From a virus (lineage: Duplodnaviria; Caudoviricetes), in the IMG/VR virus record IMGVR_UViG_3300043464_001367, positions 1-61,911 of that record: a stretch of 61,911 bases of DNA. One strand, given 5' to 3'. Made by a program: the position numbers and the translations under genes. Below the pieces are notes generated by a model that saw only the letters and a program-made list of their open reading frames with translations, searched no databases and was not told where the DNA came from. This document shows positions 1 to 61,911 of the stretch, one piece after another (positions within the stretch are counted from its first letter, which is position 1; the number at the start of each line of letters is the position of its first letter).

Positions 1-150
1 ATAGCTCACAGCTTGTTTTACTTTTGGACCCACATCGAAACCATGATTGTCATCAACAAGTGATACGTTCTCATTGAGATTTTGATACTTCTGAGCCAAT
101 GATTTCTTTACTGATTCCTTGATCAAACTTTCGAGTTCTTTTACCTTCAT
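1..150 (-). CDS. Hypothetical protein running off the left edge; possible head-associated protein
   Basis: Manual translation MKVKELESLIKESVKKSLAQKYQNLNENV...; GGAG RBS and TAATTA motif (166-171) upstream; no stop before the window edge. Confidence 0.7.
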   Translation of the reverse strand, partial: MKVKELESLIKESVKKSLAQKYQNLNENVSLVDDNHGFDVGPKVKQAVSY

Positions 151-179
151 GGTTTACTCCAGAGGTAATTATGCTTTTG

Positions 180-749
180 TCAATCAACACAAGCATTAAG
201 AACTGTAATTGTAAATGAATCAAGCATTTGAGGGTCTTTTAGATCTTCAATATCAATCTCTGGGATGATTGGTGCGGGAACCAGTTTGCCTCCCACATCT
301 ATCATTTCTGGCGGATTCTTTGGTGCTTTTGATTTGTAAGTGGATCTGATGGGGCTCACCACACTTACTCTTAACTCTGTTTTTGGCAACTCATCATTCT
401 GAACAATGAGCATGTTGCGAATCCTTCCTCTTGGAACTCCTTTCAACCAACTTGGTTGTGGTGTTTTTGGAAGTTCGTTTTTCTTCAAAGGGGTAAAGAG
501 GGTTGTGTGTTCAAGAATTGTCAGAATGGCACTGTTAACTTCAATCACGTTTGCTGGCTGAAGCGTTTTCACAAACAAGATGTCAGCAGCGTGCAAAACA
601 ACTTCATTCAATGTGTCATACCAATCAACAACCCTTTCAGAAAAAGAAGGGCCTCCAACACCTTGTGTGGACTCGTATGGATTCACACCAGTTTCTCTGT
701 TTACAAAATTGCCTGGTATTCTAGACCAAAATAATTGCCTGTTATTCAT
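180..749 (-). CDS. Truncated major capsid protein paralogue (isolated C-terminal/A-domain-like region)
   Basis: LFWSRIPGNFVNRETG..GPSFSERVVDWYDTLNEVVLHAADILFVKTL..TILEH aligns by eye to MCP LFWSRAPGRIVNKFTG..GPQFFGNVREWYETLMETITDAANTIHKKTL..TILEH. Confidence 0.8.
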   Translation of the reverse strand: MNNRQLFWSRIPGNFVNRETGVNPYESTQGVGGPSFSERVVDWYDTLNEVVLHAADILFVKTLQPANVIEVNSAILTILEHTTLFTPLKKNELPKTPQPSWLKGVPRGRIRNMLIVQNDELPKTELRVSVVSPIRSTYKSKAPKNPPEMIDVGGKLVPAPIIPEIDIEDLKDPQMLDSFTITVLNACVD

Positions 750-784
750 GGCAAAATTGTTTTGCTCAAAACACCAAATGGCTA

Positions 785-816
785 AAGCCCTGGTTGCTTT
801 TCAGCAACCAGGGCTT
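785..816 (-). terminator. Stem-loop after MCP (probable intrinsic terminator or stabiliser)
   Basis: Perfect 14-bp stem AAGCCCTGGTTGCT/AGCAACCAGGGCTT with GAAA loop on the minus strand; only a short U tract. Confidence 0.7.
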
Positions 817-853
817 CAGGTGCTAGATAGCCCTAGCTGGCATTGGATCTTTA

Positions 854-2767
854 TCAGATCAAGTTCATGTCAAGCACAGTTACGGTTGCGTAGAAGTCGG
901 CTCTCACCATCTTCTTACCGTATCTGGTCATCACACCCTTGCGAGGTGTGAAGTCTTCCTGTGCATAGATCACAGGAGTCAAGATCAGAGGCACATATGG
1001 TGCGTAGATATAACCGGACTCAAGGAAGGTGTTACCCTTCAAACCGATCAAGATCTTGTTGCTTGGGAAGTAAGGGTCTTTGTAGACAACATATCTGTTG
1101 TTCAAAGTACCGATTGCTTCTGCACCAATCGTCATGCTATCCTTCACTTGACCATCAGAGTCAACCTTGTAGGCTGGCTTGTAGGCAACCAAGTGCTCCA
1201 AGATAGTTGCCACATCAGGAGAGGTAACCATGAAGTTACCCGAACCACGAAGGGTCTTCTTGTGGATGGTGTTTGCAGCGTCAGTGATGGTTTCCATCAA
1301 AGTCTCGTACCATTCACGCACGTTTCCGAAGAACTGTGGTCCTGGTGAAAGAACGTTGTTGTGAAGAGCCTCTTGACCTGTGAACTTGTTCACGATACGA
1401 CCTGGGGCACGGCTCCAGAACAAGTTTGCTGCGCTTGCTTGAGTCAACAAGTCGTTCAAGATCTCTCTGTCAATATCAAGAGTGATCATCTCACTCAAGA
1501 TGTTGGTCAGTTCCACTTCCACGTCAATGGAGTAGAAAGCTGTAAGATCCTGTGCCATTTCTGGCGACCAACGTGCTCTCAGCTTACGAGTAGTAGCTGT
1601 CACTGCAACTGAATCAATCTTGATGTCCACTTCTGGAATCTTTGGAGACGAATCAATTGCGAAGTCTGTTTCAAACGATGGAATCGTAAGAGTGGTTCCT
1701 TCTGCACCAACCGACAACGCATCAGAGATGGCTGCCGAGCCAGTGATTCTGGTTCCTGCCGAGCCAGCAGGCTGTGGAGCCGTACCAGCGTTAGCAACTG
1801 CCACAACAAACATGATGTGGGTTCCACCGAGTGGGTTTGAAGTAAAGATACCAGTGGATGGGTTCCAATCGCCACGCTTGTTAAGCTTGCGAAGGTTCAA
1901 AACGCCTTCTCCACCTTGGAAGTTGTCACCCCAAGCTTGTGCAGAGTTTGCAGCAGAACCGAAACCAATCAAGGAGATCTGGTCAAGGTTTGTTAGATCA
2001 GCACCAACAATGTTCGTTGTAACGGTTGAAGCCGATACGAACACGAAGGTATAATCAAGTGTTCCCTGAGTAACTGCGTTTTCAACACCTGAGTCGTAAC
2101 CAACAAAACGTGCGTTGTATCCAAGGTAGTCCGAAGATGTTCTCACAACTGCGCCTGTACCTGTGGTCCAAACAGAACCAGACAGCCAGTAACCAACAGA
2201 GTCGGTCGAGCCGTTCATTGCTGTAGAACCCTTGTGAACCTTGGAGAATCCAGTACCAACAAGGTCGTACTGTCCACCTGTTGCCAACGAACCAGAACGG
2301 ATTGCGTTTCCGGTTGGAGCATTGTATACTGAGGTTCCACGCTTGTAAGTCTCAGCAGTTGCCGAGTTGGACAAGCCCAAACCTGCATCACCACCAACGT
2401 TTGATCCGTAGGTGTAGTCCAAATAGAAAAGCAGACCCGAAGGCAAGCTCATTGGCTGAACAGACACAACTTCGTTTGCGACCAAACCTGCAAACACACG
2501 ACGAACGATTGGGAATGCCACGTTCGAAAAACCAGCGATCTGACCCGAAGAGGTCAATGCTGCTCCACCTGTCGAGATGGAGTTGCTTTCCTGAATAAGC
2601 TGGGCGGTCTGGTTCTCCAGAAGGCGAGCCATTGTCTCCTTCTGCATTCCGCGCATTCCTTCCAAGAGGCCAGTTGCGGACCACTTGTTGAGAAGTCTTG
2701 GGGCATCTGCGCCCAAACTACGACGGTTTACACCTTCCGCCAATTGTGATAGAGTAAAAGTCTTCAT
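854..2767 (-). CDS. gp23: Major capsid protein, T4 gp23-like
   Basis: gp23 motifs KWSATGLLEG, LLENQ, FPIVRRVF, VSVQPM, TRKLRARWSPEMAQDL, YAPYVPL, FTPRKGVMTRYG; position after scaffold and protease. Confidence 0.95.
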   Translation of the reverse strand: MKTFTLSQLAEGVNRRSLGADAPRLLNKWSATGLLEGMRGMQKETMARLLENQTAQLIQESNSISTGGAALTSSGQIAGFSNVAFPIVRRVFAGLVANEVVSVQPMSLPSGLLFYLDYTYGSNVGGDAGLGLSNSATAETYKRGTSVYNAPTGNAIRSGSLATGGQYDLVGTGFSKVHKGSTAMNGSTDSVGYWLSGSVWTTGTGAVVRTSSDYLGYNARFVGYDSGVENAVTQGTLDYTFVFVSASTVTTNIVGADLTNLDQISLIGFGSAANSAQAWGDNFQGGEGVLNLRKLNKRGDWNPSTGIFTSNPLGGTHIMFVVAVANAGTAPQPAGSAGTRITGSAAISDALSVGAEGTTLTIPSFETDFAIDSSPKIPEVDIKIDSVAVTATTRKLRARWSPEMAQDLTAFYSIDVEVELTNILSEMITLDIDREILNDLLTQASAANLFWSRAPGRIVNKFTGQEALHNNVLSPGPQFFGNVREWYETLMETITDAANTIHKKTLRGSGNFMVTSPDVATILEHLVAYKPAYKVDSDGQVKDSMTIGAEAIGTLNNRYVVYKDPYFPSNKILIGLKGNTFLESGYIYAPYVPLILTPVIYAQEDFTPRKGVMTRYGKKMVRADFYATVTVLDMNLI

Positions 2768-2800
2768 GATTTCTCCGAATATTTCCTATATTCTTTTTTC

Positions 2801-2806
2801 TAAGTA
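2801..2806 (-). promoter_or_regulatory. TACTTA putative late promoter for MCP
   Basis: Same TANTTA motif recurs upstream of many structural genes in the window. Confidence 0.6.
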
Positions 2807-2810
2807 GAGG

Positions 2811-5015
2811 CTACTTGCGCCTAATTCCAGCCAATTCCATCAAACGGTTTCTCTCAGCTTCCACAAGAACTGCACCTTCGTAGAGATTCTCAGCATTAGC
2901 TGACTCGTTGAGGGTTGCTGCGCCAGCACCAGCAGGTCTTGAAGAAGAACCAACCTTTGCCTTTGCCTTCTGTGCGTTCTCCAAAACCGCCTTCACTCTC
3001 GTGTAGATGGTCTTGACTTCATTGACTGTCTTGCCTCTGTCCAAATACTCCACAATTTTCTGCTTCTGCTCTTTGGTCAGATTTCTGTTGTTCAAGAAAG
3101 GCTGTAGATGCACAACCTTTGCGTTGAAAAGTGTCTGCTCCGCAAGTTGTGACTTGAGATTCTTGTTCTCAGTCAATGTGCGGTTCTTTGCTGCTTGACG
3201 ACCACGACGAACTCTTTCGGAAAGAGGCAGCTTGGTGTCTTCCTCATCTTCCTTGTCAAAATCCATGTCTGGTTCATCCGAACCCATTGGCGACGAGCTA
3301 GAAGCTCCAAGTCTACCAAGGTCAGATTCACCAGCATCGTCATCTGAATCACCAAGATCCATATAAGGAGCATCGTGACCCGAAGATCCTAGATCAGAGG
3401 TTGGCTCATCATCGTCAACAATCTCAATCTCATCATCGTCAACAATCTCAATCTCATCATCAGGACCAAGATCACCAAGACCACCAACAAGATCAGAAAG
3501 ATCAAAGTTGAAGTTGATCACAGTGTCATCTTCGCCCATCACACTCTTTGAAGCACTAGATCCTGGGAGGTCGTTTCCTTCCATCTCCATACCTGCACCA
3601 CCACACCCTTTAAGCTGTTCCTTCAAAGCAGCAATCTGCTTGCGCAGGTTCTCTGCTTTGATCTTGGCAGTACGCTTATTCAAAGCTTTGCCATTAACAG
3701 CAACTTCTGAAACACCCTGAACATAGGAAGCTGGGTTGGATGGACCGCCTGCTGGGGTCTTTGTTACATCAACTTCGCCAACCTTCTTATTAGGAATGGT
3801 TGAAGCAGCACCAGCAAGGTTCTGCTTTCCTTCATCATCAGCAAGTGACTCGCCCTCTGACTCAGAGATCAAGTTCTTCAAGTCTTCTTCCAGTTTAGCT
3901 AGAGCAGCAGCCTCAGTCTTAAGAGTAACAGTTGGTTCTGTTACCTTCTGTGCGTGTGTTCCAGCCTTGTCAGCAGCCGCATCGTTAGCGTTCTGGACAG
4001 TCATTGTTTTTTCAGTCTTGAAACTATCTGCTGGGGATGTGACTGATCCACCTTCAATGGTGTCACTCTCCAAAAGCATCTTCGCTGCGAATTCTTTTAG
4101 CGACTTACTTGCCATGTCAGTACCTTTTGTTCCTTCATAAGTATTAAACAAAACTGCTTCTTGCAGTTTTAGGTGCAAAATCTCCAATCTGTTCTCCAAT
4201 ATTTGAGCAAGATTCTCAGAGATTGTTCTTTTTTCTGCCAGATCCTCTACCTTTTCCAAGAGTTGAAACAGCTTGTCCTGCAAGGCTTCTTTAACCAAGG
4301 AAGTAACTCCGGTTGTTTTGTAAGCCTTGTGGACTCTTTTAGCGGTTTGCTCCAACTCTTCCGAGAAGAGTTCATATGTTTCAAGCTGTGGTTCTTGCTT
4401 TGGTTCTTCTTGACCAGTCAGTTGAAGTGCTTCACCTTCACCCGGAACAGCTTCAGCACCACCAACAGCAGAGACAGAAGTGCCAGAAGGTGCAGGGTTC
4501 ACATCAACAGGTGTTGGCGAAGGCAAACCACCAGGAATTTCTGGGGTCACTTCTGCGGAAGCTGGTCCTTCTTCACCAGCAGCAACACCAGCCTCTTCAC
4601 CTGGCTCAGATGGAATAAACAAGTCATCAAAATCAACAACAAGCTTTCCATCAGCACCAGGCATCGGCATGTTCAGACTGTCAGCACCAGTTACTTGAAT
4701 AGGGGCATCTGTTGGCCCACCAGTAACCGTAGCGGCTCCAATAGGAGGATCTGTGGCTGGTGGTACAGTTGCGACGGCATCTGGCATTCCAGAGGCATCT
4801 GCGGGCATCTGTGCTTGATTCATGGATGGATCAGGAACCAACCCAGTTCTATCTTCCTCTTCGTAAAGAATGGAGCTTTGTTTTCCTGCTAGGGAACTTG
4901 CAATCATCTTGCGGATATAAGGAGTTATTTCTTCAACAATTGCTTGTTTAGCATCAGCTTCAGCAATTTCCTTGAGTTTCTTGGCTTCTACAAGGGCTTC
5001 TTCGTACAACGACAT
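2811..5015 (-). CDS. Prohead core/scaffolding protein (gp22-like)
   Basis: Acidic, low-complexity, coiled-coil 734 aa protein directly upstream of MCP; C-terminal LFNAKV..LTKEQKQKIVEYLD..ERNRLMELAGI; many L/I-x-E potential protease sites. Confidence 0.75.
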   Translation of the reverse strand: MSLYEEALVEAKKLKEIAEADAKQAIVEEITPYIRKMIASSLAGKQSSILYEEEDRTGLVPDPSMNQAQMPADASGMPDAVATVPPATDPPIGAATVTGGPTDAPIQVTGADSLNMPMPGADGKLVVDFDDLFIPSEPGEEAGVAAGEEGPASAEVTPEIPGGLPSPTPVDVNPAPSGTSVSAVGGAEAVPGEGEALQLTGQEEPKQEPQLETYELFSEELEQTAKRVHKAYKTTGVTSLVKEALQDKLFQLLEKVEDLAEKRTISENLAQILENRLEILHLKLQEAVLFNTYEGTKGTDMASKSLKEFAAKMLLESDTIEGGSVTSPADSFKTEKTMTVQNANDAAADKAGTHAQKVTEPTVTLKTEAAALAKLEEDLKNLISESEGESLADDEGKQNLAGAASTIPNKKVGEVDVTKTPAGGPSNPASYVQGVSEVAVNGKALNKRTAKIKAENLRKQIAALKEQLKGCGGAGMEMEGNDLPGSSASKSVMGEDDTVINFNFDLSDLVGGLGDLGPDDEIEIVDDDEIEIVDDDEPTSDLGSSGHDAPYMDLGDSDDDAGESDLGRLGASSSSPMGSDEPDMDFDKEDEEDTKLPLSERVRRGRQAAKNRTLTENKNLKSQLAEQTLFNAKVVHLQPFLNNRNLTKEQKQKIVEYLDRGKTVNEVKTIYTRVKAVLENAQKAKAKVGSSSRPAGAGAATLNESANAENLYEGAVLVEAERNRLMELAGIRRK
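3405..3461. repeat. 24-bp tandem repeat (about 2.4 copies) encoding DDEIEIVD
   Basis: CTCATCATCGTCAACAATCTCAAT twice plus CTCATCATC. Confidence 0.95.
4138..4143 (-). promoter_or_regulatory. Internal TACTTA motif upstream of an in-frame ATG (4115) in the scaffold gene
   Basis: Minus strand reads TAATACTTATGAAGGAACAAAAGGTACTGAC-ATG. Confidence 0.5.
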
Positions 5016-5029
5016 GTAAACCTCTATGA

Positions 5030-5524
5030 TTATCTAGGAGTAGAACGGCCAAAAATCAGGTTGCCAATTCTTTGGCGAGCAACATTGACCGATGTGCTCG
5101 ATGGAGATGCCAAGTTGTTACCAACTCCATATCCACCACTTCCTCTGCGAATCAACGAAGGATCAATGGTTGGAATGTTTCTTGGGTTCAAACCAGGACC
5201 AGGAGAAGCTGGTGTTGGAGAATAAGGAGTTCCAGGCAAACCACCACCACCTACCACAACAGTCGAAAGATCTGGCGCATCAGCATAGTCAAGGTTAACC
5301 AACCCAAAGGTGTGGCCACCGTCGTTGATTGGAGAAGTGTTGACTTCTTCATACTTTGCAACAACCTGATCATCTCCATAAGATCCGTCATAAGCAGGAG
5401 AGCCTGGATACATCGCTCTCATTGCTGCATAATCAGCACTACCTGGAGCAAAAACACCAAGACCGATGGTAGCTCTACCGCCTCTTGCGCTTGGCAATGT
5501 CAAAAGTTGTCTGTGTGATGGCAT
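5030..5524 (-). CDS. Pro/Gly-rich hypothetical protein in head module
   Basis: 164 aa ORF with AAGGA RBS and TAATTA (5552-5557) upstream. Confidence 0.7.
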   Translation of the reverse strand: MPSHRQLLTLPSARGGRATIGLGVFAPGSADYAAMRAMYPGSPAYDGSYGDDQVVAKYEEVNTSPINDGGHTFGLVNLDYADAPDLSTVVVGGGGLPGTPYSPTPASPGPGLNPRNIPTIDPSLIRRGSGGYGVGNNLASPSSTSVNVARQRIGNLIFGRSTPR

Positions 5525-5554
5525 ATAGAGTTCCTTTTACCTTCTTTTAGGTAA

Positions 5555-6010
5555 TTATTGTCCATTTGAGTTTTTGTTGGTTCCAGCAAAAGCCAGTTGT
5601 GCCCAGCGTTCATTTGCTGCAAACAAACCAAGCTGTGCTTGGTCAAACGCCTTCTCTTCTGGCAACACAGCGCCTTCCATCAAAGCTCCGCCGCCTGTCA
5701 TCTGGTTGGCAAGTTGTTTCTGCAACGTTGTCTTTGCGGTGTCTGCTATGATGTTTTGAAACAAAGCTGCTTTCTTTGGGTCACCTTTGGTAACCAAGTG
5801 AGTTGTCAGCCTGACTGCTTCATTGAGTCGAGTGTTTGGAGTTACATCGTTCGATTCAAGAGACTCAACAACCTCATTCAGTTTAGAACTTGGAGCAGTT
5901 CTAACTCCTGGTTGCTGACCTCCTTGAAAAATCTTTCCTTCTTGAACAAGCTCAAGAATGCATTCTTTAAGCATTGTTTTGAATTCATCTCTTTTGAGCT
6001 TCATAGTCAT
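5555..6010 (-). CDS. Hypothetical head-module protein
   Basis: 151 aa ORF directly downstream of the protease; N-terminus MKLKRDEFKTMLKECILE. Confidence 0.7.
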   Translation of the reverse strand: MTMKLKRDEFKTMLKECILELVQEGKIFQGGQQPGVRTAPSSKLNEVVESLESNDVTPNTRLNEAVRLTTHLVTKGDPKKAALFQNIIADTAKTTLQKQLANQMTGGGALMEGAVLPEEKAFDQAQLGLFAANERWAQLAFAGTNKNSNGQ

Positions 6011-6012
6011 GA

Positions 6013-6630
6013 TTACTTTCTGCGAAGAGACAGGACATCGTTAACAACTCGATCAAGCCTATCTGATTTGCTAAATAGGCCCCTGAGTTCTTCATCGGTA
6101 TATGACTTTGCTTCTTGCATCAAGAAGGCGCCATGTGTGGAAGGTTCTGAAACAATGTCCCAACAAACAAGAAACAGGTCTTCCTGAACCATGTTTGCAT
6201 CGCCAACTTTTTGTACGGTTCCAAGAGCACGAGAAGAGATGCCCACCTTGATGTCGTTCTTGAACAGAGCCTTGAGGTTTCTACCTTCTGTCATGTCTTC
6301 AAGAACTTCAATCTCTCCCCAGAGGTCGTCTTTATCCCACCAGATGTCCGTGATAACATGTGAGACTTTCTGAAGGTTCACAACAGGAGAGTCTGCATGA
6401 TCCAGTTCTCCGGTTGCTCTTCTCTCTCGAATCATCGTCATGTAGTTTTTAACTTCACGTTCAAGAATGGGCCTTGGATAGATTCTTCCGTTCTGGTTCA
6501 GAGCGTTTGCCCTCTGAATAATGCCACGAACCAACAGGTTTCCATATTTTGACAACCGAGGTTTTCCTTCGTTGTCAAGTTCTTTTTCATATTCAAAGTT
6601 TGCGAACTCTTGTAGCAAAAGCTTACTCAT
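6013..6630 (-). CDS. gp21: Prohead protease, T4 gp21-like
   Basis: NQNGRIYPRPIL, GELDH, VSHVIT, GISSRALG, WDIVSEPSTHGA motifs. Confidence 0.93.
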   Translation of the reverse strand: MSKLLLQEFANFEYEKELDNEGKPRLSKYGNLLVRGIIQRANALNQNGRIYPRPILEREVKNYMTMIRERRATGELDHADSPVVNLQKVSHVITDIWWDKDDLWGEIEVLEDMTEGRNLKALFKNDIKVGISSRALGTVQKVGDANMVQEDLFLVCWDIVSEPSTHGAFLMQEAKSYTDEELRGLFSKSDRLDRVVNDVLSLRRK

Positions 6631-7480
6631 TGGTTAGCTCCTCATTCAGCTTAGAAACAGTCATGTAAAAAGTAACCATCTGATCATCCAGCTTTGTGGT
6701 GTCTCGATAGTCTTCATTGAGCATGGTTCGCACTTCATGAAGTTTCGTTGCAACCTTCTTGATGTCCGTACCACTCTCCAGAGCTTTGTTGATCCCAGTC
6801 AGAACCTCTTGACGCAAACCCTCAAGCAAACCAGAAAGATCTGCTTTGATAGCAACATCGTCTTTTGAAAACACATAAAGCTGCAAAATCCTCTTCTGGC
6901 TTTCATTCAACACAGAGTTGAACTTCTTGTTCAGCTTCTCAGTCACAACCAATCCATCCACATCCTGGTTGGTCATCTGTAGAACATCTTTGTTTTCTTG
7001 AATGGCATCCTTGGAAGTAATAAGTTGAATCAGCTTGTCTTCCAACTGTGCAGACTCACTCAGGTGCTCTGTGAGAACACCGCCTCGCCAATAGTTCATC
7101 AGAACTTGGATGGTGGCGTAATCTCGATAGCTTGGAACCTCTTGGTTGAAAAAGTTTGGATCTCCAAGATAAACATTCACCTCATGAAGCAAGGCGCTTT
7201 TTTCCAAGTCAACCTTGGCTTGTGACTGAAGTTTACAACCATGTTTCACTTGTTCGATCAGTGTCACAGCAGCATTGCGTGAAGCAAGTCTTGTCTCCAA
7301 CAAAGCATTGAACATCTTCAGTTCTCTGTGGAGATCTGTTCCCTGGTGAAAATGTTTGGTGAAGAGCTCTTTCGCTTTGGCAAGATCTCCATCTCTTTTC
7401 TCAATAATGGCTTTAGCCATATAACGAGCAAAGAACTCATTTAACAATCCTGCGTTTCGCTTTTTGTTGTGTTTCAACAT
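6623..7480 (-). CDS. Hypothetical head morphogenesis protein
   Basis: 285 aa ORF between portal and protease starting KHNKKRNAGLLNEF; TAATTA upstream (7513-7518). Confidence 0.7.
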   Translation of the reverse strand: MLKHNKKRNAGLLNEFFARYMAKAIIEKRDGDLAKAKELFTKHFHQGTDLHRELKMFNALLETRLASRNAAVTLIEQVKHGCKLQSQAKVDLEKSALLHEVNVYLGDPNFFNQEVPSYRDYATIQVLMNYWRGGVLTEHLSESAQLEDKLIQLITSKDAIQENKDVLQMTNQDVDGLVVTEKLNKKFNSVLNESQKRILQLYVFSKDDVAIKADLSGLLEGLRQEVLTGINKALESGTDIKKVATKLHEVRTMLNEDYRDTTKLDDQMVTFYMTVSKLNEELTNE

Positions 7481-7515
7481 TCCGGTGATTCCTGCGCCTT
7501 TATGTCAGCAAATAA

Positions 7516-9663
7516 TTAGTCCGCAGAATTCGAGATATTATGATTGTTTGCTTCAGAGTCTTCGCTATCTTTCAGATCAAGACCTAGCGATGCCAACTCG
7601 CTCAACTGTGGAACGTTGAACGACTCATTCAAAACCCTTGGTTTATTGTCATTTTCTTCCACTAGCAACTGATCCAAGGCATGGTCCAGAACATCTTGTT
7701 CTTTTTCATCCTCTCCTTCTTTCAAGAGGTGGATGTCAAGAGGAAGTTCGTTTCTCAAGATTTTGTTTCGGCGTTCAAAGTTTTCTAGCATTGAACGCAT
7801 CTCCTTTGACAGATAGGCATCCTTTGTGATTCCAACTTTCAGATCTCGCTTGATGGCTTCTGAAAGTGGGTTTTTCAAGAACTCTGTGTCATAAACGTCA
7901 GAAAGAGACTTGTTTCTTTTTGGATTCAGCATTCTTCTGAAGTCTGGTTGATCGGATTGCATCTCAAGTGAAGATCTTCTTCTGTCTTGATTGCGTTTAT
8001 CCATTTTCACTTGAGGGTTGTCTTTGATAGGCAACTCTCCATCTCCCAAGCTGAAGTTCAAAGCATCCGAGTTGTCTGTTTGAATAGGTGAGGAACCATC
8101 ACCAGCAGGCTGACCTGGAGTTGTTTGAGTTGGTGAATAACCTGAAGGTGCCATTCCACTTGGGGGCTGATAAGAAGTGGTATCGAACGGGTCAACCGTG
8201 TTTTCCCCGGTGTCATCAATCGTGTTGATTGAATCAAGCTCAACAGCAAACTTCTTGTCAGCTTTTAGTTGATCCTTCAACCCTGCGATCTCATCCTCAG
8301 TAAACCCAAGAATCTCTTTGTACAGCCAACTCATTGGCAGGAATCTTGTTTCGATGCTGTCAACCGAGGCAATGATGTCAATCTTTGTCTTCCAGAGATC
8401 AAGCTTCTGTTGAAGTGCAATTGTTGATGGGTTGGAAAGACGTAGTTCAAAATCAATCAGGTCTTCTCCATCAAATCCTTTTGCATAAAGGTGAAGTATC
8501 GCAAGCTTGTTGAGTTCTGCGATCACAATCTTCTGGAGGATCTGGATAGTTCGAGAAAACCTGATGTCTTCTTGAGCTAGTGTAGCTTTGGAAGAAAGCA
8601 TGTCATCATAGCCAAGATAGGCTTTTGGTACACCAAGAGCAGAAAAAAGCTGTGATTCAATGATCTGAATGTCTTCTGTGGCTGTTTGATGAGTTCCACC
8701 TGAGAGTGTGTCGATCTTTGTTCCGCTGTTAGCTCCTCTTACTGGAACAACATAGTCTTCAAGAACATCGGTTGGGTTGAATCTTTCATCCAGCCGCCCG
8801 TTGCTCTTATCAACGGCCATGTTTCCTCTGATGGTTGACATCACCGTCTGCATGTAGTTTGGAATGTCGTTAGGCGCCACAGTTCCAACATCCACATAGA
8901 ACACTCTTCTCTCAGGAGAACGAACCAAGCGGTAAACCAACATGGCATCCAACATCATCACATACTGTCGCCAGATTCGACGTGCTGCTTCAAGGATGCT
9001 AGTTCCATAAGGGTTGAATCTGTCATTGCCAAGAATTCTGAAATGCGTTACTTGCCAGTTTTCAAGTTCTTTCGTGCCCATCTTGTGCCACTTGAAACGA
9101 ACAGCATAAGGATCATTCGAGTCAAATCCCTCATCTCGTTCGACTTCGTTGACATTCATTGCCATCACATTGACAACACCAACCCCAGGAGCCACTTCGT
9201 TATAGAGGAAGAAGTCTCCATACTTGATCAGGTTTCTAATCCAGACACGAAGGTTGAAATCTACATTAAGGATGTCATAGAACAGTTCTTCCAGGGTTTC
9301 CTTCACTCTGGCATTGTCTGAGTAGATGTGAAAGTTCTTTCCGTTCTCATCACCCGAGCAAGCTTCGTCAGCTTGAACGTCAAGAGCCTTGCTGATGATC
9401 GGAGTGTATTCCATCTCAGCAAACTCCATATAACGAGTCATTCGAGACATCATATCTGCGCCACCAAGCATGTTGAATGGCGAGTTCTGTGAGGTTCCTT
9501 TTCTAAATGGCAGTGCCCCCATCCCATTCTTGTTGGCTAGGGCTGCTTGTTTGTCATAGTAGCCAGTGTCGTCATAACCTTTGATTTTACGACGGATTGA
9601 AGGGCCTGATCTGAACAGGCGCGTCAAACGTGTATAAAATGATTCGTCTCGAAATTGTGCCAT
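7516..9663 (-). CDS. gp20: Portal protein, T4 gp20-like
   Basis: PYGTSILEAARRIWRQ, MLVYRLVRSPERRVFYVDVG, EDYVVPVRG, KIDTLSGG, ALGVPKAYL, QEDIRFSRTI motifs. Confidence 0.95.
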   Translation of the reverse strand: MAQFRDESFYTRLTRLFRSGPSIRRKIKGYDDTGYYDKQAALANKNGMGALPFRKGTSQNSPFNMLGGADMMSRMTRYMEFAEMEYTPIISKALDVQADEACSGDENGKNFHIYSDNARVKETLEELFYDILNVDFNLRVWIRNLIKYGDFFLYNEVAPGVGVVNVMAMNVNEVERDEGFDSNDPYAVRFKWHKMGTKELENWQVTHFRILGNDRFNPYGTSILEAARRIWRQYVMMLDAMLVYRLVRSPERRVFYVDVGTVAPNDIPNYMQTVMSTIRGNMAVDKSNGRLDERFNPTDVLEDYVVPVRGANSGTKIDTLSGGTHQTATEDIQIIESQLFSALGVPKAYLGYDDMLSSKATLAQEDIRFSRTIQILQKIVIAELNKLAILHLYAKGFDGEDLIDFELRLSNPSTIALQQKLDLWKTKIDIIASVDSIETRFLPMSWLYKEILGFTEDEIAGLKDQLKADKKFAVELDSINTIDDTGENTVDPFDTTSYQPPSGMAPSGYSPTQTTPGQPAGDGSSPIQTDNSDALNFSLGDGELPIKDNPQVKMDKRNQDRRRSSLEMQSDQPDFRRMLNPKRNKSLSDVYDTEFLKNPLSEAIKRDLKVGITKDAYLSKEMRSMLENFERRNKILRNELPLDIHLLKEGEDEKEQDVLDHALDQLLVEENDNKPRVLNESFNVPQLSELASLGLDLKDSEDSEANNHNISNSAD

Positions 9664-9754
9664 CTGTTTTCCTAAGAATTGAGTTTATTTCATTTTTTGT
9701 CTGATCGGCAAGAAACAACTCATTGCCTTTTAAGGGCAATTTAGCCATAATTAG

Positions 9755-10132
9755 GTGGAAAAGGTTTCAATGATGAACATACCAGTCAATCTTAAACAGA
9801 GAATTGATGAGGTAGCTGACTATGTGGGGAATACCACAACAGACTATCTCACCGTGAAACGACAACTGATCAACAACTTCCCCTCCTCTTCCCGCTCTCT
9901 CTTCTCCGCTCGACACCCCTGCACTAAAAAACATCAACTCAATGATTTCGATCATGCTGTGATCCTCTACTGGTTTGAGCAGACAGGGATTCGATTAAGA
10001 ATTGATCAAGAAAAACTGCATGATCCCGAATGGGAACACAGGAAAAAGGGTTGGGCGCTTACCCTACTTAATGAAGAACGACGCCATGCCAAATCACCCA
10101 AACAACAATCATGCAAACCAACTGGTTCTTGA
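9755..10132 (+). CDS. Hypothetical protein
   Basis: ORF divergent from portal; start may be ATG 9770 after an AAAGG RBS. Confidence 0.55.
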   Translation: MEKVSMMNIPVNLKQRIDEVADYVGNTTTDYLTVKRQLINNFPSSSRSLFSARHPCTKKHQLNDFDHAVILYWFEQTGIRLRIDQEKLHDPEWEHRKKGWALTLLNEERRHAKSPKQQSCKPTGS

Positions 10133-11090
10133 ATTCATAGAAGTGGTTCTTAACGAAGAAAGCGGAAACCCTCTCTACAACACATTTGTTCAACCATTCG
10201 TTGATGTTGGTACGACTGCTGCTTATGGTGTTGAACGACTATCGGCTCAAGTTCAAACCGTTGTCATGGGTTTCTTGTTTGGACTTCCAACACTGTTTGT
10301 TCCATTCCTTGAATACGACTACGAATCCTTCAGAGAAGAAGAGTTTGAACGAGTAGAGCAAATAAAAAAGAAATACGAGAAGGTTTTCAAGGCGAACCTG
10401 GATGCCTTGCAGTCCAACGACGCTTTTGGTGTGGCTTTCTTGTTGGCTCCGTCTCAGGTGCTTGCAGCACAGCTTGCAGTCAAAGCTCCTTACATGGCTA
10501 TTAAAGCCCTTGACGTGCTTACTGGGGCCGCAGCGCCACCGTTAGCTAGATTGGGGCGGGCGCTCAGTGAACCTGCCTCTATTGGCTTCCATGACCCAGG
10601 AAGACACGTCCAAGGTGGTTGGGCTGGTGGTGCGGGTGGAGATTATGGAGGCGATGGCTTCTATGAATCAAAGAACAACCAAGAACCATCCAAAGACACA
10701 ACAGCCAAACTGATTGGCTTGCTTAAGAACAAAAAGATCCTTCGGCAGATCCAACAGAGTCCTGTTGCAAAACAGATGCGACAAGATGGAGTTGAAGTGA
10801 TTGTCAGCCATGTCAAGAGATTCTTGACTGCCAAGGACTATAACCAACTCAGGAAGTTAGCAACCAATGATGAAGGTTTCTCAGCCATCAGCGAAAAACT
10901 TCGTGGTTTGAATCAAACAGGAGAGATCCCAGCACAGGACAATCCTACTGTAACAGCAGCAATGGTTCCAGAACTTAAAAAGACCTACAGGGAATTCTGG
11001 GTTAAACAGCTTCAAACACTGATCAGTCAGTATCCTGAAGCCAAACAAGAGCTACTTCTGGGCATCAAACAAGTTCAAACTCTTTCCTGA
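10086..11090 (+). CDS. Hypothetical late protein
   Basis: Long ORF; start moved to 10086 because TACTTA lies at 10065-10070. Confidence 0.7.
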   Translation: MPNHPNNNHANQLVLEFIEVVLNEESGNPLYNTFVQPFVDVGTTAAYGVERLSAQVQTVVMGFLFGLPTLFVPFLEYDYESFREEEFERVEQIKKKYEKVFKANLDALQSNDAFGVAFLLAPSQVLAAQLAVKAPYMAIKALDVLTGAAAPPLARLGRALSEPASIGFHDPGRHVQGGWAGGAGGDYGGDGFYESKNNQEPSKDTTAKLIGLLKNKKILRQIQQSPVAKQMRQDGVEVIVSHVKRFLTAKDYNQLRKLATNDEGFSAISEKLRGLNQTGEIPAQDNPTVTAAMVPELKKTYREFWVKQLQTLISQYPEAKQELLLGIKQVQTLS

Positions 11091-11157
11091 TCTCTCTATA
11101 CAACATTGAAATAAAAACTGCATTCTAACCCAAAACCAGAAAGGGTTAAAAGCAATA

Positions 11158-11442
11158 ATGTCCCGTAATTCACACGATGAAGGGCATGGAGTTGATTCCA
11201 TGCCAGCAGGCATCACAGAACTAGAACCTCTGATTCGAGATTTCATCGAGAAACTGAAGAGAATCAAGAATGAGCAAGAAATACTGAAACAAGATGAAAA
11301 AGACTTGTTGGAAGAATATGCTGAAAAACTTGACATGAAGACCCTCAAGGCTGCAATGCGAGTTGTTGCAGTAAGAGAGAAGGTTGAACGCAAAGATACG
11401 TTTGACACCTTGGTTGAAGTCTTGGAAAGAATCGGGGAGTGA
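11158..11442 (+). CDS. GapR/DUF2312- or T4 DsbA-like dsDNA-binding protein
   Basis: IRDFIEKLKRIKNEQEILKQDEKDLLEEY..DMKTLKAAMRV resembles the GapR/DsbA helical pattern. Confidence 0.6.
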   Translation: MSRNSHDEGHGVDSMPAGITELEPLIRDFIEKLKRIKNEQEILKQDEKDLLEEYAEKLDMKTLKAAMRVVAVREKVERKDTFDTLVEVLERIGE

Positions 11443-11847
11443 TTGCAGATGCCACCCGCAGAGAAATATGAACTGCCAGAGATCTGTTATGACGAACCAG
11501 TCAACGGACAGCCAGCCAATCCATTTCCTTTCATCTCCATCAAAAAAGCAGCAAAACCACCAGTGGTTCTGTTTATTGAGATAAGACAGGAGACAGGTGA
11601 GACTGAACCTGGTCCTGATGGTCGGCCTCAAGAGATTGTGGATTGTTTGATGCACAAGTATGTTGATCTTGAAAGCCTCAAAGAAAAACTGCCACCACAT
11701 CTCAATGACATGGTGAGAACTGCACTTGGAATGAAACCTCTCAAAGAAGCACAAGCTGCTGGGCAGGTCATTCTTGACAGAGCTACTGAGAACGCAAAGA
11801 AGAACAAAGTTGACAGCATCAAAGCAAAGAAAGATCAAAAACAATGA
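11443..11847 (+). CDS. Hypothetical protein
   Basis: ORF in a tightly packed operon, GGAG RBS. Confidence 0.7.
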   Translation: MQMPPAEKYELPEICYDEPVNGQPANPFPFISIKKAAKPPVVLFIEIRQETGETEPGPDGRPQEIVDCLMHKYVDLESLKEKLPPHLNDMVRTALGMKPLKEAQAAGQVILDRATENAKKNKVDSIKAKKDQKQ

Positions 11848-12044
11848 GATTGCACGCATCAGTGATTGAGAAACTTCTCTATATCGTTCAGAACTACGGT
11901 GGACACGAGCACGATCACAAACTTCGTCAGAAGTTTACAGAGATGGACTTGACACCCTATGAAAGACGAAACACCCCAGGTCAAGAAGTCATTCTGGTTC
12001 TAACAGAAGACTACATGAAGCAGCTTTCTGGAAACCCACGGTGA
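11844..12044 (+). CDS. Hypothetical protein
   Basis: ATGA overlap with upstream ORF. Confidence 0.6.
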   Translation: MRLHASVIEKLLYIVQNYGGHEHDHKLRQKFTEMDLTPYERRNTPGQEVILVLTEDYMKQLSGNPR

Positions 12045-12050
12045 TCTAAC

Positions 12051-12689
12051 ATGGCTGGCCAACAGACATATAACATGGGCCAGATAATCTATATCTTGTC
12101 CAACAAATCGCAAGCTGTTGTCCCAGCAATTGTGGAAGAACAAGTTGTGCGAAAGATCCGCAAAGCTGATGGTGTCCATGAGGTTGTGAGTTACAAACTC
12201 TGCATTGGCCCAAAGGAACGTCAGCAGGTTGTAGATCTAGCCAGAGTAGATGGTGAAGTGTTTGACTCTCTTGAGAGCATCAGAAGCATATTGGTTGAAC
12301 GACTAACTGTGTTTGTTGATGAACTCGTGAAGACAACTCAGAAGAACGTTTTGAACTGGTACGGAATTGCTCCCGACAATCAACTGATTGAAACAATTCA
12401 AAGCGATCAGAACTCTGGTGTGAAGTACGATCCAGCACAGCTTGTTCATGCTGTGAACAACAACTTGCCAATCCATGGATCTGTTACGCATGGGTTGCAA
12501 CTTCAACATCCTGTGCAGCCACAAGCGCCAGGAATTAACCAGCACTTAAGCATCAGAGACAACATCAGAGCCATGGTTGAAGAACCAGATGATGGAATGC
12601 AGGGATTGGCTCTGAATTCGAGTAACAACAGCAATGCCATGCAAACTGTGATTTTAGAAGATGGAACAAGAGTCCAAGTTAAACTGTAA
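12051..12689 (+). CDS. Hypothetical protein
   Basis: 212 aa ORF in operon upstream of groEL. Confidence 0.7.
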   Translation: MAGQQTYNMGQIIYILSNKSQAVVPAIVEEQVVRKIRKADGVHEVVSYKLCIGPKERQQVVDLARVDGEVFDSLESIRSILVERLTVFVDELVKTTQKNVLNWYGIAPDNQLIETIQSDQNSGVKYDPAQLVHAVNNNLPIHGSVTHGLQLQHPVQPQAPGINQHLSIRDNIRAMVEEPDDGMQGLALNSSNNSNAMQTVILEDGTRVQVKL

Positions 12690-12698
12690 GGAATAAAA

Positions 12699-14411
12699 GT
12701 GAATAAGTCAGCAACACAAGCATTAATGGCTGCTTCTCAAGGTGAAGTTCATCAAAAAGTTGTTTTTGGAAGCGAAGCACACACGCAGCTTTTGGAAGGT
12801 GCCACGATTCTAGCCAAAGCCGTTGGGTCCACAATGGGTCCATCGGGGCATAATGTTATTATTGATGGCACTGTGGGAGCACCTCTGATCACAAAAGACG
12901 GTGTTACCGTGGCACGTTCAATTACGTTGAAAGAACGACTTCCTTCCATGGGTGCCGAGCTCTTGAAAGAAGTTGCGTCTAAAACCAACGAGTTGGCAGG
13001 AGACGGCACAACTACCGCAACAGTTCTGGCACATGCAATGCTCAAGGAAGGCATCAAGATGATTGCCACAGGCAGAGATCCAATCTATGTCAAGAAGGGC
13101 ATGGACTTTGCAACAGAAAAGGTCATTGAGACTCTCAAGAAAAACTGCATTCCTGTTCGAAACGCACAGGACATCATCAATGTTGGAACGATCTCTGCAA
13201 ACGGAGATGTGAAGATTGGCGAACTGCTTTCCAGTGCAATCGACAAGGTGGGACAAGACGGCATCATCACGATTGAGCCAGGGAAGTCAACCCAGACAAC
13301 TTTGGAAGTGGCCGAAGGTATGCAGTTTGATGGTGGATATCTTTCACCATACTTTGTGACAAACACAGAGAAAAACACAGTGGAGCTTATCAACCCACTT
13401 GTGTTGTTGACAAACAGGAAGATTTCATCACTGGCTGATTTCATTCCAATTCTAGAGAAGGTGGCAAATGCGGATCGTCCACTTCTTGTTGTGGCAGATG
13501 ACGTTGAAGGAGAAGCTTTGCACACGTTGATTGTCAACAAGTTCAAAGGCACTCTCTTGTCTTGTGCTGTGAAAGCTCCTTCGTATGGAGAGAACAGAAC
13601 TGACATTCTTGGTGACATTGCCACTGTGGTTGGCGGAACTGTTCTTGATGCATCAAATGCTCAAGCGTTGAAAAGTTTGTCTGTGGAATCTCTTGGAGAG
13701 GCTTCCAAGGTTATTGTCACAAGAACCAACACCACCATTGTTGGTAATCAAACAGAGGCTTCAAAGAAGGCTATCGAAGAAAGAGTTAAAGGGCTAAGAA
13801 CCGCACTGAACTCGGACGGCTCTTTGGATGAGTTGCACATTGATCGCTACAAGAAGAGGCTTGCCAAGCTGGCTGGTGGTGTTGCAGTTGTCAAAGTAGG
13901 TGGTTCTACAGAAGTCGAAATCCTTGAAAAGAAGGACCGTGTAGAAGACGCTTTGAACGCAACGGTTGCTGCTGCTCAAGAAGGAATTGTTCCAGGTGGA
14001 GGATCTGCTTTGTTCTATGCACAGAAAGAAGTGGAAAACCAACTCAGTGAAAACACCTCGAAGGGATGGGGAGAAGACTTTCGTGCGGGTGTTCAAGTGA
14101 TCTTGAACTCTTGCAAGGTGCCTCTCTACACAATTGTTGCCAACACAGGCAAGTCACCCGAGGTTGTGATGGATAAGCTTTCGAACCACAGAGAAACTGC
14201 TGTCTATCATACGGATAAAGCCAAGAACCAAGAAAACAAACGCTATGGTTATGATGCAGCCAATGGCGAATATGGTGATTTGATAGACAAAGGCATCATT
14301 GATCCTGTTAAAGTAACACGTTATGCTCTTGAACATGCAACTTCTGTTGTTGGTTTGATGCTAACATGCAACGCAGTAGTCTTGAATGAGAAAGACAAGT
14401 CGGATAGCTGA
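12699..14411 (+). CDS. groEL: Chaperonin GroEL (phage-encoded)
   Basis: TMGPSG, ITKDGVTVA, AGDGTTTATVLA, EGMQFDGGYLSPYF, LAKLAGGVAVVKVG, EKKDRVEDALNAT, GIVPGGG, GIIDPVKVTR. Confidence 0.97.
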   Translation: MNKSATQALMAASQGEVHQKVVFGSEAHTQLLEGATILAKAVGSTMGPSGHNVIIDGTVGAPLITKDGVTVARSITLKERLPSMGAELLKEVASKTNELAGDGTTTATVLAHAMLKEGIKMIATGRDPIYVKKGMDFATEKVIETLKKNCIPVRNAQDIINVGTISANGDVKIGELLSSAIDKVGQDGIITIEPGKSTQTTLEVAEGMQFDGGYLSPYFVTNTEKNTVELINPLVLLTNRKISSLADFIPILEKVANADRPLLVVADDVEGEALHTLIVNKFKGTLLSCAVKAPSYGENRTDILGDIATVVGGTVLDASNAQALKSLSVESLGEASKVIVTRTNTTIVGNQTEASKKAIEERVKGLRTALNSDGSLDELHIDRYKKRLAKLAGGVAVVKVGGSTEVEILEKKDRVEDALNATVAAAQEGIVPGGGSALFYAQKEVENQLSENTSKGWGEDFRAGVQVILNSCKVPLYTIVANTGKSPEVVMDKLSNHRETAVYHTDKAKNQENKRYGYDAANGEYGDLIDKGIIDPVKVTRYALEHATSVVGLMLTCNAVVLNEKDKSDS

Positions 14412-14447
14412 TTAACCGTTTTAAAGAAAGAAGAACAAGGAAACAAC

Positions 14448-14678
14448 ATGGCATTCACAAACGAGCAAGAGATGCTTCAGGCAATTGTTGAGATGATCGA
14501 GCAATCAACAGGATTGGTTCTTGATCAAGAACATGTGAAGGAGCTTCTTATTGAAGTTCAGAGAGAGCAGCTTAAGGGATTCGTCTACAGAGCTTTCATG
14601 GCGTTGAACCAAGCACAGGCAGAAGCCGCAACTTCAACAGAGGAACCTGCCAATGGTGGTGTTGAGAGTAACGCCTGA
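14448..14678 (+). CDS. Hypothetical protein
   Basis: AAGGA RBS, 76 aa. Confidence 0.65.
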   Translation: MAFTNEQEMLQAIVEMIEQSTGLVLDQEHVKELLIEVQREQLKGFVYRAFMALNQAQAEAATSTEEPANGGVESNA

Positions 14679-14892
14679 GTTCCTAGAGGATGCCTATGCT
14701 TTCTGGGGTTATACCCCAGAGATCTTTAGACAACAGCTAATCCAACTCACAGGCAAACAATCAAGAGTGGATGTCATAGATTGGCTTTACGAACCTGACC
14801 CACTTGATGAGGGTGATGAAGAAGCAACTCTTCACATAACCGATTCAGGAGTTATTAGTTTAAGAAAGAAAGAAACAGATGGCACAAGGTGA
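14653..14892 (+). CDS. Hypothetical protein
   Basis: Fills the gap between neighbours with short overlaps. Confidence 0.55.
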   Translation: MVVLRVTPEFLEDAYAFWGYTPEIFRQQLIQLTGKQSRVDVIDWLYEPDPLDEGDEEATLHITDSGVISLRKKETDGTR

Positions 14893-15229
14893 CAGAGTAA
14901 GAATTGGTGATGGATCAACCTGGGATGATTCTGTGATCGTTTCAGTATACGCCCCAAACTGGAATCCACACGGAGAGCTAAGTTTGGATCACTTTGGAGC
15001 CGCTCAGATCACAAGACTGGGTGGCGTCAAGGGTGGAACCACGGGAGTGATTGCGGGGCCTTCGATCAAGGTTCACAGAACTCAGTTGATTGGTGAAGCA
15101 AATGTTCCAAACATGGGAGGCTTAGACCTCATTCACCTGTTTCCTGTTCAGCTTGATCACTACATGCAGATCGGTTGGGTTCCAACACACCACATCAGAG
15201 TGATTGGTGGAGATGTCTTCAGACCTTGA
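14879..15229 (+). CDS. Hypothetical protein
   Basis: 116 aa ORF converging on the Dps-like gene. Confidence 0.65.
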   Translation: MAQGDRVRIGDGSTWDDSVIVSVYAPNWNPHGELSLDHFGAAQITRLGGVKGGTTGVIAGPSIKVHRTQLIGEANVPNMGGLDLIHLFPVQLDHYMQIGWVPTHHIRVIGGDVFRP

Positions 15230-15773
15230 TCTGTGCCAACCTTTGTTTCAGAAGATAGACGTGTGTTTCGTGTCTATCCAGAATCCCACCCATCAAGTTT
15301 TCCAATCCAGTTGTAAGCAACCCGGCTTCTTGCAGGCGTTTGCTGACTCCTTCACCAACATGAATAAAAGCCAGTTCTGACAAGAACGAAACAACCAAGG
15401 GCTGTTTCTGCTTGTCGCTCAGTGCTTCCATGAAAGCTCGCATGTGATCTACTTGCAAGAAGTAGTTTGTGAGTGCTGGCGAATCAAGAGCTATGATCTT
15501 CTCACCCAAACTGTCAACCTCATCTTGAGTTGCTTCATAGATCTTCTTCAGTAACTCATGATCTCCGTAGTAAGAAGTCCCCATCGCTTGCCAGTGATGA
15601 GAGTGGTGGATCATCATCAGAGCGCGCATAAAACCCAACCAGACGGCCAAGTCAGCATACTGGTAGTCTTTCCCGTCGTAGACAGCCATCTGGCTCTGCA
15701 TGAGCTCCTGGGCGGCATAGCGACTCTGTTTGTAGTCTTGATGCGAAACTGCTTCAACTAAACGTCTTTTCAT
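15219..15773 (-). CDS. Dps/ferritin-like protein
   Basis: HHSHHWQAMGTSYYGDHELLKKIYE..DEVDSLGE matches the Dps HW..G..H..Y..D..E ferroxidase pattern; C-terminal HETHVYLL. Confidence 0.75.
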   Translation of the reverse strand: MKRRLVEAVSHQDYKQSRYAAQELMQSQMAVYDGKDYQYADLAVWLGFMRALMMIHHSHHWQAMGTSYYGDHELLKKIYEATQDEVDSLGEKIIALDSPALTNYFLQVDHMRAFMEALSDKQKQPLVVSFLSELAFIHVGEGVSKRLQEAGLLTTGLENLMGGILDRHETHVYLLKQRLAQIKV

Positions 15774-15787
15774 GTTTTTACCAAAGG

Positions 15788-15806
15788 TAAGTAGCCGCTC
15801 TACTTA
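15788..15806. promoter_or_regulatory. Back-to-back TACTTA motifs between divergent genes
   Basis: TAAGTA at 15788-15793 (minus strand TACTTA) and TACTTA at 15801-15806. Confidence 0.65.
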
Positions 15807-15828
15807 CCAACACACAGGAAGATAAAAA

Positions 15829-16272
15829 ATGCCATTTCAACCACCGGGCGGGGGACTTAACAATACCGCAGAATACATGACATCAGGACTGCCATGGGTT
15901 TCTTCTTCATTCCTATCAAGCGGTTCTATCTGGAAAATTGAGTTTCCTTATGTGACAAATCACCTAAAAGTTCAGTTGCATGGTGGAAACAACACATCAC
16001 TTGCTTTTGGATTCACGCTTTCGGGTGTATTGAACCACAACAACATGGTTTTAAACGCTACGTCACAAGGTGTCGATTCTTTCAGTGAGCACGTTAGAGT
16101 TAAAACTCTATATGTTGTTGGTCGTTCCAACAACATCACAGCAAGCGTGTTTGCTGGTCTTACAACCATTCCGACAAAAAACTTCCCAACACTGACTGGT
16201 TCTGCACCAGTTGCTTATGATCCAACTGGTAGTGTCTACGAAAACTATCTTAGCTATCCTGGGTTGGGTTGA
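15829..16272 (+). CDS. Probable virion structural protein
   Basis: Beta-rich, Ser/Thr/Gly-rich 147 aa ORF under a TACTTA motif. Confidence 0.55.
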   Translation: MPFQPPGGGLNNTAEYMTSGLPWVSSSFLSSGSIWKIEFPYVTNHLKVQLHGGNNTSLAFGFTLSGVLNHNNMVLNATSQGVDSFSEHVRVKTLYVVGRSNNITASVFAGLTTIPTKNFPTLTGSAPVAYDPTGSVYENYLSYPGLG

Positions 16273-16388
16273 TTCCTGCCTGTTTCTCTTTTTGCCTCTC
16301 CTGCTCTATTAACCCATAAGTGGAACACAACCAGAGAGGGGAGGGAGAGGTGTATTGTTCTATACCTGCATGTTACCAATGAGAAGCA

Positions 16389-18257
16389 ATGACAACTCTT
16401 GATGAGATCATAGGGTTTTTTTCTCAGAATCAAATCCCTGTCCTACCTTGTTTTGGTATTTTGAATGGCATCTGCACTTGTAGAAAAGGAGGAAGGTGTC
16501 CTAGTCCTGGGAAACATCCATTGATGTTCAGGTGGCAGATGTTGGCAAGTTGCGACAAGGACACAATCAAGGGGTGGGTATCTGGGAAGGGTAAGCCAGT
16601 AAACCTGGCTATTCGTACTGGTACAAAAAACCCTTTAACTGGGAAGTATCTTGTTGGAACTGATCTGGATCTTGTTGATCATCCCATGAAAGAAAGGCTG
16701 AGTCAGTACAGCACCACGGTTACTCAGCAAAGTGGCAGTGGTGGTGCTCATGCGTTCTATTGGTCTGATCTACCTGTTCGAAACTCTGTGCAACTTGTTG
16801 ATGAAAAGATGGATATCAGGGGTTCTGGTGGAATCATTGTGATTGCACCAAGTCTTCACAAAAGCGGAAATCGCTATCAGTTTACCTGTGACTTAAAAAC
16901 AACCAAGATCCAAGACCTACCTGATTTCATTGTAAAGAAACTAAGAATCAACAGTGTTAAACCAAAGAAGTCTGAGGCCAAAAGAGAAGCAGCAGAAACA
17001 CCTGTTGCAAACAACTCCGAGATATACAGTTATTGGAGTCAACTCTCTATTCCAGCAATCAGAAACGCTATGCTCAATGGGAAGAAAGTTCCAAGTGGTG
17101 TTAGAAATGCCACCATGCACAGGCTTTTATCTTCCGACAGAGCCAAGGGTGTTCCATCATCAGCAAAGTTGATGATCAAAGCATTGGAGTACCTTCCACA
17201 CTTTGAAAACTCGGAAACCTTCTTGGAGGAAGTGGACATGGTTGTAAAATCAGTGATGCGATATCCTGCATACAACAACTCTCACGAAAAAGTGAATCAA
17301 CTCTATGTGGGCTGGTTAGAGAAGAATGGCTACAAGTCGGATTGCGACCTTGAACGACTACAAGACCTAGACAGGAAGTTCTTCGAAACTCTAGAGCCTG
17401 CTTCTCCAATTGACCATGGAGTCCCTCTCAGTGAGATTGCTGAGAGAAGAGTTGCTTTCATGAAGTCTTCTGGTGTTGACAAGTTCGCCACATACAAACC
17501 GCAACTCTTGGCAAAGAAGTTGCAATCCCTTGGAATCCAGCGTAGAAGAACCTCGAAGAGCAACAGTTGGCAGGTTCGGTTTAAAGACAAAATGGAGTTT
17601 ACTCCTGCAACTCTGTCGTGCGAAACTGAGACAAGGAGCGTGCTTGACATGACAACCGCAGAAAAACTATCACCAGACAATCTGAAAGATGGAGATATCA
17701 TCGAACTTAATGGCGAGAAAGTTCGAGTTGAACTGGTTCACACAAAGACACCTGTTCGTGTTCACCCAAGAGAGCATCTCTACCAAGGCAGGAAGGGCTA
17801 TGAGTACAACAAGGCTTTGTTGCAACTTCTTGGTCGAATGACAGAAGAGCAGAAGAGCGAACTAGCTGAACAAGAACAAGGCACTCTTCTGATGAACAAA
17901 GAGAAGACGGTTGAGTGGATGACATCAACCCAGCCAGGGGATGTGATCGGTGTTGTTGACAGTTTGTACATCGTACTCCCCAACCCCCATCCAGACTATT
18001 CAGATCCAGATCTTGACTTGTTTGTAACACGAGCCCGTGCTGTTGGTGGCGAGCCAGGACTCTTTGGATCACTAAACCAAGAGGAACCCAAGCTGCTCAC
18101 AGTCTGGGAACTTGATCATGCAAGAGAGCTTGGGCTGCTTGACATTCTTTGGAGAAACGGGAAACCCTATGACTCGCCAGAGTTTGTAGACATGACTATT
18201 GTGATCACTCATCCTTTAGATGAAACTAAAACCAAGAAAAGGAAAACCAGCAAGTGA
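16389..18257 (+). CDS. Bifunctional primase/polymerase (Prim-Pol) domain protein with unknown C-terminal region
   Basis: CTC..CPSPGKHP, NLAIRTG, DLD, SGSGGAHAFY, DIRGSGGIIVIAPSLHKSGNRY motifs; GVRNATM resembles PriCT. Confidence 0.85.
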   Translation: MTTLDEIIGFFSQNQIPVLPCFGILNGICTCRKGGRCPSPGKHPLMFRWQMLASCDKDTIKGWVSGKGKPVNLAIRTGTKNPLTGKYLVGTDLDLVDHPMKERLSQYSTTVTQQSGSGGAHAFYWSDLPVRNSVQLVDEKMDIRGSGGIIVIAPSLHKSGNRYQFTCDLKTTKIQDLPDFIVKKLRINSVKPKKSEAKREAAETPVANNSEIYSYWSQLSIPAIRNAMLNGKKVPSGVRNATMHRLLSSDRAKGVPSSAKLMIKALEYLPHFENSETFLEEVDMVVKSVMRYPAYNNSHEKVNQLYVGWLEKNGYKSDCDLERLQDLDRKFFETLEPASPIDHGVPLSEIAERRVAFMKSSGVDKFATYKPQLLAKKLQSLGIQRRRTSKSNSWQVRFKDKMEFTPATLSCETETRSVLDMTTAEKLSPDNLKDGDIIELNGEKVRVELVHTKTPVRVHPREHLYQGRKGYEYNKALLQLLGRMTEEQKSELAEQEQGTLLMNKEKTVEWMTSTQPGDVIGVVDSLYIVLPNPHPDYSDPDLDLFVTRARAVGGEPGLFGSLNQEEPKLLTVWELDHARELGLLDILWRNGKPYDSPEFVDMTIVITHPLDETKTKKRKTSK

Positions 18258-19192
18258 CACAAACATTCAGCAGAAGCATCTTCTCAGGCATACCGCTTGA
18301 ATACTCAATACCACGAACAGCAAAGGTTGTTTTTGTCAACGACTTCTTCACAAGAGACGTTGAAGGAGGTGCTGAACTAACAACGGATGCAATCATCCAG
18401 AAGGCACCTGTCAAAGTTTTCAAGATGCACTCTGGTTCTGTAACCAGAAAACTACTTGATGCCAACAAGGACAAGTATTGGATCTTTGGCAACTTCACAA
18501 CTCTTCCTGATGGAATGACTCACTATATCCCAACAAGCGGAGTTCGTTACTCTATTGTAGAGTATGATTTCAAGTTTTGTGCTTATCGTTCCACAACAAG
18601 ACACCTGAAAGAGACAGGAGAGCCTTGCAACTGTCCAAAGGAACCTCACGGTCTTGATATTGCAAGGTTGTTTCGATCAGCCGAGAAGATCTTCTGGATG
18701 AGCGAAGGTCAGAAAAACTCGTGGATTGAAAACGTGCCAAGTGTTGCTGATCACCCATGCCACCTTGTTCTTTCATCCGTGTTTAAGGACAGCGATCTTG
18801 ATCTGTTTAAACACCTGAGAGAGACGGCTGGTGAAAGACTCCCAGAATGGGCAGTTCTTGGTTCTGGGTCATGGATCAAAGGAACAGAAGAAACACAGAA
18901 GTGGTGTAGGTTGAACAGAAAACCATTCAACGCTCTTCCAAAACTTCCATATGCCAAGTTCCTTGAACTGTTAAACAAACATCAAGGTTTCATCTTTATG
19001 CCCCTGGATAAAGATACATGTCCGAGAGTTACGATTGAAGCCAAACTGCTTGGTTTAAACCTTCACATGAACAACAACGTGCTGTCAAAGAATGATCCCT
19101 GGTTTGTTGGGACTCCAGAACAGTGTGATTCTTACCTGCGAACAAGAGCAGAGTGGTTCTGGAAGCAAGTGCTTCAGCCCAAGTCAGAATAG
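18254..19192 (+). CDS. Glycosyltransferase (GT-B/GT4-like)
   Basis: GGAELT N-terminal motif; DTCPRVTIEAKLLG resembles the GT4 E-x7-E region. Confidence 0.7.
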   Translation: MTQTFSRSIFSGIPLEYSIPRTAKVVFVNDFFTRDVEGGAELTTDAIIQKAPVKVFKMHSGSVTRKLLDANKDKYWIFGNFTTLPDGMTHYIPTSGVRYSIVEYDFKFCAYRSTTRHLKETGEPCNCPKEPHGLDIARLFRSAEKIFWMSEGQKNSWIENVPSVADHPCHLVLSSVFKDSDLDLFKHLRETAGERLPEWAVLGSGSWIKGTEETQKWCRLNRKPFNALPKLPYAKFLELLNKHQGFIFMPLDKDTCPRVTIEAKLLGLNLHMNNNVLSKNDPWFVGTPEQCDSYLRTRAEWFWKQVLQPKSE

Positions 19193-19539
19193 ATCTCTTT
19201 GTTTTCTCTTCCAAACCATCTGACAAGTCTTCCAGCATAAACATTCGCTTGATCTTCAAGTTTCTGATTGTCAGAGTCTTCAGGTCCGATCATGTTCAAC
19301 TCGTTCTGCCTGTGATGAGTCAACTCATGAGCCAACGTTCTCATCACATCAGCGATTGCTCTGTTTTTTACAGCACAGACAACCTTTCTCTCTGAAGGAA
19401 GATAACCTCCCGCACTTGGATAACTTGGATCGTGCTCAAACAAAAACACGATGTTTGCATTTGTTTCTATCTTTAACTCGGTTTTAACATAACGCAAAAA
19501 CTTCTGAAGAAGCTTCATGTTCTCAGGTGTGTTGATCAT
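19174..19539 (-). CDS. HExxH zinc metallopeptidase-like protein
   Basis: RTLAHELTHHRQ plus downstream EDQAN; start set at 19539 just after TAGTTA (19545-19550). Confidence 0.7.
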   Translation of the reverse strand: MINTPENMKLLQKFLRYVKTELKIETNANIVFLFEHDPSYPSAGGYLPSERKVVCAVKNRAIADVMRTLAHELTHHRQNELNMIGPEDSDNQKLEDQANVYAGRLVRWFGRENKEIYSDLG

Positions 19540-19543
19540 GGTG

Positions 19544-19572
19544 TTAACTATGGAACTTCTGTGTGCTATACT
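19544..19572 (+). promoter_or_regulatory. Sigma70-like promoter, probably leaderless, for IMPDH/GMPR gene
   Basis: TTAACT-17nt-TATACT with extended TG; ATG 7 nt downstream. Confidence 0.45.
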
Positions 19573-19579
19573 GTTGCAC

Positions 19580-20575
19580 ATGAGCGAGTTAAACAACCTA
19601 GACGGGTATGACTTCAGTGACGCATACCTGGTTCCACAATATTCAACAGTCGAAACAAGATCTCAAGTTGATATCGGAGTAACGATCAATGCAAACTGGA
19701 GGCTTAGTATTCCTGTTGTTTCTTCAAACATGGATACTGTGACAGAAGCAAGGATGGCTGCTACTATGTACCATGCTGGTGCTGCTGGGGCAATCCATCG
19801 TTTCATGTCAATCGAGGATAACGTTAGAATGTACGCAGAAGCTACAGAAGCATTCGTTTCTGTTGGTGTTAACAGGGACAGCAAAGAAAGAACAGCAGCA
19901 CTCTACGCTGCTGGAGCTCGTTACTTTGTGATTGATATCGCTCACGGCCATTCAAAGATGATGAAGGACATGATTGAGTGGATGAAGACTGAATATCGTG
20001 ATGTTTTCTTGATGGCAGGAAACGTAGCCACCACACAAGGAGCTTTTGATCTGGCTTATTGGGGTGCTGATGCGATCAAGGTTGGGATCGGCCCAGGAGC
20101 GGTTTGTCTAACCAAGAATGTTACAGGTGTTACAGTTCCGCAACTTGGAGCAATTCAAGCTTGTGCATTGGCAGAACGAAAGTGGAATGATCTGCGACGT
20201 GGAGACTTTCCGCTTGTGGTTGCAGATGGTGGCATCAGGGAGTATGGAGATGCCGCTAAAGCCATTGCTGCGGGTGCTGACATGGTTATGATTGGTGGTT
20301 TGTTTGCTGGCACGGATGAAACTCCTGGCAGGAAAGATCCCCATGGCAAAAAGGTGTATCGAGGGATGGCGTCCAGGGATGCGATGCGATCCATCCGAGT
20401 TGGAGAGTCACTTCCAACTCCAGAAGGAGCATCCGTGCTTGTTGACTCAAAAGGACCAGTAACAAATATCCTTCAAGACATTGCTGGTGGTCTTAGAAGT
20501 GCATTTTCTTACTCGGATGCAAGAACAGTGAAAGAATTCCAAAACAAGGCTGTTTTTGGAATCAGAAGAAGATAG
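19580..20575 (+). CDS. IMP dehydrogenase / GMP reductase family protein (no CBS domains)
   Basis: [35 protein letters not shown] (catalytic Cys), ADGGI, YRGMAS, PEG; guaB vs guaC not resolvable by eye. Confidence 0.92.
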
Positions 20576-20596
20576 ACTCGGTTTGAAGAAAACACC

Positions 20597-21472
20597 ATGA
20601 CCATTCACCTACCCCTATTTCAAGACAAAACAATTCTCCCAACCGGGAAGCACCACGTCTCTTATTCAGAAGTCAACACGGCTGCTGGAACTGATGGTTG
20701 TGGTTGGAAACACAAGCTTGTCTATGTTGATGGTCATCGAGAACCAGACAACGAACACACAACTTACGGAAGAACTCTTCACGCTTTGCTGCAAGAGTGG
20801 ATGTTTGAGAAAGACAGCGTTTGGTACGATTTTCAAGAAAAAATAGAAGAGTGTCAACAAGAGGTTAAGAGAATCTTTGGTGAAGTTGGTTTCAATCCAA
20901 GTCCTGAAAAGTTAGAAGCAGAGTGGATTGCGCCTGTTGAGACAATGTTGTCGCAAGTTCCAGGTTGGATGGATGAAACCTTTCCAGGTTGGAAGCCCGT
21001 TGCAGCAGAAATCCAGTTGTTTGAACCGATCAAAGGTCATACCAACAAGTGGTTCAAGGGTTTTATTGATGCTGTGATTCGTGTTCCAAAAAAACCAAGA
21101 AAAGGAAGCAAGAAACCTGCTTCTGGCTATTTCTATTGGATCTTAGACTGGAAGACAACATCTTGGGGTTGGGATGCCCAGAAAAAGCAAGACAAGTTTA
21201 AGCGAATGCAGTTGGCACTCTACAAGCACTATCTTAGTTTGAAACTGGGAATCCCTCTTGAGGATATCAAGTGTGGGTTTGTTTTGCTTAAAAGAACTGC
21301 CAAGGCTGGCAACAACCTTGAACTCCTAGAAGTTTCGGTTGGCGATAAAACCCGTCAAGAAGCGGTTGATCTTGTCGCCTCATCTATCAGTATGATCTCC
21401 AGGCGTTTTTGGATCAAGAACAGGAATGCTTGTCGTTTTTGCCCGTTCAGAGGAACTGAGTTATGTCCGTAA
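20597..21472 (+). CDS. PD-(D/E)XK nuclease (RecB/Cas4-like exonuclease)
   Basis: VSYS, GRTLH, GFIDAV, ILDWKT, QLALY, C-terminal CRFCPF..C. Confidence 0.85.
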   Translation: MTIHLPLFQDKTILPTGKHHVSYSEVNTAAGTDGCGWKHKLVYVDGHREPDNEHTTYGRTLHALLQEWMFEKDSVWYDFQEKIEECQQEVKRIFGEVGFNPSPEKLEAEWIAPVETMLSQVPGWMDETFPGWKPVAAEIQLFEPIKGHTNKWFKGFIDAVIRVPKKPRKGSKKPASGYFYWILDWKTTSWGWDAQKKQDKFKRMQLALYKHYLSLKLGIPLEDIKCGFVLLKRTAKAGNNLELLEVSVGDKTRQEAVDLVASSISMISRRFWIKNRNACRFCPFRGTELCP

Positions 21473-21840
21473 CACCCAAAAAAAAATCTGTAAAAAGACA
21501 CACTTCAACACTGAGGTACAACGTAATTCTTGCTGGCGTTCAACTCACCTTGAAAGAAGCCGGTGAGAAGCTCAATGGCATCAGGCGTCAAAGCAAGGGA
21601 AGGAACTTCTCTCCTTCTGAGCGTGACATCAGGATGCAACTGCGTTTGATGAAGGAAGCTGTTGCTCTGGCCGAAGAAGAGCTTGACAAGCACATGACTG
21701 TCTATGATGAAGCCAAGTTTTTCTCCGTAACCAACCCGGTTGCGCTACCCAATGGTTCATGCCCCGAGTGTAGAGACAAAGATTGCAATGGGTGTTGTGA
21801 CAGCGGCACACCAGAAGTCAAAGTGAGCGAAGAGGCATGA
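21463..21840 (+). CDS. Hypothetical protein with Cys cluster
   Basis: CPECRDKDCNGCC. Confidence 0.6.
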   Translation: MSVTPKKKSVKRHTSTLRYNVILAGVQLTLKEAGEKLNGIRRQSKGRNFSPSERDIRMQLRLMKEAVALAEEELDKHMTVYDEAKFFSVTNPVALPNGSCPECRDKDCNGCCDSGTPEVKVSEEA

Positions 21841-22859
21841 TTCCAAGGATATCGGCCTATACCACTGTCAGGAATGCAGATTCAATGGACTACCCTTACT
21901 TGGAATCCATTGAATCTATGCTTCAGTTTGCTGATGAAGTTGTTGTTCTGGATTCCAGTGATGGGGTTGATGACACATTGATCAAACTCAACAACCTTGC
22001 AAGAACTGATAAACGTGTTCGGGTTGTTCATTCAGATCAGTTTGATTGGAAGGCTCCAAATCATGGAATCTTTGATGGTCAAACAAAAGCTCTTGCTAGA
22101 TCTCTTTGCAACAATGACTTCTTGTGGCAGTTCGATACTGATGAGATCGTTCACGAGCTTGATGCGCCCAAGATCCGTCCCTTGATTGAAAAACTCCAGT
22201 ACCTTCAGAAATGCCCGATCATGGCTTTGCCGGTTGTTGAGTATTGGGGATCAACCGGCAAAGTAAGAGCAGACATCAATCCTTGGAAGGCAAGGCTGTC
22301 ACGCAACCTCCCAGACATAACACACGGCATCCCTTCTCACCTGAGAAGAACGTTCAACGGTTTGGACTACGCATCACCAGGAACAGACACATGTGACTAC
22401 ATCTCAAAGAGCACAGGTAAAGTTCTTCCTGTCATGGGTTTCATGAGTCAAGACATAGAAGCGGTTCGTTTGATGTCTCTGAGAAATCACAAACTACTGC
22501 CATCTTACGAGAAGTGGTTCAATGAAACGGTTGATCAGATCCCAGGAGTGTTTCACTATTCCTGGTTCTCTGTTGAGAGAAAGATCAAACAATACAAGGT
22601 TTTTTGGACTTCGTTCTGGAAGGCAATGTATGGACCTGATTCATCACAAAACAAAGATCCAAACTGGAATCCGTTCTTTGAAGTTCCATGGGATCAAGTC
22701 ACTGACCAGATGATCAAAGACAAAGCAGTTGAACTTGAAACAAAAACAGGTGGTCACATCTTTCATTCAAGATGGACAGGAACCCAAACTCCACATGTCA
22801 CAATTCACAGAACCCATCCCAGAATGATCAAAGAGTGGGTTGCTGGACATGGAAAATGA
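21837..22859 (+). CDS. Glycosyltransferase family 2-like
   Basis: ADEVVVLDSS..DDT, WQFDTDE (DxD motif). Confidence 0.85.
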   Translation: MIPRISAYTTVRNADSMDYPYLESIESMLQFADEVVVLDSSDGVDDTLIKLNNLARTDKRVRVVHSDQFDWKAPNHGIFDGQTKALARSLCNNDFLWQFDTDEIVHELDAPKIRPLIEKLQYLQKCPIMALPVVEYWGSTGKVRADINPWKARLSRNLPDITHGIPSHLRRTFNGLDYASPGTDTCDYISKSTGKVLPVMGFMSQDIEAVRLMSLRNHKLLPSYEKWFNETVDQIPGVFHYSWFSVERKIKQYKVFWTSFWKAMYGPDSSQNKDPNWNPFFEVPWDQVTDQMIKDKAVELETKTGGHIFHSRWTGTQTPHVTIHRTHPRMIKEWVAGHGK

Positions 22860-23013
22860 ACTGGTTTACAAGAAAAACACTAGAAGGTTGAAAGCTGTTT
22901 GGTCGATAGAAATGGCAGACGATCTTAGTGGTTTTTACGGAATCATCCATGACAGCCCACTGACCAGGAAACTCTTAAAGGCTGGCTTGAAAATAAAAAC
23001 CAGAGCTAGGTAA
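22849..23013 (+). CDS. 54 aa mini-protein: MCP fragment plus KAGLKI module
   Basis: MENELVYKKNTRRLKAVWSIEMADDLSGFYGIIHDSPLTRKLLKAGLKIKTRAR; 14/22 identical to MCP TRKLRARWSPEMAQDLTAFYSI; not in ORF track. Confidence 0.75.
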   Translation: MENELVYKKNTRRLKAVWSIEMADDLSGFYGIIHDSPLTRKLLKAGLKIKTRAR

Positions 23014-23035
23014 CTGTCAGGACAACAAAAGAACA

Positions 23036-23386
23036 ATGTTATTTTACAACCGAACAGAACTTAGACGCGGAGACATCTTTCACGGAAAATGCACTTGTTT
23101 TGAGGTGTTTAACGAGTCCCCCTCTATTGCTGAACCAAATGCTTTGTTTTTGTTTGAAGTCCAGCTTGTTGCGTTGAATCGTGTCCAAAACATTCCATGC
23201 GGCGAATATGAACGTCGTTCGTTTTCGGATAAACTCCTAGATGTTATTCTTTTAAGATCTATCAAGCGTTGTTTGCACACCGGCTGGGTTTGCAAAGCAT
23301 TTAACAGGTCGGGTTTCTTGGGTTTTTTCTTGGTGGATGAAGACCAACTGCGTGAAATGGAAGTTATAGGTAAAGAGTTTATATGA
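23036..23386 (+). CDS. Hypothetical protein
   Basis: 116 aa, ATGA overlap with downstream GT. Confidence 0.6.
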   Translation: MLFYNRTELRRGDIFHGKCTCFEVFNESPSIAEPNALFLFEVQLVALNRVQNIPCGEYERRSFSDKLLDVILLRSIKRCLHTGWVCKAFNRSGFLGFFLVDEDQLREMEVIGKEFI

Positions 23387-24225
23387 GTGAAACACAAAAC
23401 AACTGCACTTGTGAAGCAATTAAAAAACACATGGATTTTAAATGGAACCCTTCTGAGCAAGAGCCTCACCACCCAGACTGCTCAGACCATGAAGTGACAG
23501 CAACAGATCTTCCACTGATCACAGTGGTTGTGCCATGCTACAACCATGGCAGATACCTTGAAGAGTGTGTTGAAAGTCTGTTGAATCAGACCTACAGCCT
23601 TCTTGAGATCATCATTGTCAACGATGGCTCTTCTGACAACACAGAAGAAGTAAGCAAGAGGCTCCTTGGTCGTGACAAAAGAATCAAGTACATCGGGTTT
23701 CCAAAGAACACAGGCAAGTGGAACTGTTTGAACACTGCGATTGACAACTGTAAGGGTTTGATCATCACCTGCCAGGATGCCGACGACCTAGCCACTCCAG
23801 ATCGCATAGAAAGGCAGTTTAAAGCCCTTCAAGCAACCGAGAGTGTCCATAACCTGTGCGGGTTCTATCACTGCCATTCTGAAGAGGATGTGGCAAGACA
23901 CAAGAACTCCAGAGTGGAAGGAACGATGAAGATCATTCCATCCGAGACTGTTTCCCAGATGGTTGAGTACGGATTCACAACCCCAGGAATCAACCATTAT
24001 TTTACTGCTGATTTTGAAACAGCCGGAACATCAGCCATGTTTCTCAAGGCTCTTTGGAACGTTGGGATCAGATTCAATCCCCCAGGTGTTGGACTTCGAA
24101 TTGCCAACTCCGAGGATTCAGACTTTAACGTTCGAGCAACAATGATTCTAAGAAACACCACGGTCTTGGCAGAACATCTGTACCTTTACAGAAGAGGAAC
24201 GAGCACAAACAATGAGTCGAGATGA
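23383..24225 (+). CDS. Glycosyltransferase family 2
   Basis: ITVVVPCYN, EIIIVNDGSSD, QDADD, SEDSDF. Confidence 0.92.
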   Translation: MSETQNNCTCEAIKKHMDFKWNPSEQEPHHPDCSDHEVTATDLPLITVVVPCYNHGRYLEECVESLLNQTYSLLEIIIVNDGSSDNTEEVSKRLLGRDKRIKYIGFPKNTGKWNCLNTAIDNCKGLIITCQDADDLATPDRIERQFKALQATESVHNLCGFYHCHSEEDVARHKNSRVEGTMKIIPSETVSQMVEYGFTTPGINHYFTADFETAGTSAMFLKALWNVGIRFNPPGVGLRIANSEDSDFNVRATMILRNTTVLAEHLYLYRRGTSTNNESR

Positions 24226-24517
24226 TGGTTTAAAGACTGGCCTTAACATCTTCTGGTTTTTCTCTGGCGCACATCAAGTAAAACCACTGGGAAAATGGAA
24301 ATATTGGCATGGCCATGGGCCAGCGATGAAAATCGAGATAAGTCTTGATGAAACAGACATCTCCCCGGAAGATGCATATAGAATTACAAACGAAATCCTT
24401 TTGGATTTCAATATCGATTTCCAAGTAAGATGGAAAGAGAGATTGGAGCTCTTTAAAAGGAATAAAAAACTACGATCAAGGATAACACCACCTTGTTTAG
24501 AATGCGAAGAGGAGTAA
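24212..24517 (+). CDS. Hypothetical protein
   Basis: 101 aa inserted ORF overlapping GT stop. Confidence 0.55.
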   Translation: MSRDDGLKTGLNIFWFFSGAHQVKPLGKWKYWHGHGPAMKIEISLDETDISPEDAYRITNEILLDFNIDFQVRWKERLELFKRNKKLRSRITPPCLECEEE

Positions 24518-24522
24518 GAAAC

Positions 24523-24738
24523 ATGGGATTAAGTGCTGGTGCTATCTGTGCAATGAGTGATGAAGAATTTGATGAATGGTCAACGTATTATGAGAAACCG
24601 CCAATAGATGGGTGGAAGTTGGTAAAGGAAGAAATCCACAATTCTGTCGAACTGAACGCTGTTGTTAAAGTATTGGTTGAACGAGATGTGCGAATGGGTA
24701 CATTGCGCACTTCCTTAGAAGTCATTTCAAAGAAATAA
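24523..24738 (+). CDS. Hypothetical protein
   Basis: GAGGAG RBS before ATG 24523. Confidence 0.6.
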   Translation: MGLSAGAICAMSDEEFDEWSTYYEKPPIDGWKLVKEEIHNSVELNAVVKVLVERDVRMGTLRTSLEVISKK

Positions 24739-24743
24739 AGACC

Positions 24744-24938
24744 ATGCCATCAATAAAAATTGAAAAGAAATCACTGGGAAGCAACTACAGAGAAAACGCT
24801 CTTGAACCTTCAAGTTGGAATCCAACAAGAAACATTTTCTACATTGATGTTTCAAACTTATCTCCCAAAGAAACCGAGATGTTCATGAATGGGGTTCAAT
24901 CCACTTTGAAAGCAATGAAAGAATTGGCAAACACATGA
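24744..24938 (+). CDS. 64 aa mini-protein containing a portal clip-region fragment
   Basis: NPTRNIFYIDVSNLSPKETEMFMNGVQSTLK vs portal SPERRVFYVDVGTVAPNDIPNYMQTVMSTIR (11/31 identical, ungapped). Confidence 0.7.
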   Translation: MPSIKIEKKSLGSNYRENALEPSSWNPTRNIFYIDVSNLSPKETEMFMNGVQSTLKAMKELANT

Positions 24939-25633
24939 AAATAAGCTTGTTAACACCAACCAGAGGCAGACCTCATGCAATGCAGCGACTCTGGGAGTCT
25001 GCATGGAACACAGCGGATAACAAAACGGATCTGGAGATCGTGTTCTACATGGATCACGACGATGTTCATTCTCTTGAGCAGTTTGAGAAGATGGACTCTC
25101 CACAACATCTTGGCATCTGTGGCCAGCGCATTGTTCTTTCAGAGATGTGGAATGAGTGTTCCAAGGTTGCAACAGGAGAGATCTTGATGCACTGCGGCGA
25201 TGACATCATCTTTAGATCCCAGGGCTGGGACACGCTTGTCAGAAAACACATTGGTTCATTTCCAGACAAGATAGCATTTGTCCACGGCATGGATGGAATT
25301 CAAAACGAAAAACTAGGAACACATGGCTTCTTGCACCGTAATTGGGTTAATACTGTTGGTTATTTTGTCCCTCCTTATTTTAGTTGCGACTATAACGATA
25401 CATGGCTGACTGAGGTTTCTTCCATGATAGGAAGAAGAATCTATGAGCCAAGAATCTACACAGAGCACATGCACTGGGCTGTTGGAAAACAACCTAGAGA
25501 TCAAACTTACTCAGACACAATGGCAAGAGGTCACAGAGACAACGTAACTGCGATGTATGAGTCAATGCGTCCAAAACGCAAAGAAGATGCCGAGAAACTC
25601 AGAGAGTTCATTAAAAGCGGTAAATGGACATGA
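24935..25633 (+). CDS. Glycosyltransferase family 2-like
   Basis: ISLLTPTRGR, YMDHDD, CGDD, DYNDTW. Confidence 0.85.
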   Translation: MKISLLTPTRGRPHAMQRLWESAWNTADNKTDLEIVFYMDHDDVHSLEQFEKMDSPQHLGICGQRIVLSEMWNECSKVATGEILMHCGDDIIFRSQGWDTLVRKHIGSFPDKIAFVHGMDGIQNEKLGTHGFLHRNWVNTVGYFVPPYFSCDYNDTWLTEVSSMIGRRIYEPRIYTEHMHWAVGKQPRDQTYSDTMARGHRDNVTAMYESMRPKRKEDAEKLREFIKSGKWT

Positions 25634-25935
25634 ACTATTATGGAAAATATTGCAGAGGCAATCCGTCGGGATATTTGATGTATTTGTCACTGTCTCAAAA
25701 CAACGACCCAACCAAATGTGGATTTTTTGTTTGCATTGACAACGATGATCACAATGTTTCAAAAGACTTCTACGAACTTCGAAAAGTAATAAAAATTCTT
25801 AATCGAAAGGGTTTGGATGTTAAGGTGTTTATCAATCCTAGATTTGCAGACCAGGCTTCCATGGAAGCCTGGGTTCAAAAACAGTTACCAGGACATGCAA
25901 TCTTTCTTAAATACCAAGAAGAAATCGAACAATGA
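25624..25935 (+). CDS. Hypothetical protein
   Basis: 103 aa inserted ORF with ATGA overlap; contains LNRKGLDVKV. Confidence 0.55.
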   Translation: MDMNYYGKYCRGNPSGYLMYLSLSQNNDPTKCGFFVCIDNDDHNVSKDFYELRKVIKILNRKGLDVKVFINPRFADQASMEAWVQKQLPGHAIFLKYQEEIEQ

Positions 25936-26996
25936 ATAAACTACCAGTATTCCAACCAACCAGCCAACTAGAACCCGCAATAAAAGAAAGTGTGAGCTAT
26001 GAGCAGCTTACTCAAGCCTATTCAACCTGGGGTGGTAAGCTGCTTCAACACACAGACGTTTTGCATGGGATTCAGGTGCAAAAAGAGTTTCGGCCCATCA
26101 CTGTGCAGCTTGCCCCAACAGAAGCTTGTGATTCAAACTGTCCATTCTGTTCTGTGTCTTGGAGATCTGTTGACAAAAAGATTCCATTCTCAGTGATTGA
26201 GAAAGGCTTGAGAGAGTTCAGGGCTCTTGGTGCTAAGTCCATTGAACTAACAGGCGGTGGCAATCCATTGATCTACAGAGATGGGACCAAGAACATCAAC
26301 GACGTGATTGAGTTGGCTCATGACCTTGGTTATGAGATAGGCGTTATCACAAACACTGAGAAGCTGTCTCGGCATATCAAACCAGAGAATGCCGACAAGC
26401 TATCTTGGATTCGAATCTCTCTGATCAAGCTGGATGAAGGAAAGAATCCTGAAGACTATGATTTTACTGGGTTTCCCATTGACAAGATGGGGTTCTCCTA
26501 CATCATCTATGAAGGAACCACTGTTCAGTCCATTGAGAAGATTGCCAAGCTTGTGGAGCTAAACCCTGAGATCAAGTTCGTTAGAATTGCATCCGATTGC
26601 TTGACCGAAGAGTCACTAACCATCAAGAATGACTGGGGTGACATTGTGAAAACACTGGATGTTCACCAGAAGTTCTTCATCAAAGAAATCAATGACAGTT
26701 TCCATGCCTATGAAGGTGGATGCTGGGTTGGGATGATCAGACCATACTGGGTTTGGAATGGTGTCTACATGTGTACTTCTCATGTGCTGAAACACAGAAA
26801 CTACCATGACACCTGGAAGTTGTGTGATGGCGACAAGATCAAAGAAACATGGGATGCCATGAATGCTCGCTTCAAAGCAGGTCAGAATCCATATGACATC
26901 AAGATCAAAGAGGAGTGCTGGCACTGTTATTACTATAACAACAACCGGCTTCTTGCTGATGTTATCAACGAACTGCCTGACAAAAACTTTGCATAA
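25932..26996 (+). CDS. Radical SAM protein with SPASM/twitch-like C-terminus
   Basis: CDSNCPFC (CxxxCxxC), TGGGNP, C-terminal Cys motifs CW..YMC..CWHCYY. Confidence 0.92.
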   Translation: MNKLPVFQPTSQLEPAIKESVSYEQLTQAYSTWGGKLLQHTDVLHGIQVQKEFRPITVQLAPTEACDSNCPFCSVSWRSVDKKIPFSVIEKGLREFRALGAKSIELTGGGNPLIYRDGTKNINDVIELAHDLGYEIGVITNTEKLSRHIKPENADKLSWIRISLIKLDEGKNPEDYDFTGFPIDKMGFSYIIYEGTTVQSIEKIAKLVELNPEIKFVRIASDCLTEESLTIKNDWGDIVKTLDVHQKFFIKEINDSFHAYEGGCWVGMIRPYWVWNGVYMCTSHVLKHRNYHDTWKLCDGDKIKETWDAMNARFKAGQNPYDIKIKEECWHCYYYNNNRLLADVINELPDKNFA

Positions 26997-27020
26997 CAAT
27001 TGTTTAGGAAACAAAGAAAG

Positions 27021-27167
27021 ATGCAACGAAACCAACTTCTGTTGATGATCAGGAAATCAGGTTTAAAAGTTGATTATTCAATCAAACAAGTGATAATACA
27101 AATATCAGAAGATATTGACCGAATGATTTTGGATGATTTGATAAAACTGGGGGCTCGTCGTGAGTAA
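27021..27167 (+). CDS. 48 aa mini-protein: KSGLKV module plus MCP fragment
   Basis: MQRNQLLLMIRKSGLKVDYSIKQVIIQISEDIDRMILDDLIKLGARRE; ISEDIDRMILDDL vs MCP ITLDIDREILNDL 9/13 identical. Confidence 0.7.
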   Translation: MQRNQLLLMIRKSGLKVDYSIKQVIIQISEDIDRMILDDLIKLGARRE

Positions 27168-27333
27168 GCCCAGTTTGACGATCAATGCGTTTTTCACTGA
27201 GTTTCTTGAGCAGTCAAGTCCAATCTTTATTCCTTATGTGCCTTTGCAAGTAACGCCATCGTTTGTTGTTAACAACCCTTTGCATGGGAAACTAAGAAAA
27301 GCAGGATTGAAGATTCGCGTCAAGCATCTTTGA
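27160..27333 (+). CDS. 57 aa mini-protein: MCP fragment plus KAGLKI module
   Basis: (V/M)SKPSLTINAFFTEFLEQSSPIFIPYVPLQVTPSFVVNNPLHGKLRKAGLKIRVKHL vs MCP FLESGYIYAPYVPLILTP. Confidence 0.7.
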   Translation: MSKPSLTINAFFTEFLEQSSPIFIPYVPLQVTPSFVVNNPLHGKLRKAGLKIRVKHL

Positions 27334-27345
27334 ACTAGCGTCTTA

Positions 27346-27588
27346 GTGCCTTTTCGCAAACAAACCATGGAGGTTGTTATGAGCATAAGCATGACACAGG
27401 CTCGAATCTACAGAGCGCAAATGTACAATCAAGGAAAGCTTCTGGCAAAGATCAAAAAATCGGGTTTGAAAGTTGAATCTTTGGCAGAAAGAATGATAAA
27501 ACAAATATCAAAAGATTTTGATCAGATGGCTTCGGTTAATTTGGTTGGATTTAGTAAACTGGTGCCTCTTTGTAAACAAACGAGTTAG
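27346..27588 (+). CDS. Mini-protein paralogous to 27021-27167 (KSGLKV module plus diverged MCP helix)
   Basis: LLAKIKKSGLKVESLAERMIKQISKDFDQM vs LLLMIRKSGLKVDYSIKQVIIQISEDIDRM; true start may be downstream after GGAGG. Confidence 0.65.
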   Translation: MPFRKQTMEVVMSISMTQARIYRAQMYNQGKLLAKIKKSGLKVESLAERMIKQISKDFDQMASVNLVGFSKLVPLCKQTS

Positions 27589-28197
27589 ATGATGTCAAAC
27601 ACAGATCCATTAACATACAATGCCGATTACTACAAAACCTCAAACTATGCTGACTACATGGAGCGTTCAGACCGCTACAAAAAGACAGCATATGAGATTT
27701 CCAACCTGCTGAAGCAGTTAAGTCTTGCAACCAACGACTCTTGTTTGCTTGATTACGGCTGTGCAATTGGCTTTCTGATGGAGGGCTTCAAGGAAGTTGG
27801 ACACAAGAACGTCATAGGCTTTGAAGTCTCAGAATGGGCTGCTGGTGAAGCTCTGAACCGTGGCAACGCAGTCACTACCAACCTTGAAAAGCTAGCAGAC
27901 AGAAACATTGATGTCATGGTTTCTTTGGATGTGTTTGAACACATGACTGACGAAGAAGTTTTTAGTGCCATCGACAACACAAACCCAAGAGCTCTTGTTG
28001 TGAGAATCCCAGTTTCAACGGATGGTGGGAAAACTTTTCACCTTGCTGTTTCAAGAGCAGACAAAACCCACATCAACTGTAAAACTTCGGATCAGTGGAT
28101 TGAGTTCTTTGCTTCTATTGGGTACAGAACCTTCTTGAGACTCAATCTGTTCACTGTCTATGACACACCAGGAGTGCTGTGTTTGTTGATACTATGA
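27589..28197 (+). CDS. Class I SAM-dependent methyltransferase
   Basis: LLDYGCAIG motif I, GFEVS, DVFEHM. Confidence 0.9.
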   Translation: MMSNTDPLTYNADYYKTSNYADYMERSDRYKKTAYEISNLLKQLSLATNDSCLLDYGCAIGFLMEGFKEVGHKNVIGFEVSEWAAGEALNRGNAVTTNLEKLADRNIDVMVSLDVFEHMTDEEVFSAIDNTNPRALVVRIPVSTDGGKTFHLAVSRADKTHINCKTSDQWIEFFASIGYRTFLRLNLFTVYDTPGVLCLLIL

Positions 28198-28637
28198 CAA
28201 AAGAAAATACAATGCAGTTTGAAACTGATTTAAAAGAAAGATTCTTTAAAGCGCAACCCGACGGCACTGTGCATGAGATAACAGAAAAAGAGTACAGGGG
28301 TGGTTTTAGCAGACTTTATCCTTACGCACACTTTCACGATCCCGGTGCAACTGCCAAGGATGTTCTGATAAAACTGGGAAAAGGCTTGGAAACTGGCTCT
28401 GTTTCAATCGAAGAGGCCGTTGGTTTCCTTAACGCTTCGAAGCTTGTGTTTCTTAACACACACACCAACATGCTTTCGCAGTGGTTTTACGAGGAACCAG
28501 ACTCGTATAGTCGAGCAATTTTCCACAACGCCACTTCTTGTTCTTGTTTGTGTGGACCTCTGAGTGATCCTTGCAATGAACAAGGGCCTGGTTCCAAAGT
28601 AAGCTTTTCGTTTAAGAAAGAAGAAACACTGAGATGA
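28179..28637 (+). CDS. Hypothetical protein
   Basis: ORF ends KKEETLR in an ATGA overlap with ugd stub 1; start possibly 28194. Confidence 0.6.
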   Translation: MFVDTMTKENTMQFETDLKERFFKAQPDGTVHEITEKEYRGGFSRLYPYAHFHDPGATAKDVLIKLGKGLETGSVSIEEAVGFLNASKLVFLNTHTNMLSQWFYEEPDSYSRAIFHNATSCSCLCGPLSDPCNEQGPGSKVSFSFKKEETLR

Positions 28638-28705
28638 AGATTGGATTTATGGGCCTTGGGAAATTGGGTTGATTATTTATTCGCATGAAGTTCACGGCTC
28701 CTAAA
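28615..28705 (+). repeat. 91-bp direct repeat, copy 1
   Basis: 77/91 nt identical to 28991-29081 by manual alignment. Confidence 0.95.
28634..28672 (+). pseudogene. ugd 5' stub 1 (MKIGFMGLGKLG-stop)
   Basis: Matches the N-terminus MRIGMMGLGKLG of the 29848 gene. Confidence 0.85.
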
Positions 28706-28719
28706 TATGAGAATGTCAA

Positions 28720-29013
28720 ATGGAAACGATTCATCGCACAGATTGTTTTGAAATTCAAGAAGGTCCAGCAGTTTGTCTGATTCATCCTGATGGCACTATT
28801 CAGGTGCAACGTCTTTTGATGAAAATAACTCGTGACGAAAATGGCATTATCATAGATGTTGAGAAGAGTGGCATTGTAACTTTGCCAGAACTCTATGTGA
28901 TTGGAGAACAGATCAACGAAGATGAAACATGGACTGGTCCAGTAATCTATAAGCCACACGATTATACACCATACAAACTTGTTCAAGTAGAGAAAGAAGA
29001 AACATCAAGATGA
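28720..29013 (+). CDS. Hypothetical protein between the direct repeats
   Basis: 97 aa, ends EKEETSR in an ATGA overlap with ugd stub 2. Confidence 0.6.
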   Translation: METIHRTDCFEIQEGPAVCLIHPDGTIQVQRLLMKITRDENGIIIDVEKSGIVTLPELYVIGEQINEDETWTGPVIYKPHDYTPYKLVQVEKEETSR

Positions 29014-29081
29014 AAATTGGATTCATGGGTTTGGGTAAGTTGGGTTGATTACTTATTTGCATGAAGTTCACAGCACCTAAA
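28991..29081 (+). repeat. 91-bp direct repeat, copy 2
   Basis: See copy 1; offset 376 bp. Confidence 0.95.
29010..29048 (+). pseudogene. ugd 5' stub 2 (MKIGFMGLGKLG-stop)
   Basis: Same peptide as stub 1, followed by TACTTA (29050-29055) and the endonuclease ATG. Confidence 0.85.
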
Positions 29082-29846
29082 GGCAAAAAGCTCTGCGGCA
29101 TATACCAAATCACTAACTTGATTGATGGTAAATGTTACTACGGCCAATCTTATGATATACGCAGAAGGTTTCGTGACCACTACCAACATCTCATGAAAGG
29201 CAATCATGACAACCAGTATCTTCAACATGCTTTCAATAAACATGGCTCTGATGCCTTTGAGATGAGAGTAATTGAACTGCTTCCAACTAACGAACTAAAC
29301 GTTGCCGAACAACTACTGCTTGATGAACATGTTGGCAAAAAACACTGTTACAACATCATGCGTAGTGTTGACCAAACCTTTCGAGGACAAAAACACTCGC
29401 CAGAAGCCCTTGAGAAGATGAGTAAGACATGGTTTGGTAAAGGTGAAAATCATACCAATTTTGGCAAACATCTATCGGGGGATATTCGTCAAAAAATTAG
29501 CGAAGCTCATAAAGGTAAAACTCTCTCTGAAGAGACAAAGAAAAAACTTAGTGCGCTTAATTCCGGCGAGAGCCATCCGTTTTATGGCAAATACGGCCCC
29601 GCACATCCTGCGTATGGTCACAAGTGGTCAGAGGAAACTCGTGCCAAAATGACCATTCCAATGCAAAAACATCAAACCAAAGTCGTACAATACGATAGAG
29701 GTTCCGGCAATATACTGGCTGAGTTTGAAAGCTTGAAAACTGCGGAAAATGCAACAGGCGTTGCGTATCAAGCTATTTCTCGATGTTGTCAAGGGATAAG
29801 GCCATCTGCTGGAGGCTTTATCTGGAAATATAAAGGAACAAAATAA
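29061..29846 (+). mobile_element. Free-standing GIY-YIG homing endonuclease with NUMOD3 repeats and a NUMOD1/IENR1-like C-terminus
   Basis: GIYQITN..YYGQS..RRF..H; HSPEALEKMS, LSEETKKKLS repeats; VVQYD..EFES..AISRCC..AGGFIWKY. Confidence 0.92.
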
Positions 29847-29847
29847 C

Positions 29848-31164
29848 ATGCGTATCGGAATGATGGGCCTCGGAAAATTGGGTTTGCCTTGTGCTCTTGC
29901 TTCTGAGGCTGCTGGACATGATGTTGTTGGGTATGATCTCAACCCTGCTGTTGCTGGTTATATCAGAGACAAGAAGATTCCATATCGTGAGGAAGGCACG
30001 CCTGAGTTGCTTGTAAACACCAAGATCAGGGTTGTGTCTGTTGACGAGGTTGTTGCTCACTCAGACTTGATCTTTGTGGCAGTTCAAACGCCGCACAACC
30101 CAAGGTTTGAAGGCACAACTCGAATCCCAGAAGAGCGAGTTGACTTTGACTACACCTACCTGATTGATGCTTGCACTCAACTCAATGCTGCAATCGAAGC
30201 ACAGGGAGTTGACAAACCTGTTGTTGTTATTTCAACCGTTCTTCCAGGCACCATGGATTCAAAGGTTCTTCCTTTGCTTGGGCCTCATTTCAAACTGTGT
30301 TACAATCCATTCTTCATTGCGATGGGAACCACGGTTTATGACTTCACACACCCAGAGTTCGTGCTGTTTGGAATGAGTGACGAGAAGACTGCTGATCTGG
30401 CTGAGTCTTTCTACAAGACCATTCACAAAGCTCCGTTCTACCGTTGCTCTATCAAGAGTGCTGAGTTGATCAAGGTTGCTTACAACACCTTCATCTCCAC
30501 GAAGCTTGCTTTCGTGAATAACCTGATGGAAGTCTGTTATCATACTGGTGCTGATGTTGACGAAGTTACCTCGGCACTTAAACTCGCAACTGAAAGACTG
30601 ATCTCTCCAAAGTACCTCAATGCTGGAATGGGAGATGGTGGTGGGTGCCACCCAAGAGACAACATCGCTCTTTCCTGGCTCTCCAGAAAACTTGGAATGA
30701 CCTATGACTTCCACGAAGCCATCATGGTTGCAAGAGAGAAGCAGACGGAGTTCCTGGCAAACTTGATTCAAAAACACATTCATGCGATTGATTACGAGAA
30801 ATCACAATCGCTAGAAGTTGGACATGCATACAAAACTCTTCCAGTCATCATTCTTGGAAAAGCTTTCAAGGAACAAACCAACCTTGAAGTTGGTTCTCCT
30901 TCGATACTGTTGAAAAACATCTTGGCTGAACGTGGAATAGAAGCTAAGATGTATGATCCTTGGATTGATCCATGTGATGACAAGACAGTAAATCCTTATG
31001 AGGATGCTGCTCCTCACTTGTTCTTCATAGGAACTCATCATGCTGTCTTTGCCGACTACAAGTTCCCCAAGGGCTCAGTTGTGGTTGATCCATGGAGAAT
31101 GATCAAAGACCAAGATGGAGTCGTTGTCATTCGGGTTGGTGAAGCTACAAAAACACCAGTTTGA
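29848..31164 (+). CDS. ugd: UDP-glucose/GDP-mannose dehydrogenase family protein
   Basis: GLGKLG Rossmann motif, FVAVQTP, ISTVLPG, AELIKVAYNTF, GDGGGCHPRD, GKAFK, YDP. Confidence 0.93.
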   Translation: MRIGMMGLGKLGLPCALASEAAGHDVVGYDLNPAVAGYIRDKKIPYREEGTPELLVNTKIRVVSVDEVVAHSDLIFVAVQTPHNPRFEGTTRIPEERVDFDYTYLIDACTQLNAAIEAQGVDKPVVVISTVLPGTMDSKVLPLLGPHFKLCYNPFFIAMGTTVYDFTHPEFVLFGMSDEKTADLAESFYKTIHKAPFYRCSIKSAELIKVAYNTFISTKLAFVNNLMEVCYHTGADVDEVTSALKLATERLISPKYLNAGMGDGGGCHPRDNIALSWLSRKLGMTYDFHEAIMVAREKQTEFLANLIQKHIHAIDYEKSQSLEVGHAYKTLPVIILGKAFKEQTNLEVGSPSILLKNILAERGIEAKMYDPWIDPCDDKTVNPYEDAAPHLFFIGTHHAVFADYKFPKGSVVVDPWRMIKDQDGVVVIRVGEATKTPV

Positions 31165-32036
31165 TTGAGAATGGGGAGATGACTTCTCCCCAAATCATCG
31201 CAGTATACAGAGTCCTGTATGGAGAAGACTTCATACAGGAATCCATTCGTTCGATCCTTCCTCACGTTGATCAAGTCGTAGTTGTGAAAGCAGAAAAGCC
31301 ATGGGGTGACACAGAAGGTGTCACCTACAAAGGCAACTGGGTTTCATGGCCCGATGTGTTTGACGACACCAGAAAAAAGATATCAGAGTTAAACGAACCA
31401 AGAGTGAAAGTGGTTGATGACTATTGGCCAACTCCAAAAGGACAACTCACTCACATCGTCAATGACTTGATACTTCCAAGCTTAAAACCACAAGAGATAG
31501 TCTTCATAGAACCCGACCATGTTTTCTCCAAGGAACAAGCTTCGAAAGCCTTTGAAGCCTGGAAACAGTTTGGTGGAAACCAAGCAACCACTCGGCAGAT
31601 AGAGCACTGGAAGAACCCGTTCTGGATGGTGCCTGAGAGGCCCAACAGGACATCGGTTGTCTTTCACCGCATCAATGGTCGTCCCATGGGAGAAACGGGG
31701 TTTAACGGGGCTTCAGATGGCATTCACAGGCTTCCTGCTCATGTGAACAACTTCGGTTTCTGCATCTCTGAAAGAAGCATGTACTGGAAGCATCTCACAT
31801 CTTTGGCTTTCAGCAGGGTCGTTGGGGACAGCCTTCCTAATGAGTCCTGGTATGAAAACAAGTGGCTCTCTTGGAATCCTGTTACGAACAATCGCAACCT
31901 TGAGATCTCTCTTGGTTACGAATGGACCATTCCATACGCAATACCATGTTCTCGTGATGTTGTACCTGAAAGTGTTTGTCGGAAGTTTCACTTAGACGAT
32001 TTGACACTGATCAATCAATCTACAACAAAACAATAA
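31161..32036 (+). CDS. Glycosyltransferase-like protein (GT-A)
   Basis: EDFIQESIRSILPHVDQVVVV, FIEPDH; cluster context. Confidence 0.6.
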   Translation: MIENGEMTSPQIIAVYRVLYGEDFIQESIRSILPHVDQVVVVKAEKPWGDTEGVTYKGNWVSWPDVFDDTRKKISELNEPRVKVVDDYWPTPKGQLTHIVNDLILPSLKPQEIVFIEPDHVFSKEQASKAFEAWKQFGGNQATTRQIEHWKNPFWMVPERPNRTSVVFHRINGRPMGETGFNGASDGIHRLPAHVNNFGFCISERSMYWKHLTSLAFSRVVGDSLPNESWYENKWLSWNPVTNNRNLEISLGYEWTIPYAIPCSRDVVPESVCRKFHLDDLTLINQSTTKQ

Positions 32037-33430
32037 TGCCACTAATAAAACAAGTAGAACCAATCACAGTAGCACCAGTTGAGAAAAAGAAGATTCTCTT
32101 TCTGTCGGATCACCCTCTGGCTCCGTCTGGTGTTGGCGTTCAAGCAAGAATGTTGATCGAGGGACTTCTCAGGACAGGGAAGTATACCTTCAGATGTCTG
32201 GGTGGTGCTATCAAACATCCAGACTACTCCACAACCGTTGTCAACCAAGACTTCATCATCAAGCCTGTTGATGGGTTTGGAACACGAGATCAGGTTAGAA
32301 ACATTCTCATGACAGAGAAGCCTGATGCCTTGATCATCTTCACAGATCCTCGTCAGTTCATCTGGCTTTGGGAGGTTGAAGATGAGATTCATCAACTGTG
32401 TCCAATTGCTTACTGGCACGTTTGGGATAACGATCCATATCCAGAGTTTAACAAGATCTGGTATGAGTCAACAGACTTGTTAAACTGTTTGTCCTACAAG
32501 ACATATGAGATGGTCAAAGATCACTTCCCAGAGAAGACGAACTACATACCTCACAGTTTTCCAAAGGGCCTATACTTTGCTGCACCTGAAGATCAAGTGA
32601 AAGTAGCAAGAAAACAAAACTTCGGTGACAAGGCCGATTGGTTTATTGCTCTCTGGGTTAACAGGAATGCCACAAGAAAGATGCCAGGAGATGTTCTTGA
32701 GGGCTGGAAGTTGTTTCTTGATAAACTTGAAAAAGAAACAGGTCACAGAAAAGCTTGTTTGGTTATGCACACTGATCCAATGGATCAAGAAGGGCCAAAT
32801 CTTTTTGCTGTCCAAGAGTTTCTCGGACTTCAAGAAAACGTCATATTTTCCACTCAGAAGCTTGATTTCAAACAGATGAACGTTTTGCACAACGTGGTTG
32901 ATGTTTGCATCAACCTATCCAAAGCTGAGGGCTTTGGACTTTCGACCTTGATTTCCATGCAGTGTGGCAAGCCCATCCTTGCGTTGAAAACAGGTGGGTT
33001 GACAAGACAGGTTGTTGACTATCGTTCAGGTGAAGAGATGGGTGTTGGAATTGATCCTGTTACCAGAAAGATGGTTGGCAGTCAGATGGTTCCTTACATC
33101 TATGAAGACTATGCTTCGCAAGAAGATGTAGCCAATGGCTTGATCAAACTATATCATCAAACCGATGAAGAGAAGTCGGCGTTGAAGGAGAAGATCCTCA
33201 ACTATGTTGATTCGGAGTTCAACTACGACAAGATGATTGAAGATTGGGACAGAACTTTGATGTCAACAATCTTAAAGTGGGAATCTGAGAAAAGCACAAG
33301 AAAACAATGGACTCTTGTTCCTTTGGATAGAGTCGCACCAGTAGAGAGTGTTAAACCACCCACACCAGTTGCAAGTCCATTTAAGAAAATTCACCCAAAC
33401 GTTCTTAAGCGTCTAGGGGCACAAGGATAA
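32036..33430 (+). CDS. Glycosyltransferase family 4
   Basis: SDHPLAPSGVG, VNRNATRK, AEGFGLSTLISM; start set at the TAATG overlap. Confidence 0.88.
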   Translation: MPLIKQVEPITVAPVEKKKILFLSDHPLAPSGVGVQARMLIEGLLRTGKYTFRCLGGAIKHPDYSTTVVNQDFIIKPVDGFGTRDQVRNILMTEKPDALIIFTDPRQFIWLWEVEDEIHQLCPIAYWHVWDNDPYPEFNKIWYESTDLLNCLSYKTYEMVKDHFPEKTNYIPHSFPKGLYFAAPEDQVKVARKQNFGDKADWFIALWVNRNATRKMPGDVLEGWKLFLDKLEKETGHRKACLVMHTDPMDQEGPNLFAVQEFLGLQENVIFSTQKLDFKQMNVLHNVVDVCINLSKAEGFGLSTLISMQCGKPILALKTGGLTRQVVDYRSGEEMGVGIDPVTRKMVGSQMVPYIYEDYASQEDVANGLIKLYHQTDEEKSALKEKILNYVDSEFNYDKMIEDWDRTLMSTILKWESEKSTRKQWTLVPLDRVAPVESVKPPTPVASPFKKIHPNVLKRLGAQG

Positions 33431-33433
33431 TAC

Positions 33434-34609
33434 ATGAAAACAGTTCTTTTAAGAGCACCAGTTCTTACTTTGTCTGGTTATGGTGTTCATGCACGACAAG
33501 TTGCAAGGTGGCTTTTTGATCTTGAAGAATCTCTGGGGCTTGACATCACTGTTGAGCCTTTGAACTGGGGAGTCACAGGATGGCTTACTGATGTGGATGC
33601 AGAGGATGGTCTTGTTGGGAGGATCTTGCAAGCCTCTGACAACACCAAGCCTTTCTATGATGTGACCATCCAACTTCAGCTTCCAAACGAATGGAATCCA
33701 ATGCTTGGAGCATTCAACATCGGGATTACAGCAGGCGTGGAGACAGACTCTTGCAATCCTGCGTGGGTTGATGCAGTAAACCAGATGAACTTGGTTGTTG
33801 TGCCATCAGAGTTCACAAGGAAGTCATTCCTGAACAGCGGAAATGTCACAACCGAGATAGCTGTTGTTCCAGAGTCATTCATTGATGAGGTTCTAGACCA
33901 GGACAACTGTTCAATTGACTTGGATCTTACAACCAGTTTCAACTTCCTTGTGTTTGGTCAGCTAACAGGTTCCAATCCAGAAAACGACAGAAAGAACCTT
34001 GCTTATACCCTCAAGTGGTTTGCAGAAGCTTTCGCAGATAAGCCAAACGTTGGCGTGATTGTAAAAAGCAACCTTGCCAGAAACACCAAGATTGATTTGC
34101 TGGCCTGCACAAACATGTTTACCAATCTTGTCTCTCAGATCAAAACAGGTCCAGGGCCTCGATTCTATCTTCTGCACGGAAACATGCAGAACAAAGAAGT
34201 TGTTGGGCTGTATAAGCACCCTACGATCAAGGCGCTTGTGTCGTTGACTCACGGTGAAGGTTATGGCCTTCCAATCCTTGAAGCAGCCGCATGTGGCTTG
34301 CCAGTGATAGCTCCTGAGTGGTCTGGTTATTTGGATTTCATGAAGCATGGAAAGTTCATCAAGATTGATCACAAACTTTCTCCTATTCATGAGTCAAGAG
34401 TGGACAACCAGATCTTTATGCCAGGAGTGAAGTGGGCATATCCTGTTGAACAGGACGCTAAAAAGAAACTTGTCAAGTTCTATGAGTCACCAGTGATTCC
34501 AAAACAGTGGGCCACAGAACTAAAAACCAAACTTTTGAAGCTCTGCAACTTCGAAGCAGTTGCCAACCACTACTCCAGGCTTTTGGGTCCATGTTTGAAA
34601 GACGACTGA
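33434..34609 (+). CDS. Glycosyltransferase family 4
   Basis: SGYGVHAR, DRKNL, GEGYGLPILEAAACGLPVIA. Confidence 0.9.
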   Translation: MKTVLLRAPVLTLSGYGVHARQVARWLFDLEESLGLDITVEPLNWGVTGWLTDVDAEDGLVGRILQASDNTKPFYDVTIQLQLPNEWNPMLGAFNIGITAGVETDSCNPAWVDAVNQMNLVVVPSEFTRKSFLNSGNVTTEIAVVPESFIDEVLDQDNCSIDLDLTTSFNFLVFGQLTGSNPENDRKNLAYTLKWFAEAFADKPNVGVIVKSNLARNTKIDLLACTNMFTNLVSQIKTGPGPRFYLLHGNMQNKEVVGLYKHPTIKALVSLTHGEGYGLPILEAAACGLPVIAPEWSGYLDFMKHGKFIKIDHKLSPIHESRVDNQIFMPGVKWAYPVEQDAKKKLVKFYESPVIPKQWATELKTKLLKLCNFEAVANHYSRLLGPCLKDD

Positions 34610-34610
34610 T

Positions 34611-34940
34611 ATGTGGGTGATTCTTACTCTGATGTTTTTGTTTTTGTTGGCTTGGGCTGTTCTAGCTACTTTCTTCCTATGGAAGTTTGCCAGGATCATC
34701 TTGATCTTGGAGAATGACTTCTCGGATGCAACTGAGACTCTTCAGAATGCAGAGCAGACGTTGAATGCTTGTTTGGAGTTGCCAATGTTTTTTGATTCGC
34801 CACAAGTTCAAAGAGCCACGATGGAAGCTTTGGATGAAATCAGAACTTCAAAGATTGCAATAGCTGGTTTGATCAGAAAGTTCACGCAACGCAGCAAACA
34901 AAAGTACATTGAAGTAGTCGAAGTAGAAAAGGAAGAATAG
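34611..34940 (+). CDS. Membrane-anchored hypothetical protein
   Basis: N-terminal hydrophobic helix followed by coiled coil. Confidence 0.65.
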   Translation: MWVILTLMFLFLLAWAVLATFFLWKFARIILILENDFSDATETLQNAEQTLNACLELPMFFDSPQVQRATMEALDEIRTSKIAIAGLIRKFTQRSKQKYIEVVEVEKEE

Positions 34941-35704
34941 TGATGACCGTTAAAAAGAAAATATCACGAAAGAAGCCTGGAGAGAAGACCTTCAGGAACT
35001 ACTTTGACGATGATACACAAGACGCAATTGTTCGTTACCAACAAGCTGTCATCACACAACCTGATGGCACGACTGTGCCAAACTATGAGGAACGCAACAA
35101 GATCTATGTTCTTGAGATATTGCCTGCGTTCTCAACTCTGATCGAAAACCTGATCAACGTCTATGGTTATCACGTTCTGTATGAAAGCCGTGAAGACTTG
35201 AAAAATGAATGTCTTGAGTTCTTGTATGGCGTGATCAACAAGTTTAAAGCAGAACGAGGCTCCAAGGCATTTTCTTATTTCAACGTTGTTGGTAAAAACT
35301 GGCTGACCATCAAGAGCAAGCAGAATGCTAAGATTGTACAGAACTACGTCTCGCTTGACAACCGTGAAGCTCTGTCAAAACACGATCTTGATCTGATCGA
35401 AGATCATAACTTTTTTCCATCTGCGGAAGATCTTCTGACCAAAGAAGACATCAGCAAGAATCTCAAGAACTTGGTGGAAAACCTGCGAGGCAAGATAAAA
35501 ACAGAGAACGAGAAGATCTGTTTGGATGCTATTGAGGTCTTGATCGAAAACATTGACGACATTGACGAAATTGGCTTGATCTCTAAAAGAGCAGTGATGC
35601 TCTATATCAGAGAAATAACCGGCTTGTCTAGCAAGCAGCTTTCCATTGTTCTTTCATCCTTGAAAAAACAATATAGAGTAATTAAACAGGAGAGTGTGGG
35701 ATAA
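34940..35704 (+). CDS. Phage RNA polymerase sigma factor (late, gp55-like)
   Basis: NYFD..AIVRY, EDLKNECLEFL..KFKAERGSKAFSYF resembles sigma region 2. Confidence 0.7.
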   Translation: MMTVKKKISRKKPGEKTFRNYFDDDTQDAIVRYQQAVITQPDGTTVPNYEERNKIYVLEILPAFSTLIENLINVYGYHVLYESREDLKNECLEFLYGVINKFKAERGSKAFSYFNVVGKNWLTIKSKQNAKIVQNYVSLDNREALSKHDLDLIEDHNFFPSAEDLLTKEDISKNLKNLVENLRGKIKTENEKICLDAIEVLIENIDDIDEIGLISKRAVMLYIREITGLSSKQLSIVLSSLKKQYRVIKQESVG

Positions 35705-35707
35705 ATC

Positions 35708-36154
35708 ATGAGTGGGTCATATTTCGATGAACAAGAAGCAAAGTTGCAACAGCAACCAGAAGATGGGTTTGAACCGATCTCAGTAAAAGAACTGGAGAGA
35801 CAAACTCAGGTTCAGTTGAAGGTTTTCGGAGATCTGCTGAACTCTTTGGACAAAAGCCTTGATAAAAAAAAGCAACTCTGGAAGCAGATCTACGAGAATG
35901 CTATCACAGACCGCAAGAATGCTTACTTGGTGTTTGCAGACCTCTATGTTGGAGTTCACTCCAAACCTGCCGAACATGCCATTCATGGCCCAACTCTTGC
36001 AAAGTACATGGAGAGGATGAGCAAGTCAACAGATCAACTCTTGAAGCTAGCTGAACTGGTTGCAGCAGCCGAAGACAAGGTGCCTCAAGAGATGGATGAA
36101 AGATTGTCGGACGAAGACGTTTACTCATCAATTCAGCTTAAAAAACAACATTGA
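35708..36154 (+). CDS. Hypothetical helical protein
   Basis: 148 aa ORF following the sigma factor. Confidence 0.7.
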   Translation: MSGSYFDEQEAKLQQQPEDGFEPISVKELERQTQVQLKVFGDLLNSLDKSLDKKKQLWKQIYENAITDRKNAYLVFADLYVGVHSKPAEHAIHGPTLAKYMERMSKSTDQLLKLAELVAAAEDKVPQEMDERLSDEDVYSSIQLKKQH

Positions 36155-36180
36155 TAAGTTTGATACTTATCAATCCCACA

Positions 36181-36294
36181 ATGAAACTCCTGCTTAGAGA
36201 ACTCAGACATCTCATCCAAGAAAAGATCAGACCCTTTGTTGTTTGGCACTCTGAGCAGATTCAAGTGATCAAACAAGAGAGGGTTTTGTCATGA
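36181..36294 (+). CDS. 37 aa ORF, possible internally deleted remnant
   Basis: MKLLLRELRHLIQEKIRPFVVWHSEQIQVIKQERVLS; TACTTA (36164-36169) upstream, ATGA overlap downstream. Confidence 0.5.
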   Translation: MKLLLRELRHLIQEKIRPFVVWHSEQIQVIKQERVLS

Positions 36295-37958
36295 GCAACA
36301 GAGGATACAACATCGGAAGACAGCTAGCTGGTGGTTCTGGTCAGAACAACACCACACAGCAGCAAAGAGACTTTCTCATGGGTGGGTCTGCTCCTGGTTT
36401 GCAGAGAGCGGTTGTTGTGGATGTTATCTATGACCCAAACTCTTTGTCAAACGCAGAGATGAACGCACTGGAAAACCGTGTGTCCAATCCAGAGATGATT
36501 GAGGGTATGCCGGTCAACTCAATCATCGCAAGAGTTGTGACAAACAGCCAGGATCTTGGGCATCCAAGTTTTCATGTTTTCTACCCTTTGTTTTCCACAC
36601 ACTTCCAACTCCCAGTAAAACCAGGGGAGCAGGTTTTCATCCTATATGAAGACTACTCAGGTACAGGGAACTCTTTTGGTTATTGGCTGACAAGACCAAT
36701 AGCCGCAAGACAGATTGAAGATTCCAACTACACACACGCAGACAGGTTGTTTGATCCAGTCAATCACCCAAGAAACATGACACCAGCCATGTTGAGTTCA
36801 TTGACAGCTTCAGCACCTACCTTTCCCAACGGTGCTGGTACACCTGAGTCTTTTTCTCTGTCGCCAGAAGGACGAACAAATCCATATGACCAGATTGTTT
36901 CAACCGCTTCAGCTTCCTTGATCGTAACACCGGAACCTGTACCACGGTTTAAAAAACGACCTGGGGATCTGTTGTTCCAGGGATCTAACAACTCCTTTAT
37001 CTTGCTGGGCCAAGACAGGTCTGGTCCTGCTTTGAGAGTCACAGGTTCTCAGGGCACTGACATCATCGAGAAGGCTGGTGTGATTGACATGGTGACAGGG
37101 CTTGGTGCTCCTAGAAGAATGCCAATAGATGAACGCTCAGACCCATCTGAAGCCAACCACAACCCAACTTCTCCAAGAGTCATAGAAAACACACGAGGCA
37201 AGAAAGAAGTCTACAAAACCCCATATAGAAGCCAGAAAACCGATAACTTGCGAGAGGGCGACCCTGATTTCGTCCGAGATCTTTCAAGGCTGTATCTTGC
37301 AATGAAAACCAAAGGCGATCTAAACTTCAAAGTCCAACTTGGTGGTCAAAACGGAATATATCCTTCAAGCGGAACAAAGCTTGTTCAAACAATCGCTGAC
37401 TTGCCAACAGATGAACAGAATGGTCAGCCATTTGCTGTTTTGAAATCTGAGCAGGTGCGACTGATTGCAAAAGGAAGAGATCCAGACAACGGACCAGGGG
37501 AATCAGGTGAGATTCGACTGATCAAAGAAGGAACTGAGTCGGACAAGGATCTTTCGTTGTTTGTGATGAGCAAAGAAGGAAGGATTCTTTTTGTGGGAAG
37601 GGACGTTCAGCTTCAAACACACGAAGAAGGCAAGGTTCTTCTTCGTTGCAAGAGTGGGAATGCTGAGGATTCTGATCCTATCGTGTTGTTCTCAAAGTTC
37701 AAAGATTTTGCAGAAGACGTGTATGCAAAACTTGCTTTGCTTAAAGACACAGTGGCAAACCAACTTGCACAGGTGGCAACCCAGGGAATTCTAAACACCG
37801 AGAGCCTTGCTCCGTTTTCACCAATACCAGGCTTGGTTGGAGCCAAAGCAGCACTTCTCAATGCCCAGACAAGAATACAACAAACCGATGTGGACTTCAG
37901 ACCAAAGATAGACCCTTGCAGAAGTCGCTGGGTGTTTGTTAACAAAGAAGGTCAGTGA
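36291..37958 (+). CDS. Putative baseplate hub/central spike (gp5-like) protein
   Basis: YPLF..QLPVKPGEQVFI (OB-fold-like), PGDLLFQGSNNSFILLG; located upstream of gp25/gp6. Confidence 0.6.
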   Translation: MSNRGYNIGRQLAGGSGQNNTTQQQRDFLMGGSAPGLQRAVVVDVIYDPNSLSNAEMNALENRVSNPEMIEGMPVNSIIARVVTNSQDLGHPSFHVFYPLFSTHFQLPVKPGEQVFILYEDYSGTGNSFGYWLTRPIAARQIEDSNYTHADRLFDPVNHPRNMTPAMLSSLTASAPTFPNGAGTPESFSLSPEGRTNPYDQIVSTASASLIVTPEPVPRFKKRPGDLLFQGSNNSFILLGQDRSGPALRVTGSQGTDIIEKAGVIDMVTGLGAPRRMPIDERSDPSEANHNPTSPRVIENTRGKKEVYKTPYRSQKTDNLREGDPDFVRDLSRLYLAMKTKGDLNFKVQLGGQNGIYPSSGTKLVQTIADLPTDEQNGQPFAVLKSEQVRLIAKGRDPDNGPGESGEIRLIKEGTESDKDLSLFVMSKEGRILFVGRDVQLQTHEEGKVLLRCKSGNAEDSDPIVLFSKFKDFAEDVYAKLALLKDTVANQLAQVATQGILNTESLAPFSPIPGLVGAKAALLNAQTRIQQTDVDFRPKIDPCRSRWVFVNKEGQ

Positions 37959-38296
37959 TGTCAGAAAACAACGGAATAACCAAACAAGCCCTTGAAGATG
38001 CTTTGAGTGTTGCTGAACTTAGGATTGTGCAGTTCCAACCTCCTGCAACCAGGATTGATCAAAACACCAGGAACAGTCTGCCAACAGCAGCAATCAACAT
38101 ACCTGAAGCTCAACAGCAGATGGCTGAGAAAGCCGCAAAAGAAAGAGCTGATGCTTTGTTTGATGTTTTGGTGCAGTTGATATCTCAAGTTGCGAACGAT
38201 GAAGTGTCAAGACAGCAGATCGTTCAAAGACTGAGCAACCTTGATCAGCGAGTTTCTGCTTTGGAGGCAAGAACTCCTACAACTGGGACCGTTTAA
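37955..38296 (+). CDS. Hypothetical baseplate-region protein
   Basis: 113 aa ORF overlapping the upstream stop. Confidence 0.6.
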   Translation: MMSENNGITKQALEDALSVAELRIVQFQPPATRIDQNTRNSLPTAAINIPEAQQQMAEKAAKERADALFDVLVQLISQVANDEVSRQQIVQRLSNLDQRVSALEARTPTTGTV

Positions 38297-38334
38297 GGTT
38301 TGACAGGGTTTCTACTTACCAAGTACGACGATCA

Positions 38335-38808
38335 ATGGCACTACAGAGTTTCAAAAATGTTGGAATCAGAGAGTTTCAACCTCAGAACGTCCTTTCCACT
38401 CCTCAGAGTATAACTCCGATTGGCATTAAAACGCCTGCAACACTAGGGGATAACGGCGATGGCATCCTGGCGATGTACACGAACATTCAAGATGTTGTGC
38501 ATGACAACTTGAAGAATCTCCTTCTTACCAACCATGGTGAAAGACTTGTTCACTATGACCTTGGTGCCAACCTTAGACCGCTGGTTGCTGACTTCTCATC
38601 CAAAGATGACTTTGATGGTGAAGCGATGATTCGTATCAACACAGCAGTTGCAAAGTGGATGCCATTTATCAACCTGGTTGGTTTTGACTCAAGACCTGAA
38701 TTCATTGACAACCGTTTTGTCGGAAAAATAGTTACTCTTTTGGTTTACAGCGTTCCTCAACTTGGAATCAATGAGCGAGCCCTGGAAGTCCTGTTGTTTG
38801 TTATTTAA
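38335..38808 (+). CDS. gp25: Baseplate protein gp25/GPW-like
   Basis: DNLKNLLLTNHGERLVHYDLGANLR..AVAKWMPFI; TACTTA at 38313-38318. Confidence 0.88.
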   Translation: MALQSFKNVGIREFQPQNVLSTPQSITPIGIKTPATLGDNGDGILAMYTNIQDVVHDNLKNLLLTNHGERLVHYDLGANLRPLVADFSSKDDFDGEAMIRINTAVAKWMPFINLVGFDSRPEFIDNRFVGKIVTLLVYSVPQLGINERALEVLLFVI

Positions 38809-38816
38809 GGTGTGTT

Positions 38817-40661
38817 ATGCCAGTAGACAGCCGAAACCAGTTGCTAAAAACAGTTAAGCAGAGAAAGTATCTGAACAAGGACTTTGATTCCTTTCGCTCG
38901 GATCTTTATGAGTATGCCAGGATTCACTTTCCTGACAGGATCAAGGACTTCTCAGAGACTTCTCTTGGCGGATTGTTTCTGGAGCTTGCTGCTTATGTTG
39001 GGGATGTTCAGTCATTCTACCTTGACTTCCAGTTTCACGAACTCAACCCTGAAACCGCAGTTGAAGCAAGAAACATCCAAGCACACATCGCAGCAGCAGG
39101 AGTGGAAATCGTTGGTTCTTCACCAGCGGTTGTGGATGTTGTTTTCTCCATTGAAGTTCCAGCAGACACAACGGTTAACCCACCTGTGCCTCTGGTAAGT
39201 GCAATGCCAATCGTTTATGCTGGTTCTCGTGTGCAAGCACAGAATGGAATCCAGTTTGAACTAACAAACGACATTGACTTTGCGGATCTTGACAACACTG
39301 GTGCTTTAAAAGCTTCTGTTAGGATTGCTAGTCGCAACAGCAACAATGAAGTTGTTAGTTTCATCTTGGAGAGAACCGAAACATGCATCTCTGGGTTTCG
39401 ATCCTCTGAGTCCTTCACGCTTAGTGGTTTTGAGGCATTCAAAAAAATCACACTTGCTCAAGAGAACATAACTCAGATTGTTTCTGTTCGTGATGCTCTT
39501 GGCAACACCTACTATGAAGTTGGATATCTTGCACAAGACACCATTTACAAAGCTCTGATCAACAGCAATGAAGATGGAGAGTTTGTCCAAGACAACCTAC
39601 AGATCGTTCCTTGCCCTTATCGCTTTATCAGAAATATGGCCATTGACACAAGACTGACAACACTGACGTTTGGAGGTGGGAATGCGGACAGCCTTGACAA
39701 TGACATCATTCCAGATCCTTCGCAGTTTGCACTTCCTCTGTATGGCAAACAGACTTTTCCTAGATTCACTCTCAACCCAACCAGTTTGTTGCAAACAACA
39801 AGCCTTGGTGTTGTGGGTTCAAACACAACACTAACAGTGGACTATCGTTATGGTGGTGGCTTGAGTCACAACATCGGTGTTGGTGCCATCAGCAACGTGA
39901 TCAATCTTGTGATAGGTTACCCACGATCACCCAACGCAACAATCGCAGCAGAGGTTAGACAGTCGCTTTCTGTTCGGAATGACAGAGAAGCTTCTGGAGG
40001 AGAAGATGCTCCAAATCTTGATGAACTGAAGTTGCGTGTTGGTGGAGCTCAGGCTGCACAGTCAAGAATTGTAACAAAGGAAGACCTTCTTGCTCGTGTT
40101 TATACGATGCCTGCAAACTTTGGAAGAGTGTTCAGAGCTTCGATCAGATCGAACCCAAACAACCCTCTTTCAAGTCTTCTGTACATCATCTCCAGAAACA
40201 GTTCTGGCTCTCTGATCATTTCACCAGACTCACTGAAGAAGAACCTTGCCAAGTATCTTAACTCCTACAGGATGATATCGGATGCGATTGACGTTCTTGA
40301 CGCTCAGGTGATCAACTTGCAGGTTGAGTTTGTGATCACTGTTGATCCAAACTACAACAGAGCCATTGTTCTAAACAACGTGTTGTCACGACTGAAGCAG
40401 TATTTCAACATCAAGTTTTTTGAGATTGATCAGCCCATCGTTCTGGATGACATCAGGAACATCATCTACAACAACAACGGAGTTCTAACACTGCAATCAC
40501 TCAATGTTAGAAACGCAACCGGATCAATTGGCACAAGAGTGTACAGTGATGTTCAGTTTGATCCGGCATCTAACACCAACAGAGGTTTGATCATTGGACC
40601 TCCTGGTTCTATTTTTGAGATCAGATACAAAGACAATGATTTGATCGGAAGTGTGGTGTGA
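38817..40661 (+). CDS. gp6: Baseplate wedge protein gp6 / baseplate J-like
   Basis: YLNKDFDSFR, DFSETSLGGLFLELAAYVGD, LTFGGG, ASGGED, QSRIVTKED. Confidence 0.88.
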   Translation: MPVDSRNQLLKTVKQRKYLNKDFDSFRSDLYEYARIHFPDRIKDFSETSLGGLFLELAAYVGDVQSFYLDFQFHELNPETAVEARNIQAHIAAAGVEIVGSSPAVVDVVFSIEVPADTTVNPPVPLVSAMPIVYAGSRVQAQNGIQFELTNDIDFADLDNTGALKASVRIASRNSNNEVVSFILERTETCISGFRSSESFTLSGFEAFKKITLAQENITQIVSVRDALGNTYYEVGYLAQDTIYKALINSNEDGEFVQDNLQIVPCPYRFIRNMAIDTRLTTLTFGGGNADSLDNDIIPDPSQFALPLYGKQTFPRFTLNPTSLLQTTSLGVVGSNTTLTVDYRYGGGLSHNIGVGAISNVINLVIGYPRSPNATIAAEVRQSLSVRNDREASGGEDAPNLDELKLRVGGAQAAQSRIVTKEDLLARVYTMPANFGRVFRASIRSNPNNPLSSLLYIISRNSSGSLIISPDSLKKNLAKYLNSYRMISDAIDVLDAQVINLQVEFVITVDPNYNRAIVLNNVLSRLKQYFNIKFFEIDQPIVLDDIRNIIYNNNGVLTLQSLNVRNATGSIGTRVYSDVQFDPASNTNRGLIIGPPGSIFEIRYKDNDLIGSVV

Positions 40662-40662
40662 T

Positions 40663-42195
40663 ATGTACAGAGTTCTCAACGTTCTAAAAGACAGCTACAT
40701 CACAAACAAACTCATTGCTGGTTCTGGTTCAATCTCTTCCAATGTTGGACAAGCAGGCACTCTTGATCTGTTCAAGATCTGGTCACAAACAACTTCTGGC
40801 AGCACACCAACCATTGAGAAATCAAGAGTTCTGGTTAAACCAGACATTGCAACGATCCAAGCACTCACAGCATCAGCCCTTGACATATCAGACCCATCCT
40901 TCAGGTGCTATCTCTCACTCAAAGATGTCTATGGAGGTCAAACAACACCATCAAACTTCACACTGTCTTTGCTTCCACTGTCAAAGTCATGGGATGAAGG
41001 TCGTGGAAGCGATGTGGTGGCTTTTAGAGACTTGGATGCAGTCAACTGGGTCACCGCATCGGTCAGCAACGGATCGGCCTCTGCGTGGGCTGTTACGGGT
41101 GCTGGCGGGGCAGGTTCAGACTACATTACTGGATACGAAGTCAACCAAACGTTCCAACGTGGCGATGAAGACTTGTTGATGGATGTAACAACCATGGTGA
41201 GCGCAACCATTGCTGGTTTGTTGCCGGATTGTGGTTGGAGGCTTTCTTACACTGGGTCTTTGGAAGACGACAACTACAGTTATTTTGTTAAGAGATTTGG
41301 CAGCAGGCACACATCCAATCAAAGCCTACATCCCAAGCTACTGGTTTTGTTTTCTGACTACATCCAAGACGATGGCAACCAAGCGGTGTTTGGAAGTTCA
41401 AACACGATCAGAGTCTATAACTCTGTAAGAGGGCAATATGCCAACTTTGTTTCTGGAAGCTCTCAAGTCACAGGGTCAAACTCTCTTAAACTTCTGTTGG
41501 TTTCTTCAAAGAGCGTGAACATAACAACTTCATCGTGGCAACAGAACTTCTCTGCATCTGTGACTTATACAACTCAGAGCTTCTCTTATTTCTCAGAGAG
41601 TTTCTCTGCTTCTCTCTCCTCTACTGGTTATGTTCCACTTAACGGATATTACCATGCCACAGTGAACATGAACCCTCAAGCAACAGCCAGCTTGGCTTCG
41701 TTCCTTGGTTCAGACAAGACTGCTGTTTTCCAGAGCTACTGGACGAGTCTTGACGGAACAGTGCTTTACAGTTCTGGGGCTTGGCTTACCTTCAAACTAC
41801 CAGAGATCTCTGAAGCAGTTGGAGCAGAGCGCAACTTTGTTTTGAACGTTACCAACCTGAAAACACAATATCCTCAAGGACAACAGGTTCGTTTCAAGGT
41901 TTTTGTGCAGGACAGGAACACAGAGTTGCCAGCGTTCCATCTTCCAACTCCATCAAAGTCCCTGATCTTGAACAACATCTGTTGGAGGTTGATCAACGCT
42001 TACTCCAAGAAAGTTGTCATACCTTTTGATTCCACTTACACACGCCTTTCCTCGGATGGCGTCAGCATGTACTTTGACATCCACATGTCTGATCTTGATT
42101 CGCAAGTGGTTTACGAACTTGAATTCCAAATCAATGAACACAACAGAAACTACTTCATCGCAAATGAAGGTTTCAAGTTTAAAGTGGTGCCATAA
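40663..42195 (+). CDS. Virion structural protein (baseplate/tail)
   Basis: SKSWDEGRG, HPKLLV; Ser/Thr-rich; context. Confidence 0.65.
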   Translation: MYRVLNVLKDSYITNKLIAGSGSISSNVGQAGTLDLFKIWSQTTSGSTPTIEKSRVLVKPDIATIQALTASALDISDPSFRCYLSLKDVYGGQTTPSNFTLSLLPLSKSWDEGRGSDVVAFRDLDAVNWVTASVSNGSASAWAVTGAGGAGSDYITGYEVNQTFQRGDEDLLMDVTTMVSATIAGLLPDCGWRLSYTGSLEDDNYSYFVKRFGSRHTSNQSLHPKLLVLFSDYIQDDGNQAVFGSSNTIRVYNSVRGQYANFVSGSSQVTGSNSLKLLLVSSKSVNITTSSWQQNFSASVTYTTQSFSYFSESFSASLSSTGYVPLNGYYHATVNMNPQATASLASFLGSDKTAVFQSYWTSLDGTVLYSSGAWLTFKLPEISEAVGAERNFVLNVTNLKTQYPQGQQVRFKVFVQDRNTELPAFHLPTPSKSLILNNICWRLINAYSKKVVIPFDSTYTRLSSDGVSMYFDIHMSDLDSQVVYELEFQINEHNRNYFIANEGFKFKVVP

Positions 42196-45100
42196 TGCCT
42201 GATGCAAAGAACCTACGTCAGAACCGTCCGTTGTTGTTCTCTCCATCGGTTGTTAGACAGATCCAGCAGAACGACATGGCTGGAACTGGATTTCAACGTG
42301 TTGATTTTGAGTCGCTTTCCTCATCGTCAATGGACAACACAGGCTCATTCAGATACAACCTGATGGGTGATGGCTTGAAGTCAACTCAGCAGTTGAACAT
42401 TGACTGGTCGGTTTTCGAAAACCACACGTTTTTCAACAGTGCCCACGTTAAAACGAACGTGGCCTTCAGGAAGATCTTTGATCAGTTTCCATTTGATGGA
42501 ACAAAAGCTGAGTTTGAAGTGTTTCTTGATGGACTCTCTGGATTTGAGAAGTATGTCTATGACCAGTTCCCTAAAAACAAAGGTTACTTGTTTCTTTCAG
42601 GAACAACCACTGGTGAGGTTGGTCTGAGTGGTACGTTTGTAACAGCGAAAGATGTTGCTGGTGTAGCTTATCCAGGTGTGTCTAGGAATCTCACAGGTCA
42701 ATCCATACTGAATCCACAGTTGAGTCCGATGACGGTTGAGTTTCAACTCTACAGTCCACCGCTCTCCAATGGCAACTCTTATGTGATGAACAAAACCAGC
42801 TATACTGCTGTTAGTGGAACACATGGTTTTGCAGTGTTGCAGCAAAGTGGATCAGCTGGCACAGGGTCATTAGACTTTGCTTGCTTCTCAGGAAGTTATG
42901 TGATCAGTGCCTCGGTCCCTTATTCAAAAGGAACCTGGAACCACTTCGCCTTTGTTTGGGATCGGTCTGCTGGGGTTCAAAAGATCAATGCTTACTTGAA
43001 CGGAGCATTTGTTGCAAGTTCAAGTCGCGTTGAACTTGGAGCGATGAACATGGACAGTGCCGACTTCCTTGTTGGTTCTGGTTCAGCAATTCCATTGTTT
43101 ACTCCGTCAACCACCTTGAGTGGAGCTATTGATGAGATTAGAATCTGGCACACAGCAAGAACGCAGCAAGAACGCGATGAACATCAAAAAAAGTCTGTGT
43201 TTGCACAGTCTGGTTTGAAACTGTATTACAAGTTCAACGAGGCGTCAGGTTCACAAACACCTATTGTTCTTGATCACTCCAGCAACTCTCTTCACGGCAC
43301 CATCTCAACCTGGGCACAAACCAGGAACATCAGAAATGTTGCAACCGGCTCTGTTGCTGGTGAAAGTCCAATGACCTATGAACTCCTGGCAAGCAACCCT
43401 GTTCTGTTTCCACTTCACCCAGACGTGGAAGATTTGAACAACAGTCTTCTTGCTGATGCCGAAGAGTTTGATCAGGTTAACCCAAACAGAATAGACAGGT
43501 TGATTCCAAAGCACTACCTGCTTCAAGGACAGGAGCAAGACGGCCTCTCAACCGAAGAAGGCACAATCATTGACGCTCTGGTTTCCAATGGCTCCACTCC
43601 TGATACTGCCAAGCTTGGAAACACTCAGGTTATTCTGATGCTTCTTTACACCTGGGCCAAGTTCTTTGACGAGATGAAGCTCTACACTCAAGCGTTTGGA
43701 GACATGATCCACCTTGACTATGATTCAACTGACACAATCCCAGATGCTTTTCTGCATCTGTTTGCTCAGAGATTCGGAATAACACTTCCACCTTTGTTCA
43801 CTGGTGCAAACATTGCACAGTTCATCAACGCAGAGAATCTTGATCGTGAGACTAGTACGAGTTCTTACTCTTTGCAGTATGTTCAAAACCAGATCTGGCG
43901 AAGAATATTGCTGAACATTCAGGACATTCTGAAATCAAAGGGAACAATTCACTCTGTCAAGACCTTTATCAGATCAGTTGGTATTGAACCTGACAACAAC
44001 TTTAGAATCAGAGAGTTTGGTGGCCCAACAGCAAAGGCGCTTGCAAACGTTCGTGAAAACAGGAGTGAAATTAGTTCCCTGATCAGTTTTGCACAAGGTG
44101 GACGAATTCAGTCTTCCTACCTTTCTGGTTCAAGACTGCAAACAGAAACGGGATTCCCTTATTTTCCACCTGGCACGGTGTTTTTAAACGGTGTAGACAC
44201 AAACCCAAATGATGGTTTGTTTACAAGTGGTTCATGGACGTTTGAAGGTGCATATCGTTTCCCATCAGGAAGTAACCTGAGCAGTTTGACTCAGAGTTTG
44301 CTTCGCATTGAAACAACTGGTTCTTTGGGTGGGTTTGTGGTTGGCAACCTTCTTGCAACCCAAAATGGAGCGGTTGAGTTTGCATTCTGTCCAAACTCTT
44401 TGACAGCAAACACGTTGACTCTAACAGTGCCAGTGGACTTGTTTGACGGAGATGTGTGGAGCGTCTGCATTGGAAGACAGAGAGCAGACGAGATATTCTC
44501 TAATGTGTCTTCTTCTTACTTCTTGCGTGCTGCTAAACAGAACTTTGGCGAGATCACAGAGATCAAGACAACTTCATCTTTTGTTGATGAACAACAGGGT
44601 GGCACAGGAGTTGTTGTTTGGTCTTCTCTGTCATCTTCCTTCAATGCTTCTGGTAGTTTTCTTGCTATAGGAGCTAGCACGATCAGCACAGGACCACACT
44701 TCCTGAATTCATCTTCTTATGATGGGTTCTATCGTTCATCTGCCTTTGAAGGGCGAGCAGGTCATTTCAGGTTTTGGTCCAAGGCTCTTTCGGAATCAGA
44801 GTGGACAGAGCATGTTAAGAACTTCAAGTCTCTTGGTGTTGCAAACCCTCTGACAAACTTCAACTTTGTTACAAACCGAACAGGTTCTTTTGAACGCCTG
44901 AGAATGGATGCAACCTCGGATCAAACCGATGTGTCTTCAAGTGCTTCAGGATATCTGGAGATCAAAGATTTCTCACAGAACAACAAGCACTGGTCTGGTA
45001 GTTTTGCAGCAACAAGCTCCATCATAGTTCCTCAGTTGTTTCAGTACAGTTTGCTGTCACCCAAGTTTGATGTTGGGTCAACAACTGACAAGGTGCGTGT

Positions 45101-45620
45101 CAGAAGCTTCCAGAGCTTCGAGAACACCCTGAGTTCTTCCTATGCACAGATAGCCCCAGTCTATGCCTTGGAGCCTTCAGAGAGGCCGCTAGACAACACA
45201 AGGTTCACGATTGACTTTTCAATCGTGGATGCGCTTGACCAAGACATCATCAACATATTCTCCAGTTTGGATCTGCTTGACAACGTGATTGGAAATCCAG
45301 AGTTGATGTTCTCACCAGACTATCCAGACTTGGAGAACCTGAGAAACATCTACTTCAACCGCCTAACAGACATGGTGAACCTGAAGGGGTTCTTTGAGTT
45401 CTACAAGTGGTTTGACACCAACCTTGGGCAATTCATTGCACAGTTGGTTCCAAAGAAGACAAAGTTTCTTGGAACAAACTTTGTGATTGAATCTCACATG
45501 CTGGAACGTCCAAAGATGGAATATTTCTTTTCCGATATCTATCTTGGAGATAGCACAAGACATGCACTGAAAGACACCATCCTGTTTCAGCAGTTTGTTG
45601 CGTCAATATCCAGGTTTTAA
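42195..45620 (+). CDS. Baseplate wedge (gp7-like) protein with LamG/concanavalin-like domains
   Basis: WNHFAFVWD..YLNG..SGAIDEIRIW..LKLYYKFNE (LamG); ILKSKGTIHSVK. Confidence 0.75.
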   Translation: MPDAKNLRQNRPLLFSPSVVRQIQQNDMAGTGFQRVDFESLSSSSMDNTGSFRYNLMGDGLKSTQQLNIDWSVFENHTFFNSAHVKTNVAFRKIFDQFPFDGTKAEFEVFLDGLSGFEKYVYDQFPKNKGYLFLSGTTTGEVGLSGTFVTAKDVAGVAYPGVSRNLTGQSILNPQLSPMTVEFQLYSPPLSNGNSYVMNKTSYTAVSGTHGFAVLQQSGSAGTGSLDFACFSGSYVISASVPYSKGTWNHFAFVWDRSAGVQKINAYLNGAFVASSSRVELGAMNMDSADFLVGSGSAIPLFTPSTTLSGAIDEIRIWHTARTQQERDEHQKKSVFAQSGLKLYYKFNEASGSQTPIVLDHSSNSLHGTISTWAQTRNIRNVATGSVAGESPMTYELLASNPVLFPLHPDVEDLNNSLLADAEEFDQVNPNRIDRLIPKHYLLQGQEQDGLSTEEGTIIDALVSNGSTPDTAKLGNTQVILMLLYTWAKFFDEMKLYTQAFGDMIHLDYDSTDTIPDAFLHLFAQRFGITLPPLFTGANIAQFINAENLDRETSTSSYSLQYVQNQIWRRILLNIQDILKSKGTIHSVKTFIRSVGIEPDNNFRIREFGGPTAKALANVRENRSEISSLISFAQGGRIQSSYLSGSRLQTETGFPYFPPGTVFLNGVDTNPNDGLFTSGSWTFEGAYRFPSGSNLSSLTQSLLRIETTGSLGGFVVGNLLATQNGAVEFAFCPNSLTANTLTLTVPVDLFDGDVWSVCIGRQRADEIFSNVSSSYFLRAAKQNFGEITEIKTTSSFVDEQQGGTGVVVWSSLSSSFNASGSFLAIGASTISTGPHFLNSSSYDGFYRSSAFEGRAGHFRFWSKALSESEWTEHVKNFKSLGVANPLTNFNFVTNRTGSFERLRMDATSDQTDVSSSASGYLEIKDFSQNNKHWSGSFAATSSIIVPQLFQYSLLSPKFDVGSTTDKVRVRSFQSFENTLSSSYAQIAPVYALEPSERPLDNTRFTIDFSIVDALDQDIINIFSSLDLLDNVIGNPELMFSPDYPDLENLRNIYFNRLTDMVNLKGFFEFYKWFDTNLGQFIAQLVPKKTKFLGTNFVIESHMLERPKMEYFFSDIYLGDSTRHALKDTILFQQFVASISRF

Positions 45621-45640
45621 AGGGCAAAGGAAAGAACAAC

Positions 45641-46459
45641 ATGGTTTATGCTCCTTATGATGATACCCAAACCCAGGTCAGAGCCCCACAGCCAACAGAA
45701 AACGGTTACAACACTTCTGGGTGGGACTTGTACCGTCAAGGGGTCGAGATAACCACAGACAAGATGAGATTTCTTGGCTCTCAGCCAAAGATCTGGTCTG
45801 GTGAGATAAGCGGTTATACCAGCGTTGTTACATATGGACAGAACCCAGGAGCTATTGATGGCAATGCGCTTGGTTTGAATTCCAAGTTTGAAGACATGCC
45901 AAAGTTCAGTCCAGTTGCCTTTATTGAGCTAGGCACCGCATACCCACTTCCCATTGTCTTTAATGATGGTCCATCTGAAGAGAATGAAGCCACGATAGAG
46001 CCTTTGACGATTCCATTCAAGAAACCCACAAACGAAGGACCATATTATGCTCATGCGGTTAGAGGTTCTTTTGAAGATGGCAACACCGAAGGGCATGTGA
46101 TTAAGTCTTCCAATCCTGTTGAGCAGTTCATTGACCTAAGACCTTTTATAGATTCAAGGTTTTTTCTTGATGAAGGTGCTGACTACTTTGGCAACATGCC
46201 ACGAGAACCATTTGTGGCAGATGTAGGGTATGCTGCTGTTCCTTACGACGATACCAGAACTTTCTCCATAGATAAAAAACTAACAACAACAAGTTCAACG
46301 ATCAAACAGATTGCTTCAGATGGTTCGGAAACTGGCGAAGTTGGACTGTTGCCATATGGCAAAAAATCAGCCTGTGCGGGCTTCAGTTCTTATGGTTTGA
46401 ATGCTGGTCAATATGGAACTGATTCTGTCGCTTTCATGGGCTGGGGGCTGGGAAGTTAA
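45641..46459 (+). CDS. Hypothetical structural protein
   Basis: Tail module context, AAGGA RBS. Confidence 0.65.
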   Translation: MVYAPYDDTQTQVRAPQPTENGYNTSGWDLYRQGVEITTDKMRFLGSQPKIWSGEISGYTSVVTYGQNPGAIDGNALGLNSKFEDMPKFSPVAFIELGTAYPLPIVFNDGPSEENEATIEPLTIPFKKPTNEGPYYAHAVRGSFEDGNTEGHVIKSSNPVEQFIDLRPFIDSRFFLDEGADYFGNMPREPFVADVGYAAVPYDDTRTFSIDKKLTTTSSTIKQIASDGSETGEVGLLPYGKKSACAGFSSYGLNAGQYGTDSVAFMGWGLGS

Positions 46460-46464
46460 ACAAT

Positions 46465-46935
46465 ATGCCTAGAGTGCTGAAAAAAACAAGAATCAAGTGG
46501 TTGCCTCCTAAGATACAGCTTCGCAACACCGAAGCACTTACGGGCTCGTTTCCAACACATGTCAGGATTTCTTCTGACAACAGAACGGGCAACTATGCAA
46601 CTCGGTTTGATGACACAACCACGGTTGTTTTCAACTCGGTGACTTCTGGTTCTGATGGGTTGGTTATGCCAACCGGCTTGCCAGCTTCAAACAAGGCTTT
46701 GTTTCGCTACGATCAAACAGGTTCGTTTGTCAGGAATGAAGAGTTGTCATCCAGCATCAATGTGTCTGGTGTTGTCAGAAAAGGCATTGGAGATGGTTTT
46801 CTAACATTTGGCTCTGGTCAGGAAATCCAACCTTTCAGAGATGATGCCAATCCAGCCGTTGATGGTCTTTCACAAGGCAATTCGTTCTATGCAACAGGTA
46901 GCAAACTGAGTGACGTAGGAGAAGGTTTTGATTGA
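46465..46935 (+). CDS. Structural protein, possibly 5' part of a split gene
   Basis: Ends GEGFD-stop, overlapping the next ORF in the +1 frame. Confidence 0.6.
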   Translation: MPRVLKKTRIKWLPPKIQLRNTEALTGSFPTHVRISSDNRTGNYATRFDDTTTVVFNSVTSGSDGLVMPTGLPASNKALFRYDQTGSFVRNEELSSSINVSGVVRKGIGDGFLTFGSGQEIQPFRDDANPAVDGLSQGNSFYATGSKLSDVGEGFD

Positions 46936-48166
46936 TCTGACACCATCGTCTTCCAATTCGTTTTTCATCAAGAACTATTCAAGTGCAAGCAACAACTTTC
47001 CAATGGCTTACTGGAACAAGTCTAGAAAACTATGGGAAGGCATCGGTAACGGAAACGAGTTTGGACTTTACACTGTTGGAAGTCAGTCGGATTTTGAAGC
47101 CCTGTGTGAAGATCAGTGCATTGGATTCGGCAATGGTTTGAACCAAGGCGGCAGCAGCATTGTGGATTATTCTGCTGGTGCCAAGGTCAGCAACTTTGGT
47201 TTCCCTTATCATGTGAAGTACCACGCTACGTCATCCAATGAGATTGACATGTCTTCTTACATCTCTTCTCCTTTCCTTCTAGAAAAGATAGTTCTGGAAT
47301 GGAGTGGGTCCATTGTGTTCAACAACACCCTGTTTGGTAGTGTCACATCATATACGGTTTGCACGTTCTTTATTCTTAATCAGAGAAAGCCTTTCGGATT
47401 TAACAGTGACAACGTTCAGGAGTTTGTTTACAGAACTGCTGATCAGCGAACACACTATCTTGTGACAGGAGCTCAGATCCCGTCAAGCTACAATGGCGGC
47501 GAAAACCGCAACACAGTAAGAGAGCTTGTTACCTATGCGCAGGTTGTTGGATTTGGCGAACTAACAGATGATACCCAGATCGCAAGAGCAAGTCGTGAAC
47601 TCAACCTGTTCCATGGAAACACGGTCATGACAGGTGCCAATGGTGCATGGTCAGGACGTTTTGCCATGTCCGGTACTGTGAAGAATGATTTGCCTAATGA
47701 TGGCATTAGCTCCATCCAGATAGGGGATGATGACGCAGGAGCATCAGCATTGATGCTGATAAATAAAAACAGCACAAGATCCGGGTTGTTTACTCCTGGG
47801 GGTCGTGACTTTCTGGGTGCCCTTGAAAAAGGAAGTGTTCTGGAAGTAAACAGCGTACTGGAAGGGCCACCTGGGTCTGGAGATCCAGTGGGGTATGCAA
47901 CTATTTTGGATCGGTATTCAAAACCAAACCCTTATCTGCTGCATCCAACTGATAAACTTGTTTTCGGTTGGCAGTTGCCGGTTGCCAACCGAATCAACTC
48001 TTCTTTTGGATATCCTCAATACGACGGAAGAGGAACTGAGTTGACCTTTGCGCCTGTGCCTTCAAAGATTACTTTCTACGGATCAATGGTTGCTGAGTCA
48101 AAAGAGTTTCACGACACACTGAATCAGTTGTTGTCTTCTGTATCTATCCATGAAGTTATTGGTTGA
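46928..48166 (+). CDS. Structural protein, possibly 3' part of a split gene
   Basis: TTG start within TTTTGATTGAT junction. Confidence 0.6.
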   Translation: MIDLTPSSSNSFFIKNYSSASNNFPMAYWNKSRKLWEGIGNGNEFGLYTVGSQSDFEALCEDQCIGFGNGLNQGGSSIVDYSAGAKVSNFGFPYHVKYHATSSNEIDMSSYISSPFLLEKIVLEWSGSIVFNNTLFGSVTSYTVCTFFILNQRKPFGFNSDNVQEFVYRTADQRTHYLVTGAQIPSSYNGGENRNTVRELVTYAQVVGFGELTDDTQIARASRELNLFHGNTVMTGANGAWSGRFAMSGTVKNDLPNDGISSIQIGDDDAGASALMLINKNSTRSGLFTPGGRDFLGALEKGSVLEVNSVLEGPPGSGDPVGYATILDRYSKPNPYLLHPTDKLVFGWQLPVANRINSSFGYPQYDGRGTELTFAPVPSKITFYGSMVAESKEFHDTLNQLLSSVSIHEVIG

Positions 48167-48169
48167 ACA

Positions 48170-49456
48170 ATGTCACACAGAACTACTGACCAGTTTGAAA
48201 CAGAGCCTAATAGTTTTTACAGTGGCAGCTACACTGATGGAATCTATCAGGGATCACTATGGGATTCTCGTGGTAGGATAAGAGTTGCATCAAAGAGCAG
48301 CGGATCAGTTGAGTTGATGTATGCAAGATATTATTCTGACTATGTTGACCACAGCGGTTCAAACAGAACCAGGAGTCTTGGAGTTGACACGAGATTTCGT
48401 TCTTTTATTTCAACAAATGAGCTCTATCAAGATACGATCCTTCCTGACATCCATGAAGCGTTTCTGGTCAACCAAGGCATTCCAACTCTTTCAATAACTG
48501 AAGCTGGCATATACCCTGTTATCCTTGAAAGAGGTGGTTCTGGCAACCCTGTTGGTAAGCTGGTGTTTGCAACTTACGGAACAACCGCTTCTTATCCAAA
48601 CGGATCAAACGTGTCTGATTCAACTTGGTTCTCTTCTTATCCGTTTCAAGGTCGTTACAGGAACGTTCGTAGAAACGTCCCAGCATCCGTGTCTAAGTTC
48701 AACGTTGCGTTTCCAGCTTCGGAATCACAAGTTTCATACGGAAATGTCGCAAAATACGGAGTTAATGAGCAAACAGACAAGGTGGGTGTTCTTGCAACGG
48801 TTTCAGTCTTGCTTCCGAGAATCAGTTTATTCTATCCACCAGCAACTGGGATAACTCAGACAGAGCCGTTGCGCTACACGATGCTTGACGTTACTGGATC
48901 GGTTTCGGCTGTGAATGGCACGTTTCTAGGGAATGGTTCTGCTTTGTTCCCACCACCATCTTCAGGAATCTATGGAGTTGGGTTTGGCACAGTAAGACCG
49001 CAAGAAAAGCAGTTGATCAAACTTGTCTATGGGTTTGGTGACTTCTTCAATGGTGTGGCCATGATGGAAACTGCTGTTACATCCAGCAAACTACAGACTA
49101 CTGTTGGTGTTTGCAACAACTTCTATGCACCATCTGCTGAGATCCGTGGATGGCGTTATGGCGTTGTCAGTGGTTTTCCTTTTTATACCACCTGCATTTT
49201 CAGAAGCAGTCGCTATGGGCAGTTCAGGGACATGCTTGAACAGAGAAAAACCACCAAGTTCTTTGATCCACAAGGTTTGACCATGGACGGAAAGAACAAT
49301 GCCAAAAAAGGAGCAACCAGTGCAGTTGTTCAAGTGGCATTCGTGAGTGGTTCTGACGCCTTCGTAACATCCAGCAACCCATCAGTTTTAAACCTGACTG
49401 ATTCGGGAATCTATGACTTTGAATGCAAGGCCGGTCGTCCTTGGTATGATGTTTGA
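48170..49456 (+). CDS. Hypothetical structural protein
   Basis: 428 aa; FRSSRYGQFRDMLEQR; tail module context. Confidence 0.7.
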   Translation: MSHRTTDQFETEPNSFYSGSYTDGIYQGSLWDSRGRIRVASKSSGSVELMYARYYSDYVDHSGSNRTRSLGVDTRFRSFISTNELYQDTILPDIHEAFLVNQGIPTLSITEAGIYPVILERGGSGNPVGKLVFATYGTTASYPNGSNVSDSTWFSSYPFQGRYRNVRRNVPASVSKFNVAFPASESQVSYGNVAKYGVNEQTDKVGVLATVSVLLPRISLFYPPATGITQTEPLRYTMLDVTGSVSAVNGTFLGNGSALFPPPSSGIYGVGFGTVRPQEKQLIKLVYGFGDFFNGVAMMETAVTSSKLQTTVGVCNNFYAPSAEIRGWRYGVVSGFPFYTTCIFRSSRYGQFRDMLEQRKTTKFFDPQGLTMDGKNNAKKGATSAVVQVAFVSGSDAFVTSSNPSVLNLTDSGIYDFECKAGRPWYDV

Positions 49457-49496
49457 TAGGCCAAAATGAGTTTTTCAACTCAGGCTACTTAGCATC

Positions 49497-50516
49497 ATGG
49501 GCTTTTTAGATTCACGAACTAGAATTCTTGACACAATCATCACGTTGCAAGGAAGAGGGCAGATAGCTTCTGGCAAACTAAAGGCTGAGTTCTACAGCTT
49601 TACGGATCTTGGGGCATTTTACACACAAGACACCTCAGTAAGCGCAGCTTTGGATGGCACTCGCAGGCCATGTCTGGAAGCGTCAAGTCTTCCTCAAGAC
49701 ATGATAACCTTTGAATCTGATGATTCTGGAAAACTGGTGAACTTTCAAGGTTCCAACATTCTTGTTCGGAATGGTCAGATACTTGAGATTAGTTCTGCCT
49801 TGGAGAGTTCAGGTTCAACAAGAACCTACTCCCCTGTTCAAAGCAACGTGTTTGCAAGCATGGCAGATCAGTTGCTCAGTAGTTCCATGGATTCATATTC
49901 CAACAACTACATCATTGGAAGTCCTGATGTGTTTGAAGAAAACATCAGTTCTTTTGTGGTTGGCAACAACAACATCAACTTTACAGTAAGTGACAACTCA
50001 CCGATTCGTCATTCTGAACAGCAGGTTGCCAACCTGGAGCACATAGACGGGTTGTTTGTGGATTCGAAACTAAGTCACTTGCCCAACTTTCAATACCTTC
50101 CACCAATCAACAAGTATCGCCCAGGCGACAACACAGTTGCTTTGTTGGGCAACTACCCGAACTTAAACCAAAGACGACAGCTAACATATGCTGATGTTGA
50201 AAGATATGTTGAAGAAGCCACGCAGCGAGGATACTCGTCCGAGATAACTTTTGAAGAAACATCAAAGGTTAATAACTTGGTATGTCAGATGTTTGAGGTT
50301 GGAGATGGAGAGGTCGTGAAACTGGACATCATTGACTTTGGTTTGTTTAACTTGACAGGTCAGGATATCTCTCTGTCTGAGAGGCTTCGTCAAAACAAAG
50401 ACCCAAGAAAGCCTCCAACACTCAGCAAACATGTGTTCTTTGTTGGAAAAGTGTTCACTGACAGCAGCAAGGTGAACAAGTTTGTTAATCTTTTCACGAT
50501 TGTTTTTGAGGGATAA
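49497..50516 (+). CDS. Tail/baseplate structural protein, paralogue of 58811-59530
   Basis: MGFLDSRTRILDTIITLQGRGQIA; TACTTA at 49486-49491. Confidence 0.7.
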   Translation: MGFLDSRTRILDTIITLQGRGQIASGKLKAEFYSFTDLGAFYTQDTSVSAALDGTRRPCLEASSLPQDMITFESDDSGKLVNFQGSNILVRNGQILEISSALESSGSTRTYSPVQSNVFASMADQLLSSSMDSYSNNYIIGSPDVFEENISSFVVGNNNINFTVSDNSPIRHSEQQVANLEHIDGLFVDSKLSHLPNFQYLPPINKYRPGDNTVALLGNYPNLNQRRQLTYADVERYVEEATQRGYSSEITFEETSKVNNLVCQMFEVGDGEVVKLDIIDFGLFNLTGQDISLSERLRQNKDPRKPPTLSKHVFFVGKVFTDSSKVNKFVNLFTIVFEG

Positions 50517-50520
50517 AGTT

Positions 50521-53040
50521 ATGCGAATCAACATTGAACATCAATCTGGAATTCTTAGTTTGCCAGATGATCCAGCAACCCTGGAAGACATAACAAAGAA
50601 AGGGAAGTACAGATACTCTCTCAGATACAAGGTGGATGTTGCAAAGGCACTGCGTAACCACGCCATGATAGTGAAGATCACAGCTTCCACGTCATCTCCA
50701 GATGTTCAGAATCCGCCAAGCCTTGCAAGGATGAGCACAAGCGGAATTGTTCAGAACTTGCTTTTTCGACAGATTCAGCAAGTGGAAGTAAACAGAGCGT
50801 ATTCTCAGAACCATGTTGGAGTTGTTGTTTCTGACATAACAGCCGTCATCCCAAATGACAAAGTAAAGAACCTGCAATCTGAAAACAGTTTCATGTTTCA
50901 AGAAGCAAGGTTTGACCTTGTGAGGGCATCAGACCTAACTCGCAGGAACGTCTCTCAGCCAATTCTTCAGATGCCTCTCTTTCAACCGCTTCTTGCTGAT
51001 GTTGCACCCGCCACGTCAACACAAGAAAACAGTTTTGATCTCCTGCTTCGCCACGGAATTGACCCAAGCACAGCAGCCAACAGAACATCCCTCTATGCTG
51101 ACACAGAAAGGGTCCATGCGGGCATTCTTCAGCGCCCAACGGGCGTTGCCTCAGCCGTGCTGCAAGGCGCCGGGAATGGCTCTGTGCGGCCTTCCTTTGG
51201 CTTGTTGAGTGCAGTGGTTGGACCTCGCTCTGTTAGGCCATCTGATCAGACGGGTCTTGCCAACAATGACTTTGCTCACGTTCCAACACTGGAGCAGACA
51301 AACACAAAAACGATTGAAGAAGAGATGTTTCTCAACATCTCTGATCTTGGCGATCAGTTCTATCTTGTTTTCTCTCTGCAAACAACCTCTGGTGTGGAGA
51401 TAGAGCGTGTTACAACACTGGTCAAGCACTCAAGAAATGTTGCGGCGTTTACAACTCCGATAGTCCCACCACAGTTTTCAGCATCAACACTGAATGGCTA
51501 CAATCGCCTGGAGATCAAGCAACTAGATCCAAACGCTGCTGGCATTTACATCTACCGTCGTTTCATAGAAACACACACTGCCATTACTGATGCTTCGTAT
51601 GTGCAGGTTGCTAAACTAGCATTACGTCCACAAGACGGAACCAAGTGGTATACGGATGCAAATCCAAGTATGCGTCCAACGATTTATAGAGTTGTTGCTT
51701 ACAATCAATCAGAGTTGAAGTCTCACGAGTTTTCCTCGGTTGTTGTAAACCCTTCTGTGAAGTTTCTTGGTGTTAAGACAACTGCTCGCCCAAAACGGTT
51801 GTTTGTGTCATTGACACCAACCGTTGTTGGTAAGAATGTCCAACTGGAAATAAACGATATTCCATCCGGGGTTCTAGCACTAAGGGTTTATCGAAGGGAT
51901 CTCAGTCGCCAGCAACGTCTTGAAGAATCAATCCGGGTTGGCAACACTGTGTATCTTCTGGTGTCGTCCAATCAGGGTTCACGTTACTTTGTAACAGACA
52001 CTTCTCCGGTTGAAGGAAGAGTGTATGAATACGCTGCGTTGTTGGTGTTTAAAGACGGAACAGAGCTATGGTCTTCACTACCAACAACGATTCAGTTTGA
52101 TTCGGTATCAAACAACATCATTCAAACTACATCAAGTCCTATTCAAGCAGTCAACACTGGAAATGACCTTGACATACAGTTCACACTCAGTTCGACCATC
52201 GTGGAGACTCAACTTGATCGAATCAAGAATGCCATGGAACAGCAGGGGCTTCTTGGTTTCTTTCAAGACGACATAACACAGAACAGAGAGCAGTTGCAAA
52301 ATCTGATTGCTTATCATGTGATCAGAACTGATGTCACAACAGGTGAGCGATCAGACATGGGAGTGTTTATCGGAACAAAGTTTTCTGATCGAACAGTCGG
52401 GAAAAACACAAGCACTCCCGCGCCACAAGAAGGCCATGTGTATGACTACACCATCAACACTCACTTCAGAAGTGCTGAGAGTTTGATTCCAACTTACACA
52501 AAAACCATCACAAGCCCAATCAACTCATTTCTTGATTACACCTACAAACCTTCCAAGTGGCTGCACCCAGTAACACTAACAGAAGGAAGTTTGGTGTCAA
52601 CTCCAAGCCTGAGAAGAAACCACGCAAACACAGAGTTTACCTTTGGTGGCATTGGAGACATCTTGCAGTTAAGAATGGATCTGTCCACATCACCCGCATT
52701 CATCTATGATGCAATCGCCAAAACATTTGGGAAAAACAAGGTGTTGATCCAATGGAGTCTGAAAGGCTCCATCAAGAAAATTGATCATTTCATAGTTACA
52801 AAAGAAGAAATGGGAATGAAGACTGTTGTGGGTAAAACCCACGCCATGTCTGATACAAACTTGCAGTTTATTGATACCGCTTACTCGACAAACACAAGCG
52901 CAAACCCAGCAACGAACAAAACCATGCAAAAAACAGCATTGGAAACTGCTGTGACATACTACATCACACCAGTGTTTTTTGACTACACTCATGGACCCAG
53001 CATTAAAACACCACAGACAATAACAAGGAAGATAGGGTAA
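50521..53040 (+). CDS. Large structural protein with Ig/FN3-like repeats
   Basis: Repeated Y-x-Y-RR..D..Y-x-Y beta-sandwich patterns. Confidence 0.65.
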   Translation: MRINIEHQSGILSLPDDPATLEDITKKGKYRYSLRYKVDVAKALRNHAMIVKITASTSSPDVQNPPSLARMSTSGIVQNLLFRQIQQVEVNRAYSQNHVGVVVSDITAVIPNDKVKNLQSENSFMFQEARFDLVRASDLTRRNVSQPILQMPLFQPLLADVAPATSTQENSFDLLLRHGIDPSTAANRTSLYADTERVHAGILQRPTGVASAVLQGAGNGSVRPSFGLLSAVVGPRSVRPSDQTGLANNDFAHVPTLEQTNTKTIEEEMFLNISDLGDQFYLVFSLQTTSGVEIERVTTLVKHSRNVAAFTTPIVPPQFSASTLNGYNRLEIKQLDPNAAGIYIYRRFIETHTAITDASYVQVAKLALRPQDGTKWYTDANPSMRPTIYRVVAYNQSELKSHEFSSVVVNPSVKFLGVKTTARPKRLFVSLTPTVVGKNVQLEINDIPSGVLALRVYRRDLSRQQRLEESIRVGNTVYLLVSSNQGSRYFVTDTSPVEGRVYEYAALLVFKDGTELWSSLPTTIQFDSVSNNIIQTTSSPIQAVNTGNDLDIQFTLSSTIVETQLDRIKNAMEQQGLLGFFQDDITQNREQLQNLIAYHVIRTDVTTGERSDMGVFIGTKFSDRTVGKNTSTPAPQEGHVYDYTINTHFRSAESLIPTYTKTITSPINSFLDYTYKPSKWLHPVTLTEGSLVSTPSLRRNHANTEFTFGGIGDILQLRMDLSTSPAFIYDAIAKTFGKNKVLIQWSLKGSIKKIDHFIVTKEEMGMKTVVGKTHAMSDTNLQFIDTAYSTNTSANPATNKTMQKTALETAVTYYITPVFFDYTHGPSIKTPQTITRKIG

Positions 53041-56000
53041 TGGGAAGAAGAACAACCAACACAACAGGAATTGGAGTACGGAATGGAACAGCACAGCTTG
53101 GTGGCATGTCCATGCAGCCAATTCCTTTTGTGCTTCCAGCAACATACCCAGTTGGAAGACCAACAAGTCCTGTTACAGCAGTTGTGGCTCCTTCTGATGT
53201 GGCTGATGCGCTGACGGCCGGACGCACTCCATCACTTCTACTTCCAGTTAGTAATGTGGTGAATGGAATCATGGGCGAAGCTGTGCGAGAACTGTTTCCA
53301 GCCCGTTTAATGTCCCTTCAGTATCAACCTGCTTCTGACAGTCCTGGTCTTAGGATTGTTCAGGCACAACTCAGCACTCAGAGATCTCTTAATGACGAAA
53401 CTCTGTCACTGGCTGAGTTGACCGTTGAGAACAGTCAGTTTCAACCTGTTGGTCCAAATGGAATAAACAAACTAAGACCAGAGATCATCAGCTTGATGGA
53501 CTATGAACCAATCTATTATGGCAACTCATCAACACTGAATGACGTTGGTGTGTTGATGGATGTTCAATATCAAGCTCGCAACCTCAGAGAACAAACCTTT
53601 TTGCAGTTGATGAGAGGTATTCAGCAGAGCGATCAGAATCAACAGCTTCAATCCATTCAGAATGAGTTTGCAACAAGTTTTCAACGAATCAACTCATCAG
53701 CCAACTTCTACCAAAACACCATTGCTGCCTTGGAATCAGCAAAGAATGGGTTTGACTTGAAAACAATACCTCCAGGGTTGTTTGATCTTCAGAACTTTCG
53801 TTCTTTGGCGGATTTCTATGAGACTTACATGTTGTTTCCAAGATCTGCCATGGAGAAGTTCTCTGGAACAAAGATCTTGATGCAGTTTCTTTTTGACATG
53901 AGAAGCATCGCAGAGGGTTACTCAATGAACCTTCTTAACTTGAATGACCCTGACAGACAACCAAACGGCAGTGCCTTCAACAGCCCTGTTGCTATTGATA
54001 GAACATACAACAGCAGGAATGGGTTTTCGTTCACCTACGAAACGATCAAGTCTTTCAACCACCCGATCAACGCATCAGAAAACCAGTTCTTTTCAAGATT
54101 CATCACTTCACTGCCTCAGTCTCCTGATGACAGGGTTAAGGTTCTCATCAACATGTTGTCAAAAGAACTAAGAGTCTCCAGAGGGCTGGGACGAAGCCAA
54201 GTGGTTGCTGATCTTCGCCAGAAGTTTGGAGCAACCACCTCTGATGGTTCACCATTTGACAACTTGATCGGTGGTGTTGGGTCAAGCATATTTGAAAAAG
54301 TAACAGGCCCAGGCAGCTTGGCTAGTTTGGCTGTGATCAATGATGTTGCTGGGTCAGCAGTTCTTCCGTTTGAAACAAAATACATTGACATCAGCAACAC
54401 AAGAAAGGTTTATATCCCAGGTGGATCTTACTTTGTGGATTCAATCGTCAATGTGGCTGGATTGAATTCTTTCAACCTGACACCACTGAGAAACTACATT
54501 GAGACTTTCTCAAAAACCACTGATGACGTTGTAGCAGTTGCCACAAACCTGTTTGATTACAGTGAAGATGTTTCAAGTCTAAGTCCTGGCGAAGTGTTCA
54601 AACAACTACTTCAAGGCATCTCAAATGCCTGCACTTACTTGATGTCGAACACACAAAGAAGAGGGCTGGAGATAAGCACTGCGGAGGCTGCAACAGCAGC
54701 CATCTTCAGGCTTGCTGCATCAGATCCAAGATTGAAATCCATGCTGTTTCAATACACCTTGCTCAACTTGCTGGCGCGGTCTAGTGGCAGGTTTTTCAGC
54801 AACTCTGTTGTGGAGGAGTTGGACAACAACATCGCAAATCTAAGCGATGTCACAGTGAACAACGACTTTCCTCTACCAGACCTGAATCAAAGAGGATCTG
54901 TTCAGCCATTCTTGACGGCTCTTGGTAACTCGATTCAAGCCAGGGTAGCTGAACTTGTCAACCAGCAAACATCGAATGGTGCAAACAATGCCCAGGCTCG
55001 TGACAGAGAGGATGGTCGTGCTGATGGAAAGATGCTGATTGGCTTTGATACTGACATCAGGTTTGGTATTCCATCGGCATTGAGTCAGAGTCGGTTCCTG
55101 ACGAACTTCAACAGGTTTGTAACTGGGATTGAAAACAATCTTGGAAACGAGATCAACAACATCTTGGATGGAACCAAGAAAACAAGGTTCAACTCTCTTT
55201 CTGTCACGGCGCTTCTCTTGATGGTGTTTGAGTCCTATTCCAGCTTGATCTCTCGTTATGTCAAAGTGGATTTCCAAGCATCTTCTTTTCGACAAAACCT
55301 GCCAGATATGATTGTTGATACCAACTTCAATGCACACATGCACGATTCCATTGAAGATATCATCCTAGAGCCAGGTCGTTCTTTGCCGGTAATTCAATCG
55401 GATGCTGGGATGGACAATCTCAAGCCTGGAGATCTGAGAAGAGAGCAAACACAGAGAGGTCCAAGAAATTCAAGGACGATTGCATCGGACTTCACATACA
55501 ACCAGATCAGAGATGCTGCTCAAGAAACAGGCGGTGACACTGGTGACGTTTATCTTGGTTTGATGGAGAATGAATCCATCTTGGCAGGGCCGCGCGCAAC
55601 GGCTGGTTCAAGGCACACCAGAGCCACTCAGTTGGCAAGAAGACGGGTAAGCAGAAGAGTTCCTTCCCAAGACCTGATTGATGCTCAGACGATGGATCGG
55701 AGTCTGGATTCCATCATGTCTAAACTAGAACAAGAAGATTTTGCAATTGCATGTGCGTTGCACATACTTCTTGTAATAAAACAAAGGTTGAAGTCAACGC
55801 TTGATGTAACAACGAACTACTTCAGTCAACAAACGCTGGATAGCTTTCTTAGTGTCAACGGAACCAACATCTCTGATATTGGGAAAAACCTAACGATTGC
55901 GCAAGTTAGACTCTTGCTTCGTCAGAGAGACTCTTACGTCAAGAATCTTACCTCAAACACCAACCAACTTCAGTTCATTCCCATCTCTCCAACTGACTTG

Positions 56001-57035
56001 AACACAAGAAACGTCATTCTGAGTTTGTTGAAGTTGGCTCAATACAGAGATGTCTCGGATGCTCGTGTTCGTTACAAACTCCTAACTGTTGGAGTTCCTT
56101 CTGGGTTCTCAAAAAACCTTGTTGAACGACTGAATGGTTCCAGTATTAACTCGGCAAACTTTCAACAGAATAAAGACTTCGATCTTGTTTACGTCAAAGT
56201 TTACAAGCGCAGCATTGAATTCCCACAAATCATTTTCAAACCAAGAAAGTACATGTTTGATCTCTCTCTGTTTTCAAACAACTACGCCAATCTGGACATT
56301 TCTCCTTCTGAGAACTTCGATAATGTCTTGGGAAGAATCTCTTTGGTTGACTATCAGAACCCAACAGCACCGACCGAGATCACGATGGAAAACATCACTA
56401 CCAGCAACAGGTACTCGTTGATTCCAACAACTGCTGGCAGACAACAGATGTTTAAAAACCATGTCTTGAGTGATGTTTTTACAGCTTACATGCAATCGCT
56501 AACTGGAATGAAGATGACAGAAACCTCTTTCGTCAACACAACCAGTGACACCTGGAAGAGATTGATGCGCAACACAACCAGTGCTGATCTTTCACCACAG
56601 TTCGCAGAACTTGCTCGACGTTATCTTATTTCACAAAGAACAAACGAGATACGCAACAACCCTGCTTTGCGCCCTTTGCCGGATGTTTCCATTCAGGACA
56701 TGGCGATTAGCCCAAACGTGGATCAAGGAACAAAAGATACACTAAAGCTTTTGAGCTTTGGCAATGTCGCATTCAAACTGGGGAACGCCTTGGCAGAAAT
56801 GCTGTCTCCAAAGCTTTTTGAAAGGGTTTTCACGATCCCACTGAATGTTGATGAGTTTGAAATTGATTATGAGGCTACGACTTCCACCGAAAACGGAAGA
56901 GAGTTTTTCCAAAAAGACTTCATACAAGATCGACTTGACAGATCAATGCCAGATGGCGTTTTCAAGTTCAAGAACAGAACATCCAGAGATGTTGTTCTGG
57001 AAGACTTCTTTGTAACCATGGAGCTAGTAGGCTGA
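53040..57035 (+). CDS. Large hypothetical virion protein (1331 aa)
   Basis: TAATG overlap; tail module context. Confidence 0.7.
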   Translation: MGRRTTNTTGIGVRNGTAQLGGMSMQPIPFVLPATYPVGRPTSPVTAVVAPSDVADALTAGRTPSLLLPVSNVVNGIMGEAVRELFPARLMSLQYQPASDSPGLRIVQAQLSTQRSLNDETLSLAELTVENSQFQPVGPNGINKLRPEIISLMDYEPIYYGNSSTLNDVGVLMDVQYQARNLREQTFLQLMRGIQQSDQNQQLQSIQNEFATSFQRINSSANFYQNTIAALESAKNGFDLKTIPPGLFDLQNFRSLADFYETYMLFPRSAMEKFSGTKILMQFLFDMRSIAEGYSMNLLNLNDPDRQPNGSAFNSPVAIDRTYNSRNGFSFTYETIKSFNHPINASENQFFSRFITSLPQSPDDRVKVLINMLSKELRVSRGLGRSQVVADLRQKFGATTSDGSPFDNLIGGVGSSIFEKVTGPGSLASLAVINDVAGSAVLPFETKYIDISNTRKVYIPGGSYFVDSIVNVAGLNSFNLTPLRNYIETFSKTTDDVVAVATNLFDYSEDVSSLSPGEVFKQLLQGISNACTYLMSNTQRRGLEISTAEAATAAIFRLAASDPRLKSMLFQYTLLNLLARSSGRFFSNSVVEELDNNIANLSDVTVNNDFPLPDLNQRGSVQPFLTALGNSIQARVAELVNQQTSNGANNAQARDREDGRADGKMLIGFDTDIRFGIPSALSQSRFLTNFNRFVTGIENNLGNEINNILDGTKKTRFNSLSVTALLLMVFESYSSLISRYVKVDFQASSFRQNLPDMIVDTNFNAHMHDSIEDIILEPGRSLPVIQSDAGMDNLKPGDLRREQTQRGPRNSRTIASDFTYNQIRDAAQETGGDTGDVYLGLMENESILAGPRATAGSRHTRATQLARRRVSRRVPSQDLIDAQTMDRSLDSIMSKLEQEDFAIACALHILLVIKQRLKSTLDVTTNYFSQQTLDSFLSVNGTNISDIGKNLTIAQVRLLLRQRDSYVKNLTSNTNQLQFIPISPTDLNTRNVILSLLKLAQYRDVSDARVRYKLLTVGVPSGFSKNLVERLNGSSINSANFQQNKDFDLVYVKVYKRSIEFPQIIFKPRKYMFDLSLFSNNYANLDISPSENFDNVLGRISLVDYQNPTAPTEITMENITTSNRYSLIPTTAGRQQMFKNHVLSDVFTAYMQSLTGMKMTETSFVNTTSDTWKRLMRNTTSADLSPQFAELARRYLISQRTNEIRNNPALRPLPDVSIQDMAISPNVDQGTKDTLKLLSFGNVAFKLGNALAEMLSPKLFERVFTIPLNVDEFEIDYEATTSTENGREFFQKDFIQDRLDRSMPDGVFKFKNRTSRDVVLEDFFVTMELVG

Positions 57036-57037
57036 AT

Positions 57038-58798
57038 ATGAGCGTTGAATCCTTACCATCAAAAAATGCTGCAATTCTAGACGTTCCAGAGGTTGAGTTG
57101 TTTCAAACGGAATTCCAATATCGTTATTGGACTTTTGATGAATACGAAAACGGGAATGGTTCCATTGCTGCGACAAATCAAGAGATCGCATCGGAAACGT
57201 TTGATGCAAGTTATGTCAACCGAACAAGAAAGATTCCAAGACTTGTTCGGTTGACCTGGCAACCAGTCATCTTGAACAGAGATGACTCTGATCAGAGAAA
57301 CAGCATTCAAATAAAAGACTACTACAACAAGCTTCATAGCGAAGAGACGTTCACAAGCAACGACTTTACGACTTTTCAATACCAAGACTCAGGTGCGGAT
57401 CTTAGATTGAAGTTCTTTGTGGACAGGTTTGCAAACCTGCTCCCAGATCTTGGAAATGCAAATTCATCTGATGAAGTGGTTGAGTTGATCAACAGCAGAA
57501 CTTCTGACCAGATCACAGCCAAGTTTCTTTCTGAGGTTGTTGCAAACTTGCGCCAACAAGGAGTGGTTTTCTCGAATCGTTCTGATGTTGCAAACATGAC
57601 ATTGCAGCGTTTGCAGAACGTTGTTCTTAATGCAAGGATCAACAATCGCTTGTTGATGTCGGTTGCAAAAACCGTCAAAGAAGATTCAATTGGTGTTTTT
57701 TCTGACGAGCTATCATCCAGCACGTTTACATCAACCATCAAGTCGATTCAAGACGCTGCTATATCAAACGCAAACGCAAACCTTTTAAACCCTCTGGACT
57801 ATGACTTTGAGGTTTTGTCATACGTTGGTTATCGGCCTGTTGACACCAATGGCTATAAACCATCAGTTCAATCGCTTGGATATGTGATCGAAAAAAGAGA
57901 AACAAGATCGGATGGAAGCCAAGAACAGCATCCACCAATTTTTGTTGAGAACTCATTTGTCAGCACAACTTACGATCCTCAAGTTCGTTACAACTCCGTG
58001 TATTACTACAAAATCAGAGGGGTTTATCTTATCGAGGTTAGAGCGGTTGATGACAACACAAAACAGAACCTCTTGGTTTCATTCTTGGTTGGATCAAAGT
58101 TCTCACCAGAAAGAAAAACAACAACCGTGGAGTTTGTTCCTCCCCCACCACCAGCAGACTTCAATGTTGCTTGGGACTATGGTGAACGAGCATTGCGTTG
58201 CACATGGAACCTGCCAAACAACCCACAGCAAGACATCAAGTACATCCAGCTTTTTCGCAGGAAAAGCATTGCTGACCCATTCCAGCTTATCAGGATGTGG
58301 GATTTCAATGACACACAAACTCGCATACAACTGAGCGAGTATCCATTTCCTGAGCTAGTGGAACGCACGGAGTCGTTTGTTGGGATATATCTTGACAGAG
58401 ACTTTGGAAAAGACTCCAACTACATCTATGCGGTTGCCGCAGTTGATGCACACGGTCTTTGTTCGAACTACTCAATGCAGTTGCAAGCAAGTTTTGATAG
58501 GTTTGAAAACAAACTCGTCAAGAAACTCATCTCTGTTTCTGGCGCTCCTAAGCAGTATCCAAATGCTTATCTGAACGCAGATACCTTCGTGGATACAATC
58601 AAGGATTCAGGACACACAAGTATACGAGTTGTTTTTAATCCTGACTTCATCAGGGTTCTTGATGGAAACGGTGCTGACCTCAAGTTGTTAAAAACAGACA
58701 GGTCGGGATCAAAGTATAGGCTTCAGTTGATCAACATTGACCTTCAATCTCAACAGAATGTTGATATCACGTTACAAGATTCACGTCCAACTAATTAA
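57038..58798 (+). CDS. Structural protein with FN3-like domains
   Basis: GYVIEK..YYYKIR, PPPPAD..W..QLFRR..YIYAVAAVDAHGL. Confidence 0.65.
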   Translation: MSVESLPSKNAAILDVPEVELFQTEFQYRYWTFDEYENGNGSIAATNQEIASETFDASYVNRTRKIPRLVRLTWQPVILNRDDSDQRNSIQIKDYYNKLHSEETFTSNDFTTFQYQDSGADLRLKFFVDRFANLLPDLGNANSSDEVVELINSRTSDQITAKFLSEVVANLRQQGVVFSNRSDVANMTLQRLQNVVLNARINNRLLMSVAKTVKEDSIGVFSDELSSSTFTSTIKSIQDAAISNANANLLNPLDYDFEVLSYVGYRPVDTNGYKPSVQSLGYVIEKRETRSDGSQEQHPPIFVENSFVSTTYDPQVRYNSVYYYKIRGVYLIEVRAVDDNTKQNLLVSFLVGSKFSPERKTTTVEFVPPPPPADFNVAWDYGERALRCTWNLPNNPQQDIKYIQLFRRKSIADPFQLIRMWDFNDTQTRIQLSEYPFPELVERTESFVGIYLDRDFGKDSNYIYAVAAVDAHGLCSNYSMQLQASFDRFENKLVKKLISVSGAPKQYPNAYLNADTFVDTIKDSGHTSIRVVFNPDFIRVLDGNGADLKLLKTDRSGSKYRLQLINIDLQSQQNVDITLQDSRPTN

Positions 58799-58810
58799 GG
58801 TGGAGGCAAA

Positions 58811-59530
58811 ATGGGCTTTCTGCAACAAGACACAAATAATATCATTCTCGATGCTGTACTAACTGATACCGGAAGACAGCTTCTTGCAAGAAATGATGGA
58901 AGTTTTTCAATCATCAAGTTTGCTCCAGGCGATGATGAGATTGACTACACCCTGATTCAGAAGTTTGGAAGAACTTCTGGACAGGAGAAGATTGAAAAGA
59001 ACACGCCAATATTTGAGGCTTTGACTAACGGAGCATATTCTCAGAAGAATCGCTGCATCTCTTTGTCAAATCCCAATCTGATTCGACTTCCAAACCTTTC
59101 TTTGGCTGGAGGGTTGGGTGTTGATTCTACCAGCAACACCGTGGCAATCGGAACAACAACGAACAAGACAAGACAGCTAACGATTCAGCAGTCTATTGGT
59201 GGTGGTGAGACATCAATTGATGTCGAGTTGAGAGATCAGGCTTTCATTGTCAGTTTGGACAACAGGTTTCTTCAGGTTCTTTCAAGAGCAGCAGACAACA
59301 TTGATGTCCAGCAGCGAGCAACCTACATCCTGTCAAGAGACACCACGGAAAACTCTGTTGGAGGATCTCAGGTAACTTTCACGGTTGGTGTTAAGGCCAT
59401 CACAGAAGCACAGTTTCAGATCTATGGCGCTAGATACAACAAGAACTTGATCTCTACGTTTGTTAGAGTTTCAGGAGTTCAATCCGGTGCGGTAAAAGAG
59501 TTTGAAGTTCAGATTAACAAGTTGGGATAA
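58811..59530 (+). CDS. Tail/baseplate structural protein
   Basis: MGFLQQDTNNIILDAVLTDTGRQLLA..KFAPGDDEIDY; TAATTA (58792-58797) and GGAGG RBS. Confidence 0.7.
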   Translation: MGFLQQDTNNIILDAVLTDTGRQLLARNDGSFSIIKFAPGDDEIDYTLIQKFGRTSGQEKIEKNTPIFEALTNGAYSQKNRCISLSNPNLIRLPNLSLAGGLGVDSTSNTVAIGTTTNKTRQLTIQQSIGGGETSIDVELRDQAFIVSLDNRFLQVLSRAADNIDVQQRATYILSRDTTENSVGGSQVTFTVGVKAITEAQFQIYGARYNKNLISTFVRVSGVQSGAVKEFEVQINKLG

Positions 59531-59539
59531 TAAGCAGTC

Positions 59540-60685
59540 ATGGCAACATTCAAAGAGTTTGGCGCAGAAGACATTAAGACATCTCGTTCATTTTTGAACC
59601 AGTTGGTTGACGTTATTCAAGAAGACATTTCTGGTTCTGCTACACGCAGAAAGTATCAAGTGTTTGTAACTGGTGGTTTGGGGCCAGGGGTTACAAGCTC
59701 CTTGTTTCAAACCGTGTTTGATCAAGACTTTACCCTTCAGACAGCCAACCCTGTGTTTGACATGACAATTGGCTTGCATGTCAACAGTGATGTTGTATCT
59801 GGTGCTTCGCCAACAATTGACGGAAATGGAAAATACACCTTCCCATCTCAGTCGATGATGATGAGAGAGAAGATTGACATCTATCGCCAGATGGCTGGCG
59901 CACTTCTTGGTGATGCAACAGAGCAGTTTAGCTTTGTCTCAGGTTCGACAACAAACGCGATCAACGAAGCTTTGTTTATCTGCTTCAAACGCTTGTTCTC
60001 TAGAGATCAGATAAAGCGTGAAACCTTTGCCATTCAGTTGTTTCAAACTGGAAGCACACTGACAACCGCAGCAACCGGCGCGGTTATCTTCACAGATCTT
60101 AGTTCGTCTGTGAACAAAGATCTGAGTTTTGGCGGACAAGTCTCGGTAATCCTGAACTCCTCAGACACAAGCAAACAAGTTGGTTTGTTGTTCATTGACC
60201 GTGGCGTGGCTGTGTTGGACATGTCAAAGGTGTTCTCTGCTCAGGGAGGCACTGCTCCATTAACTGGGTCTATCAACTCAATCAGCACTTCGGGTTACAC
60301 GCCGTTCACTGGTTCGTTCAACCAGTTCCTAGCCAGTGCTTCGATTGACAACATCGTTGATCACATTGCAACCACAAGGTTCTCAGGGTCATCGCAAACT
60401 GCGATGACTTTTCAAAACCTGACCAACATCAACTCAACGCTTTTCTTCTGTAGATTGGCTGCTGATGAATTCAACTACTCATCCAACCCAACTTACACCG
60501 ACTCATCAAACAGGATCGTTGTGATTGATGAAGGTCAAGAAGAAACACAGAGAAGTTTCACCTTTGTTTCATCCATCGGCCTTTATGACGCACTTGACAA
60601 CCTGTTGGGAGTTGCCAAGCTCTCAAGACCCGTTCTGAAAAACGACGAGAGAGACATTACATTCAAAGTTAGATTTGACTTTTGA
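59540..60685 (+). CDS. Tail/baseplate fibre-attachment-like protein
   Basis: EFNYSSNPTY, IGLYDALDNLLGVAKLSRP motif. Confidence 0.7.
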   Translation: MATFKEFGAEDIKTSRSFLNQLVDVIQEDISGSATRRKYQVFVTGGLGPGVTSSLFQTVFDQDFTLQTANPVFDMTIGLHVNSDVVSGASPTIDGNGKYTFPSQSMMMREKIDIYRQMAGALLGDATEQFSFVSGSTTNAINEALFICFKRLFSRDQIKRETFAIQLFQTGSTLTTAATGAVIFTDLSSSVNKDLSFGGQVSVILNSSDTSKQVGLLFIDRGVAVLDMSKVFSAQGGTAPLTGSINSISTSGYTPFTGSFNQFLASASIDNIVDHIATTRFSGSSQTAMTFQNLTNINSTLFFCRLAADEFNYSSNPTYTDSSNRIVVIDEGQEETQRSFTFVSSIGLYDALDNLLGVAKLSRPVLKNDERDITFKVRFDF

Positions 60686-60722
60686 TGTTTTCTTGCAGTG
60701 TTTACTTACAAAGTAACAACAC

Positions 60723-61911
60723 ATGAGCATTCAACGCATCAACCCAGACGACATTGAAGTTTTCACACTGACAACCAACCCTCCAAGGACGTTCAACTCA
60801 AGTTCTCAGGGCGTTGTCAGTGGATCTCTTTATGTTTTCCCACGCAGATCTCCATTTGAGAAAGAGGTTCACCCGCTTTCTATGTTTTCTGGGTCGTTTG
60901 TTGATAGAGACTTGGATGTGATCAGGCGCAACATCGTTCAAAGCACAAACACGAACAAAGCAAATGCCCTGCAAACATATCTGAAGAACGTCAACTCTCA
61001 GTCTGTTTCTTTGAGAAAACAACAAACCGTTGAAGTGATAAGGTTTGAACCAACTGCCAGGTTTAGTTCAAACAGCATTAGAAAAACAGTTGTGATCAAC
61101 AACCTGATGCCCTTCTATCGAAGCGTCTATCCTGAAGCTCACTATGCGTTCACCAACTATCACTCCCTGAACTTCCTGACAGGCTCAGGAGTGCCGTCTG
61201 ATACCGCTCTGATCTATGCAGACCCCGATCATCAGTATGCTGTAACGGGGGCCTTCTCGTTCGATTTCTGGATCAACCCAAGATACAAAAATGACTTTCC
61301 TGGTGCTGGCTTCAAAGCAGGAACAATCTTCCACAGATCATCCTCCTACGCTGTTTCCTTGATATCAGGATCGTCCAGAGATCACAATGGGTATGTTGAT
61401 GGTTTCAAGCTTGTTTTGCAGCTAAGTCAGAGCGCAGAGATAAAACCATCTCTGGCAACACCAGGAACAGGCTCAAGTCAATTTGTCTTTGTGTCTAATG
61501 ACAATGCTTTGAGAAGAAACACATGGCATCATGTGACAATAAGATGGGGCACTGAAAACATCAACCAGGGTTCTGGCTCGTTTCTTGTTGATGGCGTGGA
61601 AAAAGGATCATTTGTCATCAGTTCTTCCCTAACAGACTATCATGACGAGAACTGCTTGGTGATTGGAAACTTTTTTGATGGTTCAAACAATCCTTTGTTT
61701 TTCAGCAATGAGGTTGCCGAGAGAGATGGTTTGACTGAGTTGATCCCAGGAACAGGTACGGCTCCAACAAACTATGCCTTTGAGCATGGGTTGAATGCCG
61801 AGATCCACGAACTGAAGCTTTACAGCCGTTTCCTGAATGATACAGAAGTGTCATTCCTTCAAACTCAAGGCCCTGTTTCTGGGACTGACTATCTTCACAG
61901 TGGGTTGCAAT
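60723..61911 (+). CDS. LamG-domain structural protein, truncated by window edge
   Basis: Manual translation MSIQRINPDD..FSFDFWINP..WHHVTIRW..FLVDG..EIHELKLY; TACTTA at 60703-60708. Confidence 0.75.
   Translation, partial: MSIQRINPDDIEVFTLTTNPPRTFNSSSQGVVSGSLYVFPRRSPFEKEVHPLSMFSGSFVDRDLDVIRRNIVQSTNTNKANALQTYLKNVNSQSVSLRKQQTVEVIRFEPTARFSSNSIRKTVVINNLMPFYRSVYPEAHYAFTNYHSLNFLTGSGVPSDTALIYADPDHQYAVTGAFSFDFWINPRYKNDFPGAGFKAGTIFHRSSSYAVSLISGSSRDHNGYVDGFKLVLQLSQSAEIKPSLATPGTGSSQFVFVSNDNALRRNTWHHVTIRWGTENINQGSGSFLVDGVEKGSFVISSSLTDYHDENCLVIGNFFDGSNNPLFFSNEVAERDGLTELIPGTGTAPTNYAFEHGLNAEIHELKLYSRFLNDTEVSFLQTQGPVSGTDYLHSGLQ

What the first reader, a model, noticed from the sequence alone, without database searches (positions are those of the whole stretch)
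22849..27588. Family of mini-genes encoding fragments of the phage's own capsid and portal proteins (candidate decoy or assembly-interference system)
Seen: at least five intact, closely packed 48-80 aa ORFs are inserted among the glycosylation genes, 15-25 kb from the head module, and each carries a short copy of a conserved structural segment. 22849-23013 matches MCP TRKLRARWSPEMAQDLTAFYSI (14/22 identical). 27021-27167 matches MCP ITLDIDREILNDL (9/13), and 27346-27588 is its paralogue. 27160-27333 matches MCP FLE..PYVPL..TP. 24744-24938 matches the portal RRVFYVDVG region. None is directly preceded by TANTTA, so they may be expressed before the real structural proteins. Established: bacterial defences sense capsid and portal proteins (CapRel and Lit sense MCP, Avs4 senses portal), and satellites interfere with capsid assembly. 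Inference: these are decoy epitopes that occupy host sensors, or dominant-negative peptides against co-infecting related phages.
Basis: partly seen in the sequence, partly recalled or inferred. Interest (0 to 1): 0.92.

Follow-up and report, generated by a model that had tools for sequence, protein, structure and literature searches.

The report
Capsid-derived mini-gene family in phage
A lake-water T4-like phage carries small genes copied from pieces of its own capsid and portal genes; they look like real, fast-evolving genes sitting in insertion hot spots, but nothing yet shows that they work as decoys.

Summary
Five packed ORFs (m1 22849-23013, m2 24744-24938, m3 27021-27167, m4 27160-27333, m5 27346-27588) exist. 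m1, m3 and m4 resemble the phage's own gp23-type capsid protein (MCP, 854-2767, minus strand), m2 resembles its gp20-type portal (7516-9663, minus strand), and m5 is a paralogue of m3.

Of 37 large window proteins, only MCP and portal have stray fragment copies.

The core is a small-protein family of 47-87 aa, with 17 hits (one a likely chance match) among 1.84 billion representative proteins. Its members are collinear with MCP residues about 386-445 and carry a family-specific RKAGLK turn. They keep MCP-invariant positions (profile-profile E 4e-7). m1 and m4 are truncated or chimeric derivatives, and m2 is a young portal fragment confined to this lineage.

The minis lie in insertion hot spots. 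Radical-SAM and methyltransferase genes abut in 35 related loci, but 10 close-relative loci carry variable inserts there, 4 of them with GIY-YIG homing endonucleases.

Open frames across genomes with saturated synonymous divergence, coding-type codon usage and pN below pS argue for real genes under weak constraint.

The decoy or assembly-interference function is untested. A role for endonucleases in creating or moving the fragments is inferred, not shown.

The parts
22849..23013 (+). m1: a 54-aa ORF made of an MCP-like segment (MCP 393-416), a linker, the RKAGLK-type turn motif and a basic tail. A TTG at 22840 is an alternative start.
   Evidence: z 11.1 vs MCP. Pfam Gp23 E 0.0033. The tail aligns to the family motif, E 6e-4. 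An orthologue with the same build lies at L095 2467-2619: pN 0.40 against a saturated pS of 0.79. P0002 is 91% identical with two in-frame indels.
24744..24938 (+). m2: a 64-aa ORF whose residues 26-56 resemble portal 249-279. It has no turn motif.
   Evidence: z 9.1 vs portal. Pfam Portal_T4 E 0.0014. tblastn hits portal genes in 618 phage records, at most 47% identity. Only one near-identical cluster exists in the 5.8-billion protein set. No relative's glycosylation locus has it.
27021..27167 (+). m3: a core family member, built as helix, K-S-G-L-K turn, then a helix like MCP 415-441. A TTG at 27000 is an alternative start.
   Evidence: Family profile vs MCP profile: E 1.2e-5 and E 4.1e-7. 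AlphaFold2 model: helix 2-19, loop 20-25, helix 26-54, pLDDT 87. In runs X2 and X4, positions 27076-27099 carry 14 substitutions; by my reading of the listed changes they alter 9 codons, all nonsynonymous.
27160..27333 (+). m4: a 57-aa ORF with an MCP C-terminal strand segment (MCP 581-602), then the turn motif, then a stop.
   Evidence: z 5.9 vs MCP. The tail aligns to the family motif, E 3.9e-5. Longer versions in relatives match MCP strongly: L095 E 7e-11, L100 E 6e-17, L112 E 3e-8.
27346..27588 (+). m5: a paralogue of m3 with turn motif and helix. The MCP-like motif is largely lost. The start is uncertain: GTG at 27346 or ATG at 27367; protein P0010 begins with m5's residue 12, which points to an ATG at 27379.
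   Evidence: Repeat D1, 71% over 105 nt. Family profile E 5e-25. No direct MCP similarity, z 0.4.
854..2767 (-). The parent gene: the gp23-type major capsid protein, 637 aa.
   Evidence: Pfam Gp23 E 6.6e-77. The copied segments lie at 1526-1591, 1448-1486 and 986-1000.
7516..9663 (-). The parent gene: the gp20-type portal, 715 aa.
   Evidence: Pfam Portal_T4 E 5.8e-62. The nine-residue portal motif quoted in the finding lies at 8884-8910, inside the stretch (portal 249-279) that m2 resembles.
25932..26996 (+). The radical-SAM gene, the left flank of the hot spot that holds m3-m5.
   Evidence: Pfam Radical_SAM. It directly abuts the methyltransferase gene in 7 of 14 viral loci and 28 of 37 metagenome loci.
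27589..28197 (+). The methyltransferase gene, the right flank of that hot spot.
   Evidence: Pfam Methyltransf_23 and Methyltransf_11. Synteny.
29061..29846 (+). A GIY-YIG homing endonuclease gene in front of ugd, 1.5 kb downstream of m5.
   Evidence: PHROG 314 homing endonuclease E 2.3e-43. TANTTA lies 11 nt upstream.
28615..29081 (+). Two 91-nt repeats, each with a short ugd 5' stub and the first endonuclease codons. This is direct in-window evidence that endonuclease insertion leaves gene stubs.
   Evidence: Repeats D1 (85% identity) and D2 (three copies of the ugd 5' end).
180..749 (-). o180: a 189-aa ORF downstream of the MCP that resembles MCP 448-564. It is a larger MCP-derived paralogue, separate from the minis.
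   Evidence: tblastn E 8e-12. Intact relatives of 217-266 aa lie downstream of the MCP in L001 and L003.

Best explanation
The minis are a lineage-restricted, birth-and-death family of real small genes made from partial copies of the phage's own structural genes.

The founding type (m3, m5 and relatives) is a copy of MCP residues about 386-445, a strand plus the long helix that follows it. It now folds as a helix-turn-helix hairpin with a family-specific turn motif (hydrophobic-R-K-A-G-L-K-hydrophobic; in one sub-lineage P-F-R-W-T-C-L-K). It still carries the MCP-invariant face of that helix.

Duplication, truncation and recombination produced the other forms:
- m1 is the MCP strand part plus the turn.
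- m4 is an MCP C-terminal strand plus the turn.
- m3 and m4 together correspond to one longer ORF in a relative.
- m2 is a separate, young portal fragment.

They sit at junctions between conserved glycosylation genes. At these junctions DNA is repeatedly inserted, replaced and lost, and GIY-YIG homing endonucleases also land there.

Shown: homology to MCP and portal, the family, the hot spots, coding character and weak purifying selection.

Inferred:
- Selfish-endonuclease-driven repair created or moved the fragments.
- The proteins, where retained, act as mimics of the MCP element they copy, competing for whatever binds it (a scaffold or neighbouring subunit, a chaperonin, or a sensor).
For: Homology:
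- Shuffle z-scores, Pfam and PHROGs hits and family-vs-MCP hhalign (E 1.2e-5, E 4.1e-7).
- Two distant family members align collinearly with MCP: P0018 to MCP 386-445 (34% over 61 aa, E 2e-6) and P0021 to MCP 392-443 (40%, E 6e-5).
- The best-kept helix positions of the family (D40 and I43 of m3, kept in at least 90% of 20 sequences) fall on MCP D433 (invariant in 14 of 14 MCPs) and I436 (at least 90%).

Family size and motif:
- 17 proteins at E <= 0.001 among 1.84 billion; 15 are 47-87 aa, one is a longer family ORF (P0008, 162 aa) and one is a probable chance repeat match.
- L112 has eight tandem ORFs of 49-86 aa, each with the motif or a looser variant of it.
- The motif's codons differ synonymously between copies (Arg as AGA, CGT or CGA; Leu as TTG, CTC or CTG), so conservation is at the protein level.

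Coding character:
- All five minis score 0.11-0.20 per codon in frame. Real 55-codon gene chunks score 0.255 +/- 0.091 and shifted frames -0.38 +/- 0.16, with none of the shifted frames above 0.
- An m3-like sequence follows the radical-SAM gene in the window and in 9 of the 10 relative loci with an insert there (L116 ends before that point); it is an open ORF where I listed ORFs or read the frames.
- pN/pS is 0.44-0.69 for the minis and 0.07-0.28 for neighbouring enzymes.
- The m1 orthologue pair has pN 0.40 against a saturated pS of 0.79.
- No frameshift in m1, m3, m4 or m5 was seen in four lake-water runs.

Hot spots:
- Radical-SAM and methyltransferase genes abut in 7 of 14 loci and 28 of 37 loci.
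- 7 of 14 and 3 of 37 loci have variable inserts there.
- Endonucleases sit in that junction in 4 loci: L098 (record G001), L100, L116 and L147.

Selfish elements around the parent genes:
- A GIY-YIG gene lies right after the MCP in 9 of 80 loci.
- The portal match is interrupted in 12 of 80 loci. In 3 of 3 inspected, the cause is an intein-like in-frame insert.
- Endonuclease insertion leaves gene stubs of ugd in the window and of radical-SAM in L116 and L147.
Against: - No endonuclease touches the minis in the window.
- In L147 a radical-SAM stub lies between the endonuclease and the m3-like ORF, so that endonuclease arrived after the mini. The causal link is therefore only an inference.
- Three tests of where the turn motif came from were all negative: endonuclease C-terminus (E 0.37), MCP N-terminus (E 0.27), ugd N-terminus (E 0.36).
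- Signs of decay or dispensability:
  - L094/L113 has no insert.
  - G001 and L100 hold dead motif remnants and overlapping frames.
  - The window's m3 and m4 are in different frames where L100 has one ORF.
  - m2, m1 and m4 have only near-identical relatives in 5.8 billion proteins.
- The pN/pS values come from short, protein-guided alignments at near-saturated pS, so they lean low.
- Independent capture from conserved MCP genes could mimic constraint.
- No expression data exist.
Confidence: 0.55

Rival explanations
1. Pure recombination debris. The ORFs are untranslated or functionless leftovers of partial gene duplications. They look conserved only because each piece was copied fairly recently from genes that are themselves conserved.
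For: - They lie in hot spots with presence/absence variation.
- Dead remnants and overlapping frames occur in G001 and L100.
- m3 and m4 are split relative to the single ORF of L100.
- Stubs of ugd and radical-SAM show that such debris is made here.
- The fragments are about as close to every MCP of the clade as to each other.
- m2 has no diverged relative.
Against: - DNA identity to the resident genes is only 52-65%, with third positions at 32-67%, so no capture is recent.
- No MCP or portal among 80 loci is more than about 65% identical to any fragment.
- Despite saturated pS, frames stay open and coding scores are positive for 5 of 5 minis.
- The turn motif is kept through synonymous change.
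- Family members from more distant sources keep the MCP-invariant helix motif.
Confidence: 0.25
2. The minis occupy host sensors that recognise conserved capsid or portal elements (CapRel-, Lit- or Avs-type) and so blunt abortive infection.
For: - The copied pieces are the most conserved MCP and portal segments. m1 and m2 hit MCP and portal genes in 1343 and 618 phage records.
- MCP-invariant residues are retained.
- A hypervariable patch lies in m3 between near-identical populations and in its L096/L097 counterpart. Such patches are seen in conflict genes.
Against: - There is no test of any kind here, and the host and its defences are unknown.
- Short-patch replacement also occurs in the methyltransferase gene, so it is not special to the minis.
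- From recalled knowledge, known sensors are activated by binding such peptides, so a copy could trigger rather than block them.
- Two literature searches listed no precedent (listings and abstract starts only).
Confidence: 0.1
3. Assembly modulators or dominant-negative peptides. By copying an MCP strand/helix element or a portal element, they bind assembly partners of the phage itself or of a co-infecting relative.
For: - The family is collinear with one MCP strand-plus-helix element and keeps its invariant face.
- m4-type members keep the conserved C-terminal strand residues.
- The phage encodes its own GroEL-type chaperonin.
Against: - There is no binding evidence.
- The peptides would also act on the phage's own, equally conserved proteins.
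- The family is absent from some close relatives.
Confidence: 0.1
4. RiPP-like precursor or substrate peptides for the neighbouring radical-SAM, methyltransferase and glycosyltransferase enzymes, with a conserved recognition motif and a variable core.
For: - Small tandem ORFs lie next to a radical-SAM gene.
- A conserved motif sits beside a hypervariable patch.
- The model is a helix-loop-helix shape.
Against: - The radical-SAM and methyltransferase pair exists without any small ORF in 35 loci, so the enzymes do not depend on the peptides.
- The most common motif form has no Ser, Thr or Cys acceptor.
- The similarity to MCP would be left unexplained.
Confidence: 0.03

Closest known systems
Gene stubs and split genes left by free-standing homing endonucleases in T4-type phages (intronless homing, transposition-like insertions such as mobE in Aeh1 nrdA; review PMC2988022, passages read)
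   Same: GIY-YIG endonuclease genes sit in the same junctions in relatives. Short duplicated gene ends flank them here: ugd in the window and radical-SAM in L116 and L147. The parent genes MCP and portal are themselves visited by endonucleases and inteins in this clade.
   Different: The MCP and portal pieces lie 15-25 kb from their parent genes and do not flank an endonuclease in the window. They form a diverged multi-copy family with its own motif, and they stay open and codon-adapted, unlike the radical-SAM stubs.
Hyperplastic regions of T4-like genomes, with small variable ORFs shuffled as cassettes (PeSL model; PMC2839356 and PMC4122927, seen as search listing and abstract starts only)
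   Same: Small lineage-specific ORFs are inserted, replaced or lost at fixed junctions between conserved genes.
   Different: No promoter/stem-loop cassette boundary was found. The shared element is a peptide motif kept through synonymous change, and the ORFs derive from structural genes.
The gp24 vertex protein, the known gp23 paralogue just downstream of gene 23 in T4 (recalled, not checked here)
   Same: It is an MCP-derived paralogue retained in the genome. o180 and its relatives occupy that position.
   Different: The minis are 48-80 aa pieces, not a whole fold. They match the MCP and not the o180-type paralogues, and they lie elsewhere in the genome.
Capsid- and portal-sensing defences (CapRel: PMC9712102 and PMC11578894, seen in a search listing only; Lit/Gol and Avs recalled) and satellite capsid-remodelling proteins (recalled)
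   Same: They provide a context in which copies of conserved capsid or portal elements could matter.
   Different: No phage-encoded fragment decoy was listed in my searches, and nothing here tests the link.

Membership tests
Gp23 major capsid protein (Pfam PF07068) | Whole-protein score above the curated cut-off (24.4 bits), covering the fold | tested here: not met
   m1 scores 17.3 bits over 31 residues, and m3, m4 and m5 have no hit. They are fragments of the family, not members.
Portal_T4 (Pfam PF07230) | Score above the curated cut-off (22.9 bits) | tested here: not met
   m2 scores 17.9 bits over 32 residues.
Homing-endonuclease-generated gene stub | The fragment duplicates the end of the gene that directly flanks an endonuclease gene | tested here: not met
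   This holds for the ugd stubs and the radical-SAM stubs. The minis copy MCP and portal 15-25 kb away, and no endonuclease adjoins them in the window.
Homing-endonuclease-generated gene stub | An endonuclease occupies the same site in relatives | tested here: met
   A GIY-YIG gene follows the radical-SAM gene directly in L098 (G001), L100, L116 and L147, which is 4 of 10 relative loci with an insert at that junction.
Diversity-generating retroelement (template and variable repeat) | Differences between copies confined to adenines of the template | tested here: not met
   In the 27076-27099 patch only 6 of 14 changes start from A. The L096/L097 patch shows changes at all bases. I did not search for a reverse transcriptase.
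RiPP precursor peptides of a radical-SAM cluster | The precursor gene co-occurs with the maturase across relatives | tested here: not met
   35 loci have radical-SAM directly followed by the methyltransferase, with no small ORF between them.
m3-like mini-protein family (defined here) | 47-87 aa; helix, RKAGLK-type turn, then a helix aligning to MCP 415-441 | tested here: met
   m3 and m5 score E 8e-18 and E 5e-25 against the family profile. The model is a helix-turn-helix. m1 and m4 share only the turn region.
Anti-defence decoy or sponge proteins | Binds and neutralises a defence sensor or signal | not testable with these tools

The most novel reading that the evidence does not exclude
A phage clade has turned pieces of its own capsid and portal proteins into a fast-evolving set of mimic mini-proteins. 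These proteins present the most conserved structural-protein elements on a small hairpin. They would act in conflict, either by occupying host sensors of capsid or portal proteins, or by poisoning or tuning head assembly of competitors or of the phage itself.
Probability: 0.2. Interest if true: 0.85.

Novelty: new variant of a known kind. Interest (0 to 1): 0.55.

Why it matters
If the minis are only by-products, they still give a clear, datable example of how selfish-element-rich phage genomes scatter pieces of essential genes and turn them into new small ORFs.

If the retained MCP-like face is functional, this would be a natural case of a virus recycling its own capsid element as a mimic. 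The idea is directly testable with cloned 50-80 aa proteins. It is relevant to how bacterial sensors that read conserved capsid and portal features might be countered, and to how head assembly can be tuned.

Tried and rejected
Origin of the turn motif. Three candidate sources were compared by hhalign and none was significant:
- endonuclease C-termini (Prob 0.2%, E 0.37);
- the MCP profile, where the best placement was MCP 16-43 (E 0.27);
- ugd N-termini (E 0.36).

A DNA or RNA hairpin at the motif was considered and dropped. My reading of the 24 copies found pairing in only a few, and the codons vary synonymously.

Introns or endonucleases inside the MCP gene: the long MCP matches in L001 and L003 turned out to be downstream paralogues. 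I first read portal query overlaps in L011 and L063 as duplications. They are intein-like in-frame inserts.

Recent gene conversion from the resident MCP or portal was rejected on DNA identity. A closer foreign donor was not found in 50,697 phage records or in 80 clade loci.

Other searches:
- Megablast of the region against phage records: no match.
- ESM Atlas look-up of m5: no usable feature hit, and only generic helical structure matches to a low-confidence model.
- Complex prediction with MCP plus m3: 'no answer'. This is not evidence either way.
- The look-up of sequencing runs: no RNA holder listed. This is not evidence on expression.
- P0014 (610 aa, 11 matches to the motif only) looks like a repeat protein matching by chance. 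I did not test it further.
- A looser motif pattern also hits a few unrelated places in the window. Only the stricter pattern is confined to the hot spots.

Supplements of papers were not opened. For the papers, I saw passages of PMC10448857 and PMC2988022, and only listings and abstract starts for the others.

Full report
**What the window is.** The 61.9-kb window is the whole record held for this genome. It comes from a distant T4-type phage.
- The MCP (854-2767, minus strand, 637 aa) and the portal (7516-9663, minus strand, 715 aa) match Pfam Gp23 and Portal_T4.
- A prohead protease and a GroEL-type gene lie nearby.
- The closest cultured relatives share 42-47% MCP identity: Flavobacterium phage immuto and Microcystis phage Mel-JY01.
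- Near-identical DNA occurs in lake-water metagenome runs. Seven rows hold at least half of the sampled words, and one of them may be the source.

**The observation.** The five ORFs exist and are packed with overlapping or abutting stops and starts.
- Against 300 shuffles, m1 vs MCP gives z 11.1, m2 vs portal z 9.1, m4 vs MCP z 5.9 and m3 vs MCP z 4.4. m5 shows nothing directly, and four neighbouring small ORFs show nothing.
- Pfam and PHROGs independently place m1 on the capsid profile and m2 on the portal profile, both below the curated cut-offs.
- m5 is a paralogue of m3.
- With 37 large window proteins as queries, the only stray matches in the window were MCP to o180, MCP to m1 and portal to m2, plus one ordinary paralogue pair. 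So fragments exist only for MCP and portal.
- m1 and m2 hit MCP and portal genes of 1343 and 618 phage records, never above 47% identity. The copied pieces are the universally conserved ones, and no closer donor is on record.

**A shared motif and a wider family.** m1 and m4 end, and m3 and m5 begin, with a motif of the form hydrophobic-R/K-K-A/S-G-L-K-hydrophobic.
- Across copies its codons differ synonymously (Arg as AGA, CGT or CGA; Leu as TTG, CTC or CTG). Conservation is therefore at the protein level.
- In 1.42 Mb of fetched sequence read in six frames, the strict pattern occurs only at junctions of the glycosylation cluster (25 matches, some from overlapping loci). A looser pattern has a few chance hits elsewhere.
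- One sub-lineage (L095-L097) has a collinear variant, P-F-R-W/F/M-T-C/N-L-K.
- L112 carries eight tandem ORFs of 49-86 aa, each with the motif or a looser variant of it.
- AlphaFold2 on a 14-sequence alignment folds m3 as helix, loop (the motif), helix, with pLDDT 87.
- A profile of these m3-like proteins found 17 proteins at E <= 0.001 among 1.84 billion representatives. Fifteen are 47-87 aa. P0008 (162 aa) is a longer family ORF. The remaining hit is a 610-aa repeat protein that matches the motif alone 11 times and is probably a chance match.

**Relation of the family to the MCP.**
- The family profile aligns to MCP 417-443 (E 1.2e-5, 14 sequences). With 20 sequences it aligns to MCP 415-441 (E 4.1e-7, Prob 93%).
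- The family's best-kept helix positions coincide with MCP-invariant D433 and near-invariant I436.
- Two distant members are collinear with a longer stretch. P0018 aligns to MCP 386-445 and P0021 to MCP 392-443, including the strand before the helix.
- This explains why the motif seems to sit 'on either side' of capsid fragments. The ancestral mini was strand part, then turn, then helix. m1 keeps strand part plus turn, and m3 and m5 keep turn plus helix.
- m4-type members are a second build: MCP about 549-602, the motif, then MCP 604-633. This is complete in L100 and L112 and truncated after the motif in the window.
- In L100 the m3-like and m4-like parts are one 310-codon open frame that ends at the natural MCP C-terminus. 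In the window they are two ORFs in different frames.
- Other relatives hold minis with MCP 372-408 and 63-95 pieces plus the motif.
- The minis match the MCP, not the o180-type paralogues.

**Where they sit.**
- The radical-SAM and methyltransferase genes that flank m3-m5 abut within about 0-35 nt in 7 of 14 viral loci and 28 of 37 metagenome loci. Some loci are the same contig held in both collections. Six metagenome loci were uninformative.
- Ten loci of the closer clade have variable inserts there, from 0.3 to 2 kb: L093, L095-L100, L112, L116 and L147.
- Four of them carry a GIY-YIG endonuclease right after the radical-SAM gene: L098 (record G001), L100, L116 and L147. In L116 and L147 a duplicated radical-SAM 3' stub follows the endonuclease.
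- The m1 junction is likewise variable. L095 and L097 have m1-type minis, G001, L100 and L099 have motif remnants, and I saw no motif in L094. L094 (the same contig as L113) has no insert at the radical-SAM junction.
- Only the window has the portal fragment. In two runs the DNA just upstream of m2 is replaced, with the break 14 nt before its start.
- In the window itself, two 91-nt repeats each hold a ugd stub plus the first endonuclease codons, beside the intact endonuclease and ugd genes.
- The parent genes attract selfish elements in this clade. A GIY-YIG gene lies directly downstream of the MCP in 9 of 80 loci. The portal match is interrupted in 12 of 80 loci, and in 3 of 3 inspected the cause is an intein-like in-frame insert at about residues 85 and 220-234.
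- G001 has a further portal-fragment ORF (portal 253-343) near its head genes.
- Enrichment of endonuclease genes near capsid genes is reported for other phages (PMC10448857, passages read).

**Are they genes?** Evidence for:
- DNA identity to the resident parent genes is 52-65%, with third positions at 32-67%. No clade MCP or portal is more than about 65% identical to any fragment. The copies are therefore old.
- An m3-like sequence follows the radical-SAM gene in the window and in 9 of the 10 relative loci with an insert there; L116 ends before that point. It is an open ORF where I listed ORFs or read the frames.
- All five minis have coding-type codon usage in frame (0.11-0.20 per codon). 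Real genes score 0.255 +/- 0.091, and shifted frames -0.38 +/- 0.16 with none above 0.
- m1 has an orthologue of the same build in L095, with pN 0.40 against a saturated pS of 0.79. The neighbouring methyltransferase has pN 0.30.
- pN/pS is 0.44-0.69 for the minis and 0.07-0.28 for the enzymes.
- P0002, 91% identical to m1, differs by two in-frame indels.
- Four lake-water runs show no frameshift in m1, m3, m4 or m5.

Evidence against:
- The alignments are short and protein-guided.
- Dead remnants and overlapping frames exist.
- The family is missing from one close relative.
- m1, m2 and m4 have only near-identical relatives in 5.8 billion proteins.

**Hypervariable patches.**
- L096 and L097 are about 99% identical over 711 columns, except for a roughly 70-nt indel-free patch in the helix part of their m3-like gene.
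- In runs X2 and X4 the window's m3 carries 14 substitutions within 27076-27099. By my reading of the listed changes they alter 9 codons, all nonsynonymous, and they make the segment resemble m5.
- The changes are not adenine-specific, so this is not a diversity-generating retroelement.
- A similar patch occurs in the methyltransferase gene in X2. Short-patch replacement is therefore a general habit of these genomes and not a mark of the minis alone.

**Reading.**
- Shown: an old MCP-derived mini-protein family and its truncated or chimeric derivatives, and one young portal fragment. They sit in insertion hot spots, have coding character and are under weak constraint.
- Inferred: repair after selfish-endonuclease cuts made or moved the pieces. 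The order of elements in L147 shows that at least that endonuclease came later than the mini.
- Inferred: the retained MCP-like face makes the proteins mimics of that MCP element.
- The decoy and dominant-negative ideas remain open. Nothing here tests them, and the one complex prediction gave no answer (see Tried and rejected).
- The timing argument fails because no gene between 21.8 and 28.2 kb has TANTTA upstream.

**Novelty.** Two literature searches (listings and abstract starts only) listed no phage-encoded capsid-fragment decoy or MCP-derived mini-protein family. The nearest described phenomena are:
- endonuclease-linked stubs and split genes (PMC2988022, passages);
- cassette shuffling in hyperplastic regions (PMC2839356 and PMC4122927, listing only).

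I rate this as a new variant of a known kind, of moderate interest. It would be of high interest if mimicry is demonstrated.

Noticed in passing
window 180-749 (-); L001 11982-12776; L003 12027-12827 and 12860-13513: Intact ORFs of 189-266 aa just downstream of the MCP resemble MCP residues about 443-637 (E 1e-12 to 1e-31). By position they could be a much-reduced counterpart of the T4 gp24 vertex paralogue (recalled), or 3' partial duplications of the MCP gene.
   Followed up: partly
L007 447-4829; L011 1110-3746; L063 1854-4892: Portal genes of relatives are single ORFs of 878-1460 aa with intein-like in-frame inserts (starting with Cys, ending His-Asn before Ser/Thr). The inserts lie at about portal residues 85 and 220-234. 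Nine further loci show interrupted portal matches that I did not inspect.
   Followed up: partly
G001 reverse strand, about positions 20651-24109 of the joined L091+L092 stretch: The ugd gene of the closest large relative matches in three pieces separated by about 1 kb each. This suggests introns, inteins or endonuclease inserts.
   Followed up: no
window 28615-29081: Two 91-nt repeats (85% identical) each hold a short ugd 5' stub, a TA(T/C)TTA box and the first endonuclease codons. The first copy is followed by an unrelated 97-aa ORF (28720-29013) instead of an endonuclease, so it is a remnant of an earlier endonuclease copy.
   Followed up: partly
L001 788-1207 (-), record G001: A separate ORF with a portal-like segment (portal 253-343, E 2e-9) lies near the head genes. 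It starts at nearly the same portal position as m2's fragment.
   Followed up: partly
window 27953-27982: In run X2 the methyltransferase gene carries a dense patch of substitutions, with small indels that sum to +3 nt. This is short-patch replacement inside an ordinary enzyme gene.
   Followed up: no
window, + strand, whole length: TANTTA occurs only 17 times on the + strand, against roughly 100 expected from a crude base-composition estimate. None lies between 21.8 and 28.6 kb, and one sits 11 nt before the endonuclease start.
   Followed up: partly
window 12699-14411 (+): A phage-encoded GroEL-type chaperonin (PHROG 5725, E 1.7e-144) lies in the window. It is of interest because T4-type capsid proteins need chaperonin help (recalled).
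   Followed up: no
L021 5473-5583: A stray MCP fragment (MCP 83-123, 54% identity, E 3e-4) lies 2.8 kb from the MCP gene of another relative. L095 and L097 have minis with the same MCP region.
   Followed up: no

Follow-up and report, generated by a model that had tools for sequence, protein, structure and literature searches.

A short basic peptide shared by small capsid-like proteins in an enzyme gene cluster of a lake-water phage

Results

The window, by which we mean the whole 61,911-nucleotide stretch of phage DNA that was analysed (IMG/VR record IMGVR_UViG_3300043464_001367), carries on its plus strand a gene cluster (21837..28197) with genes for a GT2-like protein (21837-22859), a GT2 protein (23383-24225), a radical SAM protein (25932-26996) and a methyltransferase (27589-28197). 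Two intergenic slots of this cluster hold small units, and the same two slots are used in related phages. The units form rows of tiny genes which combine a short copy of part of this large lake-water phage's own capsid protein with one and the same conserved basic peptide, called T1 here. The parent families of the fragments are represented by the major capsid protein (MCP; 854..2767, minus strand, 637 aa, Pfam Gp23 4.6e-66), residues 350-617 of which align with T4 gp23 220-478, and by the portal protein (7516..9663, minus strand, 715 aa, Portal_T4 2.9e-64).

Four units on the plus strand contain T1. ORF 22849..23013 (54 aa) consists of an MCP-like piece followed by T1, with the stop four codons further. 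In a blastp search against only seven structural proteins, to which all blastp results below refer, its residues 11-42 (nt 22879-22974) resembled MCP 393-424 at 53% identity (E 4e-7); its Pfam Gp23 scores (E 0.003 and 9.6e-4) were below the cut-off. It has two gene-called relatives, one 98% and the other 91% identical. ORF 27021..27167 (48 aa; relatives P0155 and P0163) has T1 near its N-terminus and then a piece, residues 28-41 (nt 27102-27143), resembling MCP 428-441 (64% over 14 aa, E 0.015); a strain variant shows 14 clustered changes at 27076-27099 and no indels. ORF 27160..27333 (57 aa) begins at a GTG overlapping the preceding stop and contains a piece of the MCP C-terminus, then T1 and a stop four codons on. 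Its residues 15-52 matched MCP 581-620 (E 0.001), the C-terminal piece proper being nt 27202-27270, which resembles MCP 581-603, and it is evidently a truncated form of a family that we call mini-MCP-C. Only the TGA at 27331-27333 separates it from the 27346 frame, with which it is in frame. The fourth unit (27379..27588, 69 aa) starts at ATG 27379 behind GGAGG in a frame open from 27334, and has T1 and then a helix-like piece, the paralogue of the one in ORF 27021; its relatives P0154, P0157 and P0158 are each 69 aa and start at ATG 27379. The earlier note had placed this T1 copy before a capsid fragment, and T1 does precede the helix-like piece, but the unit (searched as ORF 27367) had no significant MCP match of its own by blastp.

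ORFs 27021 and 27367 are tandem paralogues, joined by a 105-nt repeat (D1, 71% identity, second arm 27439-27543), so the four T1 copies do not represent four independent events. They are two unit types, "T1 + helix piece" (27021, 27379) and "capsid piece + T1 + stop" (22849, 27160), both shortened, which came about by duplication and truncation; patchy exchange between copies evidently also contributed to the tandemly duplicated and truncated units. The ORFs were intact and without indels across four lake-water runs.

Two further plus-strand ORFs lie in the cluster. ORF 24744..24938 (64 aa) carries a piece, residues 26-56, like portal residues 249-279 (35% identity, E 3e-6 by blastp), with Portal_T4 scores below the cut-off (E 0.0014 and 3.9e-4). 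Neither T1 nor T2, the second peptide described below, was found in it, and no relative of it was found in loci L006-L019. ORF 25624..25935 holds LNRKGLDVK, which had been proposed as a weaker copy of the motif. This proposal failed: the ORF gave no match to the T1 profile at E <= 50 and no capsid match by blastp, it is conserved in L006-L013, and its relatives read RKGMNIQV and RKGLNVQV at this position. We do not count it as a member of the family.

The four motif strings reported in the earlier note were all seen in the ORF translations and in the DNA, and arithmetic on the ORF positions gave their plus-strand coordinates: SPLTRKLLKAGLKIK at 22954-22998 (aa 36-50 of the 54-aa ORF 22849-23013), NQLLLMIRKSGLKVD at 27030-27074 (within ORF 27021-27167), NPLHGKLRKAGLKIR at 27274-27318 (within ORF 27160-27333) and GKLLAKIKKSGLKVE at 27433-27477 (within frame 27346-27588, with ATG 27379 as its likely start). 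The T1 consensus is approximately hydrophobic-x-x-K-L-R/K-K/R-A/S-G-L-K-V/I/T. The pattern L..[KM][LI].K[AS]GLK[IV] occurred four times in the six-frame translation of the window and in none of 300 dinucleotide-preserving shuffles, and the core K[AS]GLK[IV] likewise four times, where the shuffles averaged 0.037 (maximum 1), so a chance origin of the four-copy pattern is excluded. A profile HMM, trained exclusively on 15 instances of the motif in metagenomic proteins outside the window, was searched against 1,849 open frames (93,114 residues). The four window sites took ranks 1-4 (ORF 27160, E 7e-5; ORF 22849, 0.005; unit 27379, 0.009; ORF 27021, 0.017), followed by a next match at E 0.095. As had been claimed, T1 was absent from the MCP and portal frames, also in the HMM scan.

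T1 is a short peptide under strong purifying selection. In the 7-codon core of 13 copies pS was 0.84 and pN 0.12, and orthologous copies in L011 and L013 gave dN/dS values of 0.37 and 0.24. The copies differ mainly at synonymous sites, which are saturated (CTN/TTR, CGN/AGR, GCN and GGN all vary), whereas the amino acids are constant. They share no DNA identity, and T1 is therefore not a DNA element that was mobile recently; only the 27021/27379 paralogue pair shows a DNA repeat between copies.

T1 recurs at syntenic places in L008, L011, L012 and L013. Among the 150 listed matches to a related 279-aa ORF, it was carried by 15 of the 58 small proteins (<170 aa) and by none of the 92 proteins of at least 170 aa (0/16 of mid-size, 0/76 of at least 300 aa). 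A search of 1.15 Mb surrounding 137 true MCP genes likewise did not find it (best E 0.43). The earlier note described T1 as a tag joined on either side of the capsid fragments. The fuller relatives (approximately 78-113 aa), however, are stand-alone versions of the capsid C-terminus in which T1 is internal, as about 20 residues inserted in the loop that connects the APYVP and RKG..RY strands; T1 lies within 45 residues after the APYVP anchor in 11 of the 58 small matches listed. The length at this site is 28-47 residues in the mini-proteins versus 19-20 in 49 of 49 measurable long MCPs. L013 carries T1 and the capsid RKG..RY segment in tandem, which identifies T1 as inserted rather than as a diverged stretch of capsid. 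T1 is thus not capsid sequence, and is joined to or inserted into pieces resembling a T4-type MCP. At least seven divergent members start at one homologous position, just before a Y.VY.D motif, and start positions, lengths and insertion site are conserved among divergent members, some of which lie on contigs of 115-319 kb. Nor is the constant module a single one, as had been supposed, for in sister phages an unrelated second constant peptide, T2 ([S/N/G]PFR[F/W/R/M]T[C/V/N]L), takes the place of T1.

The attachment of the constant module to different MCP segments, and on either side of them, was borne out by blastp in the window and likewise in the relatives. Pfam and whole-record searches agree with blastp on the capsid fragments, which to judge by these searches are real. 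The MCP-like pieces are 41-67% identical to MCP at the amino acid level, while their third-codon-position identity is mostly 0.17-0.44 versus 0.25 for random sequence, and no DNA similarity to the parent gene was seen beyond one 29-nt patch. The retained protein identity at such third positions bears out the earlier argument against random debris. T1 and most of the capsid-like pieces are evidently kept by selection on the protein. The piece in ORF 22849 may be drifting, as dN/dS against the phage's own MCP is approximately 0.86 (third-position identity 0.59). Among 137 intergenic small ORFs of the window and eight related loci, four matched Pfam Gp23 and one Portal_T4, and no other virion family was found with Pfam. 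Pieces of the A-domain are perhaps too diverged for detection.

Discussion

T1 is very probably the signature of a family of small phage proteins (approximately 45-115 aa) in which one or more segments descended from a T4-type MCP are combined with a short basic non-capsid peptide, with the history of selection and duplication given above. No prior description of this family came up in literature searches, and it appears to be undescribed so far. The interpretation offered in the earlier note was partly supported. Its two-part design, with a capsid-like piece and a constant non-capsid peptide under purifying selection, held and the modularity is real; structure and complex predictions gave no usable outcome for the docking, localisation or degradation role that it proposed for the peptide.

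In the HK97 fold the copied segments presumably correspond to the N-arm, the E-loop strand and the following helix, the spine helix, and the P-domain hairpin with the last strands, which we take to be largely the parts where capsid subunits touch each other. For this reason we propose that the mini-proteins bind the capsid protein or a partner. They would do so by imitating the contact elements, on unassembled capsid protein or on a partner of it, and T1 (T2 in the sister phages) would be the element they have in common, either capping the mimic or giving one partner a shared handle. The mini-proteins could in this way control or chaperone the assembly of their own phage, could be a minor component of the virion, or could interfere with a relative that co-infects the cell; since the phage's own MCP shares the conserved segments, an inhibitor would also strike the phage itself. 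Two mini-proteins are not predicted to fold alone (mean pLDDT 53 and 61), which would fit folding on a partner, and junk equally well. We regard this mechanism as possible but doubtful, and the account as a whole, of what the family is together with how it works, as having somewhat less than an even chance of being correct.

The main rival to mimicry of contact surfaces is that the units are immune decoys or sponges, imitating those parts of capsid and portal that are recognised by bacterial sensors, with T1 or T2 as the element responsible for multimerisation or inactivation. MCP and portal, the only virion proteins whose fragments were detected among the 137 small ORFs, are both reported triggers of such sensors, terminase and portal being the two conserved proteins sensed by Avs1-4. 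Units in L008-L010 copy the N-terminal MCP segment 80-109. By the alignment with gp23 and its numbering, this presumably corresponds to the Gol region of T4, the activator of Lit. Fast turnover, tandem duplication, nearby homing endonucleases and the location in an accessory gene cluster would also suit a decoy. On the other hand, a Gol-type peptide activates Lit rather than blocking it, and no defence or anti-defence family was matched in a search made without the PADLOC library. One study reports that MCPs are sensed by Avs7 and Dsr1, EF-Tu being part of the Avs7 complex, that Avs1-4 sense "two conserved phage proteins", and that Avs sensors recognise whole folds over extended interfaces (10.64898/2026.01.04.697583); a piece of 15-40 aa would not reproduce such an interface as described there. 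Overall, a decoy function seems unlikely.

The units could also be adaptors or regulators of the neighbouring sugar-modification enzymes, the capsid part finding the MCP and T1 docking the enzyme, or leader peptides tuning downstream genes. In the window and eight related loci the units occur only in the two slots of the enzyme cluster, and start codons overlap stop codons in the manner of coupled translation. Two related records were covered in full (189 kb and 129 kb); there, the six matches with E < 0.001 and two weaker ones (E 0.079 and 0.5) all fell in these slots, and essentially nothing lay elsewhere, the sole other match having E 0.62. However, in a distant clade the mini-MCP gene stands beside tail-fibre-like genes and a gene for a 269-aa protein, glycoside-hydrolase-like by eye, and no enzyme cluster of the glycosyltransferase/radical SAM type was found at that locus; with such differing contexts no single neighbourhood points to the partner. 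In L364 a fragment of the capsid 3' end lies approximately 340 nt after the MCP gene. The radical SAM protein matched generic models only, all far below cut-offs, and the model search gave no peptide-maturase signature. A stalling leader fits poorly, as anything between 0 and more than 24 residues separates T1 or T2 from the stop, and in many units T1 is at the N-terminus or internal. We consider both forms of this explanation quite improbable.

Non-functional debris, that is partial duplications of capsid genes spread by recombination and homing-endonuclease traffic, with the motif reflecting common descent, is already disfavoured, and we give it little credence. The locus does make gene fragments, as a 91-nt repeat (footprint 28615-29081) beside a homing endonuclease gene (29061-29846) carries a second copy of the first 12 codons of the adjacent dehydrogenase gene. 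The L364 fragment, the divergence of ORF 22849 from the MCP and the tandem pair among the four window copies agree with such an origin, and some units in L011-L013 have a degenerate look and overlap one another in different frames, which means that part of the units cannot be functional. However, debris would not explain a peptide kept while its synonymous sites are saturated and confined to small proteins among the matches listed, protein similarity kept despite near-random third positions, conserved starts, lengths and insertion site, or the lack of indels in four lake-water runs. A DNA- or RNA-level repeat (promoter, recombination site or structured RNA) that translates to the same peptide by accident is likewise already disfavoured and barely plausible, for although GGN-TTG-AAR is similar to a -35 hexamer and the copy at 27466 is overlapped by one sigma-70-like site, promoter-like sites were not significantly more frequent than in shuffles (20 versus 13.2 +/- 3.9), the copies vary mainly synonymously and only the paralogue pair shares a DNA repeat.

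Among known systems, the T4-type MCP (gp23; Pfam PF07068) is related to the variable parts of the units, which are homologous to short conserved gp23 segments. The units differ in size (45-115 aa versus 450-670 aa), in having only one or two segments and in the extra peptide, whereas gp24 is a full-length paralogue of gp23. Gol, a short T4 gp23 segment active alone, illustrates that short linear stretches from this capsid family can be biologically active; it is part of the capsid gene, whereas our units are separate genes with an added peptide and those of the window copy other segments. The T-even internal proteins likewise join a short constant peptide, a shared capsid-targeting sequence, to changing small proteins at a polymorphic locus in a variable region of T4-like phages. 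Their tag always stands at the N-terminus and is cleaved off by the prohead protease, while T1, a basic peptide without Glu, can stand at the N-terminus, at the C-terminus or internally and is attached to a capsid-derived part. Fv1-type factors, capsid-derived interference factors of animals, are comparable in concept, a truncated relative of a capsid that acts in trans on capsids; for Rickettsia palindromic elements, in-frame selfish insertions, the parallel is a single short insert that codes for a peptide and turns up in frame at several sites. Both belong to other organisms and have no sequence relation to T1 units, and the T1 copies differ from the Rickettsia elements in sharing no DNA identity. 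Among the reported gene remnants left by homing endonucleases and "fractured genes" (PMC2677866, PMC2988022, PMC10448857), fragments of conserved phage genes lie near free-standing endonuclease genes, much as at the 28615-29081 footprint. The window fragments differ from these in that they share only the 29-nt patch with their parent gene and do not adjoin it, lack intein motifs and are equipped with an extra peptide under selection.

A search with solved-structure profiles and a fold search found nothing. A resemblance to IF2_N (Pfam PF04760) is a lead only: three of nine "T1 + helix" proteins, all of one subclade, matched at E 1.1e-5 (25.6 bits versus a cut-off of 25.3), while the window's own copies gave no match at E <= 1. 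The match spans T1 and the following helix, and the predicted model is a helix, an extended loop and a helix.

Occurrence of the T1 peptide in the window

The four strings of T1, a conserved basic peptide of non-capsid nature with a GLK motif, were confirmed where the earlier note had placed them, at nt 22954-22998, 27030-27074, 27274-27318 and 27433-27477, in the small ORFs 22849, 27021, 27160 and 27379, respectively (ORF 27367 and ORF 27379 are the same unit, the latter having the likely ATG start). A six-frame translation of the window contained the motif pattern four times, none of 300 dinucleotide-preserving shuffles had it, and the six-residue core occurred four times against a shuffle mean of 0.037. 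To avoid circularity, an HMM of T1 was built solely from 15 motif instances in metagenomic proteins outside the window. The HMM ranked the four sites first to fourth among the 1,849 open frames of the window (E 7e-5 to 0.017), and on 1.15 Mb and 1.28 Mb of DNA surrounding the true major capsid protein (MCP, T4-type) genes of other phages its best match had only E ~0.4. Neither the MCP nor the portal protein contains the motif, in agreement with the earlier note. A weak fifth copy, suspected in ORF 25624, was not picked up by the HMM; the protein is conserved and unrelated to capsids, and its relatives have not kept the motif. A degenerate DNA pattern for LRKAGLK returned at least 119 stretches of viral contigs, and among those listed the in-frame matches were unrelated proteins, apart from three contigs already known. 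Word-indexed protein searches gave close relatives only and no longer fused form, a result of little weight.

The phage and the position of the small ORFs

The record of 61,911 bases has an estimated completeness of 17%. It encodes, on the minus strand, an MCP of 637 aa (854-2767; Pfam Gp23, 4.6e-66) and a portal protein (7516-9663; Portal_T4, 2.9e-64), together with a Cpn60/GroEL-type chaperonin (12699-14411; Pfam, 1.6e-63) that could have a bearing on folding of the large MCP, a primase-polymerase and an IMPDH/GMP-reductase-like protein. The T1 units are located within a sugar-modification cluster containing a GT2-like gene (21837-22859), a GT2 gene (23383-24225), a radical SAM gene (25932-26996), a methyltransferase gene (27589-28197), a Pfam-checked GIY-YIG homing endonuclease gene (29061-29846), a UDP-glucose dehydrogenase gene (29848-31164) and GT1 genes. 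No DNA match to the window was obtained in GenBank phage records. By protein, the closest MCPs were those of a Microcystis phage, Flavobacterium phages, two uncultured phages (484 and 595 kb), a Streptococcus phage and Rhodothermus phage RM378. Near-identical DNA was present in sequencing runs labelled as lake-water metagenome, and no RNA run was among the runs listed.

Capsid- and portal-like pieces in the small ORFs

Alignments with the 7 structural proteins of the window, which were the whole search space for the E-values given here, related residues 11-42 of ORF 22849 to MCP 393-424 (53% identity, E 4e-7), residues 28-41 of ORF 27021 to MCP 428-441 (64%, E 0.015), residues 15-52 of ORF 27160 to MCP 581-620 (E 0.001), and residues 26-56 of ORF 24744 to portal 249-279 (E 3e-6). 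For ORFs 22849 and 24744, Pfam and a whole-record search were concordant, under the curated cut-offs. ORF 27367/27379 had no significant MCP match of its own and is a tandem paralogue of ORF 27021 (105-nt repeat, 71% identity). When 137 intergenic small ORFs from the window and eight related loci were scanned with Pfam, Gp23 was found in four and Portal_T4 in one; DUF1653 was a genuine small family with four members, and the remaining matches were scattered, with one or two members each. The enrichment of the small ORFs is therefore specific to capsid and portal.

The curated cut-off of Gp23 (PF07068), 24.4 bits, was not reached by the window ORFs: ORF 22849 scored 17.5 bits, and ORFs 27021, 27160 and 27367 had no match at E <= 1. 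Fuller relatives among metagenomic proteins were above it (P0009, 40.0; P0027, 39.6; P0033, 29.8; P0110, 29.1 bits), while P0007 stayed below with 22.7 bits. With 14-41 aligned residues per ORF, none of the window ORFs covers the full-length Gp23 fold (376-position model). Such brief Gp23 matches in small ORFs need not denote pseudogenes, which calls for caution in annotation.

T1 as an insert in stand-alone copies of the capsid C-terminus

Alignment of a 279-aa ORF of the related phage locus L013 with the MCP revealed a 19-residue insert bearing the motif between ...TPTIF and ...SRKGIMSRYG. An origin of T1 by divergence from the capsid segment PRKGVMTRYGKKM was rejected, since L013 holds T1 and the RKG..RY capsid segment side by side, in tandem. 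With this ORF as query, 1.84 billion representative proteins were searched exhaustively; there were 188 matches, of which 150 were listed. Among the matches listed, the motif was found in 0 of 76 proteins of at least 300 aa, in 0 of 16 of 170-299 aa and in 15 of 58 shorter than 170 aa, 11 of these having it within 45 residues past the APYVP anchor. The distance from this anchor to RKG..RY, an empirical criterion of our own, was 19-20 residues in all 49 listed proteins of at least 300 aa in which the pattern used could measure it (the remaining 27 of the 76 escaped measurement); in the mini-proteins among the matches listed it was 28-41 with T1 and 47-92 with other inserts.

A two-part design, with a variable capsid mimic and a constant tag, had been proposed. 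The mini-proteins do form a family of modular build, combining a capsid-like piece with a constant peptide; the notion of an attached tag had to be given up for relatives of 78-113 aa, in which T1 is an internal insert. Each of these relatives, named 'mini-MCP-C', is a copy of the capsid C-terminus standing on its own, and a homologous start position is shared by at least seven divergent members. Four members are above the Gp23 cut-off, and some are found on contigs of 115-319 kb.

ORF 27160 is a truncated mini-MCP-C member with its stop 4 codons past the motif string of the earlier note (6 residues past the GLK core). The next ORF, 27379, shares its frame, with one TGA between them (27331-27333), and both may derive from a single older gene, each as one half of it. 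No indels were seen in the ORFs in four lake-water runs, and T1 was unchanged at all covered places. One lake-water strain had 14 clustered base changes at 27076-27099, through which the linker of ORF 27021 comes to resemble the one in ORF 27379 (compare the metagenomic protein P0155); this looks like patchy exchange between tandem paralogues. The residues right after the TGA (VPFRKQTMEVV) show a faint similarity to the capsid segment downstream of the insert in full mini-MCP-C.

Related phages and a second constant peptide

Fourteen related loci were retrieved with the radical SAM protein as query. In the eight closer ones, small ORFs occupy the same two slots (between GT and GT2, and between radical SAM and methyltransferase) and are again built from pieces of the MCP. 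The motif recurs in these genomes: L011-L013 share the peptide, LRKAGLK followed by V, T or M; L008 has LRRAGIRV in the orthologue of ORF 22849, and L006 has acidic variants at the matching places (FEAAGIEI and FKMANLEV, read by eye). Most units of L008-L010 carry instead a different constant peptide, T2, [S/N/G]PFR[F/W/R/M]T[C/V/N]L, with 14 pattern matches and 4 variants found by eye, joined to pieces similar to MCP 80-109, 372-408, 411-439 and 557-608. Of the 7,624 open frames in two entire related records (189 kb and 129 kb), six matched the HMM at E < 0.001, each of them within the two slots named above; weaker matches at E 0.079 and 0.5 were there too, and the sole match outside had E 0.62.

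In a distant clade (L360, L365, L367) a gene of the mini-MCP-C kind, carrying a T1-like insert (KINKIFGLGLNIK), adjoins tail-fibre-like genes. Retrieval of DNA context with P0009, P0027 and P0007 gave nearly exclusively true MCP genes, new mini ORFs coming only from L360, L364, L365 and L367, and tblastn of P0009 against GenBank phages gave 9 MCP genes and nothing else. L364 has a 108-aa ORF without T1 (10518-10844) that encodes a capsid C-terminal fragment (FESGYVYAPYIPMQVT) and lies ~340 nt downstream of the true MCP gene (8480-10180); it may illustrate how such fragments originate.

No description of small capsid-fragment genes with a shared peptide was found in the open-access literature, and as far as open-access text goes the T1/T2 family appears to be new.

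Selection on the peptide and on the capsid-like pieces

Among 13 copies of the seven-codon core of T1, pS was 0.84 (saturated) and pN 0.12, with every Leu, Arg, Ala and Gly codon family in use; the copy pairs are not independent, the pattern being uniform all the same. A DNA- or RNA-level element is therefore excluded, and the peptide is under purifying selection. Orthologues of L011 and L013 gave dN/dS values of 0.37 and 0.24. The capsid-like pieces were 41-67% identical to the MCP, with third-position identity of 0.17-0.44 against 0.25 +/- 0.08 at random, a comparison affected by ascertainment, as the segments were picked for aligning. Exceptions in third-position identity to the window MCP were the piece of ORF 22849 (0.59) and its L008 orthologue (0.52). 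In the former, identity is flat over the codon positions (0.66, 0.59, 0.59) and dN/dS is ~0.86; its third-position identity to its own MCP exceeds that to the MCP of a sister phage (0.44), and a patch of 29 nt (22899-22927) matches its counterpart in the MCP gene, which is on the other strand, at 86% identity (E 0.012, tiny search space). This piece may be younger, or may have been patched from the MCP gene. Gene conversion by a phage's own MCP gene was rejected as a general rule, third-position identity being raised in ORF 22849 alone and near random in the others.

The signs of selection suggest that the units are functional. If so, large T4-like phages would possess genes for small, trans-acting copies of parts of the protein that forms their shell, and the units could give a handle on pre-assembly control of subunit contacts in very large capsids, or on how phages cope with capsid and portal sensors.

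Comparison with known structures and systems

AlphaFold models of two mini-proteins were of low confidence (mean pLDDT 53.3 and 60.8); in both, the best-supported element at this low pLDDT was a helix up to the conserved Gly, followed by an extended stretch. Fold search, PDB profile search and ESM Atlas gave no usable match. A resemblance to IF2_N (PF04760, cut-off 25.3 bits) was seen in the relative P0005 (25.6 bits), and 3 of 9 members of the type 'T1 + helix' matched at E <= 1, whereas the window ORFs had no match. A fold search with the model of pLDDT 60.8 produced nothing at E <= 0.001, a PDB profile search had nothing below E 0.36, and the resemblance is taken as a lead only.

The capsid-targeting internal proteins of T-even phages have an extreme N-terminal tag and then a prohead-protease site ending in Glu. 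In contrast, T1 is C-terminal (22849, 27160), near-N-terminal (27021, 27379) or, in relatives, internal, and has no Glu inside or right after its core. The units also differ from fragments made by homing endonucleases: in blastn with the MCP and portal genes, the 29-nt patch was the one homologous stretch found for the four regions, the endonuclease is 1.5-6 kb off, and the MCP gene is ~20 kb off on the other strand. RiPP precursors with a radical SAM maturase were rejected, as the radical SAM protein is generic (Pfam, Radical_SAM only; NCBIfam, best match viperin-like with 44.7 bits against a cut-off of 180, maturase models 17-21 bits against 300-650). A repeat-spacer array or DNA repeat element does not agree with the pS among the T1 copies, nor with the 71% paralogue pair being the sole repeat between copies. 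Ribosome stalling, bypass and split inteins were rejected because the distance from T1 to the stop varies, T1 is often N-terminal or internal, and intein-type residues are lacking.

Possible role of the mini-proteins

The window MCP aligns over residues 350-617 with T4 gp23 220-478, and over 66-123 with the start of mature gp23. By HK97-fold topology, the copied segments presumably correspond to the N-arm, the second E-loop strand and following helix, the spine helix, and the P-domain hairpin with the last strands, which we take to be largely the elements in subunit-subunit contacts. Because the copied segments would thus be mostly inter-subunit contact elements, the reading we prefer is that, through imitation, the mini-proteins attach to unassembled capsid protein or to a partner of this protein, with T1 or T2 acting as a shared cap or handle; we infer binding, partner and outcome alike.

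The main rival is that the units are immune decoys. The MCP segment copied by the units of L008-L010 is, we assume, the equivalent of the T4 Gol region, in line with such a role. Capsid and portal proteins are reported to trigger bacterial sensors (10.64898/2026.01.04.697583). A link of the units with the neighbouring enzymes, suggested by position, is weakened by the different gene context in L360, L364 and L365 and by the generic radical SAM protein. Debris, which the earlier note had already argued against, is disfavoured because of the selection data, even though the locus does produce gene fragments (the 91-nt repeat below); individual degenerate units may be of this kind.

A bolder reading is a capsid-peptide display. 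Arrays of tiny proteins would then show conserved contact or recognition segments of capsid and portal on a common T1/T2 handle, the segments being renewed by duplication and exchange between copies, and would either blind host sensors of capsid and portal or signal to other phage functions how much unassembled capsid protein is available. We consider this capsid-peptide display rather unlikely; if true, it would be a new class of phage self-mimicry.

Other features of the locus

Between positions 73 and 107 of Pfam Gp23, the window MCP has a Gly-, Ser- and Thr-rich block of ~200 additional residues, and the glycosyltransferase cluster nearby raises the question of whether the capsid is glycosylated. 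In the window, the T4 late-promoter octamer had 0 matches, and sigma-70-like sites and terminators were not significantly above shuffles. A 91-nt direct repeat (28615-28705 and 28991-29081, 85% identity) contains in either copy the 12 first codons of the UDP-glucose dehydrogenase (MKIGFMGLGKLG, then stop) followed by the GIY-YIG start (MKFTAPK), and looks like a footprint left when the endonuclease inserted at the dehydrogenase gene's 5' end. After the first copy comes another ORF, of 97 aa (28720-29013), of which residues 74-86 are weakly similar to MCP 598-610 (E 0.037). GIY-YIG genes, read in the sister phages from ORF translations, with the Pfam check made on the window copy, are variably present at different points of the cluster (L010, 8304-9128; L011, 7059-7709 and 8933-9715; L013, 7059-7619 and 9177-9959). 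In L012 the UDP-glucose dehydrogenase (8718-11156) has 812 aa, as against 423-440 aa in the sister loci, and the additional block, which begins after GGGC and ends at HNC, looks like an intein.
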